Shown: in pieces, positions 1 to 64,000 of the stretch
Layout of the letters: every line of letters begins with the position of its first letter
Position numbering within the stretch: position 1 is the first letter of the stretch
Assembly (NCBI GenBank): GCA_043228905.1
Contig: JBHGNT010000065.1
Span: 62,001 to 126,000, forward strand
Length of the DNA stretch: 64,000 bases
Direction: 5' to 3'
From: Azolla caroliniana
Lineage: Eukaryota > Plantae > Polypodiophyta
Notes under the pieces: generated by a model
The model's database searches: none
What the model was told of the DNA's origin: nothing
What the model saw: the letters and a program-made list of their open reading frames with translations, nothing else
Position numbers and translations under genes: made by a program

Positions 1-240
1 ACTTGGTCCTATCGATTTCTCACGTTAATAATAACCAAACGTGAAGTGGCCCGGTTAAGGTAGGGTTGTAGCGCCTGAAATTGCCTACCTCTATGTATGA
101 AGAAGATAATGAACCAAATGTCATCTAGCAGCGCCATACCACTTAAATGAGATTAAGGTTTGGCTCCGACACTCCAACATGCCGACCGAGAATTCCCGGA
201 GAACAACACCGTTCTATGAAACATTCAAGGAAGGTTTGTG

Positions 241-314
241 TGCACCGAAGGGGACTTGAACCTCTAACCACCTGGTTCGAAGCCAGGTACTCTATCCGAT
301 TGAGCTATCGGTGC
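241..314 (-). tRNA. trnR: tRNA-Arg(UCG), chlamydial-like
   Basis: Reverse complement GCACCGATAGCTCAATCGGATAGAGTACCTGGCTTCGAACCAGGTGGTTAGAGGTTCAAGTCCCCTTCGGTGCA folds as a cloverleaf, anticodon TCG. Confidence 0.93.
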
Positions 315-652
315 TGCCTGCTGCTTTCAGAACACGCTTTCCCTGTCTATCTTTGGTAGGCGATTTGCTGGTTTCTGGAGCACCGCTTGTTTAGCAGGTG
401 GATCCAGAGTGCCAAAGAAAAGAAGAGCGGTTTTCCGCTTCTTCCGCCGGCCGCAGGTCAGCCTCTGAGGGCGCATCCCGGGCTTGTCCACGTCAACGCT
501 ATAGGTGACTTGTTCAGGAGGCAGCTTTTCTTTTCGGGCTGGTCCTCGTGGATGGTTCTCTAACCTTCCACACACTGTTAAGGAATGACCTAGTCATGTA
601 ATAGGGTCTCTTAAAGGAAATTATGCGGGTAGGTACTTGCAGCTCATAGAGG

Positions 653-653
<1 letters not shown>

Positions 654-687
<34 letters not shown>

Positions 688-735
688 CGGGTGTTGAGAC
701 TTCGCCAGCCCAGCCCAGCCCAGCCCAGCCCAGCC
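654..735. repeat. Microsatellites (GCAC)n and (GCCCA)n
   Basis: Tandem arrays directly visible. Confidence 0.95.
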
Positions 736-1285
736 AACATGGGTGCTGCTTTCGCGCTCCTATGCAGCAGCAGAAAGCCATTCTGTTAATGAAAGCGGCG
801 AGTCATGCCACGATGAACCGCTTCATCGAAAAGCGTTAGTGAAAAGTACAGCGCGCAGCCGGAATATTATTATTATTCGTTACTCATTTCATGACTGAAG
901 CGCCAGCCAAAAAAACAAAACAAACAAAAAACTAGCACCTTTGAAAACAAAAGTGGTAGGGCCAGGAAGCCACCTGGCAATAGGAAAGTGCACGAATCGA
1001 GATCCGGCCTCTCCTCATTACGAAGAACCGGCAGATTCAGGTAGCTTGCCGGCCAAGTGAAGTGGTAGCTTGCCTAAGGCAGGTTCCTGTTCTTACAAGG
1101 GGTCTTCCGGGCTTCTGACAATGAATTTTCGAGGATTCTAGGGATAACATTGTTGAGCGAACACTGGACGTTGACATTTATAGGAAGGTACTACTTTGGG
1201 CGATCTTCAACAAAGTTGTGCTAATAGGCCTTCAAGCAAGTAGGAACCTGTATGTCGATAAGGTTTGTGCCTTGTTTAGGGATAG

Positions 1286-2271
1286 GTATCCGCTCTTGAA
1301 AATCACCGGCCCGCCCCTTCCACCCATCATAGTGCCCCCTCGTCCGTTACTTTACCTCAGTGCTCTCCTGCCCGCGTAACATTATGAAAGGGTTGAGAAC
1401 AGCAACGGCGACGGTATAGCAAGAGAAAGCTAGAGAGAAAGGGCTATGGGAATGTGAAGGACTCCCTTCGTTGAAAAAGAAAGTGTCGATTGTCTATTCT
1501 TTAGGCACTCGCGGGAGACTAATCTCTCCTAGAGAACACGTGTGGGAAGTATTCGTTTCTAATAATCCCAAAGTCTTTAAGGTTTTGACCATTTTGTGTA
1601 ACCATTAGGATGCTCCGAAAACACTGGAGTACAGGAAGGAAACACTGGTGTCAAAGCATTCTTTGGGAACCACATCCTGTTCTTCCTAGATGGATGATTT
1701 GCCCCGTTTGATGCCGTCGTGTGAAAGTTGTTTTCATGATTTAGGAATTCAACTGATTTTAGGTAATCCATCTTTATGTGGCACGACATGAAAGGTGCTA
1801 TGAAAAACACGTAACCGACCGAATTACGTGAAATGGATAAATCAATCTGGTTAGGGCATTCTTTAGAACTTACTTCAGGAAGAATCATCCAGGGCTGCGG
1901 TTGCGGTTTCTTCTTTCTTGTATTCATAACTTTTTTCTATTGCTTTTTCGGCGAAAAGGCAAGCAAGTTTTACCTGACTTAACTGAAAAGCCTAGAAGTG
2001 TTTGTAATGCACAGCATCCTTAGCTCAGTCGGATAGAGCAACAACCTTCTAAGTTGAAGGTCACAGGTTCAAGTCCTGTAGGATGCGGAAAGTGCACATT
2101 AGATTATATACCTACGGAATGCTTTGCCCTTGTTCAGGGCGGGCTAGCGGGTTCTTCCTTTCAACCGAACCTGCATCATGCTTCGGTCACTTTTCGCTAT
2201 ATTGGTATATGGGATTACTTGCCCCTTTTCACTTCTTTTTAAACAGCCATGATTATAAAGAACCAATCTCA
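1286..2271. repeat. Direct repeat B, copy 1 (contains trnR-UCU); partner 39071-40056
   Basis: Identical sequence at offset 37785 (ORF 1577..1927 = 39362..39712). Confidence 0.95.
2014..2087 (+). tRNA. trnR: tRNA-Arg(UCU)
   Basis: GCATCCTTAGCTCAGTCGGATAGAGCAACAACCTTCTAAGTTGAAGGTCACAGGTTCAAGTCCTGTAGGATGCG cloverleaf. Confidence 0.95.
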
Positions 2272-2421
2272 GATTTTTATGAAACCCTGCCTGAACTGAA
2301 CTTTATCATGGCTTGCAGTCCACTTGAATAATTTGCTACTGTTCTATCAGTTTTCAAACGGATACATAGATTTTGAACATCGAAGAAAGAAAGCATATTA
2401 TGCGCCGCTCTACCGTATGAA

Positions 2422-3099
2422 ATGGAAAAAGGAAAGAAAGAGTATTATTCCAAAAAGGAAAAGAAAGTCATTTTTTAAAGATTACCGAATACAAGCGCAC
2501 ATTCGGGCTATTAGGGACCCCCAACTCCATATTATTAAAGATATTTATACGGATTTAGACGCGGAAGGGCTATTATTGATTTGGAAAAAACACTTTTATT
2601 CTTGAAGATTGCTTGTAATGCGATTGGATCTATCATTCGTAAGGAGGGCCATTTATTGTTGGTGAATATTGATCTTTTGTACGATGACACAATGAAAAAA
2701 ATGGCGAGAAGGACCAATTAAAGTCATATCAATTCCAAATGGATTGGTGGTTTCTTAATCAATTGGGAACATATGAAACATGAAGAACGCTTTAAGTATT
2801 CATCCACGTGGCGGCATTCTAGTCTACGTTTTTTAAAGATGTAAAGATATTTCGAAGGACTGATAACATGCTAAATTTCAGATAGTTTAGTTATACCGAA
2901 TGCACGTAAAGATTTCATAGCTATATTTGAAGCTAATTGATCATGAATATTTATTGCATTCCTGGTGGATTCTACTCTCCTAGAGGGATTACATAGGTTA
3001 GTTATTTATCTCATTCTGGTAAATAATGATTCCGTGTGGTTCACAAATCCATTTTGCTAATTGGTCACGAAAATAGTCATTCATTCGAAAAAGGCTTGA
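2422..3099 (+). CDS. rps2: Mitochondrial ribosomal protein S2 (needs U-to-C editing; alternative upstream start at 2308 from a nad9-derived segment; 3' end uncertain)
   Basis: Translation YLYGFRRGRAIIDLEKTL...RTN*SHINSKWIGGFLINW...FEAN..IFIAFLVDS matches plant mt Rps2; in-frame stops fall at Gln/Arg-type positions. Confidence 0.88.
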
Positions 3100-4113
3100 G
3101 AACCCAGCAGAAAAGCCAGTAAAATAAGGAAAATTCAAAAAAGAAAAAAGAATACCCACTAGAAAGGATGCTAGTTGCTGTCTCTCACCTCTTCAGAGCG
3201 GCACCAGAAATCAAGCAAGAACCAGTATTATTCGTCACCTTACTATGCGTCCCTTTGCCATTCTTTGCGATGGCGAAAGCGGCTCCAGATGAGAAAAAGA
3301 GCCCAGCACAGCCCTGGAATTTGGGCTTGATACACTGGGAGGTTATAAACAGTCACACCCGCAGAGAGCGGCTGGGCGGTAAGTTGGAGGGAGTTTTCTG
3401 CAACAACTTTAACTTTCGCAGCTAACAGAAATCTCCTCTGTCCTAGAAGATGACGTTAGATCAAACCTATGCTCTCAGGCGCTTCTAACGTCCTACAAAA
3501 CCGAAATCAAGTCAACAACGCCGCAAGCAATTAGTGACCTCAGTTCAGCTAGCAGGAAATATGATACTGGGATAGGGTAGCAGGCACTATCGCGAGGCGC
3601 TCCCCTATCCCAATGGGACTACAGGAAAGTCCGCAATGCAATATTGTGGAGAATGAATTAACCCCATTAAGGCAACCACGAAAGCATACCGCTTACGGTT
3701 TGATGAGTCTGATCTCGAGCGAGAATGAATTATCATTTTGTTCTGAGAATTCATCTGTTGGCTCAGCTCCTGGGGATGTAGAGGGCTAAAAGTAACAACA
3801 ACTTGGTTATGGAAAATTGTCTTCAATTAAGTCATTTTTTATCCTATACGTCGGGGCGGGGTCCGCCCCCTCCCACGCCAATTGAACCAGTTAAAGGGAA
3901 GACAAGATCGACCCTCAACCATGCTGCTTTTACGGCATGCTCTTCCTTTCTTCCTGTGCTTGTTCTCTTCAGTCTAAGCTACGTAACTCCTCCCTTCAGT
4001 CCAAACCTTCGTCCCAATTCGTAAGCCTTCGCTTGACCGCAGTCCCTCGGTAGAAATGGGTTTGGTTTTCCCATAGCCATGATCTGTAGCCATCCTTTGT
4101 CCTATTTGTCAGT

Positions 4114-4184
4114 TGCGGATAACGGGAGTCGAACCCATATCCTCTGCTTGGAAGGCAGATAATCTACCGTTAATCTATATCCGC
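4114..4184 (-). tRNA. trnG: tRNA-Gly(UCC)
   Basis: Reverse complement GCGGATATAGATTAACGGTAGATTATCTGCCTTCCAAGCAGAGGATATGGGTTCGACTCCCGTTATCCGCA. Confidence 0.95.
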
Positions 4185-4595
4185 CTAAGTTTCGTTTCCG
4201 AAAGGAGGGGTATTATGAAGAAAGAGATCATTCCTATAATACAAATCGGCCGAAGCGCGGGGCCTTCTATGCGCGCGCAAAGACTTTGCCCCGCTCAAGC
4301 ACCTAGTAGAATGCGAGTGATGGATCATTTGTGTTCAATTCGTTTCATATACGATAATTCATGGAGCTTGCTTGCTGCGTGGGCCATCCCCAGCAGTAAT
4401 GGTTGAGGGCCGGCGTAAGCTATCGATTAGCGCCTAAGCCGCTTGGTTGGCACCCGATCTCTCATCACTCAATCTCGGGAAGGGAAAAGGGCCTAGAAAG
4501 AAAGTCTTATGTCCTTGCAGCAAGCAAGTCGCAGCAATGCAATGAAGGCCTTCGCTTTGTCGTCGTCTTTCGATCTATACGTTTTTCGAACTCCA

Positions 4596-4628
<33 letters not shown>

Positions 4629-4979
4629 GCTTTAGGCTTTAGCGAGGTTCATGAAATCTCGAAGAAAGCAGCAAGCAGCTGGGGTCTTTGAATAGTTAAC
4701 GTCTCACAGGTCATGAGGCGGCTCGAAAGTCAAAGAATGTATATGATACTAACCGTACATTTTCCCTTCCCGCGCTGGTAGCTCAACTGTTAACCGCTTC
4801 ATCCGCGATTGGTCTACGGTTTCAATCCCTTCATGCGCTTCATGAAGAAGCGCTTCCTCCTCGCGCATAGCGCTTCATCCGGCCGGGCCGGGCCGGGCCG
4901 GGCCGGGCCGGCATTTACCCAACTTGGAATTAACTTCATCAAGTCAGTACAGTTAACGAAAGGACGCTGGCGCTTCCCT

Positions 4980-5201
4980 TTGAGATTCCCTCCAGCCACA
5001 GGTTCCCCTACGACTACCATGTTACGACTTCACCCCAGTCACTGACCCAACCGTGATATGCGCCAAGAAGACCACCAATACCAAAATGGGCCACACTCAA
5101 CTAGGCATGGAACACTTTAGTAATGGGTGATCTCTGGTCGATGCTTCGGGCGAAACCAATTCCCAGGGTGTGACGGGCGGTGTGTACGGGGCCCGAGTAC
5201 A

Positions 5202-5251
<50 letters not shown>

Positions 5252-5687
5252 TTCTCGAGTTGCAGAGAACAATCCGAACTGAGGCAATCTTTCTGGATTC
5301 GCTCCGCCTTACGGCCCTGCTTCCTATTGTAATTGCCATTGTAGCACGTGTGTAGCCCAGCCCATAAGGGCCATGCGGACTTGACGTCATCCTCACCTTC
5401 CTCCATAGTAGAACTACGGGCAGTCTCTTGTGAGTGCAACATCGGCACAGAGGGAGTGTCATCAATCCTGGCTAACCGCTGACTGAACACAGATTCATGG
5501 GCAGGTACCGATGAAGCGGCTCACTTACCACCGGCTCGCTCGTCGGAACCTCAAGTTCGTCGGAAGCCAGCCCATGTTCTATGTTCCTGCTTGCCGAGGG
5601 TGAATGATGACATTGATCCTCTGGGAGCAGCATATCTTAGCAACACAAAACGAGGGTTTCGCTCGTTATAGGAGTTAACCAAAAACG

Positions 5688-5726
<39 letters not shown>

Positions 5727-5833
5727 ATGAATTTTCGTTTCATCCCGTTAAGGACAAGCACACCGGTTCATATGTCAAGTGTTCATACGTCAAGTGTTCA
5801 TATGTCAAGGGCTGGTAAGGTTTTGCGCGTTGT

Positions 5834-5866
<33 letters not shown>

Positions 5867-5986
5867 AGGCCCCCGTCAATTCCTTTGAGTTTCAGTCTTG
5901 CGACCGTACTCCCCAGGCGGAGTGTTTAACGCGTTAGCTGGGCCCCCGATCCGCGGACCAAGGACGAACACTCATCGTTTACGGCA

Positions 5987-6022
<36 letters not shown>

Positions 6023-6262
6023 AGCTTTCGCACCTCAGCGTCAGTAGAGACCCAGAAAGCTGCCTTCGCTACTTCGGCGTTCCTTCGTATATCTCCGGAT
6101 TTTATCCCTACACACGAAATTCCACTCCCCTCTGTCCCACTCGAGTAAATTGGTTTTGAAAGCATTCCGCCAGTTGAGCTGGCGCCTTTGACTTTCAACC
6201 TGATTCACTGCCTACGTGCCCTTTACGCCCAGTCATTCCGAATAACACTTGCCCCCCCCGTC

Positions 6263-6298
<36 letters not shown>

Positions 6299-6454
6299 CT
6301 TCTTCGAGTCTTGTCATAATCGCGTACTCGACGAAAGAGCTTTACAAGCGGCATTGCCCTTCCTCGCGTTAGCGACGTTTTTCACTCACTCACGCGATAT
6401 TGCTGGATCGGGCTTTCGCCCATTGTCCGATATTCCCCACTGCTGCCTCCCTAC

Positions 6455-6492
<38 letters not shown>

Positions 6493-6600
6493 GTCCGAAA
6501 AGATCAGCTAAGCATCTGCGGCTTGGTCAGCCTTTACCCAACCAACTACCTAATACTACGCAGGCTCATCAAACAGCGCTTTTTAGCTTTATCGAAAAGC

Positions 6601-6636
<36 letters not shown>

Positions 6637-6810
6637 AGCTGCTTTCGTTTCTTTGGGATTCGGCCCAAACTGTTTGGCAGATTCCCACGCGTTACGCACC
6701 CGTTCGCCACTTTGTCTTCAACTGTTCTATAGACGAAAACAACGTTCGACTTGCATGTGTTAAGCATATCGCTAGCGTTCATTCTGAGCCAGGATCAAAC
6801 TCGGTTTTTT
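4980..6810 (-). rRNA. rrn18: Mitochondrial small-subunit (18S) rRNA, ends approximate
   Basis: Universal SSU motifs GAGTTTGATCCTGGCTCAG, GTGCCAGCAGCCGCGGTAA, AAACTCAAAGGAATTGACGG, GTACACACCGCCCGTC; plant-mt-type expansion at about 5420-5630; no anti-Shine-Dalgarno tail. Confidence 0.96.
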
Positions 6811-7489
6811 GGTCAATTTCTGCCATACGAGGCAGGTTGATGAATTCATGTGCAATATTTGAATTTTGGTGTGACTCTTGGTTGGAGAAGGCCACACCAC
6901 AGTTGGTCTCTTCTCCATAAGCCGGACCGCCAACGTCAAGGCGAGATCACATTGGTCCAGTCCCCGCATAGCCAGTGGAAGGGTGAGGTGCATCCACTCA
7001 GATAGCATGGGGAGGTCGAATGACTGCGGCCACGTCAATCCGCTTCTTTTCTTTTCTTGTTGGGCCGCGCCGCAATTGTCTAGCTTCTGCGTTTAGTTTT
7101 TTTTTTCGCTCTCGAACGGTTACGATGAACCGGTGCATATGGCCGGAGAACCAACCTTTGGTTCGAGATGGATTCGGCCTTCCCTTACGTCATGTTCATG
7201 GCCTTGCATTCCAATGATCACTGCGCTTCACTTGGCTCCAGAGAGCAAGAAGGCCTAGCTAGAACAACAATCTCAGTGACAAAATTGACCTCGGCTAGAA
7301 GGTTACGTAAGTGAATTTCAGTCGGGCCAGCAGCAGTGTTCACATGTTCATAGATGCTCCAATGAAAAAGCATAAACATCACGAAGCCCGTCTAAAGTTT
7401 AGTTTTTTTCTTCGCTGAAAAGCAGCAGCTCTCGATACACTGGTGCATATGGCCGGAGAACCAACCTTTGGTTCGAGATGGATTCGGCC

Positions 7490-8075
7490 GAAGGGAGTGA
7501 GAACCGGCGTGTTGGCATTAACAATCATGCTCTCATCTTTCGAATCAGTCGTTACGGGGTCAATGAGCTAGCTCGTAGCTACGAGAGAGATTCCCTAAGA
7601 ACAAGGTGGTTCTGGAATACGAGATAAAGCAACGAGGACAGTGGGAACAAGACCTTTTGGTGGTGGGACCCTGGACTGTTTAAGTGTTGGTCCCGGGGCA
7701 CCTATCCTGGCGCATTCTTGCTTGCTTGCTTGCTTGCTGAACCCGGGTTGGCGTTAGCTAACCGCCTACCAAACTTGACCTGCTTTCATCTTGGGGCCTG
7801 ACCCGCTTTATTCCTCGTCGTTGAGGGCGTGCTTGCTTGCTTGCTTGCTTGCTTGCTGGGGCACTCGACCGCAATAAAGGGAGAGAAGCTTTCACGACTT
7901 CCCACGGTGTGGCCATTACTCTCAAAGGGTAAGCTGGTTTCACCGTTATGAGCCAGTTATTGAAAAAGCGTTCGCACGCTTGTGGGGCGAAAGGCCAGAG
8001 GAGGACTCCTTTTCCCTCTTCTTGTGGTCCTTCGGACTTCAACAAAGGAACGGCGGAGTCGTAGCTCTTTGATTC
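7490..8075 (-). other. 5' portion of a group I intron in rrn26, apparently broken after P3' (rrnLi825g1-like position)
   Basis: Follows exon ...GGGGU; IGS UGGCCUUUCGCCCC (7984-7997); P3 AACUGGC / GCCGGUU; P AUAACGGUGAAAC; Q ACACCGUGGGAA; R CCCGUAACGACUGA (about 7545-7560); no canonical S element and no 3' exon. Confidence 0.8.
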
Positions 8076-9085
8076 ACCCCTAGCCACGAGTCATCCCCGT
8101 ATTTTGCCACATACGTGAGTTCGGTCCTCCAAGGCCTCTGTGGAGAGCTCGATTCAACCTGCTCGTGGCTAGATCAATCGGTTTCGGGTCAAATAGAAAC
8201 AACGCCGAAGATTCAACCTCGTTGCGCCTACACCTAATGGCTTAAGCCGCTGTTCCCATTCACTCGCTGACCCATTATGCAAAAGGTACGCCGTTAGGGT
8301 GGAAAGTGCTAAAGCGAGAGCCGACAACGCGAAGCTTCGCTCAAGGGTTCGCGTATGCGAACATTAGTGGCTTTGCCTCCGAAAGCTACAGCGCTTTCTC
8401 AGCTTCGCGTATGCGTTCCATCGAACATTAGTGGCTTTGCCGCATTTTCTCAGCTTCGCTCTTCCGACTGATAGTTTGCATCGGATTTCAGGTTTTCTAT
8501 TGCACTCCCGGCATACGGCGGGGTCTTTTCACTTTTCCCTCACGGTACTTGTGGTACGCTATCGGTCATTGAGGAATACTTAGGCGCGGGGGTGGTCCCC
8601 CTTAGTCACGTAAAGCGATCATTATTCAAACACGGTATCCGCGTTTTGTAATGGTAATCAAACTTGCCAGGAAAGATCTACGGGGCTATCACCTTCTTTG
8701 GCCAGATCTTCCAACCTTTTCAGAATTCCTTGAGGAAGGGTTCCCACCCTTCCCTCTACTGCAAGTTCTCCCCCGCACGGGGCCAGGGAAAGCGGCCCTT
8801 CTGGGCTGGGGCCCCTTCCCTTTTCTTTGCCTAATCCGCTTTCGCTCGCCGCTACTAACGGAGTCTCAGTTGATTTCCTTTCCTTTAGCTACAATGATGT
8901 TTCAGTTCGCTAAGTTTCTCAAGTCCGAGGCAGAGCCGCAGCACACGGCATGCCCGGCAAGCTTGGATACGGTTTCCCGATTGGAAACCCATGGATCACA
9001 GACGGTATCTCCCCATGGCCTTTCGCCTTTGGAAGCGTCCTTCCCTCTCAATGCCCAGGCATCCATCCAATGCATTCTTTTCGAT
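8076..9085 (-). rRNA. rrn26: Mitochondrial large-subunit (26S) rRNA, 5' exon only
   Basis: 5' end AAGAATGCATTGGATGGATGCCTGGGCATTGAG; AGTACCGTGAGGGAAAAG; GGAGGACCGAAC...GATGACTCGTGGCTAGGGGT, after which homology stops. Confidence 0.93.
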
Positions 9086-9385
9086 GCAGTAGGAGTTGAA
9101 CCTACCGAACACCGTACAAAATCTTAATGAGTGTTCTGCGATCGCCACTCAACCTGTGACTGCTTAAAACCGAGACAAAAAGAAGCCCGCATAGATTATT
9201 ATACAATAATCTTCGGACGTTTGTAAAATGCGGAAGAAGCGCGGAAAGAATTGGTCGAGTACTTGGACAGAGGATTCATTGTTTCGACGAAAACGTCTAC
9301 CAAATGACCCTGCATCCTCTGTTTTTTCCTTTACGCTCTTGAGTTCTCTTTCCGTGCTGTGCGATACGAAGTTTGTACAATCCGC

Positions 9386-9423
<38 letters not shown>

Positions 9424-9708
9424 AAGGGCTTCGTCCTTCCTCCTTTCTTAGCGTCTCGTTTAACTAAACACTTTAGATTTCCCTGACAAGTTCCCTAGCT
9501 CTCTCGAGCGTAAGAGTTGAGGAACAGATTTTCCGATAATGCATGCCAGCCAGGGATTTACGCATCATTGGTATTGTGTGTTTACCGTTCTAATCTGTCT
9601 TCACATCCATAGCTTGCTTTTTTGCGTTGTCGTACGCCTTTTCATTGTTTCTGGCTGATATCAGATTCGCATCTGACCTTTAGGCAATCGCATATACGAT
9701 TTGAAAGG

Positions 9709-9826
9709 GTCCGGGCTGTCGAACCACGTCTCCCGAAAATTATCAGTACATATGGCAGAAAACGCTTTTCACATATCGAGGTCGGAATGGGATCGGGTGT
9801 TTCACGTCTTACAAAGATGCCCGGAC
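9709..9826 (-). rRNA. rrn5: Mitochondrial 5S rRNA
   Basis: Reverse complement CCGGGCA...AAGACGTGAAACACCCGATCCCATTCCGACCTCGATATGTG...CGGGAGACGTGG...GCCCGG, plant mt 5S signature. Confidence 0.93.
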
Positions 9827-9888
9827 GGAACGAAACGCTTGATTAATGAACAAAAGAGTGCTAACGACAAAAGCGGCGGGCGCCGAAC

Positions 9889-9925
<37 letters not shown>

Positions 9926-10653
9926 GGAAAGTGCAAATACAGCTGGTACTTAGCCTTCGATCGCTACCAACCTCACAAGGATGTCATCAATTCGCAGGTG
10001 GTTATTAAGTAAAAAGTGTAATATAAATGGCTACCAAACCAAAGTTCTTCTTTTGAACTTTCAAGAAGGCCTGAATATTCATGGATTATTATACGATAAT
10101 CTTTAATGCGGCTCAGATTGCGGAAAGAATTGAATGCTGGAATTTCGAAATTCCGTTGGTAAAATTCAGAAGGATCATGCAAGAAGGCAATATCATCTTC
10201 TGGCCATAATCTGCGAATCCAGCAAAGCAAAGCAAAGCAGCACTTTTCTTTTCACTTTAAACCGAGCCGGCGGCAATCTTGATGAATCACTGGCAAGAAG
10301 ATGCTTTGCACTTTTCTTTCCACTTTAAAGCAGCAATCTTTGAACTCGGAAATGGCACTTTTCCCTGCAAGCCTGAAACGCACGCCTTCCCCAAAAGAAA
10401 AGCGGAACCACCTAACGAGTATTTTAAACAGCAAGCATGATGAACCGGCATGTTCATCAAACCAAACAGGTTCTTCATGCATGCATGAAGGCCTTCATGA
10501 TGATGAAAACCGCTTCATTGGAATGTCACCGTCTCATTGACAACACGAATGATAACGAATTGACAATATGAATAGTCACGTTAGTTTCCCATTCTTAAGC
10601 ATGGATTATTATACAATAATCTTCATTTGCTTTTTTACTGTTGACAACATGTA

Positions 10654-10727
10654 GTGCGGGGGCAGGGTTTGAACCCGCAGTCTTCAGGTCATGAGCCTGA
10701 CGAGTTGGCCATTTACTCCACCCCGCA
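10654..10727 (-). tRNA. trnfM: Initiator tRNA-fMet(CAU), copy 1
   Basis: Reverse complement GCGGGGTGGAGTAAATGGCCAACTCGTCAGGCTCATGACCTGAAGACTGCGGGTTCAAACCCTGCCCCCGC, plant mt trnfM type. Confidence 0.92.
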
Positions 10728-11099
10728 AGCAAGCAAGCAATTGATCTCTCTCTAGCGAATCGGAATTTATTTTAGAAAAAAAGAAGCCAGAAAATAGATT
10801 GCCATAGCCATGGGTTCAAACCTTTCCCCGAAGCTGCCGGCCGAAATCAACCGTTGCCAGTCGTTGTGTCCAACGAAGCTACGCGTAATGACTGTCCCTA
10901 CCAAAAGACAAACAAACAAAGCATTTCTATAGGAGGTAACTGGGCCAATTCCCGCAAACCACCTATAGGTTAGGTGGCGGTGATCTATCGGCTTGTTCAA
11001 TTCCCGCCGTTATCCGCTCACCCGCCTAACGCTCCTACAAACAAAAGGGAGGGTCTCCTTAGTAATTACGTGAGGGGGCCTCCTTCCCCATCTCTTGAA

Positions 11100-12286
<1,187 letters not shown>

Positions 12287-12658
12287 ATAGAGTCAAGCTT
12301 CTGCCGAGGAGAAGTGATCGTAGTTGTGCTCTCCGAACCGTGCGGAATAGTCGCCCATTACACGGCTCTCTAACTTGACTTTATCTGGGTCTTGTTTAAC
12401 CCCAGAGGCCGAAAGGAGGGTGGAAACTTCCTCACAAGTTCCCTCCTCCTTTCCTCCTTGGGGACCCACTTTGTGATTTCCTGAAGTCCACTCTCTCCTG
12501 GAGTTTGCAGAGAGGAAAATGGCTTTTCAGTTAAGTCAGGTAAAACTTGCTTGCCTTTTCGCCGAAAAAGCAATAGAAAAAAGTTATGAATACAAGAAAG
12601 AAGAAACCGCAACCGCAGCCCTGGATGATTCTTCCTGAAGTAAGTTCTAAAGAATGCC
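12287..12658 (-). other. 3' part of group II intron atp1i361 (domains V/VI), copy 1; upstream limit unknown
   Basis: Domain V GAGCCGTGTAATGGGCGACTATTCCGCACGGTTC and terminal ...ACTCTAT before the exon. Confidence 0.82.
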
Positions 12659-13825
12659 CTAACCAGATTGATTTATCCATTTCACGTAATTCGGTCGGTT
12701 ACGTGTTTTTCATAGCACCTTTCATGTCGTGCCACATAAAGATGGATTACCTAAAATCAGTTGAATTCCTAAATCATGAAAACAACTTTCACACGACGGC
12801 ATCAAACGGGGCAAATCATCCATCTAGGAAGAACAGGATGTGGTTCCCAAAGAATGCTTTGACACCAGTGTTTCCTTCCTGTACTCCAGTGTTTTCGGAG
12901 CATCCTAATGGTTACACAAAATGGTCAAAACCTTAAAGACTTTGGGATTATTAGAAACGAATACTTCCCACACGTGTTCTCTAGGAGAGATTAGTCTCCC
13001 GCGAGTGCCTAAAGAATAGACAATCGACACTTTCTTTTTCAACGAAGGGAGTCCTTCACATTCCCATAGCCCTTTCTCTCTAGCTTTCTCTTGCTATACC
13101 GTCGCCGTTGCTGTTCTCAACCCTTTCATAATGTTACGCGGGCAGGAGAGCACTGAGGTAAAGTAACGGACGAGGGGGCACTATGATGGGTGGAAGGGGC
13201 GGGCCGGTGATTTTCAAGAGCGGATACCTATCCCTAAACAAGGCACAAACCTTATCGACATACAGGTTCCTACTTGCTTGAAGGCCTATTAGCACAACTT
13301 TGTTGAAGATCGCCCAAAGTAGTACCTTCCTATAAATGTCAACGTCCAGTGTTCGCTCAACAATGTTATCCCTAGAATCCTCGAAAATTCATTGTCAGAA
13401 GCCCGGAAGACCCCTTGTAAGAACAGGAACCTGCCTTAGGCAAGCTACCACTTCACTTGGCCGGCAAGCTACCTGAATCTGCCGGTTCTTCGTAATGAGG
13501 AGAGGCCGGATCTCGATTCGTGCACTTTCCTATTGCCAGGTGGCTTCCTGGCCCTACCACTTTTGTTTTCAAAGGTGCTAGTTTTTTGTTTGTTTTGTTT
13601 TTTTGGCTGGCGCTTCAGTCATGAAATGAGTAACGAATAATAATAATATTCCGGCTGCGCGCTGTACTTTTCACTAACGCTTTTCGATGAAGCGGTTCAT
13701 CGTGGCATGACTCGCCGCTTTCATTAACAGAATGGCTTTCTGCTGCTGCATAGGAGCGCGAAAGCAGCACCCATGTTGGCTGGGCTGGGCTGGGCTGGGC
13801 TGGGCTGGCGAAGTCTCAACACCCG

Positions 13826-13860
<35 letters not shown>

Positions 13861-14512
13861 CCTCTATGAGCTGCAAGTACCTACCCGCATAATTTCCTTT
13901 AAGAGACCCTATTACATGACTAGGTCATTCCTTAACAGTGTGTGGAAGGTTAGAGAACCATCCACGAGGACCAGCCCGAAAAGAAAAGCTGCCTCCTGAA
14001 CAAGTCACCTATAGCGTTGACGTGGACAAGCCCGGGATGCGCCCTCAGAGGCTGACCTGCGGCCGGCGGAAGAAGCGGAAAACCGCTCTTCTTTTCTTTG
14101 GCACTCTGGATCCACCTGCTAAACAAGCGGTGCTCCAGAAACCAGCAAATCGCCTACCAAAGATAGACAGGGAAAGCGTGTTCTGAAAGCAGCAGGCAGC
14201 ACCGATAGCTCAATCGGATAGAGTACCTGGCTTCGAACCAGGTGGTTAGAGGTTCAAGTCCCCTTCGGTGCACACAAACCTTCCTTGAATGTTTCATAGA
14301 ACGGTGTTGTTCTCCGGGAATTCTCGGTCGGCATGTTGGAGTGTCGGAGCCAAACCTTAATCTCATTTAAGTGGTATGGCGCTGCTAGATGACATTTGGT
14401 TCATTATCTTCTTCATACATAGAGGTAGGCAATTTCAGGCGCTACAACCCTACCTTAACCGGGCCACTTCACGTTTGGTTATTATTAACGTGAGAAATCG
14501 ATAGGACCAAGT
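12521..14512. repeat. Inverted repeat A, copy 2
   Basis: Reverse complement of 1-1992. Confidence 0.95.
14199..14272 (+). tRNA. trnR: tRNA-Arg(UCG), copy 2
   Basis: Repeat copy of 241-314. Confidence 0.93.
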
Positions 14513-14920
14513 AAATTAGCGTACCATTGGTTTGCTGCTTTCTTTGAGGTCCTTTCCAATTCGTTTCTGCAAACTCCTTTCTTTTCACCTAGTGAGAGGA
14601 AAGTGCCTTAAGAAGGCATTTCAAGACGAAAGTAGGTTGGTTGTGAGCAGCTGACTATATGCGCCCCTCGCACACTGTCTTAGCATAAACTGCGGGACGG
14701 GATTCATCAAATAAATAGGGGCGGCGGCCCGGCCCGGCCCGGCCCGGCCCGGCCGGATGAAGCCGGCCAAAAGGCAGGCACAAGCCAAAGAACGACGATA
14801 TCGGCCTTCATGCTTGCTTGCTTGCTTGCTTGCTTGCTGCCGTTGTATATCACCGCATGAAGGCCTAGAAATCCACATGAAGCAAGCACGATGAACCGCT
14901 TCTTCCGCATGAACCGCCTT

Positions 14921-14952
<32 letters not shown>

Positions 14953-15026
14953 ATGAAGCCGCACGGTTCAACGCCAAGGAATAAAGGCAAAGTAACCGGC
15001 CGGCTCGTAAGTAATTATTTAATTTC

Positions 15027-15099
15027 AGGAGAATAGTTCCAATGGTAGAACAATGGTCTCCAAAACCAAAGGTTAAGGGTTCGAATCCCTTTTCTCCTG
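15027..15099 (+). tRNA. trnW: tRNA-Trp(CCA)
   Basis: AGGAGAATAGTTCCAATGGTAGAACAATGGTCTCCAAAACCAAAGGTTAAGGGTTCGAATCCCTTTTCTCCTG. Confidence 0.93.
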
Positions 15100-15853
15100 A
15101 TTACCTGGCTTGGTACGAAGAGGTTGCGGGTCTCTTTACCTTGTTTTATCACCGGAATAGTCGAGACGACCTAGAATAGGCCTCTCTCCAAGTCCATACA
15201 TGTCTATTGCCAGGGTTCTTCCTCATCCATAATACTCTGCTTTCCAGATCTCGAGGATGTTGGAGTAGAACAGGCGGCATATAATTCAAAAGAACCATCG
15301 GTATCAGTACCGATGCCGTACATGGTACTATTATGTATGTATGTATGTTAGGATACGCATCAGAGTAAAATGACGTAGCTTCGCCACTATCTAGTTGGAT
15401 TTCCATTGAAACATTACCAAATTAGATTTTCCGCACCTATTTCTTTCAGAACAGCTAGCCAAGTCAGACCTTGGGCCTATCTCTATAGGTTGGTTTTTCA
15501 GATCCCATCACTCCAGGCTCAGTCGATCTTGGATCTTGCTCAATAGATCATATCTTTGGTATCTCACTGCCTGCGGTTCATCGCTGAAGGCGTTTGTTTA
15601 ACTGTCTGTGCGGGGTCCATCGCTTCGCCTAGTCCTTGCACATGGTAGCACTTGGTTGCACTCATTCCTTCTTCGCATGGCTTAATGCATGCAAGAAGTA
15701 TCCGTTCCGTAAAGGCAACGTTTCTCCAAGAAAGAAGAGCGAGGCATGCGGCGTTGCCGATGAAAGGCGGCGATGCCTTCCAAGCCGAGTGAGAAGAATG
15801 ACTCAGACAAGAAGGCTATGAATGAGCAATGCTTTGAATGCCGCCTTAGGATC

Positions 15854-15925
15854 CTGGAGTAAAAGGATTCGAACCTTTGCGTGTCGGTATCAAAAACCGA
15901 TGCCTTACCGCTTGGCTATACTCCA
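15854..15925 (-). tRNA. trnQ: tRNA-Gln(UUG)
   Basis: Reverse complement TGGAGTATAGCCAAGCGGTAAGGCATCGGTTTTTGATACCGACACGCAAAGGTTCGAATCCTTTTACTCCAG. Confidence 0.95.
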
Positions 15926-16028
15926 TACAGTGGTAACCAAGGAAGAGAAGCAAAGCTCAGAGAACGGAATTTGCTTGCTGGGCGCAGCAAAGTAGTGAAA
16001 GACTGGCGAGTTAGGTATGGCAAGTAAA

Positions 16029-16102
16029 TAGGCTTAGTAGGGCTCGAACCTACAATATTACCGTTATGAGCGGTACGTTTCAACCAATTAAACTATAAGC
16101 CC
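16029..16102 (-). tRNA. trnI: tRNA-Ile(CAU), lysidine type
   Basis: Reverse complement GGGCTTATAGTTTAATTGGTTGAAACGTACCGCTCATAACGGTAATATTGTAGGTTCGAGCCCTACTAAGCCTA, native plant mt trnI(CAU). Confidence 0.9.
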
Positions 16103-17834
16103 ACTGCTGGCTGGCTGGCTGGCTGTTAGCCCTCTCAAGTAATGGAGTCGATGGATCTGTTGAGGGCAAAGCAGCCATATTTTTCTCCTTGAAAGATTAA
16201 GGACATAAACTTTTCAAATAGCTACACCTGGTTCTGGACCGATTGATGTGGATACAGAAGAGCAGGATGTGCTACCCATCATGGATAGCATAGTTCGAGC
16301 AACACTGAACTGAAAGGTATGACTGAAGTGTAATCGTTTTGTTGGCAGGCAAATAGACGACATATTCCTAGGGGGTTTTTTACCGATGCAGCACGCACGA
16401 AAAAATCGACTCGACTTTTCTTCGATGATTTAGACAGAGATTTCACCACCTACCACGAGTGGAATGGCAAGGTTCTGCCAGGACACCCAGCGGCAAGACA
16501 ACCGTGAAAGGAAAGGCAGGGCCAAAGGATTATCATCCATCTCAGCCAGCGCGGAAAGAAAAGAAAAGAAGAGCTCTGCTTGCTCTTTTTGACAATAATT
16601 TCGCTACTCCAGTCATGGGCAGCATTATTACATGCATAGGGCGGACCCGAGCTCTTTTCGCTGCAGTTTTCCCTACGGCTTTCCTCCCCTCCTTTGGAAG
16701 TGTCAGCTAACTCCTGGAATCCCCCTTTCCCTCCTTCTAAGAAAACCATGCTCGGTTAGATCAGTGTGGACTGATGTTTCGTTCCACTGCTGCTGGAAAA
16801 GCCGCCAAATTCGTCACTGACTGGAGAGCGGGAACGACTCACTATCTCGTCTTATTCTCAGAGGCGAGAATGCTCTCAAATGGCTAACGGTGCTTTCAAC
16901 TAAAGTTCCATTTCTTAACACAGCGAGGCTTATACTGTTTATTCGTACGACAATGCGCGACGCTCCACTATCCCATTGAAAAAGGATTCCGCAATCATTT
17001 ACGTACTTAAACGCAGACTGAGTAATAGTAATTCATGCCATTCCTCGGGCTCAGACCACAGAGCTTCCTAGGAACTGGGAAAATGCTATAAATCTGTTTA
17101 AATAGCTTCGCTTTTTGCCCTAAAAGTCGCTCTGAAAATGTCACTTAGAGTGTTTTGACTAAGGGAAACAAAACCCACTAGACGAACAGCTACTAATATT
17201 TCCTCATTATATATTATTATTCATTCCAAACTCAAAACGCTAGAAATTGAAATAGCAAATAAAATCAATTCGCGCGTAAATCGTACTTATATTCTGTTGC
17301 TCTTCCTTGTCTGTTCTCGATATTCATGGCAGTTTCTTGGCCTTCATGCAGGCAAGCAAAAGGGCGGGCGCCACCAGCATGCATTTCTGGACTCGTGCCC
17401 GAAGAAAAGAAGCGGGCGGTAAGAAGCGGTTTTCATCATCCGGCGGGAGTGAAAAGAAAAGTTAGGTCGGGAGGTAGTGCACGCTCGCTGGTCCTGATAT
17501 CAAAATTCTCGCCTTCGTGCCGTGTGTGTCTGGTTTCAATGAATTCCGCATGAAGGGGTGCGTGCGCGCAGGCAACAAGCCTGCCCTGGCAATTCCGGCC
17601 ATAATCTGCGTGCGGTTTTCATCATCATGAAGGCCTTCATGATGAAAAAGGGGTTGGCGGGTTTGATGAACCGGTTGGTTTTCATCCGGATGAACCGGTT
17701 GGTTTTCATCCGGATGAACCGGCGGGTTAGCTTGCCCGTGAGGGCAGGCAGCTCTTTGTCCGCACGTATGTCGCCCGGGGAACCGGGCGGGGGATCTGCT
17801 GGATTTCTATCTAATGTGCCAATCTGTATACGAA

Positions 17835-17907
17835 TGGAGACGATCGGACTTGAACCGATAACTTCATACTTGCAAAACATGCGTTCTACCGATTGAACTA
17901 CGCCCCC
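17835..17907 (-). tRNA. trnA: tRNA-Ala(UGC)
   Basis: Reverse complement GGGGGCGTAGTTCAATCGGTAGAACGCATGTTTTGCAAGTATGAAGTTATCGGTTCAAGTCCGATCGTCTCCA. Confidence 0.92.
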
Positions 17908-17947
17908 ATCCTCGTTCCATATGCAACACGTATCATATGGGCAAACA

Positions 17948-17992
<45 letters not shown>

Positions 17993-20900
17993 GCGGGAGG
18001 AGCTATTGTTTATACGTGCGTGCGTGCGTGCGTGCGTGCGTGCCCCCCTTTCTTCTTTTTACAGAGTTTAGGCTTTATCTAAGACATCCCGTCCTGTCGA
18101 AACTATGTCATACATAAAGGTGTGTCGTTGGCAGGTTCACTTTTGGTTTACCACTTCGATCGTATCGGCGCTAGAGAGAAGTCGCTTTCTCGAGAGCCGG
18201 CTACCTCATCATCTTGAAACTTCATTCCGCTCCTCTGGCCGCCTTACCCTGTTCTCTGCAAGAACCCCAAGGAGACGGGTTGTTGATTGCGCTTGCTTGA
18301 TTGGCACCTCTAGTACGACACATCTTTCAGAATACGAGCGAATGCTCGGATCAGTAGATTCGAGCTCCTTATTCAGGAGTTGAGAAGTACGCAGGGCGGG
18401 CCTGCCGCTCGGCTATGACCTCGTTTCTTGAGCTAGAGGGGAATTTCACGAAATGGGTTGGCAAGAGCAGCAGACAGCAACTCGTATCACTCTCGTAATT
18501 CAGAGAAGAGAAAATGGGATTCGAACCCTCAACTTTTGCTCTTAGAGATCATTATTCCGGGAACCACTCTCCCAAACTAAATAGTTATTTCCCTACGTAG
18601 GAAAGTTCCAATGCGGGGTCTGGATCCAGTCGAGGCGCCGAGAGCCGCAGGCGTACCGCGTATTCTATTTACCAGTTTCTCCGGAAGGTCATGTCTGGGA
18701 ACTTTGACTTGATAGTGTAGTGTGACGAGGCGAGAATTCTCGCTTTCCAAGAGAGAGTTGGTCAAACCCAACCCTAATTGCTCGGATAGCAACCAATGCA
18801 CATTGCTGAGTGATAAGGTGGTTTTCCATGCTTGCTGCGAAGAGGCTTGCTTTCCTGAAAAAGCCGCTGTATACAGTGATTCTCAGACCACGCAGTATCA
18901 AAAGCTCTATCAGATATGTATAAGAAGACCCTGTTTGAGTCATTGGGTCATCCGCTGGTTCATCCTGAGTTCCTGTTCAAGAACCTTATAGCGGAGCTAT
19001 ATTCTCACTGTACGACAATAGAACCCTAGCGCTACTAAAGACCATCAAGGTGGTAGATGACATTAAGATGCAGTATAGTATTATGCGGGTACATCGAAAC
19101 AGCAGCAGAGCCAAGGGAGTATCTTGAAAAGCAGCTGGGCTTCAAGGCCCCTAAAGAAGAGATATATAACGCGTATCATTGGGTGCCGCAAGAAAAGAAA
19201 AGAAAAGAAAAGAAGGGGATCCTATTCCTTCCTGTTGAGCACTCCTTTTTCTTGAAGAAGTGGAAAGAGAGGTTGTCCCCCCATTGTAGGAGCGAAGAAA
19301 GCTAGTAATTTTCACGCACGAAGGAAAGTCCTAGTAGATCACTACAATGTCGTAGTGACATCTTTGTGTGGGTTTGTAATCGATAAAGTGTACGGTAATT
19401 TCGATTACTTTAAACAAGCCATAAATCTTAAGATGAAACAGTGCTGCTTTCAAATTACATGTAGCGACGACAGAGCCGCTGGAGAGGAGAGGAGAGGAGA
19501 GGAGAGGAGAGGAGAAAACTATGCGTTGACATAAATTAGAAATCACTATTAAAATATTTTCGTGGTCTTATCTACCACTTAGGGATCCTTCAGGCCGGCC
19601 GGAGTTCACTATACTCCGGTCACCTATTATTTTCTTTCGAGAACCAGTCCAAGCAACCTAGATATGTTTGCTATTAATTGCTGTAGTTTATTTGATCTTC
19701 AATTTTGTTGGTTGTTGGGCATAAGTACAATACCCACGCCGAAAGTTCACGCTAACTTGCGTCCTGGACATATCGTCACGTGCTGAGATATTAAAAGAAG
19801 AGTCGGATATTGAATCATTCGGCCCTTTCTTGTGCAATCTGTCGTCTTGGCAGGATGGAGGCCTTGGACCTAGTATTTGAAAGTTTAAGGCTGTTTATTC
19901 TGTCTTTTCAGACATCATTAGGGCACTGGAAAGGGTAGTACTTGATATACGCCAGATACCGATGGTTACTGGTTCCAGTCCTCGGCTGTTCCAGACTTCG
20001 GGGCCTAATGCCTAAGGAGGACTTGGTTCACTAGCTTTTCTTCAGGAAAATCTGGTTAGCTCGTCGAAAGACGCTAGGGGGCTCATGTCGCTACTTTTTG
20101 AACCTAGAAGCTGGTGGCCAGGTAGTTGCGAGCTGTTACGGCCGTCGGAATCTTTTTCTGACTTTTTGATTCGTAACGCCTTAAATCTCTAAATTTAGTT
20201 TAAGGAAGAAGAAGAAGAAGAAGAAGAAGAGGTTGGGCAGAAAGCAGCTTGAGCCTGTTGGTTTTTAGCTATTCGGCGTACAAATAGGCAGTGCGTGGAT
20301 AGAATTGTTGTCAAAGGACTTCAACAACAACAAGGTGCCTCGATCTCCGGAATGCCCTTATTTATTATAGGGCGTAAATAGAATAAATAGGTGGGAAACT
20401 CTCCCAGCAGCCCAGGCAAGGATCTCTCTCTCTTTTCCTAGTACCGTTATTTCCCTTCAGGTAAGGTATTCCAGAGGTATTCCGTTAGAAAGACAATCCA
20501 TTTTTTATGTGATGTGACACATGATTTTTCTCATTAATTATGAAACACTCGATTCCTCTGTTATTACTTCATTTCCCACGACTATCTGTCATATTTCCCT
20601 TGATTACAAACCTATTCTTTGCTTAGCATTTAAGAGAATGTGAGATACCACCTTTCAATACAATAATTGTACAGGTTAGAGTATAAGGACAAAAATCATT
20701 TACCAATGTAGGTAAAGTGACCGCCTCAAATCAAAAAGGTATGATGATGAAACTTACTAAAATTATTTACCAAAAAAGAAACCACCATGTAATGTAAGGT
20801 GCGATACGTAACGGCAGACGGCGTTGCAACGAACCAATAAGCTAAGCGTGGCAGATTTGTTTGCAATATAGAAAAGAACGGTTTGGTGACGAAACCAAAC

Positions 20901-21759
20901 CGTTTCTCTTTCCATGTCAATGAAGGTTTATTGCATCATTCAAATGAATACGAATCGGGATTATAGGGACATAAGCTTATAAAATAACTACACCTGATTC
21001 TAAACCAGTTGATGCAAATACGATCGAAAGAAGAGCGAGATGTGCTAATAGCAAGATACCCCTCATGGATAGCATGGTCCGAGCAAAGCCACTCGAAATC
21101 TTGACTGAACTATAACCAGCCATCATATTAGCAAATAAACATATTCCTAAGCTTAGTGCACGAAAACGATAGAGGATTAACTCCGAAAATACTGGGAAAG
21201 GCGCTAACGGTGGAGGTACACCCGGCAGTAATAAGAGACTGAAAGGATGAGGCCCATGTGTTTAAGACCCCACTACGATAGTTCCAAGAGAAAGAGAGAA
21301 TAGAGAACCCAAAATAATAATAGAATGACTTATTACCATAAAACTATAAAGTACCATACCTTACAAATTACGAAATAATGGAAAGGTAAAAGTAACGAGG
21401 ATCGGGAGAGAAGACTATTATTTCGAAACGCCACTAATTTATTCGTTCACTAGATTGGGCACGAAATCATAAGTCATCTCCACTAGGGATTACCAAGCAT
21501 TCAGTACTAAGTGTCCTCCATTCGAGGTCACCAAGTGAACTAGGAGCGGGATTAAACTGGTAGTGGGTGACATAGATGGAGAGGAATTGATAAATAAAAG
21601 ATACGGATTTCCTATATGGATGGAAATCGATAGAATAATGGCAGGTTATTCCGGTAGACTGTAAGCCGTGATGAATTGAAGGGTTTTGTTCCAACATGCA
21701 TGAAAGAGGGTTGTTCTTAACGTTTATCAATTTTTCGGACTAGCTCTGTTGAAGAGCTC

Positions 21760-21937
21760 GTATGAGAGTTGGCTCAACCTAGCCCCAACAATGGCAGAAT
21801 ATTTCCGAGATGTCAACGAGCAAGCTGTACCTTTATTCATTGACAACATCTTCCGCTTCGCCCAAAATCGCGGAATCAGAAGTCTCTGCTTTCTTTTTGG
21901 CAGGTAGAATGCCGATGAAAACCGCTTCTTCGGCCGT

Positions 21938-21970
<33 letters not shown>

Positions 21971-22170
21971 CGTGGGTTATCAACTGGTTCTTCCCGGCCG
22001 GCCAGGTCTCTATAGGAAAGAATTCCAGATCAATAACTTCCATTCAAGCGCACCTGCGGATGATCTGACTGACCTAGCCCCCGCTACAACCATTTGCACA
22101 CCTAGATGCTACTACTGCGCCGCTTTCGAGAAGATTAGCAGAAGAATATCTATGCGGCCCATTCATTCGT
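21760..22170 (+). pseudogene. atpB: Decayed plastid-type ATP synthase beta fragment
   Basis: [58 protein letters not shown] in shifting frames; (AAGC)n inserted. Confidence 0.85.
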
Positions 22171-22871
22171 CTTCATGAGGCGGTGAGGGCCAAAAAAAAA
22201 GCCAAGACAGCTTCGGAGCGAACTCTGTTACCAGAGCCGAGAACAGCTTTAGACAATTCCGTCAGGCACCACGAAGGGCTGGCTTGAGAAGTATCGCAAG
22301 ACTTGACTTTCTGCGCCCTACTCTCAATGAGTCAAACTCTCCGTATCCATTACTCTTTTACAATCGATTATTTGATAGATCTGGAATGTGATGAGATACA
22401 CTCTAATCATCTCATAGGACCGCCCCGATGAAAACCAGCAGACCTAATCACCTTACGATGGTTAGCGGAATTCTCTCTCGGTAAATTGGGTCAATGAGAC
22501 CATCGGCGTTCGTTTCAGAATCGGATAGTTACACGTCCCACATCCACTAGTCGCCGGGCCACCGAACATTGCTTCAACCATAAGGCAGCCAGAAAATTGG
22601 ACCTTTAGTTTAGTTAGGTTTTCATCGCTTTCCGCACGCCTGGTAGAAAGCGGGTCGACCTTCCCCCCATTTACTTTATTTCATAGAAGCAATAGCGGCA
22701 TGTATAGTGCTCGGTCTATCTAATTTGTATCGGAACGAAAGCAGCAGCAATGAACCGCTTCATCCGCGAGTCTTCCATCGACAAAGGACTGGCTCTGGCT
22801 CACGACGAATGCAAGCTGGAAAACACGGAACTCGGTACTTGGTTAGTGAAACCATGCATGAAAAATCAAGT

Positions 22872-22944
22872 TACCTACTACTGGATTCGAACCAATGACT
22901 TTCGCCGTATGAAAGCGATACTCTAACCCCTGAGTTAAGTAGGT
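22872..22944 (-). tRNA. trnM: tRNA-Met(CAU), plastid-derived type
   Basis: Reverse complement ACCTACTTAACTCAGGGGTTAGAGTATCGCTTTCATACGGCGAAAGTCATTGGTTCGAATCCAGTAGTAGGTA; convergent with atpB as in plastomes. Confidence 0.9.
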
Positions 22945-23451
22945 TGGGCAGTTTCATAGCAGCCAGCCCGTTTCATCGAGCCTCGGAAGTCAAGGCGGCC
23001 ATTCTATCTACAAGATTTTCTGTCAATTCCTGCAGACTGTTCAAGGAAACTCGTGGGGTGGGTTCCTGCTTTCCCTCAATGCCGAGCTGCTCTTTACGGC
23101 CCGGTAAGAATTCAATAAATTGAGTAGTTGCACCTGCTGGTATAATAAGATATCCGTCTGAACTCCTACATCAATACCATCCATGTCGGTCTGGGTCGCA
23201 ACATCAATAACATCATCCACACCTTGATCCTTACTACCTTTCTCAAGAGGTTGGTTGTCGGCAACGTCGTTGTCAGAGGCCTATCAAGTGACATTATTTC
23301 ATTGACTACTTTTTTCCGCCGCTAACGGCCAACGAAAGAAAGAACTGCCATAAATATCAAGAACAGACCTTGTGTTGGCAAAGAAAGCCAACGCAAGTCC
23401 CTCTAATGCTGCTTTGAAGGCATTTTCTTGAAACCTATCTTAGTTGACGAA

Positions 23452-23709
23452 ACGAAGCCGTATATCCTTCGTCTCCTAGCTAAAATCTTTGGAATCATCA
23501 TATTACTTTTACCAGGAGTAGTCTTTCCAGTGTCAGTCGAACGTAAAGTCATGGCTTCCATGTAACGTTGAAAGGGTCTTAATGTGGTGGGATCATCTGG
23601 GTTGTTATAACTCTTAGCGGATGGTTTGAAATCAATTTTAAAAGAACCTATTCCACCTCCAAGTGCTAATTTCTTTCTTTCTGTAATGGTTCTGGTAATT
23701 ACATCTACG
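23452..23709 (+). CDS. nad1: NADH dehydrogenase subunit 1, exon 1 (ACG start, edited)
   Basis: ERKVMASM*R*KG.NVVG..GLL*.LADGLK.ILKEPI; exactly 258 nt followed by GTGCG. Confidence 0.93.
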
Positions 23710-24459
23710 GTGCGCCGTGCGAGGCTCGTTTTCTTTCCGGAAGAATACCCTTCTACAACCAACATAGATGTTTGACTTGGAAGTATATACGGCGGGCCAA
23801 TACAACATCTTGGGCTAATAATCCATCGAGTTCGCGAGCAGTTAGTCGGAAAGGGGCGAAGCCGGGCAAAGCGGTTTCCCCGGTCCCCGAAGGAAGGACG
23901 GCTTAGCCCTCCTCGGTGGTGTCTCTCAGCTGATGCGAGAAAGGTTAGATTGACTCACTTGGTACGTACCTACTGCCTGAGTAAGGGCTACGTATCCCGA
24001 ACAGAATACGTCAGTATGTGTGTGGCGGAGTAATCCAGGGCCCAGTTTGGGCGAAAGCCTTGACTTCCACATGAAGCGGTCAAGGTTGCCGGACAGCCAG
24101 CCACAAGTAATTCCAGCATAGGAACTGACTTAAACAATCGAGCAGGTGCGCAAAGACCTGTAACCATTGGGTGCTCTGACGGGGCGAAGCAGGGAAGTGC
24201 GTAGCGCTTACTCCGTCCTCGAAAGGCAAAGACACGAAAAGAGAGCAACCACGGGAAGTAACCGCTTCGCATTGTCTAGTAAACGATGCGCGGTCTCAGA
24301 GGTCGCATAGTAGCGAGGGAGGAATGCCAGAAACCTGGCCGAGCCGCGAAGGCAACTAGTCAGAACAAACCTTAGTTCAACGCGGCCAGTACGTATGCGG
24401 CCGGCCGGCGTTGAGAATAAGGAACAATTCTTCGAAACGGAAGGGACGGCAATACTCTC

Positions 24460-24496
<37 letters not shown>

Positions 24497-24574
24497 TTAA
24501 GGTGTTCCGAGTGAGAGCTGTATGACAAAAGATTGCCACGTACGGTTTGGAGGGCAGCATTGACTGACCCCTAT
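23710..24574 (+). other. Group II intron nad1i258 (cis)
   Basis: 5' GTGCG; domain V GAGCTGTATGACAAAAGATTGCCACGTACGGTTT; 3' CCTAT. Confidence 0.9.
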
Positions 24575-24710
24575 TTAAGTTTGGTTGCTCGGGCTGTTAC
24601 ACTTTCTGATTATGGTATGGTATTGTCGGATCCAAATGTAGGTACATTCTATCTATTTGCTATATCTTCTCCAGGGGTTTATGGGATTATTACAGTGGGT
24701 CGGTCTAGTA
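24575..24710 (+). CDS. nad1: nad1 exon 2
   Basis: [35 protein letters not shown]; 136 nt, cumulative 394. Confidence 0.93.
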
Positions 24711-26226
24711 GGGCGGCCGTTCAGTCACCTGTGGTACTAAAGCAGCCAGCCCGGCCCGCCCATGTGGTCAAATTGTTTGTAGTGTGGAATGATCTGCTCT
24801 ATACAGGGTGTAGGGCTCTTCGACAGAACTAGTAATAGGCTTGACTCGCGATTTGAAGGGTAGGGGGGGTTCTTGTGTAGGAGGCTAAAAGGGGATAGGG
24901 ATACGTTCAAAGAAGTTCAGGAAGAAAGGAAGAGCATGCCGTAAAAGCATGGTTGAAGGTCGATCCTGTCTTCCCAGGGAGTACCTAACAACACCATGTG
25001 GAAGAACCAACCTTGTGGATCAGGATGAGGTGCCGTCCTAGCGAATTGAAGTCTCCTTGGGTAGCCAACGACCTACAGTTATCCTTGTACCTCTGTGCCG
25101 AGCGAACGACTGTACGCTGTCTTGTTTTCTGCCAGCTGGGATTGCTTGCCGGCCAGATCGGATTGGAGCAACCATTGCATGAAGGCACATTACCCATCCT
25201 CTTGGGGACAAGAGACTGAACGACATCCCGATTTACTGCATTCCAGGACATCTGGGATGAGAGCCGTAGGTGATACCGGCGAAACCCAGCCAGATTTTGT
25301 TCTGGCAGGTAGTCAGAGGACTCATAGTACCCGCCCCGAAAGGGGCCCCTCACGCACGCACGGGGAAGACGCTAGTTTTCAGGGAAGAGGAAAGTCTTTA
25401 TTTCTTTTTCCACGTTGTTTTCTTCTAGCAGCAGGAAAGGAGTCTGGATGTCTGCCTAGCTTCGGCAGATTCTACTCAACGCAATCTGCAAACTCGAATC
25501 CCCGAAACCTGACTCAATGCGGAATAGAATTGATCGTCGTTTGGTGGATCTCCAGCAAGCAGTTTTAACTAAAAGAACAGGACATACCACAAAATTCAGA
25601 GAGAGAACACGAAGCGATCGATCTGCTTACCGAGGGCTAAGGCTAGACCGCAGGACCTGGATTTATGACGTCCGGCCCGCTCCTCTCGAGTCCTGCCTGC
25701 TGGGAACGAACCACGAGGACGACCGCCAAGAACGGGCGTACTCGAGGGGGGCCAGAACCAAGCCCAAACGGGACGGAAGGGTACGGAGCGAGGTATTATA
25801 AAGCATTGCTTTATGGCGGCCGAAGAAAAGAAAAGAAAAGAAAAGAAGCGGTTTTCATCATCATGCATGAAGGCGCGCGCGCGCGCCGGTTCATCATGAA
25901 GGCGCTGAGTCAGAATTTTCCACTCCGCTAAACTAAAGAGGACGACAGAGAAGCAGGAGACGACGAACCCCTGCAACTACGTCGGACCTCTCGGAGTGAA
26001 AAAGAAAGCCAGATGGTGGTAGACTATCACGTACGGCTTTGCCCTCCCCGCCAACCACGTGTCAATGTGCCTCTACGGAAGGAACATCGACGGGCGGGTT
26101 TCCCGGGCGATCTAAAGCAAGTTGTTGGGGTAGAGAGCCGTATGCGCGGCGACGTGCTCGTATGGTTCGGAGAGGACTCAGCGTACACTGATCCTGTTGA
26201 TTGGTGGAAAAGCAGCTTCACTCCTT
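24711..26226 (+). other. Group II intron nad1i394 (cis)
   Basis: 5' GGGCGGCCGTTC; domain V GAGCCGTATGCGCGGCGACGTGCTCGTATGGTTC near 26135. Confidence 0.88.
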
Positions 26227-26560
26227 ATTCCAAATATGCTTTTTCAGGAGTATCATGATTTGCCGTCTAAATGGTTTTGTACGAAGTATCTATTGGTCCT
26301 ATTATCATTACTGCACTAATTTGTGTAGGTTTTTGTAATTTTAGTGAGATTGTCATAGCGTAAGAGCAGATATGGTTTCGCATTCTCTTGTTCTCCGTAT
26401 TGATTCTGTTTTCTATCTTTCGCTCAGTAGAAACTAATCGAGCTCCGTCTGATCTACTAGAAGTAGAAGTTGAATCAGTCGTGGGCTATAATGCGGAATA
26501 TCTTTTAATGGGATTTGCTCCCTCTCTTTCGGGAGAATATGCTAATACGATCTTAATGAG
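26227..26560 (+). CDS. nad1: nad1 exon 3 (no i477 or i669 introns)
   Basis: SKYAF.G...YEVSIG...[19 protein letters not shown]...GEYANTILM; 334 nt, cumulative 728. Confidence 0.93.
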
Positions 26561-28018
26561 GTGCGGAGCCTTGCATCCGACATTCGTTGGGCTTCCGCTC
26601 CCTGCAGGAGCCAGCGTCCCCTCAAGGGCTTTGTGCAGTAAACTCCTCCGGGCGACGATCTGAAGACTAGTAGGTCCCGCGAAGCTTTCGAAGAGGGGTA
26701 GCCTGGTGTGTAAGCACAGCAATGAACCGCGAACCCGTCGGACGACCTATCTAAGATTAGGAGGATATCTCAGGTGGTTATCCCGCAACTCTTCCCCAGA
26801 CCTATACTATCGAATGCTCATATGGGAAAGTGCGCTCTTAGGTCTGGAACCAGGGAGGGTTGCTCCGAGAAATCCCTTCTCGTTTCCTCCAGGGGGTGCG
26901 GACACACTTGCACGGATTACAGGTGACGGCTACAAAGATGGCGGGGAAGGAAACAGTACCCGACATCCAGGGATGAATGTAAACTCATTGGACAGGGGTA
27001 ATCATTCTGGTCCTGGGAGAGAAGACTCACCAACAACAGTGGTAGACACTAGTCTGAAAGGCTAGCAAAACAGAATCACCGAGACAACGGCAGCCCCATG
27101 TACTCCTGTTGCGGACGAGAGACTGCTTGCTTGCTTGCTTGCTACTGGCGTCCCATGAGCAAATTGAGTCTGAACCAGGCGACTTAACCCCCAGCGAAGA
27201 GGGATTTCTGCTGAAAACTTGTTCGTTACGTTACGTTAAAGGGGATCTTTTTGGAATGGTCGGAGAAAGACTCGCTGCGCCTCTTGTCAGGCGCCTTGCT
27301 CGAGCCCGCGGGAGAAGTGATGGTACTGTTTATTTCCAAAAATTCGTTCTCGGAGTCAGAAGGTAAAGCACCGTATCTCACAGCTCCCTACTAACGCTCC
27401 GCTATCAATTCCAAGTTAGAGGAGGGAGGAGTACCCTGGTCTGGTAGCCAACCCACTTTAATGCTATCGCATTCTCTCTGCTGGGTTAAAACCTAAAGAA
27501 AGTGTGCTTATCAGCAGCAAGCACAAACCCGGTTGGTTGTTTTCAGCTGCCCTTTCTGTAGGTTGAGTGGCTTCAATCTCTCCCCCCGGCAGGCAGGCAG
27601 GCAGGCAGGCAGGAACTTTCTCGCTCGGCCTTTGACCACCTACCTCTCATTGTTCTCCTGGGGACTCACTCACTTTAGAGATTTTTCTCCGTCTATGCGG
27701 GCTCTAAGCCGATGAACCGGTTCATCATGAAGGCCTTCATGATGAAAAAGGGGTTGGCGGGTTTGATGAACCGCCTTGTAGGCCAGCCTGAACTGTAAGT
27801 CGATCCCACTCTGCTGCTGCTGTGCCAACCACCACCGAGACATCCATGCGAGAGAGAGATCGGATTCGAAGACCTAAACGTTGCATTGGTTGGAGAAGAG
27901 GAAACTCAATATTCCCGGGACGGAGCCGTATGACGCGAGAGTGTCACGTACGGTTCTTTGAGAAGGGTGTGGATACACCTATTGGGCTAAGGGCCACAGA
28001 GCCGCGCCCTCACTCTCC
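26561..28018 (+). other. Group II intron nad1i728 (cis, no intact matR)
   Basis: 5' GTGCGGAGCC; domain V GAGCCGTATGACGCGAGAGTGTCACGTACGGTTC near 27923; only 1458 nt long. Confidence 0.9.
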
Positions 28019-28280
28019 TAGTCTATGTACACCGCCTTTCCCGGGAGGTTGGCCATCCATTTTAGATCTTCCTAGTTTCCAGGGAATTCCGGGCTCAATC
28101 TGGTTTGGCACAAAGGTTATTTTCTTTCCGTTCGTATATATATGGGTTTGCGCAGCATTTCTATGACATTGTTATGATTAACCAATGAGACTTGGACGGA
28201 AAGTCTTCCCGCCTTTATCATTAGCTCGGGTAGTTTCTGTATTCGGCGTTCCAGTAGCCTTTGACTGGCTACCTCAATGA
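28019..28280 (+). CDS. nad1: nad1 exon 4
   Basis: SLCT..FPGGWP.ILDLP...IPGSIWF..KV...YIWV.AAF.*..YD*.M.LGRKVF.PLSLA...FDWLP, then CAA TGA. Confidence 0.93.
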
Positions 28281-28739
28281 ATTGAGCATACTGTGATGTT
28301 GAACGTCATAATTAATGGGGTTCTGGTCGGAAGAAAACGGCGTCCAGACCCCTCTCACGCACGCCCGCCGATGGAAATTTCGTAAACAGAATGCCGCCTT
28401 GCGATCGTCCGATCGATGCTTCTTCGAGGGTGAGAGCACCGACCGGGAAAATAAAAGGAGGAAAGAACCGATACCCCAGCTACTACGGCGCGCGCCTCCC
28501 AGATCACAACAATATCTTCTTCTTTTGCTAGGCTTACGGCAGACGCCCTCGGCATAATCGCAATGGACGGCCCTAGGTACGGTAGTGGCGAGTCCAGGTT
28601 GCTTGACCTAAACGATTTACCGCCAACCGAAAGGTAATCGTTCGGTTATGTCAAGGGGTGAGTGCTGTGTCAAGCGGGCGGATGCATGATGAACGCTTTT
28701 CGGGGCCGCACGCAGAAGGAAAAACACAGATTGCGAAAT

Positions 28740-29120
28740 ACGCCTACCATAAATTAATTGCTTCGTCATTGTAGAAGGGCAAAACGTCACAAAACATGTA
28801 CTTGAGCTTCGAATTAATGTCTCTAAAAGTTTGGGGTACGCCCGCGTGTTTCGACAAGAACACTAAAAAAACCTAATCTGGCTTTATGCAAGATAGCCAA
28901 GGCACGTTCAAGCAATTGAAGGAATATCATTGCTCACATCTTTGGCGAGGGTTATAATTCATAGGAGCATCCTGCGGTTACGGCTAGAGGAGGTAGAGTG
29001 AAAGATTCGTTAGGTGTGAATTATCATCGTATTCGAGGAGTTAAAGATTCGTAGGGAATCCCGGATTGAAGATGAGGCAGACTAAAACATGGTACAGAGA
29101 AACCTAAGAATTCGATACGA
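28740..29120 (+). CDS. rps12: Ribosomal protein S12 (ACG start, CGA-to-UGA stop, 9 in-frame stops needing U-to-C editing)
   Basis: PTIN*LLRH...RVSTRT.KKPN.AL.KIAK.R.SN...GEG.N.*EH....RGGRVKD..GV.YH.IRGVKD; 126 codons. Confidence 0.92.
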
Positions 29121-29809
29121 ATAAAAAGGTCAAATCAGGGAATGGTTGCTTTTCTCGCTCATCGCCTTCAGACCGGTTTAATTTTTCGGGAAGACTTTCA
29201 GAATGACCGGCGGAAACTTTTGGAACGGAAAGCCATCCGCTTCGATCCCATTGCAAATATTTCTGCGCCCATCTAGCAGGGCTTTTGTCACCCAGACCCA
29301 AGGGAGGCCGTGAAGGAAGCACATACAGCTGCTCGGAGAGATTAAGCTACATCTGGGGAGTGGATAATAAACAAAAAAGATTAATCAAGAAATTAGTCCA
29401 CTTTTGTATGATTGATGGTAAAAGAACAAAATCTCGTGTTATTGTTTCCTAAACTTCTTCTCGTCTTTCCTGAACTGAACCCGATGTTCATGTTATCACA
29501 CTCCTGGCTAACGCCATAGAGAATGTCAAGCCTACTCGCGAAATCAAGAAAGTGAGAATCGCAGGGACTACTCGTAATGTACTCAAGATTATTGCCAAAG
29601 AACGTTAAGAAACCTTAGCTTTTCGTCGGATCATGGAAGCAGCTGTCAAATGACGTACTATGAGCAGAAATAGCCAGAGCTTGGATTAATGTTCATCTGC
29701 TGAGATACCGGATGCTTATCAAAGAAAGGGAAATGTTCGTAAAAGAAGGGATGATCTTCATAAACCGGCAGAGGCCAATAGAAGTTTCGCGCATTATAGG
29801 TGGCGGTGA
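29117..29809 (+). CDS. rps7: Ribosomal protein S7 (ACG start inferred, long N-terminal form)
   Basis: [26 protein letters not shown]...[18 protein letters not shown]...[20 protein letters not shown]; 230 codons. Confidence 0.9.
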
Positions 29810-31214
29810 ACCATTGAAAACATGTAATGAGCTGGGGTCAAGAGCTGTTAGACACTTTAGCAGCACACACCCTACATCGCAGAATCGAGTAATTGGTAAT
29901 CCATCGTTCGAATGCTTAATGATTCTAATATTGACAATGAGACCTGCCAAAAAAAAAGAAAGCGAGAATTCGATTCTGGTGTGAATTTGGTGCTACGTGA
30001 ATTTAATGAAGAAAGTTCGCACTCCCTTCCCTACTGATAATTGGGGGCATCTGAGCCCGCCCCTCGGACATGGGGGCACAAAAGCAGCACAAAAAGCACT
30101 ATACCCTCCCTGTCTAACTTGTTAAAAAACAACGGAGTAAGTCTTTGCCGGCATTGTTAAGTCATTGGAAAAAGACACCTAACAACAATGAAGATTCGTT
30201 TCCAGAGAGTTTATTCACCGTTGCTCCTGGAGAATACTCTGCAAACAACAAACCGTGCGTGCCCTTTCAAGGTTAATCTCAACGATGAAGCGGCTAGCTC
30301 GACTCCATCGATCCTGTGTACAATGTCTCAGATTACAGGCCTTCGCTGTGGCGGAACTTGATGACCTGGACTGCGAAGAGCCCTATAGTGACGGCGATAG
30401 CGAAGCAGAGGTTGAAGAATTTCTTTTGCCTGCTTCTAACTTTATTATCAAGAATAATGTTCTGGCGGTCAGCGTTAGATAAATCTCATAAGAAATATAT
30501 TCAAATAGGAATTTGTACGTTCAAACCGTGCGTGTGCCAATTGCTCGAAGAAGCAAAGGTTAAGCTTGAAGCCGAAGAAAAGAGAGGTAAGGAAAGATTA
30601 ATGATAAGCGATGGATTGGGCCAAACAAATTCGGCGGATTTCTTGAGAAGGAAGGAATACTTGCAAAAAATGATCGAACAATTTGTTGACGAGAGATCAA
30701 TCTATAATAACTCGCTGGACCTTTTTGATTGATAAGCTGACCAACAAAAGGCAAACCAACATGCAGGATAGGTTTATTGCGCACTTCAAGAAAGATAAAG
30801 AACTAATAGACATTTTAACGTCCTTCGATGTATATACGATTGAAATACTTACGATATTTTAGAATCTTTATTGTTAGATTGTTTATTAATAGGGATTGCC
30901 TCTTTTCCAGAGTCTAAATTATTATTATTAAAATCTTTACCGTCAGATTGTTTATCAACAGAGATTGACCCAGACTCAGATTTTCTTGAGTCTGAATTAA
31001 TCGAAAAACAAAATAGCCACGGCCTTTACCATTAAACTTACATTATAACACTTTTTTTTCAATTTCAATATCTCATTTTCTAATGCTATTGTATGACAGC
31101 AGAAAAATTGCGGTATAAATGAAAATATTATTAATACAAAGAAAACCTTGTTTTCTTCTTTGATCAAACAAACTCATATCTTTAAATAATAAACGAATTC
31201 TAGTTTGAATAGAA

Positions 31215-31410
31215 TCTAAAGCTACTTTTGCTTTCATTCACCAAAAGCAGCTGCTTTGGTTGCGTTGGTTGTTAACCATTTTAAGAGAGTGTATAAGGAC
31301 CTACCACTCTATACGGCGGTGTACGATTGCTTCATATCAAACTACAAAGTATCTTCACTATTACCAGATCTATATAAATCAACCCTGTTCGGGTCTTTAG
31401 GTTGTCCGAT
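31215..31410 (+). pseudogene. Fragment of a linear-plasmid-type single-subunit RNA polymerase
   Basis: ATFA-FIHQK..ALVV...PLYTAVYDCFI resembles the NFIHQKDA...IYTVHDxF motif C region. Confidence 0.6.
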
Positions 31411-31788
31411 GGCAACCAAAGCGTCTTTCTATTGTTCCCCGAACCATTCGAACTCTTTTACCAGATTCTTGGCAGTCCCTTTCCCAAAGAAAGTTGGGAA
31501 GTGCAGTCTCTGCAGGCAGGCAGTTAGCCCCTCGGGTCGTTCAGTCTCGAAGGTATGGTTCGGGCTTCGTTCGTTTCTTGTGACCAGATTCATTGGTTCG
31601 AGGCTACGTACGTTGGATCGGGTTCGGGCCCTAAAATATGTGATTGGGTAATTACGATGGCTCGTATACACGTTCGAGGATCACTCTCCAGGCGACGGAG
31701 GACTGCTTAGTGATTGAAGGGAGAGAAGAAACCCATTTGATTTCTCACTAGAGGCCTAATGATTGCATAACTCTGAGGTTCCAACTGC

Positions 31789-31874
31789 TACGGATAGAGG
31801 GATTTGAACCCCCACGACTGAGTAAGGTCACCAGAACCTAAACCTGGCATGTCTACCAATTCCATCATATCCGC
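31789..31874 (-). tRNA. trnL: tRNA-Leu(UAG)
   Basis: Reverse complement GCGGATATGATGGAATTGGTAGACATGCCAGGTTTAGGTTCTGG...GGGGGTTCAAATCCCTCTATCCGTA. Confidence 0.92.
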
Positions 31875-32001
31875 ACATCGATTCTTATTTCGAAACCACC
31901 CTTTTTCACTGCTAACTGGATAGAGCTAAGAACGCCAATGGCTCGGATGGCGTAGCAATTAGAGGAAACTGAAACACCACCCCGTATTTTTCGATTCTCC
32001 C

Positions 32002-32033
<32 letters not shown>

Positions 32034-32179
32034 ACGCGCGACTTGCTCAATGGAGCCCGCTTACGACGATCCCTTTTAACCTCTCAGGCTCTTATAGAAG
32101 GCTTATAGAATGCCTATATGCTTTCCAAATCAAGTTAGGGTGATGGGAAAGTGGGAATGCTAACTTATGACCATACTCA

Positions 32180-32266
32180 CGGATGGAGAGGGATTCGAAC
32201 CCCCGGTATCTCTCCGAATACTTCGGTTTTCAAGACCGACTCTTTAAACCGCTCAGACATCCATCC
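32180..32266 (-). tRNA. trnS: tRNA-Ser(UGA)
   Basis: Reverse complement GGATGGATGTCTGAGCGGTTTAAAGAGTCGGTCTTGAAAACCGAAG...GGGGGTTCGAATCCCTCTCCATCCG. Confidence 0.95.
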
Positions 32267-32484
32267 CTTTCCCGACAAGATCACGAGCCATCAATAATCA
32301 ACGGGAAAGCGTGCCAAGCTTTCAGGTCTTTGTAAATCGCACGCAACGCCTTCAGAAAACAAATAGGTTGTACCGCAGGGCCTCCTCTTTGGCCCCTCCG
32401 ACCAGAAAGGTTAAGCGTGGTAATTGATCATTCTATTTTAGATTGATAGGAACTAAGGCGTCCTAATAACCAAGTTTACAACCA

Positions 32485-32557
32485 TGGGCAATAACGGACT
32501 CGAACCGCTGACTCCCTCGGTGTAAACGAGGCGCTCTACCAACTGAGCTAATTACCC
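32485..32557 (-). tRNA. trnV: tRNA-Val(UAC)
   Basis: Reverse complement GGGTAATTAGCTCAGTTGGTAGAGCGCCTCGTTTACACCGAGGGAGTCAGCGGTTCGAGTCCGTTATTGCCCA. Confidence 0.95.
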
Positions 32558-33587
32558 GGAGTGCCGGCGATACTTCGGAGTCTCGCCGGCTCTGTTTTCT
32601 GTAGGTCACATAGAAATTTATCCATTCTTTCTACGGCCACGTCAATCCGCTTCTTTTCTTGTTGGGCCGCGCCGCAATTGTCTAGCTTCTGCTACCAACT
32701 CCCCCATCGGGCCGTCTGACTTTACCGTAGCCGATAAGTAGCGTTAATCGTCTTCATCGCGCTGATGAAGCAGCGGGTTCATCCACCACCTTGGTTCTTC
32801 CCCGCAAGCAACTTCCGCCGTATTATCCATAGCTGTTCATCAAGAAGGCCTAGAGTTAGTTTTCCGATAAGATTCAAGCTACAATTTCAAACAGCACCTT
32901 TTCTTCATGAAGCGCAAGAAAACTGCACTGCGGAAGAAGAAGAAGCGGTAAAAAGTGTAATATAAATGGCTACCAAAGTTCTTCTTTTGAACTTTCAAGA
33001 AGGCCTGAATATTCATGGATTATTATACGATAATCTTTAATGCGGCTCAGATTGCGGAAAGAATTGAATGCTGGAATTTCGAAATTCCGTTGGTAAAATT
33101 CAGAAGGATCATGCAAGAAGGCAATATCATCTTCTGGCCATAATCTGCGAATCCAGCAAAGCAAAGCAAAGCAGCACTTTTCTTTTCACTTTAAACCGAG
33201 CCGGCGGCAATCTTGATGAATCACTGGCAAGAAGATGCTTTGCACTTTTCTTTCCACTTTAAAGCAGCAATCTTTGAACTCGGAAATGGCACTTTTCCCT
33301 GCAAGCCTGAAACGCACGCCTTCCCCAAAAGAAAAGCGGAACCACCTAACGAGTATTTTAAACAGCAAGCATGATGAACCGGCATGTTCATCAAACCAAA
33401 CAGGTTCTTCATGCATGCATGAAGGCCTTCATGATGATGAAAACCGCTTCATTGGAATGTCACCGTCTCATTGACAACACGAATGATAACGAATTGACAA
33501 TATGAATAGTCACGTTAGTTTCCCATTCTTAAGCATGGATTATTATACAATAATCTTCATTTGCTTTTTTACTGTTGACAACATGTA

Positions 33588-33661
33588 GTGCGGGGGCAGG
33601 GTTTGAACCCGCAGTCTTCAGGTCATGAGCCTGACGAGTTGGCCATTTACTCCACCCCGCA
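33588..33661 (-). tRNA. trnfM: tRNA-fMet(CAU), copy 2
   Basis: Identical to 10654-10727. Confidence 0.92.
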
Positions 33662-34026
33662 AGCAAGCAAGCAATTGATCTCTCTCTAGCGAATCGGAAT
33701 TTATTTTAGAAAAAAAGAAGCCGGCCAACTCCTATTCAATCTACTTGTGCGGGGGAATGTTTGCTTGCCCGCAGACCCAACTCCACGTGTTATTGATCGC
33801 ATTTCCCGCTGTCCGTCCAAATGAACTTGCACTACTGGTTATTAAAGCAGCATTGATGTTACCTTAAAAGCAGCAAGCGCGCAAGAAAAGAAAAGAAAAG
33901 AAGCAAAAACTAGCACTCCCTTACCGGCTAGGTCTCTCCCGGCAGGCCACTGCCGCATTCCCAAAAAGCAATGTATGGGTTTCTTCCATCACGTCACTGT
34001 CGCATCGCTCGTGCTTCGCACTCGCT

Positions 34027-34114
34027 CGGAGGAAATGGGATTCGAACCCATGATACAAGAAGATTGTATGTTGATTTAGCAAACCAATGCCTTAAGCCGC
34101 TCAGCCATACCTCC
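34027..34114 (-). tRNA. trnS: tRNA-Ser(GCU)
   Basis: Reverse complement GGAGGTATGGCTGAGCGGCTTAAGGCATTGGTTTGCTAAATCAACATACAA...CATGGGTTCGAATCCCATTTCCTCCG. Confidence 0.94.
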
Positions 34115-34152
34115 GGTTGGGATGGGGGATTCATCAAGCCCCCATCCCGAAG

Positions 34153-34183
<31 letters not shown>

Positions 34184-34363
34184 CTACTTGGGCCAGCATG
34201 CACCTATTCTTTCTTTCTTTATCCCGACCGCTCGTCGGTTTACAATGAACTGATTTCGGATTCGGAGGGCTTCCGAGCCGCCTCGGCGGTTAGTACTAAA
34301 AGATCTGGGCGGCGTTAGTCGCCAAGGACTGGCAAAATTACAAAAGGATCTGGGCGGCATTAG

Positions 34364-34918
34364 TCGCCAAGGACTGGCCAAATCAGAATAGCAAAATTCT
34401 TGAACCATCTCCATCAGTTCAGGAACCACACATTTCTCCAGATCATCGTGACGTACTTCCACGTATCCACTTAAGAGGAAGTCTTTTCATAATAAATGAC
34501 CCTCGAAACCGTAATCGGTTAATGTACGGCGTAAATCAGGATAATTAGGAGAATGTAAACCAGACGTATCCCGCACTTCTCGCTCCCACCGGCCGGCTGA
34601 TAGGGATATACTGATTACCAAACTTGCAGAAGTGATTTCATCTACACCAATTCGTACACGAATGCATGGGTTATATCAAATGCTTGGTGAGTTATAGACT
34701 ACTCCGAATCTTCATTTTTGAGAAGGATAATCAACTCCGCGAGTATCGATCGGAATTCCAAGACGTATATTGATATGATACCTCGAAAACCACAGGAATT
34801 AAAATGGATAGTCCGGAGTGGCGCATAATATGCTTTCTTCCTTCGATGTTCAAAATCTATGTATCCGTTTGAAAACCGATAGAACAGTAGCAAATTATTT
34901 AAGTGGACTGCAAGCCAT
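34364..34918 (-). CDS. nad9: NADH dehydrogenase subunit 9 (stop uncertain: editable CGA at 34364-34366, otherwise read-through to 34184)
   Basis: GVDYPSQK*RFGVVYN...SAGRWEREV.D..G....PDLRRTLTDYGFEGH.L*KDF.LSGYVEVR.DD.EK.VV.E..EM.QEF.Y.D.ASPW. Confidence 0.92.
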
Positions 34919-35577
34919 GATAAAGTTCAGGCAGGGTTTCATAAAAATCGTAGTGAGCATTGATTCTTTATAATCATGGCTGTTTAATCGGAGGGCTGAA
35001 ACCTTAAGCGAAACCGCGTCGAGGCCGGTCATGAGATTCCGCCGTATCCCGGCAGCCTTATCATCAATTAAGGATCCCTACCCAAAGATTCTATATGCTT
35101 TTCGTTAGGGTTCCTTGATGGGCGGCTTTGGAATGCGTGCTGGCAACCGCTTCATCCGCGCCAAAGCGAAAAGGTTCTGGGGCCGTGGTGGGTTCGATTG
35201 ATGGGCCAATCTTCTCAACTAGTTTTGTGCATATGAAGCAAACTTCTCATTCACAACGTTGGAAGATCGCATACCCGAGTACGGCGGCTGGGGGGGTTTG
35301 CTCTAAAGCCATTCCTACACCAAAAGAAAGGAGCAAGCCAAGGTTCTCATCACGGGCATCCCAGGGATTGTTATTATACGATAATCCTTGCATCACTCGT
35401 GCGAATCGCAAAGCCACCGTTTCCGGATGAATCATGCCTGAACGAGCCAGTCAATAGGGCGGGTGAAAGTATTGAAGAATCGTGAATTCATTTACCAAAT
35501 TAATTGTCGACTTGCTGCTGAAGGCGGCGGCTTTAGGTTTTTTTTTCGATCAAATCGTGGATGGGGTATTCATGGCA

Positions 35578-35664
35578 AGGAAGGGGAGGGATTCGAACCC
35601 TCGGTAAACAAGAGTCTACATAGCATTTCCAGTGCTACACTTTAAACCGCTCGGCCACCCTTCC
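35578..35664 (-). tRNA. trnS: tRNA-Ser(GGA), plastid-derived type
   Basis: Reverse complement GGAAGGGTGGCCGAGCGGTTTAAAGTGTAGCACTGGAAATGCTATGTAGACTCTTGTTTACCGAGGGTTCGAATCCCTCCCCTTCCT resembles chloroplast trnS(GGA). Confidence 0.85.
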
Positions 35665-35917
35665 TCAGAGAGAGAAAGCCATGGAACAAAGGCAATTGCC
35701 AACGATCTTTCTATATACGAAATTTCGGGTTATAGAACAAATTTAGAATAATTCAGACCTCCGCCGGTGGTTAGAAGCTTACCTAGCGCTAACAGCGTCA
35801 CAGGGACCAAATGCGGCCGGGTGAAGCCGGCGGTTCATGCGTTAGTGGACCGCAAACACAGATTAACTACATGGCCTAGCATTGGCAGGGACCCCTTCAA
35901 GTCGATAGCTTTTTGGC

Positions 35918-35954
<37 letters not shown>

Positions 35955-36583
35955 GGTATATTAAGAATACAGAGACGGAAATGGCAATAGGAGCGGAGAA
36001 CGCTATTGCAGCATTGTAGGGACTACAACATTGTACGCAAGTTCGAATTGACAAAATCAAAGCCTAGCATGGTTTTTTGTCGAGGCTATGCTTCGTATCC
36101 TGAAACCCAAGAATCGGCGAAGAGAATCTTGAATTTCTCAGGCAGGATTTCATTTCTAGCGCGAACTGATCAGAAGCCCGCTACGGATAGACCGTCGCTG
36201 GGGCCGAAGATAATGGTGGTCCCGTCGAGGCCGAAGATGGTGGTCCCGGGCCGAAGGTGGTGGTGCCGCGCTGAGGCTTCTTTCATTTCCCGAGGAAGAG
36301 TTGTTGCCCTTCTTGCTGATTCGCTGGGGTTCAAGTCCTTATTACTACCGCTGCACGCGGCTGCGCATTGACTGTGAGCTCATTAGCCGGCAGCTAAGCA
36401 GCAATCACACATGGAGAAGACGTGCCAGACCCAGAGATACAAAGGCGTGCGTGCCCGCTTCTTCCGCCGCGCGCGCGCGCCGGTTCATCCCGGAGGAACC
36501 GCAGAGAAGAGATGCACCAGACCTTGCTTGAAAGTTGCAGCCAGCTAGAAAGCTAGAACCGGCCGGCAGAAAGCTGCCAACAG

Positions 36584-36616
<33 letters not shown>

Positions 36617-39070
36617 ATGCAGCCAGCAACAAAAATGCGCCAGACCTAGAAACCAAAGACGAGCAAAAAAAAAGAAAAGGACAAACGAGCAGATATGAAC
36701 ACGGCCAACAGAGGGTATAGCAGAAGCCGCCAGAAGCAGCGGATGACCTGTTTCTACAAAAAAAACAGCTGCATATAGCAGAAGCCACTTCCAGGAAGAT
36801 GCGGTGTAGAGCTGAACTGCGGACGGAGCGTGAAGAATTGTGAAATTCGGGAAGAATCTGTTACACCAAGTATCAGAATTACGAACACGAAAAGCAGCCA
36901 GCCGGACTGCAGCCATGCTGCGCACCTTTGGTGGAGCTGCGAGACAAACGTAAAGCGGCAGCTAACAGACTACAGTGAAGCTAGACTACAAGCCATTAGT
37001 AAACCCCGATGATTAGGTTCAGCTGTTGGCTGTGCCCGCGTATATCAATCCGTTTTTTCTGCTTGCTGTGATGCGGCATGAAACGATGAACCACAGAGAC
37101 GATTTGCCAGCCAAGCCAGCCAACCGGGAAGCTAAACTACGAACCAAGACCGTGCTCATCCCTGCTCGTTGCCGAAGCTAACATGCACTGATGAGGAGTT
37201 GAACCTTATGCAAGGAGCTCCGTTAGCTCTCAGTACATCAAAAGAAATCAGTAAAGTAAGTAGAGCTCTTGCTTGCCTAAAACACAAAAAACAAGGTAAA
37301 CTTTAATATTGGAAATTATTCATGTTATCTTTTACGATTAATATCCTACCTTACTGATCCAATTCTTCTCTTTCCATTTCTTTCACTTTAGAAGCACCCG
37401 GTAGGGTCTTGTATCTACTAGAGCTAGACCTTTGACTTCTATCTGGTTCTTCCTCTTTCTTCTACTTTGCTTTATTTTAGAAGCACCCACCTGCTACTTC
37501 CGCCTCATTTACACTAAAAATAGTATGCCGGCGAACGTGGAAATTCAGCTTTCCGCCTCTGCCCTCGTAGGTGAATCGATGGGCGGTAAATTGTCGTCTT
37601 CTGCGGCGGCCCGCATCATAGGCGCGTTGCTGCTTTCTGCGGCATCCTCGTAGGGTGAGTTGTGTTCTATGGTATACTGCGATATAGGTAAGGATTCTTC
37701 GGCCGAAATAATCTTATTGGATTATAAAACGCCGCATTAATTGTATAGCTCTGCGCCATTCGTATTTAGCGTAAGCTCCCTTCATCAGGGAGTCGAGTTC
37801 TTCAATCCGCTCAATATCTTCCGTACCCTCAGTCTGAGTTACACGCTCATTGATGTGCGGTTGATCTAATGCTTCAGCGGTGTCTGCTGTGCTTGCAGCA
37901 CTTCCTCTTCTACTGACGATGTTGGTAAAATTAACGAATAGATAGTTATTGAGCCTTTGCATGTGCTTTTTTATTTAGTGTTTAGGTCTAATTAGTAGGC
38001 TAGGCGTTAACCTGCCCGAAGAGGTCAGACGTCCCTCTCCTGCTCGTTCTTCGTATCCATAACGATTTTGTTTCAAGTAAGGTTTTAGGGTTTAGTGAAT
38101 GGGAATCCCTTTAGATTATAAATGTCCTGCGAGGCAAAAAACCTGGTGAAGCATCTGATAAAGCAGCTCATTTTTAGCTCATATTCTTCCTGGGCGAAGC
38201 GCCGCTCGTCTCATATTCTTTTATCCTCCCCTGAGTAGACTTCTACTAACTTCTTTTCTCTAAAAGGGAACAATTCGTTTGTGAGAATAGCCGTATTATT
38301 CTTTTTGGACGGAAAGACCTGCTTCACTGTTCCCGCTGTGGGATTGGCTTCGAGCTCTTCTTTCTTGCGCGGGCGGCTTAGGTGGAAGGTAAAGAGGGTC
38401 CCTTTCTGGTCATTCAATTTCTACCAAAAAGCAAGCAGCAAAGTAATCTATAAATTCTATCTAAGTTATAGGAGGAGAGACAGGTCGTTTTCCAGATCCT
38501 TCGACAACGAAAAGAATGGGGTTGAGAACTGCTGAATAGCTGGTTTGCCTGCACCGTACAGTTCTGGCTTTGACTTTCGGTCGATTCCCCATTACTGTAA
38601 ACGTGGCGGAAACTGCCTGCGGTTAAGTGCCGGCACAGAACAAACATTTCGATGATAGAATGTCGGTTTAGTTTCCGCAGGCCATGCCGGTCGGATCGCC
38701 GTTCCGGCGGACCAAACCTGCCGTGGCTTTGCCTTTCCCTTTGCCTTTGAATCGAGTCTCGAAAGCAGCTATGAAACCGTGGGGGGCGACCCCTGCAGGA
38801 CCTGTGCTGTAGGCCACCCCTAAAGCAGATAGAACCAGAATCGGATCGTGAAAGACTGATGGAACGAGTGACATGACCGAATGATTGTTTAGCTAGTGAT
38901 AGATTTTACGGGTCTTAAACGTTGTATGCTTTCTTTTTGGGGTGTTGGAGTATTGAACTTTTATTTCCTCATCACCTAGCCCGGGATTTAGTGAAATTCT
39001 CCCTACACCTTGACTAAACGATCATTTCGAATGGACGACGCAGGAGAGGAGTCGCATCCTTTCTCCTTCC

Positions 39071-40056
39071 GTATCCGCTCTTGAAAATCACCGGCCCGCC
39101 CCTTCCACCCATCATAGTGCCCCCTCGTCCGTTACTTTACCTCAGTGCTCTCCTGCCCGCGTAACATTATGAAAGGGTTGAGAACAGCAACGGCGACGGT
39201 ATAGCAAGAGAAAGCTAGAGAGAAAGGGCTATGGGAATGTGAAGGACTCCCTTCGTTGAAAAAGAAAGTGTCGATTGTCTATTCTTTAGGCACTCGCGGG
39301 AGACTAATCTCTCCTAGAGAACACGTGTGGGAAGTATTCGTTTCTAATAATCCCAAAGTCTTTAAGGTTTTGACCATTTTGTGTAACCATTAGGATGCTC
39401 CGAAAACACTGGAGTACAGGAAGGAAACACTGGTGTCAAAGCATTCTTTGGGAACCACATCCTGTTCTTCCTAGATGGATGATTTGCCCCGTTTGATGCC
39501 GTCGTGTGAAAGTTGTTTTCATGATTTAGGAATTCAACTGATTTTAGGTAATCCATCTTTATGTGGCACGACATGAAAGGTGCTATGAAAAACACGTAAC
39601 CGACCGAATTACGTGAAATGGATAAATCAATCTGGTTAGGGCATTCTTTAGAACTTACTTCAGGAAGAATCATCCAGGGCTGCGGTTGCGGTTTCTTCTT
39701 TCTTGTATTCATAACTTTTTTCTATTGCTTTTTCGGCGAAAAGGCAAGCAAGTTTTACCTGACTTAACTGAAAAGCCTAGAAGTGTTTGTAATGCACAGC
39801 ATCCTTAGCTCAGTCGGATAGAGCAACAACCTTCTAAGTTGAAGGTCACAGGTTCAAGTCCTGTAGGATGCGGAAAGTGCACATTAGATTATATACCTAC
39901 GGAATGCTTTGCCCTTGTTCAGGGCGGGCTAGCGGGTTCTTCCTTTCAACCGAACCTGCATCATGCTTCGGTCACTTTTCGCTATATTGGTATATGGGAT
40001 TACTTGCCCCTTTTCACTTCTTTTTAAACAGCCATGATTATAAAGAACCAATCTCA
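39071..40056. repeat. Direct repeat B, copy 2
   Basis: Identical to 1286-2271. Confidence 0.95.
39799..39872 (+). tRNA. trnR: tRNA-Arg(UCU), copy 2
   Basis: Identical to 2014-2087. Confidence 0.95.
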
Positions 40057-40092
40057 CTACGATTTTTATGAAACGAAGAAAGACTTTTTCTT

Positions 40093-40395
40093 ACGGATCT
40101 GGTCAAATATTTGACATTTTCCATGATTTCCTCTCTTTCAGGTATTCAGGGAATTCTCTCAAATAGAAGGAATATTACTATTATGCCGACGCTAATTGAG
40201 TTAATGTTATTGGCTGTCAATTTGAACTCTCCGGTATTTTCTGTCTATTCGGATGATATGATGGGTTAATCACTCACTTTACTAGTGTTAACGGTGGCAG
40301 TTGCGGAATTCGCAATTGGGCTGGCCATTCCGGTGGTAACTTCTCGAATTCGCGGGACCATTGCCGTGGAATTTCCTAATCGCATGAAAGGTCGA
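40093..40395 (+). CDS. nad4L: NADH dehydrogenase subunit 4L (ACG start, CGA-to-UGA stop)
   Basis: [10 protein letters not shown]...GI.GIL.NRRNI.IM...[21 protein letters not shown]...[18 protein letters not shown]; 100 codons. Confidence 0.94.
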
Positions 40396-41116
40396 GCACC
40401 ATTAAACTCATTGCACTTCGTTTTTCCTTCTTGAATACGAAGTATACTTTGGCATTAAGGGAGGAGATACGATTCGAATCTCTCTTTTGAAAGCGGATTT
40501 ACTGAAATCAAACGCTTTTTTCATTCGGCCACTTCCCGCTTCGACTTTCCGAGCCAAGATTAGGGTTTATTTTGATATATGAACCCGGGCATATACGGGC
40601 TTTATGAGGTTTTTTCATAAAACGAAATACTCCCGATAGAAAAGTAGGGTCCCATTCACCTTATTCGCTTGCACCACCGGCTTGCTAGAGGCTCTACCGT
40701 TTCCGAAGTAATAACTTTTAATATATTAAGAAGAACAAAATAGAATCACCATGGCTAATACTTACTCTTTTACAGTCTGTCAGACTTTAAACGGCTTCTT
40801 TTCTTTTCTTTTCTTTTCTTTCGGGCCTCGCCCAAGAAAGAAAGCCGGATCAAGCCAGTTATAGGCTATAAACGTAACAATTGTTATTTGGATTTTCTTA
40901 TTTACACGCCTGAAGTATCAGGCAACTGTTTGAGGTCCCACGCAGCAGCAGCACGGTCTCGCTGATTTGTTTAGTCGAACGAAAAGGTGTCGCAAAAGAG
41001 TTTGATGAGGTCCAATGGCCTCGTATATTTTGCTTATTCAACACTCACTGGAAGATCCTGCTACGCTACCGAGGCTGTGGGCATTGCTAATTCTTTGCCT
41101 CTTTGGAGTTCCCCTT

Positions 41117-41157
<41 letters not shown>

Positions 41158-43594
41158 GCGGGCGGAAGAATGGGCACATGTCATTACAGCAGCGGAAGTG
41201 AAACCGGAGACCTGGCGGGAGATTACACCCATTACTGCAAACACTACTAACGAAAAGGTTGGGCAAGAAGACTCAACGATGAAGCGGCACAAAATAACGT
41301 AACGAGGGCTACGAGCAGTACAACAGCTACAGGCTGTATACATTCTAACCATCCATAGTGTTGGAAGCAAAAACGACGACTATCTCAATTATTGGGGGGA
41401 AAGGGGGTATATTTTATTTTGCAAAAAGGGGATCACGGCAAACAAAGAATCTGAGTCAAGAGTCAGTGTTGCTTGCTGTCACGAAGGGCATGGAGGATGT
41501 TGATCATTGCGTTGATGGAGATTCCGGCCGGAGAAAGCGGTGTCGTGGATTGTAGTCTAAGTTGGTTAAACTGCCTGCCTGCGTGCGCACTTGGATTTTT
41601 TAAATGACATCGAGATACAGAAACCCCCGCCCGACCGCATGAACCGCTTCATCGAAAACCCTTCATTTTCATGCTGCGTGAGATAAGCAATTTACGGCTC
41701 AACCTCCCATGACGAGTATGATTACTACGTAGACACCGCTATAGACACTTCACAAAGTACAGAAATTGATGACGATGTACTAGAGCTTGATCCGTAGGAT
41801 CGCTATGATTTAGACTTTGAGGAGGATGACGGATTAGTGAACCAAAAAGAAAGAGTTGTTGAACAAAAGGCTAGATTGAAAAAAATCAGAAAAGAAAACC
41901 CTAAATGTTCCGCAAATACGTCCAAAGCGTATGCTTTGTTTTGGAAGAAACGAATGTTACTATGCAGAATGCGGGCCTAGCGAATATAACGAGCGAAAAC
42001 TACTTTTTTATTTTGCAGATTTTAGTCCCGCAGGACAGGATTTGGCCAAACCAAAGTTGTGTCATTCTGAAAGGATGATTTGTTGTAGCACATGTCGTCT
42101 TTTTCATGGCTAATCTGCGGCGTGTTTTTCATAGTAGGGTCACGAGAGAGACTGTAAAGCCGAGAAACCCCTGTAGAACAGGGAACCAGCGGTACGACCG
42201 AATATAATGTTAGCGCTATTTTCCCACTGAAAACGATTTCTATACTCATTAAGAGGGCAACTTCCGTATCTATAACATCATTGGCAGGGAACCCGGTAGC
42301 CAATCATACCATCTAAAACGAACGATCTAGAAGAAATTTGGTAGATTCAAATATATGGTTTAATCATCTACAGTCCAATCAGAATGACAGAGCCAGGGAA
42401 GTCTTCGCTAGGTTTCTTCCGCCGCGCGCGCGCGCCGGGAATCCGCTTACCCTTATCGAACCTGCAACAAGTTCAATCTAAGACATGCTCAAATCAACGA
42501 TTGGCCTATTTTGTTTGTCAAATCGATTCTGGATCAATTGGCGAAAGGTCTTTGAGGAATAATAGTCCGATCGTTGATTTCCTCAGCAGAGCCGCCGTTC
42601 TTGAACAACAAGACTAAAGCAGCCATTCGACCAACAGGAACGGACTGCAAGGAAGCAACAAAAACAACAGGTTGTAGAGAACCCACGCCAGCTGTTGAGA
42701 AGCTGCGAGAACAGCCAAGAAGCCACCAACAGATAGAAATAGAGGGCGAGATCTATCGATACGAGGACCACCAACTGCTACGTTAGCTTAGCTGGAACCT
42801 GCATACTTATCATCAATTCCCGTGACATCACTCCTGTACCCCTTGTGACTAACGTTTACGGATTAACCTGCTTGCTGTTTCTTCAAGCACCATGAATGAA
42901 GGTGCCGGCTTTTTCTGGGATAGAACTACTGCAATCTGGGTAAGGTATACCTTCTACAAGAACTACAAGAAGGTAGCTCTTCTGTTAGGAGGAATACACA
43001 GCTCACTGTAGGTCTTTGGGGAATTTACAGGTCTATCGCTCTTGCAGCAAATTCAATCTAAGACTGGCACTGAAGAGGCCAAAGGGGAACTAAGGCTAAC
43101 GTCAACGATTCCTTTTTAGTTTAGTGCGATGGAAAAAAAAACAATCTCTTGGTGGAGCCCTTATCCGTATTGAAATGTGAATCATATTGCTTATTCTATT
43201 ATTCATACTCTTCAGGAAATTACTGTTTTAAACAATATTTTCGGATCGGAAATGAAACCTGTTGATAATCTCTCGCTCGGTTAGTTACTGCCTCTCGCCA
43301 ATAACTAACCGGGAGCGGAACGGCCATCGGCAAGGCGGATCATCATCTTACGTCTTGGGCGTGGGCGGGGGCGGACCCCGCCCCGACGTATACATTCCAT
43401 TACCTGAAGAGAAAAACACTACAGAAGCCATTTATTCACCATTTATTCAATAGTAACGTGCGGTGCCTTCACTTATCCAACCATTCATTAAGCCCCCATC
43501 CTGGTACAACCTATTTGTTTTCCAAACCAAAGACGTTGCGTGCAATTGTAGGAGTAATATATGCAGAATTCAATATAGCCCTGGTCATCATATT

Positions 43595-44167
43595 TCACTT
43601 TGCCTTCCCTGCACTTTTCTTAAAGCCGCTCCATGAGAAATAAGTCTCCCCTTCTGTGTTGGCTGAAGTGATGATAATTACTTTGAACTCTCAAAGATGC
43701 GCAAGAGTCTCAGAATTCTCTTTCAATTACGGAAGTTCCTTTGACAAGAAAGTTGTGGCCATTGAGAAATGGAATTCAATAGAGTTTCTTCATATTTCGA
43801 CTAGGTAATAGGGGGAGATAATCATACTGAGTTTCTCCAAAAGTTTGTACATAATGTGCCCTCACAAAACGCTCTATGCTAAGTGAGTGACGTACGCTTT
43901 TCTCTCTGACTCTTAGCTTAGTAAAGATTTGTTAAATTAAAACAATTTTTTGGTCAAAGCTCCACTTCACGTCTTTATGCGTTTTTAACCACGAGGATTC
44001 TCTGTAGCTAATTTGACACTTTCAAGTGAGTTGGAGGGTGCCCCTAGAACTAAAATGGTTTTACACAATCTAAAAACTTCCAGAACATGGGTATAATCAG
44101 ATTTTGATGGGAAATCTTAGCATAATACGTTTCTGTAATGAAAACGGAGTATACTTGGAGTGAACGT
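43595..44167 (-). CDS. rpl5: Ribosomal protein L5 (ACG start, needs editing)
   Basis: FHYRNVL.*D...K..Y.HVLEV..LCK..LV...KLA.E...G*K...*GHIMYKLLEK...IITSANTEGET..SWSGF; 190 codons. Confidence 0.87.
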
Positions 44168-44446
44168 AGGCAAGCTGTGTGTCTTTTCGTGCAGAAACTA
44201 AGGTAGAAATGGAAGCACTTTTTGCTATTCGCCTCACGAGCGGGCTCTTATCACTCCGCTCGCGTAGTGAACGGAACGGAAGGGCGTTAAAGAAAAGAAA
44301 CGTTAGCCGCCCGCTCTTCCATTTCCTAAAAACCCTCAATATGACTAATTGTGTTAGTAGCGGCACTAAATATTTGAATAGGAGAGAAGAGCTAACGTGC
44401 TCAGCAACCGCCCGCCCGTTTAATAATTTATTCATTTTTTGAGCAG

Positions 44447-46030
44447 GTATATTGTCATAATCTGTCTCGATTTGACGGCATCTTGCTATTGAAATATTTA
44501 GTTATCCAACCTAATATAATATTAAAAACTAGAATTAGAGAACATCAAATAGATCAAATTATTATATATGATAAAAAGAAACTGAAAACACCGCTATTAT
44601 ATATACGGGACTCTCTAAAACTATTACCTTCGTTGAAATCTCTAGCTGAGACAATGCGTCCAGAGCTGAGTAGTAAAGGTTCAATTCCGCATAAAGAATC
44701 GAACAAGTTAAATATTAGAGATAAACAATATGAATTAATAAAGTATCTAAAACAGGATATAATGATATTAGCTGGAGTGCTTAAGCAAAGTATAAGAAAA
44801 ATACTGCTTGCTTGCTGGGATCGGTTTAGTATAGATATAACGAAATGTCTGACAGTGTCGTCGATGGCAATGAAGATCTATCGTACTCACTACTATCCAA
44901 AAGCATATCCAATATACAGGCCTGATGCTAACAAAGCATCATTTATTCGACGAGCGAGGTTGGGTTGGTGGCCACACTGATGTATACAAGCCGTATGGTA
45001 AGGAAATGTATTATTATGACGTGAACTCGTTATACCCTTACGTAATGACAAAGCCTATGCCAGGGGGAAAACCTGTATGGAGACTTGTCAGGCAGCGATA
45101 TGGAGCATCTATTTGGCTGCTTTGTGGAAGCGAATGCCCTGATACAATTAAAATACCATTACTACCCTATAAAGATCCTTACATTACAAGGGAACATATT
45201 TCCTACAGGGACGTTTACAGGCGTCTACTTTACGGAAGAGTTAAAATATGCTATAAGATTGGGTTACAAAGTAGAAGTTAAGCATGGGTATTTATTTGAA
45301 AGGAAAGAAACTTTTATTGAATTTGTAAGCGAGATATATAAAGAGAGGCAGGAAGCAAAAAAGAGAGGCGACATGGTGACGTCATCTCTGCACAAATTGA
45401 CAATGAACTCTCTGTACGGAAGGTTTGGTATAAAACCAGAAATGAATATAACAGAGATCTGTGATCAAGAAAGACTTGACAAGATAATGTCAATATATCC
45501 ATATGGTATAGCTGAAGCTATAAATAATACGCATTATATATTGACTTATACAACACAAATGCAGCAGAAACTGAGAAATGAGGATTGTAAAGACGATTCA
45601 TTTAGATCGATGATTCATTGGATGGACTCACGGAACGCCGGCTCTTCCTCAGCTGTACAGATGTCGGCAGCAATAACAGCATATGCTCGAATACACATGT
45701 ATCCCTATATTTCCCGGGTTCCTACTATACCGATACAGACTCTGTAGTACTAGACAAACCGTTGCCTCCGGAGTTAGTATCTTCGAGTTGGGTAAATTTA
45801 AGCTTGAATATAAAAAAGTAATAGAGGGTTATTTCTTAGCACCTAAATGTTATGCATTTAAAATTGAGGATGGTGATATGGTAAGATACAAAGGTGCAGC
45901 CAAGAAATTGGTAAATTTTAAGCGAGGAACAATATCAAAACCTTGAACGAGTACAAACCTTCTAACAGCTAACTTTCATATAAATTGGAAAGATCTCAGT
46001 CAGCATTTACCGCAAAGAAATGATGCTTAA
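44447..46030 (+). pseudogene. Frameshifted family B (protein-primed type) DNA polymerase of mitochondrial linear-plasmid origin
   Basis: HNLSRFDG, RDSLKLL, YLKQDI, GGHTDVYKPYG..YYYDVNSLYPYVM, KLTMNSLYGRFG, YYTDTDS, LGKFKLE and LAPKCY spread over several frames. Confidence 0.9.
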
Positions 46031-48625
46031 TGTGGGTATTGATCCCTCTCTCAAGCAAGCAAGAGATAATTGGTATTCAAGGATGGGCTGTGGGTAGATA
46101 CAAACCCTAAAAAGAAAGGTTGAAGAACCAACCCGTCCCGTGGCTTCACCTAATAAAGTAGCAGCTGTAGAACCTACGCCGCAGAAGCGCAAGAAGAGGA
46201 AAGCTACGAGTCGTGAAGAAGTGTTACAACGTCGTGAAAAGAAGATGTTACAAGAGAAAATACAGAAGCTCGAAGAAAATGTATTGAGCGATTAAAACGC
46301 ACGACAATCGAAGAAATGTTACAGCTTGAGCTTCCAAAGTTCTTCGAAAAGCTACAGAAAAAAGAATAACTTCAATTATATAAAATGGTCAAAAACAAAG
46401 AAGAAGATCTTTGGAAGACAACCCATAAAGAAGAGGATAATGGTCTAAAACAGCAAGCAGCAGTTCACGGAATGTACTGGTGGCATAGTCGCTGCACAGG
46501 CCAACAACGACATCAAAGTTACATCGAAAAAAAAGGATCAAGCTACTGCCTGCGAAGAACGCCGACTCGCAGCATTATGCTACTCCAACAACATCGAAGA
46601 TAAGTGAAGAATATAATATAAGTAAGGGCACTCCTCCTTGACTTGATAAATAAGTTGCAGAGAGGAAGGAAGGAACAGGATTGAAACATGCCTCAAAATC
46701 TATTCATCATTTCCTAGGCAGAAATCAACGATTGGGCGTTTACCCATCCATCCTAACGGCCGGCAGATTAGACTCTTTAAAGCAATGCTTTATAATAGAT
46801 AGAGCTGCTGCATTGTTTCTTCTTTAACAACTTTATTAGTTGCGGGAGGTTGATAGAATAATTGTTCTTGTCTGCTTGCGTAGACGACATATTGAAAAGG
46901 ATTGGACCCTCTAGCCGTAACCGTTAAGACAGGTGCTGCTCTCCCAGCAAGCAGAGTTGGTGGGCGGGATCTCGCTGCATCGAAAGATCAGTCTAATGCG
47001 AAGACCGCCCGCCAAAACAAAAACAAAATTGCATGATGCAGCTACTCGGCAGGCAAAAATGTCTGCATCGACACTACGTGAAGAACGGGTTCAGCGTGCG
47101 TGGGAAGAACCGCAGCAGAGTGAAGCAGGATTGAACTCTTCATCCAATGCCATTTCCTAGGCAGAAATCAACGATTGAACCTGAGACGTTTACCCATCCA
47201 TCCTCTAAAAGATTAGACTGCGGCTTTCAATATTAATTTATAGAATAGCATAGAAATGAAAAAAACTCTGCACTGTGGGCTTCATTGTCGCAGCAGATTC
47301 GGCATGCTGATGTAGCGGGGAGGACTCTCTTTCACCATTACTGCCTGCCTGCGCGAAAGGAAAGCAGCTAATCTCAGAATTTTTTTGAGGTGGTGGTAGT
47401 GTTCGGCGGCGAAGAAAGTGGTTCATGGTGATATTCTTATTCATCATTTATAAAAGGATCATCCATAAGAGGATTATCATATGCAGTATAACTATGTAAC
47501 CGGGCGGAGAAGGCAGTTGAAGCTAGATTTTCATCTGTCGCTGCTTCTTTCTGTCGTCGAAGAACGGCGACTTCCCCTACGAGATAGGTCTGTATCAGTT
47601 TGTGTTTCGGCATCAGTTGGCCTTTCTTCAGTTTGTGTTTCGACATGTTTTGATCAACGGGAGGTACAAGAACCTCATCAGCACTGTCAGTGGTAAGAAG
47701 ATTTGTATTTTCCACGTAAACCTGTTGGGAGGTATAATATCACTGTCACTCTCACTACTATTGGTTAATAGCGATGGACGATTTATGACTGAAACTGAAT
47801 AACTTTCAGGCAGGATATAGAACAGTATGCATTCCGTTGTTTCTAATAGTAGTTATTGGAGGTATATCAGATGCAGTAAGATAGGAATTAATTTGTAAAT
47901 AAATTTCAGTGAGTGTCTGAAATACCCAATAATGATGATTCCCTGCTATTAAAAGATAATAATCTTTCCACCCACAATAGTGTTAATTTCGCTTTCTGAA
48001 GGCCTGGTATCTAGCCGCATACCACGCTGAATGCGCTCATGTACCAATCTTATACAAATTCAATAAAGAAAACCTTTCAGGTTGCTTGCTGTAAAGGATA
48101 CTGAATTGACATGTAGAATTCGTTGCTGTTATGAAGCAGATAATCTAATGCATACGACGCGCTTTCCATTATTCTACCTGTTGAATTTACAGAGTCTATT
48201 TCGTTTAAAGCGGTAAATTAAGTCTGTTATGTGGAGGTCTCAGCCAATTATATAGATATAAGAAGGGATTGGATTCACCTATTATGCTACTAGCAGACGG
48301 GCTACTGTCACTGCTACCTCCACCACTACTACCGCCAAAGATATAGGTTATTACACATATATTTATAGTAGTGAGTACCACTCCCCAAAAAGACTTATTT
48401 TTATACATTGGTTCTTTATTTGTAGCGTCACCCGATTCTCCTAAGACCTGCGCAAGCAACATTTCCCGAGCGAGACCTGCGCAAGCAACATTTTCCGAGC
48501 GAGACCTGCCTGCGATTCTACTCCTTCTCTAGCAGAACCTGTTGATATTTTAACTGATTCCGAAGAATAATAATTTAGCTCTCTGTCGTCCTTCACTACA
48601 CGCTCAGCCGAGAATCTTCTCTCGC

Positions 48626-48665
<40 letters not shown>

Positions 48666-50232
48666 CTTGAACTACTATCAGCCGTAGTTTTAGAGCCTTC
48701 TTCCGGTACATGCTTAGGCTGCACACTAGCCCCACCATTTTCGGTTGGTTGCTGAGGAAGAAGAAGGTTGCGTGCTGACCGCAGAACCAACCTCGAGATG
48801 CTTCTATATCTTCTCCGGCTGAAGACATAAAACATTCTAAAACATACCTATAACATCTATTTGATCTTTTATTAATGGAAGATCTATCACGCCTATAAGG
48901 TACCATGTTAGACCACCTAACAGTAAGACTTGCGCATTCGCATATAACTTCTTTTTTGTTTGTAATAGTTCCATTCTTTTTTACACTCACCAGTGATAGA
49001 ATCATACTAGTTATCCCACTTATTCCCAATAGATAGAATAATTGATTACTGTCACCAGCTATAAACTTGTTTGTTGCCTTCTGGTCTAAAAAGAATTACC
49101 ATTATATAACCTAAAAGATGCATACAAACAGCTGTTGTCCAAGTTGAGAGCAAATGATATCTTAAATCTATTAATAATTTTTTTGGATCGACCGATCCTG
49201 TCAGCATATGTAATCTTTTTGATAAACAAATTTAAAGACTTATATATCAAATACTTATAAACTCCATCATAAAATGATGATATTCTTTTTAGTACTTTAT
49301 ATTTCTTCTTATTCCTTGACAAAAAAGCTTCGTAATTCATGTTGCCTGAAGTCAGTCGTAGACCCTGCCGCCGGACTGCAGGTCTGGTTTCAACGAACTT
49401 TCAGGCTCTAAAAGATACATTGAATCACGGTTTAGTTTACAAAGCAGCACTGCTTTGGTCTCTGCGGCCGGCGGAAGAAGCGTTGAAGGATTGCTTTGAT
49501 TCATTGTCTGCAGACAGGCCTGGATGCAAGCAACAATTGTGAGCTGACAGGAAGAAATAGGTGATCTCCCAGCTGCTGCTTTTGATTGTGTATTTGATTG
49601 TGTACTTGATGAAGGCCTTTTTTGCTGCTGTTTATAACCCTTTCTTTGTTTCTTCGACCCACTCATCAATATATCTTCCTGCTCTGCACCTTCCAGCTGG
49701 GTAGAGTGCTTTTTATATGTCGTTTTCGGGCGGGCCTTACTCAACCGCATTCTTAGCGATAGTAAATATCAATAGGCTCGGTCAAATAACCACCACTCAA
49801 AGTAACTGTTTCACATTCTTTCTATTCTTTCTATTTTATAACCCAAAGTACTAGCAGAACAACCATTGGTAAGTTCAACTTGACAGGTAAGAGATTTCTA
49901 ATATTGTATAAACATCGAACATAGAGTCTTTTTTTCTTAAAAAATCCTCCTTCCTGCAGAACAAATAACTGGTTGTTCATCCATGTTTGGATTCTCCATA
50001 AGTTTTACTAACTCTTTATCAATTAACAATTCCAAAATGTAACATCCCAAAACATTAAACATTTTTTATCTAAATTGTTTTCAATAATATTATTCTATTC
50101 CTCATTAAAACCACCTTCACAACAAGTACTAAAAGTTAGTTCACAACAAGTACTAGAAGGCTCAATCCTGTTCTTTTTTATTAGAAAATCAGTTTATCTA
50201 TAAGCGTTGCGGCCTTTATTTATTTTCTTATA

Positions 50233-51444
50233 TTAGCGGTTCTGGCTGGGGTAATAAACTGGCATAGCGAAGTGCCGACCTATCGTGGCATCGTCGGCAT
50301 TCATTATTAATCTGGCTTCTATTTGGCCAAGAATGGGCGTGATAGCAGAATAAGAGGAAAACACTACAAAAGCCATTTATCCAATAGTAACGTGCGGTGC
50401 CTCCACTGGTTAACATCCAATCCAACCTAAAAGTAAGCAATCGGCCAAAGGCAACCGAAACATTCTTTAGTAAATTAGTCAAGAACTTAAACTCCGTACT
50501 GCGGAAGTGTTAAGGAAAAGTGGGGCCAGTGATGACACAAAAACTGGTCCTGTAGCGGCCACTCCTCCTAATTTGTTGAGGATACTTCACGGAATAGCAT
50601 AGATTGATAAGGGATACCATTCTAATACAATATAAGCCAGAGTGAACATCGGATTCGCAGGCATATAATTGTCGGAGTATCCCAAGACATTAGGTGCATA
50701 GAAGAGCCGGATGGAGAAGAAAATGGCAAATGCTACCCGACCCACCAAATCCTTGGCGTAAAGATAGAGATGAAAAGCAATTTTATCCACAGAAGAATTT
50801 ATGCCCAATGGATTGTTGAATCCGTATTAATATAACGCAGCCGGATAGATAGGACTAGCGCCTGCAATTACGAAAAGGAGTGAGTGATAAGGACTGGAGA
50901 AACGATTTAGGGTGGCATTGTCTACGGAGAAACCACCCCAAAGCCGAGTGACTATGGTATCTCCTACTATAAATACGACACTAGCTGAGCTGGTAGTTAC
51001 TATAGCTCCCCGAAAGCTCATTTAACCCCGGAAGAGTACATGGCCTGTGAAAGCGGTAACGATCGTTGATAGAAGGGTGACAACTCCGAGACACCGAATG
51101 AATTCTCTGAGACTGATATAGCTTCCATGATACGGACCGCAGAAAATATAGATATGAACTGCAGTGAAGAACATACTGGCCCCATTGGCATACATGTAAC
51201 AAAGCAACCAGCCTCCCTTCACATCTCTCATAATGTGTTCTACGCTGTTGAGAGCCAGATCGACATGAGGTGTATAATACATAGCTGAAAAGACGCCGAT
51301 AATGATCTAAATGACTGGACGAAGACCGGCTAACAAACCAAACCCCCACCGATGACTTATATTGCTCAGAATTAGATGATCTATCGAATGCTAGTTAAGT
51401 ATAGAAAATAAAGGCTATTTAAGAATTGGAAGTCACCTGGCCAT
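50233..51444 (-). CDS. cob: Apocytochrome b, intronless (needs editing)
   Basis: AMYYTPHVDLA.NSVEHIMRDVKGGWLL.YM.ANGASMFF...LWGGFSVDNATLNRF...DNYMPANPM...LEWY; continuous 404-codon frame. Confidence 0.94.
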
Positions 51445-51552
51445 GATAGTAATAGTAGTATTCGGTTCATTCTGTGTTTTTCCTTCTGCGTGCGGCCCCG
51501 AAAAGCGTTCATCATGCATCTGCCTTGATGGGGCCTGACTCTTCAGTGTCGG

Positions 51553-51942
51553 TTACTCCCAGTCCAGAGCGCCCTTTTTCCATTCATGAAGAGATCCAAT
51601 GGTCGGAATCCGTACAAACACCATCATAGACCGAAATCCAAACCAACCAATCTTGTTCGAGGATACTGCCCGGGGAAACGAGAGGGTCACTTCCGAATCG
51701 AAGATAATAAATGAAGGGGAGACCGAATAAGGTCATGTATCAAAACGACTTCTGACATCACCAAGTAGGTCAGAACCGCGTTCGTGAGCTGACAATTTAT
51801 CCGGATAGGCCGAACCTTTCAAAGCAAATGCGAAAAAAGCACCAATTGGGATCAGGGAAGGTAGCAAACTGATGACTAGGTAGAAAGAAATAGGGGCAAA
51901 TTCGAAAATGAGAAGAAAAGTCTTTACGGAAAAGAATGGCAT
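51553..51942 (-). CDS. nad3: NADH dehydrogenase subunit 3
   Basis: EFAPI..YLVISLL...YPDKLSA.E.G.D..GD.RSRFD.*..FIIFD.EVT..FP.AV..NKIG.FGF.SMMVF...EWKKGALDWE*. Confidence 0.93.
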
Positions 51943-52309
51943 TCTTTAGAACTTACTTCAGGAAGAATCATCCAGGGCTGCGGTTGCGGTTTCTTCTTTC
52001 TTGTATTCATAACTTTTTTCTATTGCTTTTTCGGCGAAAAGGCAAGCAAGTTTTACCTGACTTAACTGAAAAGCCATTTTCCTCTCTGCAAACTCCAGGA
52101 GAGAGTGGACTTCAGGAAATCACAAAGTGGGTCCCCAAGGAGGAAAGGAGGAGGGAACTTGTGAGGAAGTTTCCACCCTCCTTTCGGCCTCTGGGGTTAA
52201 ACAAGACCCAGATAAAGTCAAGTTAGAGAGCCGTGTAATGGGCGACTATTCCGCACGGTTCGGAGAGCACAACTACGATCACTTCTCCTCGGCAGAAGCT
52301 TGACTCTAT
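51943..52309 (+). other. 3' part of group II intron atp1i361, copy 2
   Basis: Domain V at 52228-52261, ends GACTCTAT; bounded upstream by divergent nad3. Confidence 0.82.
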
Positions 52310-53496
<1,187 letters not shown>

Positions 53497-53868
53497 TTCA
53501 AGAGATGGGGAAGGAGGCCCCCTCACGTAATTACTAAGGAGACCCTCCCTTTTGTTTGTAGGAGCGTTAGGCGGGTGAGCGGATAACGGCGGGAATTGAA
53601 CAAGCCGATAGATCACCGCCACCTAACCTATAGGTGGTTTGCGGGAATTGGCCCAGTTACCTCCTATAGAAATGCTTTGTTTGTTTGTCTTTTGGTAGGG
53701 ACAGTCATTACGCGTAGCTTCGTTGGACACAACGACTGGCAACGGTTGATTTCGGCCGGCAGCTTCGGGGAAAGGTTTGAACCCATGGCTATGGCAATCT
53801 ATTTTCTGGCTTCTTTTTTTCTAAAATAAATTCCGATTCGCTAGAGAGAGATCAATTGCTTGCTTGCT

Positions 53869-53942
53869 TGCGGGGTGGAGTAAATGGCCAACTCGTCAGG
53901 CTCATGACCTGAAGACTGCGGGTTCAAACCCTGCCCCCGCAC
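53869..53942 (+). tRNA. trnfM: tRNA-fMet(CAU), copy 3
   Basis: Repeat copy. Confidence 0.92.
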
Positions 53943-54972
53943 TACATGTTGTCAACAGTAAAAAAGCAAATGAAGATTATTGTATAATAATCCATGCTTA
54001 AGAATGGGAAACTAACGTGACTATTCATATTGTCAATTCGTTATCATTCGTGTTGTCAATGAGACGGTGACATTCCAATGAAGCGGTTTTCATCATCATG
54101 AAGGCCTTCATGCATGCATGAAGAACCTGTTTGGTTTGATGAACATGCCGGTTCATCATGCTTGCTGTTTAAAATACTCGTTAGGTGGTTCCGCTTTTCT
54201 TTTGGGGAAGGCGTGCGTTTCAGGCTTGCAGGGAAAAGTGCCATTTCCGAGTTCAAAGATTGCTGCTTTAAAGTGGAAAGAAAAGTGCAAAGCATCTTCT
54301 TGCCAGTGATTCATCAAGATTGCCGCCGGCTCGGTTTAAAGTGAAAAGAAAAGTGCTGCTTTGCTTTGCTTTGCTGGATTCGCAGATTATGGCCAGAAGA
54401 TGATATTGCCTTCTTGCATGATCCTTCTGAATTTTACCAACGGAATTTCGAAATTCCAGCATTCAATTCTTTCCGCAATCTGAGCCGCATTAAAGATTAT
54501 CGTATAATAATCCATGAATATTCAGGCCTTCTTGAAAGTTCAAAAGAAGAACTTTGGTAGCCATTTATATTACACTTTTTACCGCTTCTTCTTCTTCCGC
54601 AGTGCAGTTTTCTTGCGCTTCATGAAGAAAAGGTGCTGTTTGAAATTGTAGCTTGAATCTTATCGGAAAACTAACTCTAGGCCTTCTTGATGAACAGCTA
54701 TGGATAATACGGCGGAAGTTGCTTGCGGGGAAGAACCAAGGTGGTGGATGAACCCGCTGCTTCATCAGCGCGATGAAGACGATTAACGCTACTTATCGGC
54801 TACGGTAAAGTCAGACGGCCCGATGGGGGAGTTGGTAGCAGAAGCTAGACAATTGCGGCGCGGCCCAACAAGAAAAGAAGCGGATTGACGTGGCCGTAGA
54901 AAGAATGGATAAATTTCTATGTGACCTACAGAAAACAGAGCCGGCGAGACTCCGAAGTATCGCCGGCACTCC

Positions 54973-55045
54973 GGGTAATTAGCTCAGTTGGTAGAGCGCC
55001 TCGTTTACACCGAGGGAGTCAGCGGTTCGAGTCCGTTATTGCCCA
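54973..55045 (+). tRNA. trnV: tRNA-Val(UAC), copy 2
   Basis: Inverted repeat copy of 32485-32557. Confidence 0.95.
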
Positions 55046-55263
55046 TGGTTGTAAACTTGGTTATTAGGACGCCTTAGTTCCTATCAATCTAAAATAGAAT
55101 GATCAATTACCACGCTTAACCTTTCTGGTCGGAGGGGCCAAAGAGGAGGCCCTGCGGTACAACCTATTTGTTTTCTGAAGGCGTTGCGTGCGATTTACAA
55201 AGACCTGAAAGCTTGGCACGCTTTCCCGTTGATTATTGATGGCTCGTGATCTTGTCGGGAAAG

Positions 55264-55350
55264 GGATGGATGTCTGAGCGGTTTAAAGAGTCGGTCTTGA
55301 AAACCGAAGTATTCGGAGAGATACCGGGGGTTCGAATCCCTCTCCATCCG
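55264..55350 (+). tRNA. trnS: tRNA-Ser(UGA), copy 2
   Basis: Inverted repeat copy of 32180-32266. Confidence 0.95.
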
Positions 55351-55496
55351 TGAGTATGGTCATAAGTTAGCATTCCCACTTTCCCATCACCCTAACTTGA
55401 TTTGGAAAGCATATAGGCATTCTATAAGCCTTCTATAAGAGCCTGAGAGGTTAAAAGGGATCGTCGTAAGCGGGCTCCATTGAGCAAGTCGCGCGT

Positions 55497-55528
<32 letters not shown>

Positions 55529-55655
55529 GGGAGAATCGAAAAATACGGGGTGGTGTTTCAGTTTCCTCTAATTGCTACGCCATCCGAGCCATTGGCGTTC
55601 TTAGCTCTATCCAGTTAGCAGTGAAAAAGGGTGGTTTCGAAATAAGAATCGATGT

Positions 55656-55741
55656 GCGGATATGATGGAATTGGTAGACATGCCAGGTTTAGGTTCTGGT
55701 GACCTTACTCAGTCGTGGGGGTTCAAATCCCTCTATCCGTA
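55656..55741 (+). tRNA. trnL: tRNA-Leu(UAG), copy 2
   Basis: Inverted repeat copy of 31789-31874. Confidence 0.92.
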
Positions 55742-56119
55742 GCAGTTGGAACCTCAGAGTTATGCAATCATTAGGCCTCTAGTGAGAAATCAAATGGGTT
55801 TCTTCTCTCCCTTCAATCACTAAGCAGTCCTCCGTCGCCTGGAGAGTGATCCTCGAACGTGTATACGAGCCATCGTAATTACCCAATCACATATTTTAGG
55901 GCCCGAACCCGATCCAACGTACGTAGCCTCGAACCAATGAATCTGGTCACAAGAAACGAACGAAGCCCGAACCATACCTTCGAGACTGAACGACCCGAGG
56001 GGCTAACTGCCTGCCTGCAGAGACTGCACTTCCCAACTTTCTTTGGGAAAGGGACTGCCAAGAATCTGGTAAAAGAGTTCGAATGGTTCGGGGAACAATA
56101 GAAAGACGCTTTGGTTGCC

Positions 56120-56315
56120 ATCGGACAACCTAAAGACCCGAACAGGGTTGATTTATATAGATCTGGTAATAGTGAAGATACTTTGTAGTTTGATATGAAG
56201 CAATCGTACACCGCCGTATAGAGTGGTAGGTCCTTATACACTCTCTTAAAATGGTTAACAACCAACGCAACCAAAGCAGCTGCTTTTGGTGAATGAAAGC
56301 AAAAGTAGCTTTAGA
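56120..56315 (-). pseudogene. Plasmid-type RNA polymerase fragment, copy 2
   Basis: Inverted repeat copy of 31215-31410. Confidence 0.6.
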
Positions 56316-57720
56316 TTCTATTCAAACTAGAATTCGTTTATTATTTAAAGATATGAGTTTGTTTGATCAAAGAAGAAAACAAGGTTTTCTTTGTATTAAT
56401 AATATTTTCATTTATACCGCAATTTTTCTGCTGTCATACAATAGCATTAGAAAATGAGATATTGAAATTGAAAAAAAAGTGTTATAATGTAAGTTTAATG
56501 GTAAAGGCCGTGGCTATTTTGTTTTTCGATTAATTCAGACTCAAGAAAATCTGAGTCTGGGTCAATCTCTGTTGATAAACAATCTGACGGTAAAGATTTT
56601 AATAATAATAATTTAGACTCTGGAAAAGAGGCAATCCCTATTAATAAACAATCTAACAATAAAGATTCTAAAATATCGTAAGTATTTCAATCGTATATAC
56701 ATCGAAGGACGTTAAAATGTCTATTAGTTCTTTATCTTTCTTGAAGTGCGCAATAAACCTATCCTGCATGTTGGTTTGCCTTTTGTTGGTCAGCTTATCA
56801 ATCAAAAAGGTCCAGCGAGTTATTATAGATTGATCTCTCGTCAACAAATTGTTCGATCATTTTTTGCAAGTATTCCTTCCTTCTCAAGAAATCCGCCGAA
56901 TTTGTTTGGCCCAATCCATCGCTTATCATTAATCTTTCCTTACCTCTCTTTTCTTCGGCTTCAAGCTTAACCTTTGCTTCTTCGAGCAATTGGCACACGC
57001 ACGGTTTGAACGTACAAATTCCTATTTGAATATATTTCTTATGAGATTTATCTAACGCTGACCGCCAGAACATTATTCTTGATAATAAAGTTAGAAGCAG
57101 GCAAAAGAAATTCTTCAACCTCTGCTTCGCTATCGCCGTCACTATAGGGCTCTTCGCAGTCCAGGTCATCAAGTTCCGCCACAGCGAAGGCCTGTAATCT
57201 GAGACATTGTACACAGGATCGATGGAGTCGAGCTAGCCGCTTCATCGTTGAGATTAACCTTGAAAGGGCACGCACGGTTTGTTGTTTGCAGAGTATTCTC
57301 CAGGAGCAACGGTGAATAAACTCTCTGGAAACGAATCTTCATTGTTGTTAGGTGTCTTTTTCCAATGACTTAACAATGCCGGCAAAGACTTACTCCGTTG
57401 TTTTTTAACAAGTTAGACAGGGAGGGTATAGTGCTTTTTGTGCTGCTTTTGTGCCCCCATGTCCGAGGGGCGGGCTCAGATGCCCCCAATTATCAGTAGG
57501 GAAGGGAGTGCGAACTTTCTTCATTAAATTCACGTAGCACCAAATTCACACCAGAATCGAATTCTCGCTTTCTTTTTTTTTGGCAGGTCTCATTGTCAAT
57601 ATTAGAATCATTAAGCATTCGAACGATGGATTACCAATTACTCGATTCTGCGATGTAGGGTGTGTGCTGCTAAAGTGTCTAACAGCTCTTGACCCCAGCT
57701 CATTACATGTTTTCAATGGT

Positions 57721-58413
57721 TCACCGCCACCTATAATGCGCGAAACTTCTATTGGCCTCTGCCGGTTTATGAAGATCATCCCTTCTTTTACGAACATTTC
57801 CCTTTCTTTGATAAGCATCCGGTATCTCAGCAGATGAACATTAATCCAAGCTCTGGCTATTTCTGCTCATAGTACGTCATTTGACAGCTGCTTCCATGAT
57901 CCGACGAAAAGCTAAGGTTTCTTAACGTTCTTTGGCAATAATCTTGAGTACATTACGAGTAGTCCCTGCGATTCTCACTTTCTTGATTTCGCGAGTAGGC
58001 TTGACATTCTCTATGGCGTTAGCCAGGAGTGTGATAACATGAACATCGGGTTCAGTTCAGGAAAGACGAGAAGAAGTTTAGGAAACAATAACACGAGATT
58101 TTGTTCTTTTACCATCAATCATACAAAAGTGGACTAATTTCTTGATTAATCTTTTTTGTTTATTATCCACTCCCCAGATGTAGCTTAATCTCTCCGAGCA
58201 GCTGTATGTGCTTCCTTCACGGCCTCCCTTGGGTCTGGGTGACAAAAGCCCTGCTAGATGGGCGCAGAAATATTTGCAATGGGATCGAAGCGGATGGCTT
58301 TCCGTTCCAAAAGTTTCCGCCGGTCATTCTGAAAGTCTTCCCGAAAAATTAAACCGGTCTGAAGGCGATGAGCGAGAAAAGCAACCATTCCCTGATTTGA
58401 CCTTTTTATTCGT
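57721..58413 (-). CDS. rps7: Ribosomal protein S7, copy 2
   Basis: Inverted repeat copy of 29117-29809. Confidence 0.9.
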
Positions 58414-58790
58414 ATCGAATTCTTAGGTTTCTCTGTACCATGTTTTAGTCTGCCTCATCTTCAATCCGGGATTCCCTACGAATCTTTAACTCCTCGAATA
58501 CGATGATAATTCACACCTAACGAATCTTTCACTCTACCTCCTCTAGCCGTAACCGCAGGATGCTCCTATGAATTATAACCCTCGCCAAAGATGTGAGCAA
58601 TGATATTCCTTCAATTGCTTGAACGTGCCTTGGCTATCTTGCATAAAGCCAGATTAGGTTTTTTTAGTGTTCTTGTCGAAACACGCGGGCGTACCCCAAA
58701 CTTTTAGAGACATTAATTCGAAGCTCAAGTACATGTTTTGTGACGTTTTGCCCTTCTACAATGACGAAGCAATTAATTTATGGTAGGCGT
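58410..58790 (-). CDS. rps12: Ribosomal protein S12, copy 2
   Basis: Inverted repeat copy of 28740-29120. Confidence 0.92.
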
Positions 58791-59249
58791 ATTTCGCAAT
58801 CTGTGTTTTTCCTTCTGCGTGCGGCCCCGAAAAGCGTTCATCATGCATCCGCCCGCTTGACACAGCACTCACCCCTTGACATAACCGAACGATTACCTTT
58901 CGGTTGGCGGTAAATCGTTTAGGTCAAGCAACCTGGACTCGCCACTACCGTACCTAGGGCCGTCCATTGCGATTATGCCGAGGGCGTCTGCCGTAAGCCT
59001 AGCAAAAGAAGAAGATATTGTTGTGATCTGGGAGGCGCGCGCCGTAGTAGCTGGGGTATCGGTTCTTTCCTCCTTTTATTTTCCCGGTCGGTGCTCTCAC
59101 CCTCGAAGAAGCATCGATCGGACGATCGCAAGGCGGCATTCTGTTTACGAAATTTCCATCGGCGGGCGTGCGTGAGAGGGGTCTGGACGCCGTTTTCTTC
59201 CGACCAGAACCCCATTAATTATGACGTTCAACATCACAGTATGCTCAAT

Positions 59250-59511
59250 TCATTGAGGTAGCCAGTCAAAGGCTACTGGAACGCCGAATACAGAAACTAC
59301 CCGAGCTAATGATAAAGGCGGGAAGACTTTCCGTCCAAGTCTCATTGGTTAATCATAACAATGTCATAGAAATGCTGCGCAAACCCATATATATACGAAC
59401 GGAAAGAAAATAACCTTTGTGCCAAACCAGATTGAGCCCGGAATTCCCTGGAAACTAGGAAGATCTAAAATGGATGGCCAACCTCCCGGGAAAGGCGGTG
59501 TACATAGACTA
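59250..59511 (-). CDS. nad1: nad1 exon 4, copy 2
   Basis: Inverted repeat copy. Confidence 0.92.
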
Positions 59512-60969
59512 GGAGAGTGAGGGCGCGGCTCTGTGGCCCTTAGCCCAATAGGTGTATCCACACCCTTCTCAAAGAACCGTACGTGACACTCTCGCGTCAT
59601 ACGGCTCCGTCCCGGGAATATTGAGTTTCCTCTTCTCCAACCAATGCAACGTTTAGGTCTTCGAATCCGATCTCTCTCTCGCATGGATGTCTCGGTGGTG
59701 GTTGGCACAGCAGCAGCAGAGTGGGATCGACTTACAGTTCAGGCTGGCCTACAAGGCGGTTCATCAAACCCGCCAACCCCTTTTTCATCATGAAGGCCTT
59801 CATGATGAACCGGTTCATCGGCTTAGAGCCCGCATAGACGGAGAAAAATCTCTAAAGTGAGTGAGTCCCCAGGAGAACAATGAGAGGTAGGTGGTCAAAG
59901 GCCGAGCGAGAAAGTTCCTGCCTGCCTGCCTGCCTGCCTGCCGGGGGGAGAGATTGAAGCCACTCAACCTACAGAAAGGGCAGCTGAAAACAACCAACCG
60001 GGTTTGTGCTTGCTGCTGATAAGCACACTTTCTTTAGGTTTTAACCCAGCAGAGAGAATGCGATAGCATTAAAGTGGGTTGGCTACCAGACCAGGGTACT
60101 CCTCCCTCCTCTAACTTGGAATTGATAGCGGAGCGTTAGTAGGGAGCTGTGAGATACGGTGCTTTACCTTCTGACTCCGAGAACGAATTTTTGGAAATAA
60201 ACAGTACCATCACTTCTCCCGCGGGCTCGAGCAAGGCGCCTGACAAGAGGCGCAGCGAGTCTTTCTCCGACCATTCCAAAAAGATCCCCTTTAACGTAAC
60301 GTAACGAACAAGTTTTCAGCAGAAATCCCTCTTCGCTGGGGGTTAAGTCGCCTGGTTCAGACTCAATTTGCTCATGGGACGCCAGTAGCAAGCAAGCAAG
60401 CAAGCAGTCTCTCGTCCGCAACAGGAGTACATGGGGCTGCCGTTGTCTCGGTGATTCTGTTTTGCTAGCCTTTCAGACTAGTGTCTACCACTGTTGTTGG
60501 TGAGTCTTCTCTCCCAGGACCAGAATGATTACCCCTGTCCAATGAGTTTACATTCATCCCTGGATGTCGGGTACTGTTTCCTTCCCCGCCATCTTTGTAG
60601 CCGTCACCTGTAATCCGTGCAAGTGTGTCCGCACCCCCTGGAGGAAACGAGAAGGGATTTCTCGGAGCAACCCTCCCTGGTTCCAGACCTAAGAGCGCAC
60701 TTTCCCATATGAGCATTCGATAGTATAGGTCTGGGGAAGAGTTGCGGGATAACCACCTGAGATATCCTCCTAATCTTAGATAGGTCGTCCGACGGGTTCG
60801 CGGTTCATTGCTGTGCTTACACACCAGGCTACCCCTCTTCGAAAGCTTCGCGGGACCTACTAGTCTTCAGATCGTCGCCCGGAGGAGTTTACTGCACAAA
60901 GCCCTTGAGGGGACGCTGGCTCCTGCAGGGAGCGGAAGCCCAACGAATGTCGGATGCAAGGCTCCGCAC
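59512..60969 (-). other. Group II intron nad1i728, copy 2
   Basis: Inverted repeat copy. Confidence 0.9.
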
Positions 60970-61303
60970 CTCATTAAGATCGTATTAGCATATTCTCCCG
61001 AAAGAGAGGGAGCAAATCCCATTAAAAGATATTCCGCATTATAGCCCACGACTGATTCAACTTCTACTTCTAGTAGATCAGACGGAGCTCGATTAGTTTC
61101 TACTGAGCGAAAGATAGAAAACAGAATCAATACGGAGAACAAGAGAATGCGAAACCATATCTGCTCTTACGCTATGACAATCTCACTAAAATTACAAAAA
61201 CCTACACAAATTAGTGCAGTAATGATAATAGGACCAATAGATACTTCGTACAAAACCATTTAGACGGCAAATCATGATACTCCTGAAAAAGCATATTTGG
61301 AAT
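60970..61303 (-). CDS. nad1: nad1 exon 3, copy 2
   Basis: Inverted repeat copy. Confidence 0.92.
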
Positions 61304-62819
61304 AAGGAGTGAAGCTGCTTTTCCACCAATCAACAGGATCAGTGTACGCTGAGTCCTCTCCGAACCATACGAGCACGTCGCCGCGCATACGGCTCTCTAC
61401 CCCAACAACTTGCTTTAGATCGCCCGGGAAACCCGCCCGTCGATGTTCCTTCCGTAGAGGCACATTGACACGTGGTTGGCGGGGAGGGCAAAGCCGTACG
61501 TGATAGTCTACCACCATCTGGCTTTCTTTTTCACTCCGAGAGGTCCGACGTAGTTGCAGGGGTTCGTCGTCTCCTGCTTCTCTGTCGTCCTCTTTAGTTT
61601 AGCGGAGTGGAAAATTCTGACTCAGCGCCTTCATGATGAACCGGCGCGCGCGCGCGCCTTCATGCATGATGATGAAAACCGCTTCTTTTCTTTTCTTTTC
61701 TTTTCTTCGGCCGCCATAAAGCAATGCTTTATAATACCTCGCTCCGTACCCTTCCGTCCCGTTTGGGCTTGGTTCTGGCCCCCCTCGAGTACGCCCGTTC
61801 TTGGCGGTCGTCCTCGTGGTTCGTTCCCAGCAGGCAGGACTCGAGAGGAGCGGGCCGGACGTCATAAATCCAGGTCCTGCGGTCTAGCCTTAGCCCTCGG
61901 TAAGCAGATCGATCGCTTCGTGTTCTCTCTCTGAATTTTGTGGTATGTCCTGTTCTTTTAGTTAAAACTGCTTGCTGGAGATCCACCAAACGACGATCAA
62001 TTCTATTCCGCATTGAGTCAGGTTTCGGGGATTCGAGTTTGCAGATTGCGTTGAGTAGAATCTGCCGAAGCTAGGCAGACATCCAGACTCCTTTCCTGCT
62101 GCTAGAAGAAAACAACGTGGAAAAAGAAATAAAGACTTTCCTCTTCCCTGAAAACTAGCGTCTTCCCCGTGCGTGCGTGAGGGGCCCCTTTCGGGGCGGG
62201 TACTATGAGTCCTCTGACTACCTGCCAGAACAAAATCTGGCTGGGTTTCGCCGGTATCACCTACGGCTCTCATCCCAGATGTCCTGGAATGCAGTAAATC
62301 GGGATGTCGTTCAGTCTCTTGTCCCCAAGAGGATGGGTAATGTGCCTTCATGCAATGGTTGCTCCAATCCGATCTGGCCGGCAAGCAATCCCAGCTGGCA
62401 GAAAACAAGACAGCGTACAGTCGTTCGCTCGGCACAGAGGTACAAGGATAACTGTAGGTCGTTGGCTACCCAAGGAGACTTCAATTCGCTAGGACGGCAC
62501 CTCATCCTGATCCACAAGGTTGGTTCTTCCACATGGTGTTGTTAGGTACTCCCTGGGAAGACAGGATCGACCTTCAACCATGCTTTTACGGCATGCTCTT
62601 CCTTTCTTCCTGAACTTCTTTGAACGTATCCCTATCCCCTTTTAGCCTCCTACACAAGAACCCCCCCTACCCTTCAAATCGCGAGTCAAGCCTATTACTA
62701 GTTCTGTCGAAGAGCCCTACACCCTGTATAGAGCAGATCATTCCACACTACAAACAATTTGACCACATGGGCGGGCCGGGCTGGCTGCTTTAGTACCACA
62801 GGTGACTGAACGGCCGCCC
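61304..62819 (-). other. Group II intron nad1i394, copy 2
   Basis: Inverted repeat copy. Confidence 0.88.
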
Positions 62820-62955
62820 TACTAGACCGACCCACTGTAATAATCCCATAAACCCCTGGAGAAGATATAGCAAATAGATAGAATGTACCTACATTTGGAT
62901 CCGACAATACCATACCATAATCAGAAAGTGTAACAGCCCGAGCAACCAAACTTAA
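62820..62955 (-). CDS. nad1: nad1 exon 2, copy 2
   Basis: Inverted repeat copy. Confidence 0.92.
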
Positions 62956-63033
62956 ATAGGGGTCAGTCAATGCTGCCCTCCAAACCGTACGTGGCAATCT
63001 TTTGTCATACAGCTCTCACTCGGAACACCTTAA

Positions 63034-63070
<37 letters not shown>

Positions 63071-63820
63071 GAGAGTATTGCCGTCCCTTCCGTTTCGAAG
63101 AATTGTTCCTTATTCTCAACGCCGGCCGGCCGCATACGTACTGGCCGCGTTGAACTAAGGTTTGTTCTGACTAGTTGCCTTCGCGGCTCGGCCAGGTTTC
63201 TGGCATTCCTCCCTCGCTACTATGCGACCTCTGAGACCGCGCATCGTTTACTAGACAATGCGAAGCGGTTACTTCCCGTGGTTGCTCTCTTTTCGTGTCT
63301 TTGCCTTTCGAGGACGGAGTAAGCGCTACGCACTTCCCTGCTTCGCCCCGTCAGAGCACCCAATGGTTACAGGTCTTTGCGCACCTGCTCGATTGTTTAA
63401 GTCAGTTCCTATGCTGGAATTACTTGTGGCTGGCTGTCCGGCAACCTTGACCGCTTCATGTGGAAGTCAAGGCTTTCGCCCAAACTGGGCCCTGGATTAC
63501 TCCGCCACACACATACTGACGTATTCTGTTCGGGATACGTAGCCCTTACTCAGGCAGTAGGTACGTACCAAGTGAGTCAATCTAACCTTTCTCGCATCAG
63601 CTGAGAGACACCACCGAGGAGGGCTAAGCCGTCCTTCCTTCGGGGACCGGGGAAACCGCTTTGCCCGGCTTCGCCCCTTTCCGACTAACTGCTCGCGAAC
63701 TCGATGGATTATTAGCCCAAGATGTTGTATTGGCCCGCCGTATATACTTCCAAGTCAAACATCTATGTTGGTTGTAGAAGGGTATTCTTCCGGAAAGAAA
63801 ACGAGCCTCGCACGGCGCAC
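62956..63820 (-). other. Group II intron nad1i258, copy 2
   Basis: Inverted repeat copy. Confidence 0.9.
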
Positions 63821-64000
63821 CGTAGATGTAATTACCAGAACCATTACAGAAAGAAAGAAATTAGCACTTGGAGGTGGAATAGGTTCTTTTAAAATTGATT
63901 TCAAACCATCCGCTAAGAGTTATAACAACCCAGATGATCCCACCACATTAAGACCCTTTCAACGTTACATGGAAGCCATGACTTTACGTTCGACTGACAC
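63821..64000 (-). CDS. nad1: nad1 exon 1, copy 2 (5' part beyond the window end)
   Basis: Inverted repeat copy of 23530-23709. Confidence 0.9.

What the first reader, a model, noticed from the sequence alone, without database searches (positions are those of the whole stretch)
2308..3099. In-frame nad9-rps2 chimera gated by two editable stop codons
Seen: 2308 to about 2406 is a slightly diverged copy of the first roughly 33 codons of nad9 (ATG GCT TGC AGT CCA CTT ... ATA TTA TGC GCC), fused exactly in frame to the rps2 ATG at 2422 (114 nt, 38 codons upstream). It keeps the TAA (2329) and TGA (2374) that nad9 itself must remove by U-to-C editing. Inference: unedited RNA gives a 7-codon uORF ahead of rps2, while edited RNA gives an N-terminally extended Nad9-Rps2. 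The factors that edit nad9 could therefore switch rps2 translation. I know of no description of this arrangement.
Basis: partly seen in the sequence, partly recalled or inferred. Interest (0 to 1): 0.72.

Follow-up and report, generated by a model that had tools for sequence, protein, structure and literature searches.

The report
Fern rps2 with borrowed nad9 start
In this fern mitochondrion the ribosomal-protein gene rps2 carries an in-frame copy of the front end of nad9 (which itself resembles the start of atp6); a distant fern has the same join and a related fern edits it in RNA, so it likely gives Rps2 a longer, borrowed start, and its two stop codons are probably passengers rather than a switch.

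Summary
Observation confirmed: window 2239-2410 copies nad9's 5' UTR and 33 codons, in frame with rps2 ATG2422, keeping TAA2329 and TGA2374. One correction: rps2 does not end at 3099; in RNA contigs TGA3097 is edited away and C3136U creates the stop. In a related fern the rps2-linked copy is edited at TGA2374, and at TAA2329 on contigs with rps2-type alleles; unedited copies occur too. A distant fern contig (L013, 74.5% identity, sister to Dryopteris Rps2) has the same join, in frame, but with sense codons at both stop positions, as in Ceratopteris Nad9. The leader therefore tracks nad9 (likely gene conversion) and the stops look inherited, not tuned; rps2 has ten editable stops of its own. 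nad9's first 16 codons are atp6-like in four fern Nad9 proteins but not in Psilotum or Ophioglossum. Best reading (0.6): an old atp6>nad9>rps2 relay of a start module, passively co-edited, likely giving a 276-aa Rps2 from ATG2308. Editing-gated switch about 0.08. Translation start untested. Not found in ten paper searches or in earlier notes of this scan.

The parts
1286..2285 (+). Upstream block shared with the nad4L locus (39071-40074), including trnR(UCU) at 2014-2087; supplies the far upstream region of rps2
   Evidence: nad4L identity at 40093-40392 by Pfam PF00420
2239..2307 (+). Copy of the nad9 5' UTR (first ~47 nt also shared with nad4L); carries an rps2-specific 4-nt deletion near 2271 and a 5-nt duplication near 2291
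2308..2355 (+). Leader codons 1-16: nad9 start that is itself atp6-like (35 of 48 nt identical to the atp6 start, 43 of 48 if C/T differences are counted as editing); likely the translation start of rps2 (untested)
2329..2331 (+). TAA, edited to CAA on contigs with rps2-type alleles in organism C; also present in nad9 and at the same codon of atp6
2356..2406 (+). Leader codons 17-33: nad9-proper sequence
2374..2376 (+). TGA, edited to CGA on the rps2-linked copy (12 nt from the rps2-specific A2386)
   Evidence: record 18; record 27 (inferred)
2407..2421 (+). Linker after the junction (Ala-Leu-Pro-Tyr-Glu); resembles codons 4-8 of outgroup fern Rps2 N-termini and also nad9 codons 38-40; 6 nt longer in L013
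2422..3138 (+). rps2 body from the Met that Dryopteris QUQ06879.1 uses as start to the stop made by C3136U; 10 in-frame editable stops, 8 of them seen edited in the rows shown
34816..34987 (-). Donor: nad9 5' UTR and first 34 codons (nad9 ATG at 34918)
21622..21669 (-). Likely ultimate donor: first 16 codons of atp6 (ACG start)

Best explanation
rps2 here carries an in-frame copy of the nad9 front end that is edited in a related fern and conserved in a distant one, and it is likely translated from this borrowed start as a 276-residue Rps2, with the two stop codons probably passengers copied from nad9 rather than a switch. Steps. SHOWN: the copy, its frame and its two stops; the atp6-like first 16 codons of nad9 in four fern Nad9 proteins; the same junction in L013; C/U changes at seven leader sites on rps2-linked RNA contigs of organism C. 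INFERRED: (1) in a leptosporangiate ancestor the atp6 start replaced the native nad9 start; (2) later, before the split of this fern from the Dryopteris/L013 branch, recombination put the nad9 UTR plus 33-40 codons onto rps2, probably replacing its ancestral first codons; (3) recurrent gene conversion keeps the leader like the local nad9, so it gains or loses editable stops with nad9; (4) the PPR-DYW factors that edit nad9 meet the same upstream sequence on the rps2 transcript and edit it too; (5) the ribosome uses the borrowed initiation region at ATG2308. UNTESTED: the start codon actually used and whether the 38-residue extension is kept or clipped.
For: Same junction, in frame, in 5 of 5 metagenome loci, including L013 at 74.5% identity, whose Rps2 is sister to Dryopteris (100/98; window joins them 100/97), and in 3 of 3 DNA-like runs of organisms D, E, F. 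L013 differs from the window leader at 27 of 114 columns with a single 6-nt gap and no stop, whereas the 3' flank has 21 gaps in 656 columns, 5 of them multiples of three. Editing: X6 record 18 runs 2272-2824 with 17 other letters, exactly the 17 C/U changes listed there, including 2329 and 2374, and none at 2326, 2349, 2386; X4 record 11 has the same seven leader changes. Tracking of nad9: L013 leader matches Ceratopteris Nad9 at 21 of the first 23 residues but the window leader at 16; in organisms D, E, F nad9 and the leader share one contig over 2268-2385, with A2305C on it. Precedent in the same genome: nad9 has no other start than its atp6-like one. Three unnamed outgroup Rps2 clusters start about eight codons upstream of the 2422 position (P0002, P0142, P0150), two of them have Ile at that position and Haplopteris has Ser. 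Frameshifting rps2-specific indels sit upstream of 2308 (2 seen) and none downstream.
Against: No ribosome or protein evidence. No fused protein in three protein searches (0 of 9, 0 of 2, 0 of 4 hits). Met2422 is kept in the window, L013, Dryopteris and P0002, and Ophioglossum starts about there. Frame conservation is weak statistically: P about 0.06 over the whole leader, but gene conversion can erase indels; 0.27 over L013 codons 23-40, 0.64 over the linker, 0.14 for the indel placement. It rests on one distant contig. Leader amino acids are little constrained (pN/pS 0.68 on 34 codons against 0.34 in the body). X3's contig is unedited in the leader while edited in rps2; X4 shows unedited 27.3 against edited 14.3. 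In organism A (X9, RNA only a guess) the shown contigs with rps2-type alleles around 2329 are unedited (depth 241) and an edited one was not seen. Haplopteris lists no edit upstream of its annotated rps2 start. All RNA data are assembled contigs of other organisms, not reads of this one.
Confidence: 0.6

Rival explanations
1. Inert leader: the nad9 copy only supplies promoter or 5' UTR, is edited as a by-product, and Rps2 (238 aa) starts at ATG2422, possibly after the mRNA is trimmed near 2350; the frame is chance preserved by gene conversion.
For: Met2422 is the annotated Dryopteris start and is kept in L013; leader pN/pS 0.68; in X9 contigs with rps2-type A2349 sum to depth 359 against 1289-1850 from 2356 on (contig depth is a poor measure); mTRAN-type A/U motifs lie upstream of both ATGs (motifs from PMC11897456).
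Against: In frame and open in both lineages despite 24% divergence and an indel; L013 has no stop, so its leader would be read if nad9's initiation region works; the 2422 Met is absent in P0142, P0150 and Haplopteris; X6 and X3 contigs run unbroken from 2272 into rps2.
Confidence: 0.28
2. Editing-gated switch: the level of U-to-C editing at 2329 and 2374 is regulated and chooses between a 7-codon uORF and the extended Rps2, tying ribosome supply to nad9 editing factors.
For: Both edited and unedited leader forms occur in RNA runs, and runs of one study differ in the majority path (X3 unedited, X4 mixed, X6 edited). If ATG2308 is the main start, both edits are mechanically required in this lineage.
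Against: Stops absent in L013 and follow nad9; internal rps2 stops 2842 and 2872 show the same pattern across runs (X3 and X4 unedited path, X6 96.4 edited against 65.8), so partial editing is not special to the leader; stop removal is routine in ferns (233 sites in Haplopteris).
Confidence: 0.08
3. Assembly artefact or dead copy: the join is a mis-assembly across the nad9 repeat, or rps2 is a pseudogene.
For: The locus sits among recombining repeats and appears 8 times in the assembly. Two Blechnaceae papers report rps2 absent.
Against: Independent assemblies bridge the junction; rps2 is edited towards conserved residues and has pN/pS 0.34.
Confidence: 0.02

Closest known systems
Chimeric ORFs and borrowed 5' regions made by repeat recombination in plant mitochondria (e.g. 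rice CW-orf307, atp1 upstream region fused to the N-terminal part of orf288; PMC2851602, passages seen; variable Atp6 presequences, recalled)
   Same: A gene's upstream region and first codons are duplicated and joined to another reading frame.
   Different: Those are mostly young, line-specific ORFs. Here the acceptor is an essential-type gene under purifying selection, the join is shared by two distant ferns, the module passed through two steps (atp6 to nad9 to rps2) and the copy tracks its donor.
U-to-C removal of genomic stop codons in fern organelles by DYW:KP PPR proteins (PMC10027690 section 10 and supplement file 7; PMC9478123 and PMC11897456 passages)
   Same: TAA and TGA are read as CAA and CGA in RNA; factors recognise the sequence upstream of the site, so an identical copy is expected to be edited.
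   Different: The edited stops lie in a duplicated leader on a second gene, so one cis-element likely serves two mRNAs.
Editing-gated stop-codon switches and regulatory uORFs (e.g. fungal A-to-I premature-stop correction; recalled)
   Same: An editable stop lies near the 5' end ahead of a long frame.
   Different: There the stop is conserved and editing is condition-specific; here the stop is lost in L013, mirrors nad9, and no regulation is shown.

Membership tests
Plant mitochondrial chimeric gene | Segments of two different mitochondrial genes joined in one reading frame | tested here: met
Plant mitochondrial chimeric gene | Junction is real DNA, not an assembly product | tested here: met
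   bridged in 3 of 3 DNA-like runs and 5 of 5 metagenome loci
Plant mitochondrial chimeric gene | Transcribed and edited across the junction | tested here: met
   organism C RNA contigs, X6 record 18; contigs, not single molecules, and not the window's own organism
Plant mitochondrial chimeric gene | Translated as a fusion protein | not testable with these tools
   needs Ribo-seq or proteomics; no fused database protein
Functional rps2 (uS2m) | Ribosomal_S2 domain, frame restored by editing, purifying selection | tested here: met
   PF00318 E 1.8e-25; 8 of 10 stops seen edited in the rows shown, 2938 and 2944 not among them, 27 rows hidden; pN/pS 0.34
Editing-gated translational switch | Editable stop conserved wherever the arrangement is conserved | tested here: not met
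   L013 has TCA and GAA at the two positions
Editing-gated translational switch | Edited and unedited forms coexist | tested here: met
   X4 records 11 and 12; X7; also true of internal rps2 stops
Editing-gated translational switch | Editing level is regulated independently of general editing | tested here: inconclusive
   leader and 2825-2878 block vary alike in X3, X4, X6; contigs cannot quantify
Editing-gated translational switch | Editing state changes protein output | not testable with these tools
   needs ribosome profiling or editing-factor mutants

The most novel reading that the evidence does not exclude
A single start module has been relayed atp6 to nad9 to rps2 in leptosporangiate ferns and is kept in step by gene conversion, so that subunits of ATP synthase, complex I and the mitoribosome share initiation and editing factors; rps2 has lost its own start, and in this lineage the editing state of the borrowed stops sets how much full-length Rps2 is made.
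Probability: 0.15. Interest if true: 0.75.

Novelty: new variant of a known kind. Interest (0 to 1): 0.48.

Why it matters
If ATG2308 is the start, fern rps2 annotations that begin at the downstream Met are truncated, and a three-gene chimeric N-terminus has lasted across deep fern lineages instead of being a transient rearrangement. It gives a natural test of how plant mitoribosomes choose a start codon (same initiation region on two mRNAs, with a competing downstream AUG on one) and of whether one U-to-C factor serves two or three transcripts. It also offers a lead for the report that Pteridium reads map only to the 5' end of nad9 (bioRxiv 10.1101/2022.12.23.521604, passage). It is not, on present evidence, a new regulatory switch.

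Tried and rejected
Protein searches for a fused Nad9-Rps2: none among 9, 2 and 4 hits; uninformative because gene callers break at the DNA stops. Pattern scans of genome contigs and viral contigs for the junction: 0 matches each. Nuclear copies: 8 fetched, none spans the junction. RNA folding around either ATG: no better than shuffles (z 0.48, -0.10). Sigma-70 scan: not a relevant promoter type, ignored. mTRAN-type motifs lie upstream of both ATGs and do not discriminate. Upstream in-frame ATGs 2119 and 2209 rejected as starts: frame depends on the 5-nt duplication that L009, L010, L012 and organisms C-F lack. The rps2 body pN/pS was computed out of register and discarded; one search replaces it. 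The ungapped Ophioglossum and Psilotum identities are one residue out of register and were not used. Six-frame Pfam scan of the conserved 3' flank: nothing above cut-off. No structure prediction was run. Earlier-findings look-ups gave two unrelated notes and none by sequence.

Full report
Setting. The window is fern mitochondrial DNA: the frame at 2308-3096, with stops read as Gln/Arg, hits Ribosomal_S2 and its best named relative is Dryopteris crassirhizoma Rps2 at 80% identity. I did not determine the species. The locus occurs 8 times, identically, in the assembly, probably as redundant mitochondrial contigs.

The observation. Window 2239-2410 copies nad9 34987-34816: 69 nt of 5' UTR and 33-34 codons. 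The coding part differs at 2326, 2349 and 2386, then diverges from 2407. ATG2308 is 38 codons ahead of ATG2422, in frame, with TAA2329 and TGA2374 as in nad9. Further upstream, about 1286-2285 is shared with the nad4L locus, so the rps2 front end is a mosaic of nad4L-upstream and nad9 sequence. The rps2 body has 10 more in-frame stops. The mature frame is 276 codons from 2308 or 238 from 2422.

Editing of the leader. Of 20 runs listed I laid 8; all are assembled contigs, so they show presence, not levels or single molecules. Organism C is a relative (it lacks the 5-nt duplication at 2291); X3, X4, X6 are RNA on record, X7 is a guess. X6 record 18 spans 2272-2824 with 17 other letters, which are exactly the 17 C/U changes listed for that stretch: 2329, 2345, 2348, 2353, 2354, 2359, 2374 in the leader and ten in rps2. 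It keeps the rps2-type letters at 2326, 2349 and 2386. The edit at 2374 lies 12 nt from A2386, so it is tied to the rps2 copy; the edit at 2329 is tied to it only if organism C's nad9 differs at 2326 and 2349, which X7 record 26 (2296-2379, 10 other letters) suggests but I did not lay nad9 to confirm. X4 has an edited (depth 14.3) and an unedited (27.3) leader contig. X7 has an unedited one (6.6) and, by subtraction, a second edited contig (17.5) not displayed. X3's single contig is unedited in the leader and edited in much of rps2, but it is also unedited at 2825-2878, which holds rps2's own stops 2842 and 2872; X4 behaves the same there and X6 is split 96.4 to 65.8. So the edited leader is displayed in 2 of 4 runs and inferred in a third; the unedited one is displayed in 3 of 4. 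In organism A (X9, RNA a guess) record 27 runs 2356-2467 with 2 other letters that by elimination lie in 2356-2386 (inferred 2359 and 2374), but the displayed contigs with rps2-type alleles around 2329 are unedited (depth 241), and 43 records were not shown. This may be bubble removal against the much deeper nad9 path (7275), or a real low level, or a 5' end near 2350; I cannot tell.

Conservation. Runs X17, X18, X19 (organisms D, E, F; no editing-type changes, so DNA-like) carry 2356-2570 with 0 differences (3 of 3), and there nad9 and the leader share one contig over 2268-2385 with A2305C on it, which points to gene conversion. A metagenome scan gave 5 loci from 137 candidate stretches; 5 of 5 have the leader in frame. 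Four are close relatives. L013 is not: 74.5% identity over 1669 columns, Rps2 sister to Dryopteris (100/98), with the window outside that pair (100/97). Its leader is 40 codons, joins after the same nad9 sequence, differs from the window leader at 27 of 114 columns with one 6-nt gap, and has no stop. Its first 23 residues match Ceratopteris Nad9 at 21, Asplenium at 19 and the window leader at 16, including Ser8 and Glu23 where the window has stops. Haplopteris nad9 lists edits at 38 and 52 (the window's 2345 and 2359) but no stop removal at 22 or 67 (PMC10027690 supplement file 7); a Deparia nad9 primer shows the codon-8 stop (PMC5932399 table). The stops thus come and go with nad9. An independent second origin at the same junction is not excluded. 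How strong is the frame signal? The 3' flank has 16 frameshifting gaps in 656 columns; at that rate none in 114 nt has P 0.06, but conversion can erase indels, and over the parts that look unconverted P is 0.27 (L013 codons 23-40) or 0.64 (linker). Suggestive only. Leader pN/pS is 0.68 against 0.34 for the body: the frame, not the residues, is what seems kept.

Where the module comes from. The first 48 nt of nad9 and of the leader match the atp6 start (21669, minus; PF00119) at 35 positions, 43 if C/T differences are counted as editing, including the codon-8 TAA; the next 51 nt match at 12-13. Of 15 Nad9 proteins fetched from 128 hits, 4 have this atp6-like start (Asplenium, Ceratopteris, two unnamed), 9 have the ancestral type (Ophioglossum, Psilotum, Lycopodium, Cycas, hornworts, moss, liverwort, one unnamed) and 2 are truncated. 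nad9 keeps its normal length (the Arg-to-Trp site is at nucleotide 328 as in Haplopteris). So nad9 is itself a start-swap chimera, and must use the borrowed start. For rps2, three unnamed clusters (P0002, P0142, P0150; the two placed in the tree branch outside the window/Dryopteris group, support 84/85) begin Met-Glu-Ile-Asn-Arg/Leu-Pro-Tyr, about eight codons before the 2422 position. The window's linker Leu-Pro-Tyr-Glu-Met fits that, which suggests the nad9 piece replaced the first four ancestral codons. These starts are gene-caller choices, and the linker also resembles nad9 codons 38-40, so this step is an inference. The 2422 Met is Ile in P0142 and P0150 and Ser in Haplopteris, whose annotated start is an ACG six codons upstream, edited to only 34% and with no edits listed upstream. 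It is Met in the window, L013, Dryopteris and P0002.

Mechanism. Most likely (0.6): borrowed start, passive co-editing, translation from ATG2308. PLS-type editing factors read the sequence upstream of the site (PMC9478123, passages), so an identical copy is expected to be edited without any selection for it. Plant mitoribosomes are guided by A/U-rich 5' motifs (Arabidopsis; PMC11897456, passages), and the rps2 transcript would carry nad9's whole initiation region; such motifs also lie before ATG2422. Rival: inert leader with ATG2422 used (0.28).

Literature. Ten searches gave no paper that I saw describing a nad9 leader on rps2 or an atp6-derived nad9 start. Seen: PMC10027690 (passages, section 10, supplement file 7 rows and part 6; file 2 unreadable); bioRxiv 10.1101/2022.12.23.521604, PMC11965612, PMC13683679, PMC5932399, PMC2851602, PMC11897456, PMC9478123 (passages only); all others as listings. 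Subscription papers, the original Asplenium report and the preprint's supplements were not seen and may mention it. Atp6 presequences and fungal editing switches are recalled, not from a call.

Verdict. Observation confirmed with a corrected 3' end; interpretation partly supported. A real, edited and apparently old chimeric front end, a new variant of a known kind of mitochondrial rearrangement; the switch is unlikely. Interest 0.48.

Noticed in passing
window 34871-34918 (minus) against 21622-21669 (minus): nad9 starts with 16 atp6-like codons; shared by Asplenium, Ceratopteris and two unnamed Nad9 proteins, absent in Ophioglossum and Psilotum. A possible marker of leptosporangiate ferns.
   Followed up: yes
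window 2239-2285, 34941-34987 (minus), 40024-40074: A 47-nt upstream block is shared by rps2, nad9 and nad4L; possibly a common promoter or 5'-end signal. P0010's upstream translation suggests the block also precedes nad9 in another fern.
   Followed up: partly
window 3160-3844 and L013 920-1651: About 700 nt downstream of rps2 stay alignable (79% identity, 21 gaps) between two distant ferns; no Pfam match above cut-off in six frames. Unexplained.
   Followed up: partly
window 34305-34385 (minus): The 3' end of nad9 holds a tandem duplication of about 36 nt, so its C-terminus repeats a Ser-Pro-Trp-Arg-Leu motif; the true stop was not determined.
   Followed up: no
window 16198-16302 and 20964-21086: A dispersed repeat of about 110 nt matches the 3' part of atp6; probably a gene fragment.
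   Followed up: no
window 1-1992/12521-14512, 10038-12658/51938-54558, 23530-33722/53808-64000: Large perfect inverted repeats (2.0, 2.6 and at least 10.2 kb) and many GCAA/GCAC tetranucleotide arrays; a highly recombining or redundantly assembled mitogenome.
   Followed up: no
P0144 (Haplopteris Rps2): 518 residues with a long C-terminal extension, no Met at the usual position and a start codon edited to only 34%; its true start may lie upstream.
   Followed up: partly
L012 1150-1300: Matches the window to about 3105 with a diverged rps2 3' end, then unrelated sequence; possibly a chimeric contig or nuclear copy.
   Followed up: no

Follow-up and report, generated by a model that had tools for sequence, protein, structure and literature searches.

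Split and joined copies of the mitochondrial rrnL intron rrnLi825g1 coexist around a probably recombining repeat in a fern-type genome

Introduction

How is the large-subunit rRNA of a mitochondrion produced when its gene stops inside an intron? The question is raised by a 64-kb stretch of DNA (contig C65 of assembly G000, positions 62001-126000; hereafter the window), in which the 5' exon of rrnL, the 26S rRNA gene, is followed by part of a group I intron and then by rrnS. A sequence-only reading of the window had proposed that the ribozyme core is assembled from two RNAs and that the rRNA is trans-spliced. In the fern Haplopteris, the intron rrnLi825g1 is reported to be trans-spliced, and its break has been modelled in P9.0/P9.1. 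Shifts of organellar introns from cis to trans are usually seen after fixation and are treated as one-way.

Gene content of the window

The window contains rrnS, part of rrnL, 21 tRNA genes and the ends of group II introns. A nad4-type gene found near the repeat described below has in-frame stops of the kind that U-to-C editing removes; its product resembles NADH dehydrogenase subunit M (E 5.6e-35, a match below the whole-protein cut-off and obtained with a query of 87 residues only). Stops of this type, together with the gene content, indicate that the DNA is mitochondrial and of fern type. The mitochondrial contigs are unrolled, as evidenced by 136,593 distinct 31-mers in the 600,710 bases examined, and an inverted repeat of 10.2 kb is internal to the window. 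Large inverted repeats, exact or nearly so, occur at 23530-33722 and 53808-64000, at 1-1992 and 12521-14512, and at 10009-12658 and 51938-54582. Contig C65 is an unrolled path across a repeat-rich mitogenome, and other split-gene calls made on it need the same check.

The rRNA genes form a cluster, trnM-rrn5-rrnL5'-rrnS, on the minus strand. It is headed by trnM(CAU) (10654-10727). Upstream of rrnL exon 1 lies rrn5 (9710-9824, a position transferred from its offset in locus L005), which scores 27.3 bits (E 0.022) in Rfam, under the gathering score, on the L005 stretch that matches the window. The rrnS (18S) gene, at 4980-6810, scores 1221.5 bits.

The 5' half of the intron

Rfam LSU matches are found on the minus strand at 9074-8477 and 8468-8031, and no further LSU match was obtained with Rfam in the 64-kb window. 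Combined with RNA depth, these matches delimit rrnL exon 1 to 8076-9074 (minus strand); six RNA molecules end at 9064. The exon terminates in ...GGCUAGGGGU at 8076, exactly where the sequence-only reading had seen 26S homology stop, and the RNA junction described below places the boundary at the same nucleotide. Near 8310-8465, exon 1 features an expansion segment of about 150 nt with a short tandem duplication inside. This expansion is kept in mature RNA, and a 5-nt deletion falls within it in RNA runs X22 and X23.

The 5' half of the intron spans 7494-8075 (minus strand) and runs from P1 to the 5' strand of P7, P3' and the first strand of P8. Its 5' splice site is supported by RNA reads. The internal guide sequence, UGGCCUUUCGCCCC, lies at 7997-7984 (intron nucleotides 79-92) and includes the 3' strand of P1 (7995-7987) and one strand of P10 (7997-7989). 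The dual pairing that had been claimed for a guide about 80 nt into the intron is borne out: P1 forms 8 of 9 pairs, with a U-G pair at the splice site, and in P10 all 9 positions pair with the first bases of exon 2. When the first 150 intron nucleotides were dinucleotide-shuffled 20,000 times, such a complement arose in 18 cases. Also on the minus strand are the 5' strand of P3 (7958-7952), the P element with the 5' strand of P4 (7946-7941), the Q element with the 3' strand of P4 (7909-7904), the R element with the 5' strand of P7 (7558-7546), hairpins resembling P7.1 and P7.2, P3' (7508-7502) and the 5' strand of P8 (7501-7494). The names P, Q, R and S for these elements follow the group I consensus. 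Helix checks agree with the earlier assignment of the P3, P, Q and R elements, since P3 (7958-7952 with 7508-7502) forms 7 of 7 pairs, P4 6 of 7 and P6 3 of 3.

The remainder of the intron is missing from the window, as had been stated: pattern searches returned no S element at up to two mismatches and no exon 2 start at up to three, in line with the Rfam result. Downstream of P8, the 5' part of loop L8 (403 nt, 7091-7493, minus strand) contains two direct copies of a 48-bp repeat (7489-7442 and 7179-7132), an element that occurs in these two contexts only within the mitochondrial DNA examined.

The 3' half and the complete gene copies

Exon 2 was located through an Rfam hit, L005, where it forms one block of 2,034 nt (1501-3534) and adjoins the terminal G of the intron (L005 3535; C65 9327). 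A full-length LSU gene was found by Rfam on contig C142. Its match to the window begins at 9300 and runs to about 6850; the shared stretch extends to 6863, and the final 228 bp of that stretch are a multi-copy repeat, hereafter called R. Past R, the C142 gene proceeds through P8', S, P9 and the terminal G to the 2,034-nt exon 2, which gives the intron a total length of 1,302 nt. The missing part of the gene thus exists elsewhere in the predicted order, with GAAAGGCC following the terminal G. Contig C65 itself also carries a copy of the 3' half (C65:9276-11361), in the opposite orientation to the 5' half and 60 kb from it. Pairing between the two halves comprises 6 of 6 pairs in P7 and 8 of 8 in P8, with one bulge each. 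The core is broken around P8, as had been proposed from the window, the halves being separated in L8.

The terminal G, a P9 hairpin with a GNRA loop (GAAA here, GAGA in five other ferns described below) and P10 are all present. The Rfam group I covariance model gave no match to the intron at E values up to 10, loops of about 340 and 670 nt interrupting the core, so the class assignment rests on helices, splice sites and orthology. The intron is a group I intron with its core helices in canonical order. Two published Haplopteris primers, rrnL_e12f1c and rrnL_ie2r1, correspond to the exon junction and to the final bases of the intron, identifying it as rrnLi825g1. Judged from these matches, it is orthologous to the intron reported as trans-spliced in Haplopteris, the precedent invoked for the window. 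Three further rrnL introns of Haplopteris are missing here, where exon 2 is uninterrupted.

Complete, cis-arranged rrnL genes are found on contigs C142, C151 and C27, that is, in 3 of 16 copies of the 5' half. The halves lie apart in the other 13 of the 16 5' copies and in 12 of 15 3' copies.

Repeat R and its flanking sequences

Repeat R (6863-7090, minus strand) behaves as a recombination hub and is likely a promoter or leader; its exit in the window is rrnS. R is entered from two sequences, A (the 5' half of the intron) and B (trnM with roughly 1 kb of non-coding sequence), and is left through four: the intron 3' half, rrnS, nad4 and a trnV-trnS-trnL cluster, the last reached via the first ~60 bp of R only. 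In the window, entry B with these ~60 bp leads to trnV-trnS-trnL at 53638-54896 (plus strand), where B ends in an intact RTA-GCARAAG. A second copy of entry B with partial R, in the inverted repeat, leads to the same cluster at 32631-33722 (minus strand).

The assembly holds at least 16 copies of the 5' half, all identical (40 of 114 candidates scored), 15 of the 3' half and 17 of the rrnS start, and all of them run through R. Entries A and B are distributed as 3 and 12 over the 3' half, 8 and 9 over rrnS, at least 3 and at least 11 over nad4, and at least 2 and at least 3 over the tRNA cluster; the nad4 and tRNA figures are lower bounds, based on the 40 that were scored of 97 candidates. All eight combinations of entry and exit are present, and independence of entry and exit is not rejected over the 51 passages through R (p=0.30), contig copies not being equivalent to counts of molecules. 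On C65, two copies of R are inverted and 60 kb apart, so that one crossover would convert 5' half-rrnS plus B-3' half into a complete rrnL plus B-rrnS. Two alleles of R, distinguished at ~7068-7072, each occur with both entries and all four exits. Alleles are mixed in two passages, which suggests that the consensus was built over mixed reads.

Several other identities for R were considered. Derivation from the plastid rrn16 promoter was rejected, the longest match to 2.3 kb around the plastid rrn16 start being at most 14 nt. Rfam gave no match beyond chance at E values up to 10, and ARAGORN found no tRNA or tmRNA in R. Pairing of R with the 5' half or with the rrnS trailer was also discarded, shuffled sequences doing as well in 21 of 30 and 13 of 30 cases, respectively, and none of 72 pairs in R was changed on both sides. 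R is not a homolog of the Haplopteris repeat R203, which sits 3' of the rrnL 3' part.

Nuclear and short-read DNA

Mitochondrial stretches inserted in nuclear DNA, on chromosome-size contigs, provide a record of the arrangements around R. Nine of the 22 stretches examined span R plus both flanks, and five entry/exit combinations are preserved. The joined form, A-3' half, is found on C12; it matches in 1072 of 1209 columns (89%) and is the most diverged copy examined. Split forms are represented by B-3' half on C4 and C14 (97-100%), A-nad4 on C20, a 24-nt A tail joined to rrnS on C7, and B-rrnS on C9, C11 (twice) and C19. Two further loci, L063 (C19:8271500-8276000) and L067 (C7:695000-698000), are nuclear insertions of several rearranged pieces of mitochondrial rDNA.

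In both X1 and X5, contigs built from DNA short reads show branching at either end of R. In X1, which is possibly the source of the assembly, A (49-51), exon 1 (49) and rrnS (45) are at single-copy depth, the exits to the 3' half and to nad4 have a combined depth of 95, and the stretch shared with B reaches 173. These depths imply one A for about every four entries, and random assortment would then join the halves in about one quarter of cases. Depth in X5 is uneven, at 242-284 in exon 2, 102-136 (about half) in intron entry A and 222 in the 5' part of exon 1.

RNA data

Transcripts were taken from two raw-read runs of one study (X22 and X23, each sampled to about 12-13%) and from contigs of a second, rRNA-depleted study (X15). 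All three are labelled as another organism and show small indels relative to the window, including two 5-nt exon deletions; the label and the deletions indicate a close relative or another accession. The junction predicted for spliced RNA, GGGGU|GAAAGGCC, is present: 109 reads in X22, 158 in X23 and one contig in X15 skip 1,302 nt. Exon sequences are identical across arrangements, and junction reads fit trans-spliced molecules as well as cis-spliced ones.

In the two raw-read runs, exon depth is mostly 70-235 (100-220 in exon 1) and intron depth mostly below 5, with a few reads in the distal loop. Along the 5' half of the intron, X15 depth falls from 496 to 228 and then to 49, the latter drop occurring past the first 48-bp element. 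No contig bridging A to R is found among the X15 contigs listed. Depth is 73 across B-R and rises about 40-fold inside R, reaching ~2,400-3,000 in its 3' part; it is 316 at the unspliced 3' splice site and 330 in the rrnS leader. Sense RNA runs from B into R in 8 of 11 X22 reads at the site and in an X15 contig, and transcripts also start upstream of the RTA motif, within B. No clustered RNA starts at the RTA motif were seen among those listed, contigs being unable to show RNA ends. The pattern of depth fits two separate intron RNAs and also fast decay of an excised loop.

R in other ferns

Scanning metagenome contigs with the 3' end of the intron returned 17 loci. Eight are identical to the 3' half of this genome and start in or just after R, three are short and diverged, one is unrelated, and five belong to other ferns, as indicated by an 8-nt exon followed by the start of a group II intron, an arrangement also found in Haplopteris and Pteridium. 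The 3' ends of group II introns are seen in three of these five. In all five, R directly precedes P8', S and P9, with an ungapped identity of 89.5-92.4%, and the distance from the motif to the terminal G is 336-373 nt, compared with 317 nt here. Homology begins at a single motif, RTA-GCARAAGCTAG, and the DNA upstream of it is largely unrelated among these loci.

At least two of the five loci, as sequenced, are devoid of a 5' half upstream of R. In L144, the 3' end of rrnS lies upstream on the same strand; in L159, a stretch resembling rrn5 and a tRNA occur within 2.6 kb upstream, where no intron core is found. The other three extend only 163-480 nt upstream, which is too short to exclude a joined gene. 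L159 contains two extra copies of R, one ahead of rrn5 and one with an exit that resembles nad4 by eye. In its 3015-6021 region, the group II intron that follows the 8-nt exon meets another R copy within ~850 nt, and no exon 3 is found in 3 kb; this region is either a broken copy or a second split intron. No 5' halves of other ferns were found in viral contigs, and a Prevotella match to the 5' half in genome contigs was dismissed as chance.

All 7 of the 7 other-fern copies, as well as entry B, have RTA ahead of the motif; in entry A it is replaced. For the phage-type promoters of plant mitochondria, work on angiosperms shows that recognition depends on the TA of the CRTA/YRTA core (PMC5040748). 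Compared with CRTA/YRTA, the first base of the motif is not a constant pyrimidine, and the RTA core and a purine-rich start region are present. To judge by this conservation, R is a module that heads the 3' half as well as other transcription units, and it is likely the conserved promoter or leader of the 3' half.

Discussion

The window represents one of several recombinational states. We consider it reasonably probable that recombination at R toggles rrnL between a mostly split and a partly joined form and that the rRNA is made by trans- plus cis-splicing. Trans-splicing of the rRNA, as claimed from the window, is likely: the halves lie apart, the junction is found in RNA and the ortholog is reported to be trans-spliced. 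It is not obligate, as a continuous gene is present in the three joined copies and in one old nuclear insertion of the joined form. These same copies had been named in advance as what would speak against a split gene; most copies are nevertheless split, and the window is not a simple partial duplicate.

The following sequence of events would account for these data. R, as a promoter or leader, would have been duplicated ahead of rrnS, nad4, the tRNA cluster and the intron 3' half. Placed behind entry B, it would drive a separate RNA made up of P8', S, P9, the terminal G and exon 2. This RNA may then form P7, P8 and P10 with the precursor that carries exon 1, and a guanosine-initiated, two-step reaction would join the exons. 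Joined molecules, entered through A, would probably be read through as a single precursor and spliced in cis, since the motif behind entry A is devoid of the RTA core.

Rather unlikely, in our estimate, is the alternative that the joined copies alone work, in which case R would be a promoter repeat lodged in L8, the window a non-productive recombinant and its truncated RNA degraded. Under these terms rrnL would be present at about one fifth of the dose of rrnS, joined copies accounting for 3 of 16 5' halves and 3 of 15 3' halves. Complete genes do exist on three contigs, and the most diverged nuclear copy is cis (1072 of 1209 columns); yet the 3' half keeps its R leader in five other fern-type loci, two of them without a 5' half upstream, and RNA depth restarts within R. 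Reports on other ferns point in both directions. A preprint (bioRxiv 10.1101/2022.12.23.521604) describes a single, efficiently spliced rrnL intron in Azolla filiculoides, as judged by RNA-seq, and four in Pteridium, the first of which is, like that of Azolla, among the closest known counterparts, and states that no trans-splicing introns are known in ferns, all of which is compatible with splicing in cis. The same is true of the Haplopteris intronic repeat R596, which is reported to recombine weakly, whereas the Haplopteris ortholog itself is reported to be trans-spliced. The one Azolla rrnL intron that it reports agrees with our data and makes a water fern the likely source of the DNA, and the passages of the preprint considered here mention neither a split form nor an intronic repeat; the A. 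filiculoides mitogenome is described as small and repeat-rich (~157 kb), its short reads having been joined by hand.

We regard as improbable that splicing is always in trans, with joined DNA also giving two RNAs, one ending at the 48-bp hairpin and the other starting or processed in R. The decrease in X15 depth beyond the first 48-bp element (228 to 49), the lack of an A-R bridge among the contigs listed and the ~40-fold jump in R would be expected on this basis, as would the conserved placement of R at the head of the 3' half in other ferns. However, RNA ends cannot be read from contig depth, the distal loop does contain a few raw reads, and the A-R junction is devoid of the RTA core present in all other copies, which argues for read-through. 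That the split forms, the window included, are chimeras assembled over a short repeat in a genome with one joined rrnL is hardly credible: although the contigs are unrolled (nine copies of the 5' half lie on C27) and alleles are mixed in two passages, 13 of 16 and 12 of 15 copies would have to be wrong, and the nuclear junctions B-3' half (C4, C14), A-nad4 (C20) and A tail-rrnS (C7) cannot all coexist with one fixed joined gene when A is single-copy.

Reversible toggling at R, the reading that we prefer, can be compared with known systems. The Haplopteris intron has the same insertion site and the same 3' end, and the feature table of that genome shows its 5' part clustered with the same neighbours, rrnS, rrn5 and trnM; among the table entries considered, no repeat is given upstream of the 3' part. 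The two differ in the break, which is in L8 here and in P9.0/P9.1 in the Haplopteris model, and, as far as the Haplopteris account goes, only here do joined copies coexist with split ones via R. [quoted passage not shown] Among those covered there, Prasinoderma Pr.rnl.1 and the introns of Helicosporidium, Trichoplax and Gigaspora cox1 have a bipartite core broken in the P8 loop, as here, and in Prasinoderma the host gene is likewise rnl; they are described as fixed splits, with breaks where cis relatives carry an ORF (PMC3873408). Here, in contrast, the repeat in L8 is likely a promoter, and the split and joined DNA states are found side by side. As a repeat of ~200 bp with all flank combinations present, R resembles Haplopteris R203, for which the same is reported. 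R differs from ordinary plant mitochondrial repeats in lying inside the intron of an essential gene, where recombination alters the mode of splicing and not gene order alone.

The intron rrnLi825g1 and its trans-splicing in one fern are already known. Our literature search, which included passages of PMC12548569 and PMC11965612 and lay outside most subscription journals, found no case in which cis and split forms of rrnLi825g1 coexist. Within the same literature, we found no earlier description of split and joined states coexisting via a leader repeat, of a break in L8 of this intron, or of an R-headed 3' half across ferns.

Evidence on the direction of change is divided. Secondary rejoining is favoured by the damaged motif at A-R and by the Haplopteris-like cluster in the window; a retained intermediate is favoured by the old cis nuclear copy and by the gene reported in Pteridium. 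Tentatively, and with considerable doubt, it may be suggested that L8 was split early in core leptosporangiate ferns when the 3' half captured a promoter repeat, that trans-splicing is common among them, that the 5' half was placed, in the present lineage, ahead of a further copy of R, and that recombination at R rebuilds the gene here in about one fifth of molecules. Were this so, trans-splicing of mitochondrial LSU rRNA would be the rule in many ferns rather than an oddity of Haplopteris, whose break would be predicted in L8 and not in P9. Reversion from trans to cis would then operate as a reversible DNA switch, contrary to the one-way view. For angiosperm introns, a 2025 paper reports no known trans-to-cis reversion (PMC12625411), and the sole case offered in an older paper, that of Zostera, is doubtful (PMC5435185).

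A single genome thus contains both DNA states of one essential rRNA intron, connected by a short repeat that is likely also the source of the promoter required by a 3' half. If confirmed, this arrangement would show concretely how a trans intron can acquire a second transcription unit, and would allow cis- and trans-splicing of the same ribozyme to be compared within one plant. Fern mitogenome assemblies that choose one path across R may call the intron cis or trans by accident.

Additional features of the window

Three further features are recorded here. At ~6368-6371 in rrnS, the 4-nt loop of a hairpin is present in either orientation, as TAAC or GTTA, in 9 and 8, respectively, of the 17 assembled copies, and 52 of ~135 X23 reads carry the alternative orientation. 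This looks like a heteroplasmic micro-inversion within 18S rRNA. At 6429, all 154 X23 reads show a change from G to A on the plus strand (C to U on the rRNA strand), which is also seen in X15 and is not found in DNA runs X1 and X5; either rRNA editing or an accession difference is involved.

The 17-nt motif GATTATYGTATAATAAT has eight copies in the window and none in 100 shuffles. Six are on the minus strand (9195-9211, 10085-10101, 10605-10621, 33019-33035, 33539-33555 and 35370-35386) and two on the plus strand (53975-53991 and 54495-54511). The sites include one ~120 nt ahead of rrnL exon 1, one upstream of rrn5 and two in entry B, several being copies inside larger repeats. The motif contains a YGTA core and may constitute a second type of promoter.

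Follow-up and report, generated by a model that had tools for sequence, protein, structure and literature searches.

An edited cytidine at a fern mitochondrial rps12-rps7 junction creates the rps12 stop codon and probably the rps7 start codon

C-to-U editing in plant organelles is specified by nuclear, site-specific PPR-DYW factors. Edits that enable translation by turning ACG into AUG, or CGA or CAA into a stop codon, are described from Salviniales, Isoetes and Selaginella, and share both chemistry and effect with the edit at position 29118 considered here. In plant organelles it is common for editing to make both ends of a gene, as described in the available parts of three reports (PMC3074146, PMC4174432, PMC5654404). 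While separate cytidines there form the two ends of one gene, at 29118 one cytidine likely serves two genes. No single edit creating both a stop and a start was found in the accessible portions of the literature, among them PMC3074146, PMC4174432, PMC5654404, PMC7827865, PMC4727281, PMC3326318, PMC12548569, PMC10027690 and bioRxiv 10.1101/2022.12.23.521604; this body of work lies mostly outside subscription papers (for example those on the mitochondria of Psilotum, Ophioglossum and Anthoceros), and a precedent may exist.

The AUGA geometry at 29117-29120 is that of atpB and atpE in the tobacco chloroplast, although the overlap is DNA-encoded there and made by editing here; translation of that pair is reported as uncoupled, with atpE independent of atpB (PMC3326318, available text). 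The chloroplast pairs ndhC-ndhK and psbD-psbC, which are likewise overlapping organellar cistrons, behave differently in the same text, the downstream cistron depending on the upstream one in vitro. These overlaps are however of another form and were studied in chloroplast systems, whereas the rps12-rps7 pair is mitochondrial and known here from sequence alone. In the parts of the literature covered, no demonstration of translational coupling in plant mitochondria was found.

The closest described counterpart is the published site itself. Table S5 of PMC12548569 contains rps12eU379 (arginine to stop), which corresponds to window position 29118 (28739 + 379) and is entered with creates_stop = 1 and creates_start = 0; its editing in five Salviniales species is given as 0.969, 0.973, 0.978, 0.953 and 0.977. 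Supplementary file 7 of PMC10027690 has the same entry, rps12eU379R*, edited at 0.87 in Haplopteris ensiformis. Nucleotide and stop creation are those of 29118. Both entries, in the available parts of the two tables, carry the stop only and the start role proposed here is absent from them; the edit is thus known already as the rps12 stop, and what the two tables do not record is a role as rps7 start. The numbering of rps7 bears on this. In the available part of PMC12548569, all 18 tested rows fit an rps7 counted from the ATG at 29408, compared with 5 of 18 for 29117 and 5 of 18 for 29360; start-creating rows number zero among the 24 mitochondrial rps7 rows, and rps7 stops downstream of the junction are entered as removed. 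PMC10027690, as far as available, counts rps7 from the equivalent AUG, 97 codons downstream of the junction, and the GenBank S7 protein of Haplopteris (136 aa) opens at the equivalent Met. With rps7 numbered from 29408, the annotated gene covers neither the start role nor the edits at 29136, 29149, 29160 and 29204.

The window (the whole stretch of 64,000 nucleotides that was analyzed) holds this junction twice, and the coordinates of its features are presented in Table 1. The sequence-only reading had placed an ACGA tetramer at the junction and in a mirror copy, and both were read directly, the mirror as reverse complement; both lie inside a perfect 10,193-bp inverted repeat (23530-33722 and 53808-64000). 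The rps12 frame runs from ACG at 28740 through 126 codons (ending TCG ATA) to CGA at 29118-29120, and the rps7 frame from ACG at 29117 through 230 codons to TGA at 29807-29809, reproducing both codon counts of that reading. Its remark that these lengths are liverwort-like also agrees with two named liverwort S7 representatives of 230 aa and with an rps12 end after codon 126 in moss-like loci. Pfam identifies the frames as S12 (E 2e-15) and S7 (E 4e-24). Overlooked earlier were the ACG with which rps12 too opens and the in-frame genomic stops of both frames, nine of which, all removed by U-to-C, lie in rps12. Such stops are the mark of plant editing that proceeds U-to-C as well as C-to-U. The ACGA tetramer by itself is frequent (230 on the plus strand of the window, 0.36% per base); its position at the junction is non-random, since seven of the 12 plant- or alga-like loci described below have an exactly homologous ATGA overlap in their DNA.

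Table 1. Features of the rps12-rps7 junction and its surroundings in the window
Feature	Position	Strand	Remarks
ACGA overlap, rps12/rps7	29117..29120	+	C29118 read as U gives AUGA: UGA for rps12, AUG for rps7 (probable)
Mitochondrial rps12, 126 codons	28740..29120	+	ACG start edited at 28741; stop made at 29118
Mitochondrial rps7, likely 230 codons from edited AUG	29117..29809	+	Six in-frame genomic stops
Candidate rps7 leader, codons 1-97	29117..29407	+	Absent from published fern numbering; edits at 29118, 29136, 29149, 29160, 29204
Backup stop site, CAG in rps12 read-through frame	29136..29138	+	C29136>U gives UAG six codons past the rps12 end
In-frame TGA, rps7 codon 30	29204..29206	+	Read as CGA in RNA contigs of X3, X6, X14
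In-frame GTG, rps7 codon 82, main rival start	29360..29362	+	Aligns with Met1 of annotated Psilotum and Ophioglossum S7
In-frame ATG, rps7 codon 98	29408..29410	+	Published Salviniales rps7 numbering starts here
Second ACGA overlap, identical mirror copy	58410..58413	-	rps12 58410-58790, rps7 57721-58413

Six of 21 sequencing runs were compared with the window (X1, X3, X4, X6, X7 and X14): positions 28650-29900 with X1, X3, X4 and X6, and positions 29070-29330, which include 29118, with X3, X6, X14 and X7. Run X1, which is probably DNA, gave a contig that matches the window throughout 28701-29237, and so has C at 29118. The contigs of X3, X4 and X6 differed from the window by C>T and T>C only; in X4 and X6 the start of rps12 and each of its nine stops are among the changed positions. 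At 29118, T was present in the single spanning contig of each of X3, X6 and X14 (three of the four runs compared, from three studies), and the same contigs carried C at 29204 along with T at 29136, 29149 and 29160. An RNA source is documented for X6 alone and was guessed for X3 and X14; X1 and X3 are different samples, though they share organism and study codes. Contigs of this kind show the base at 29118 and give neither editing fraction nor strand, nor proof of one transcript. The fourth run, X7, did not have the 29204 change and had T at 29118 in minor contigs only (depth 39 of 219), together with G>A at 29119. It was set aside as editing evidence, as it reads as DNA with nuclear copies in which the T/A minor contigs look like CpG decay.

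With respect to the consequences for the two frames, applying the RNA differences by script brought the number of rps12 residues identical to those of three moss-like loci from 74-75 up to 106-108 of 126. The position combines C in DNA (X1) with U in RNA (X3, X6 and X14, different samples), and the change turns CGA into UGA at the homologous end of the rps12 frame, codon 127. Editing of C29118 is real: the genomic base is C and the RNA base U, as had been predicted from the sequence alone, and as is published under rps12eU379. All 30 rps12 rows listed in the available table of PMC12548569 agree with the RNA differences found here, and it is on this agreement that the window is read as a fern mitochondrion of the Salviniales type. 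The same change would turn ACG into AUG at the homologous start of a frame that is open when edited. Of the double role claimed earlier, the rps12 stop stands at the level of the RNA sequence, and the rps7 start stands as a well-supported proposal; we regard the dual role of C29118 as likely.

The comparative set consisted of the best 80 of 443 metagenome loci, 28 of which had rps12 beside rps7. Fifty-two of the 80 were without rps12 within the flank, 16 were bacterial-like without overlap, and 12 were plant- or alga-like, the plant-, alga-, moss- and fern-like labels having been assigned by similarity. Orthologues with a genomic ATGA at this site, which the sequence-only reading had named as a check, were found in seven of these 12, at the same junction and with exactly 126 rps12 codons before it: two are alga-like and five moss-like, the latter of three distinct types. 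The other five, all fern-like, have ACGA, three of them matching the window base for base and two departing from it at 29 and 53 of 730 bases. The three identical loci, L031, L033 and L034, do not count as independent; L013 and L065 have a break on the downstream side of the junction. Moss-like and alga-like loci thus share the four-base AUGA geometry, which is written in their DNA, whereas in the ferns the overlap is present only after editing. The edit therefore restores the DNA state of relatives that edit less.

No second dual ACGA was found at the rpl2 start, at rpl2/rps19, rps19/rps3, rpl6/rps13 or rps13/rps11, or in the rps3/rpl16 region. At C27:199012-199015 (L108:9012-9015) rpl2 apparently opens in a genomic ATGA; the idea that rps10 ends in this ATGA was a guess without support and was dropped, the upstream frame having no Pfam match.

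We consider it probable that the edit at C29118 makes the rps12 stop and also the likely rps7 start as an ordinary, near-complete edit that restores an ancestral overlap, and not as a regulated switch. The ATGA overlap, which the outgroups display at the rps12-rps7 junction, would be the ancestral state. A T-to-C mutation at the shared base would have arisen in the ancestor of these ferns, and would have been tolerated because a putative PPR-DYW editing factor reverses C to U. At the sequence level, edited RNA is expected to end S12 after residue 126, and ribosomes on a bicistronic RNA would initiate S7, of 230 aa, at 29117, possibly by re-initiation after rps12 or else by independent entry. 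If the start role is true, two genes each draw a translation signal from one cytidine, fern rps7 has been annotated 97 codons too short, and conservation counts have overlooked at least one stop removal as well as a start-creating site; a correction to the rps7 annotation is likely. The fern site contrasts with mosses, where this overlap is DNA-encoded, and it lends itself to testing in a natural setting whether translation is coupled in plant mitochondria.

The start at 29117 draws on several alignments. Once edited, 29117 is the sole AUG upstream of the S7 core, and in alignments it falls on Met1 of S7 from liverworts and moss-like loci. Five 230-aa Logan proteins open with Met at the position matching 29117, and presumably derive from edited RNA. 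When fern codons 1-81 were compared with five moss-like or liverwort N-termini, z was 12-18 over shuffles, versus less than 0.4 in the other two frames; codons 1-36 alone matched the outgroups weakly (z 0.2-2.7). All three distinct fern sequences share an indel-free frame of 230 codons, in which codon 30 reads TGA, TGA and CGA and codon 43 reads CGA, TGA and TAA, so that stop and CGA alternate with the frame kept.

The alternative that survives best is that the edit ends rps12 only and that rps7 starts downstream, at GUG 29360 (149 aa) or AUG 29408 (133 aa), the leader being a decaying remnant. We regard this as unlikely. It is consistent with the published numbering from 29408 or its equivalent described above, and with the GTG at 29360, which is kept in three of three ferns, where the aligned Psilotum and Ophioglossum proteins have 147 aa; Arabidopsis mitochondrial S7 has 148 aa. 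Codon differences other than C/T point the same way, with 17 nonsynonymous versus 4 synonymous in the leader and 10 versus 18 in the rps7 core (three ferns, compared in three non-independent pairs), suggesting little constraint on the leader among ferns. The pair also seems to have been split in Haplopteris: in the available part of file 7 of PMC10027690, chromosome 1 has rps7 rows running upward from 129 to 485 and rps12 rows running downward from 28537 to 28160, which would place the two genes about 28 kb apart in opposite directions with rps12eU379 still edited. Against a downstream start, the in-frame UGA at 29204 is removed in all three runs with editing, the frame of 230 codons has remained free of indels in three distinct ferns, and the homology to moss-like and liverwort S7 extends upstream of both. 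The AUG at 29408 faces a further difficulty, in that the S7 core match to plant mitochondrial and bacterial chains begins at codons 84-91, upstream of codon 98, and a start there would drop 10-14 residues alignable with S7 of solved ribosomes.

Some further observations concern start codons in this genome. The rps13 gene opens with GCG (C27:295387, minus strand), and the available table of PMC12548569 enters rps13eU2 as start-creating, edited at 0.95-0.99 in five species; edited GUG starts thus appear to be in use, a point that counts against 29117 as the rps7 start. The rpl6 frame apparently ends at CAA, two codons upstream of the rps13 start. In Haplopteris, edits entered as rps12 3'-UTR (+29 and +43; PMC10027690, available part) may fall in the old rps7 leader. 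A genomic ATGA at 29072-29075 (plus strand), 45 bases upstream of the junction, becomes ACGA by U-to-C at 29073, as a mirror image of 29118; its UGA is rps12 codon 112, and a frame of 11 codons, in phase with rps7, begins at its AUG. Before the codon homologous to rps12 codon 112, moss-like and alga-like loci carry T instead of A. As an rps7 start this ATG was rejected, since editing at 29073 abolishes it and TAA 29105 closes its frame. The ACG at 29225 was likewise rejected, being unedited in X3, X6 and X14. RNA folding did not separate the candidate starts, with unpaired 0.50 at 29117 against a background of 0.46, and 10 of 30 windows as open.

A stronger claim of the sequence-only reading, that the site is a one-nucleotide switch, is not supported. 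Editing in the Salviniales is 95-98%, a ribosome meets the rps12 start edit and nine stop removals before it reaches 29118, and a backup UAG can form at 29136. Without the edit at 29118, S12 would gain 52 residues from DNA, and the UAG made by the 29136 edit caps this extension at six; in the rps7 frame the same edit changes Ser to Leu. Editing of a partial or condition-dependent kind was not seen in the available published values (0.953-0.978 in five species and 0.87 in Haplopteris, one value per species). In the two species ranked, rps12eU379 stood second and fourth of 30 rps12 sites, the lowest sites being at 0.71 and 0.83, and in the available Haplopteris table (PMC10027690) it ranks first among the 29 rps12 coding sites. 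The site is not evidence of regulation.

The coupled initiation of rps7 that the sequence-only reading also proposed may take place, but atpB/atpE, the organellar AUGA overlap studied best, is reported as uncoupled. The rps12 stop and the probable rps7 start overlap by four bases, and edited contigs span rps12 and rps7, a contig being no proof of one transcript. It is doubtful, on this evidence, that C29118 is a coupling point made by editing, at which one factor would write the AUGA for S7 re-initiation after S12 and S7 would carry a translated 97-residue leader. If this were true, C in the DNA would make coupling switchable at one nucleotide, and termination-reinitiation in plant mitochondria would be directly testable. 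Very improbable is a regulated checkpoint, at which one editing factor would gate S12 termination and, via termination-reinitiation, S7 synthesis. One base is indeed common to both codons, and the C is kept in the five Salviniales and in Haplopteris according to the available tables. The authors of PMC12548569, in the available text, argue that selection retains start-creating edits and speculate on translation gating, with partial editing required for control; termination-dependent translation is reported for chloroplast ndhC-ndhK (PMC3326318, available text). Opposed to a checkpoint are the near-complete editing of this site and the lesser editing of upstream ones, down to 0.71, the restriction of read-through to six residues, and the reportedly uncoupled AUGA overlap of atpB/atpE.

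The weakest alternative, an artefact through sequencing error, a pseudogene or a nuclear copy, could appeal to the many in-frame stops and to nuclear copies such as those probably behind the X7 minor contigs (T at 29118, A at 29119), but it is largely refuted and hardly credible given nine identical copies of the stretch on four organelle-like contigs of the same genome (C27, C65, C151 and C152), removal of nine of nine rps12 stops in RNA contigs, the gain in rps12 identity to moss-like loci on editing, and the presence of the same sites in the available published tables.

A nuclear rps12-rps7 copy, 96% identical and still with the unedited ACGA, lies at C5:18249234-18250319. Contig C27 (1-493057, 493 kb) has only about 131,000 distinct 41-mers and contains 99.9% of the 41-mers of the window; it is a highly repeated or recombining mitochondrial assembly. 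Within the window, a 57-nt element occurs in two copies that are 96% alike, at 28677-28733 (plus strand) and 51468-51524 (minus strand), the first directly 5' of the rps12 start and the second 5' of an ATG near 51470, which opens a frame that we take from its motifs to be cob-like. These are its only two contexts in contig C27, and a common role in 5' processing or translation is possible. Three consecutive ORFs of 194, 135 and 232 aa at 44396-45747 (plus strand) presumably resemble the family-B DNA polymerase of linear mitochondrial plasmids, broken into fragments. The window further contains several exact repeats of 0.7-10 kb and numerous GCAA/TTGC and GCAC tetranucleotide arrays, for example at 9369-9435 and 48597-48679.
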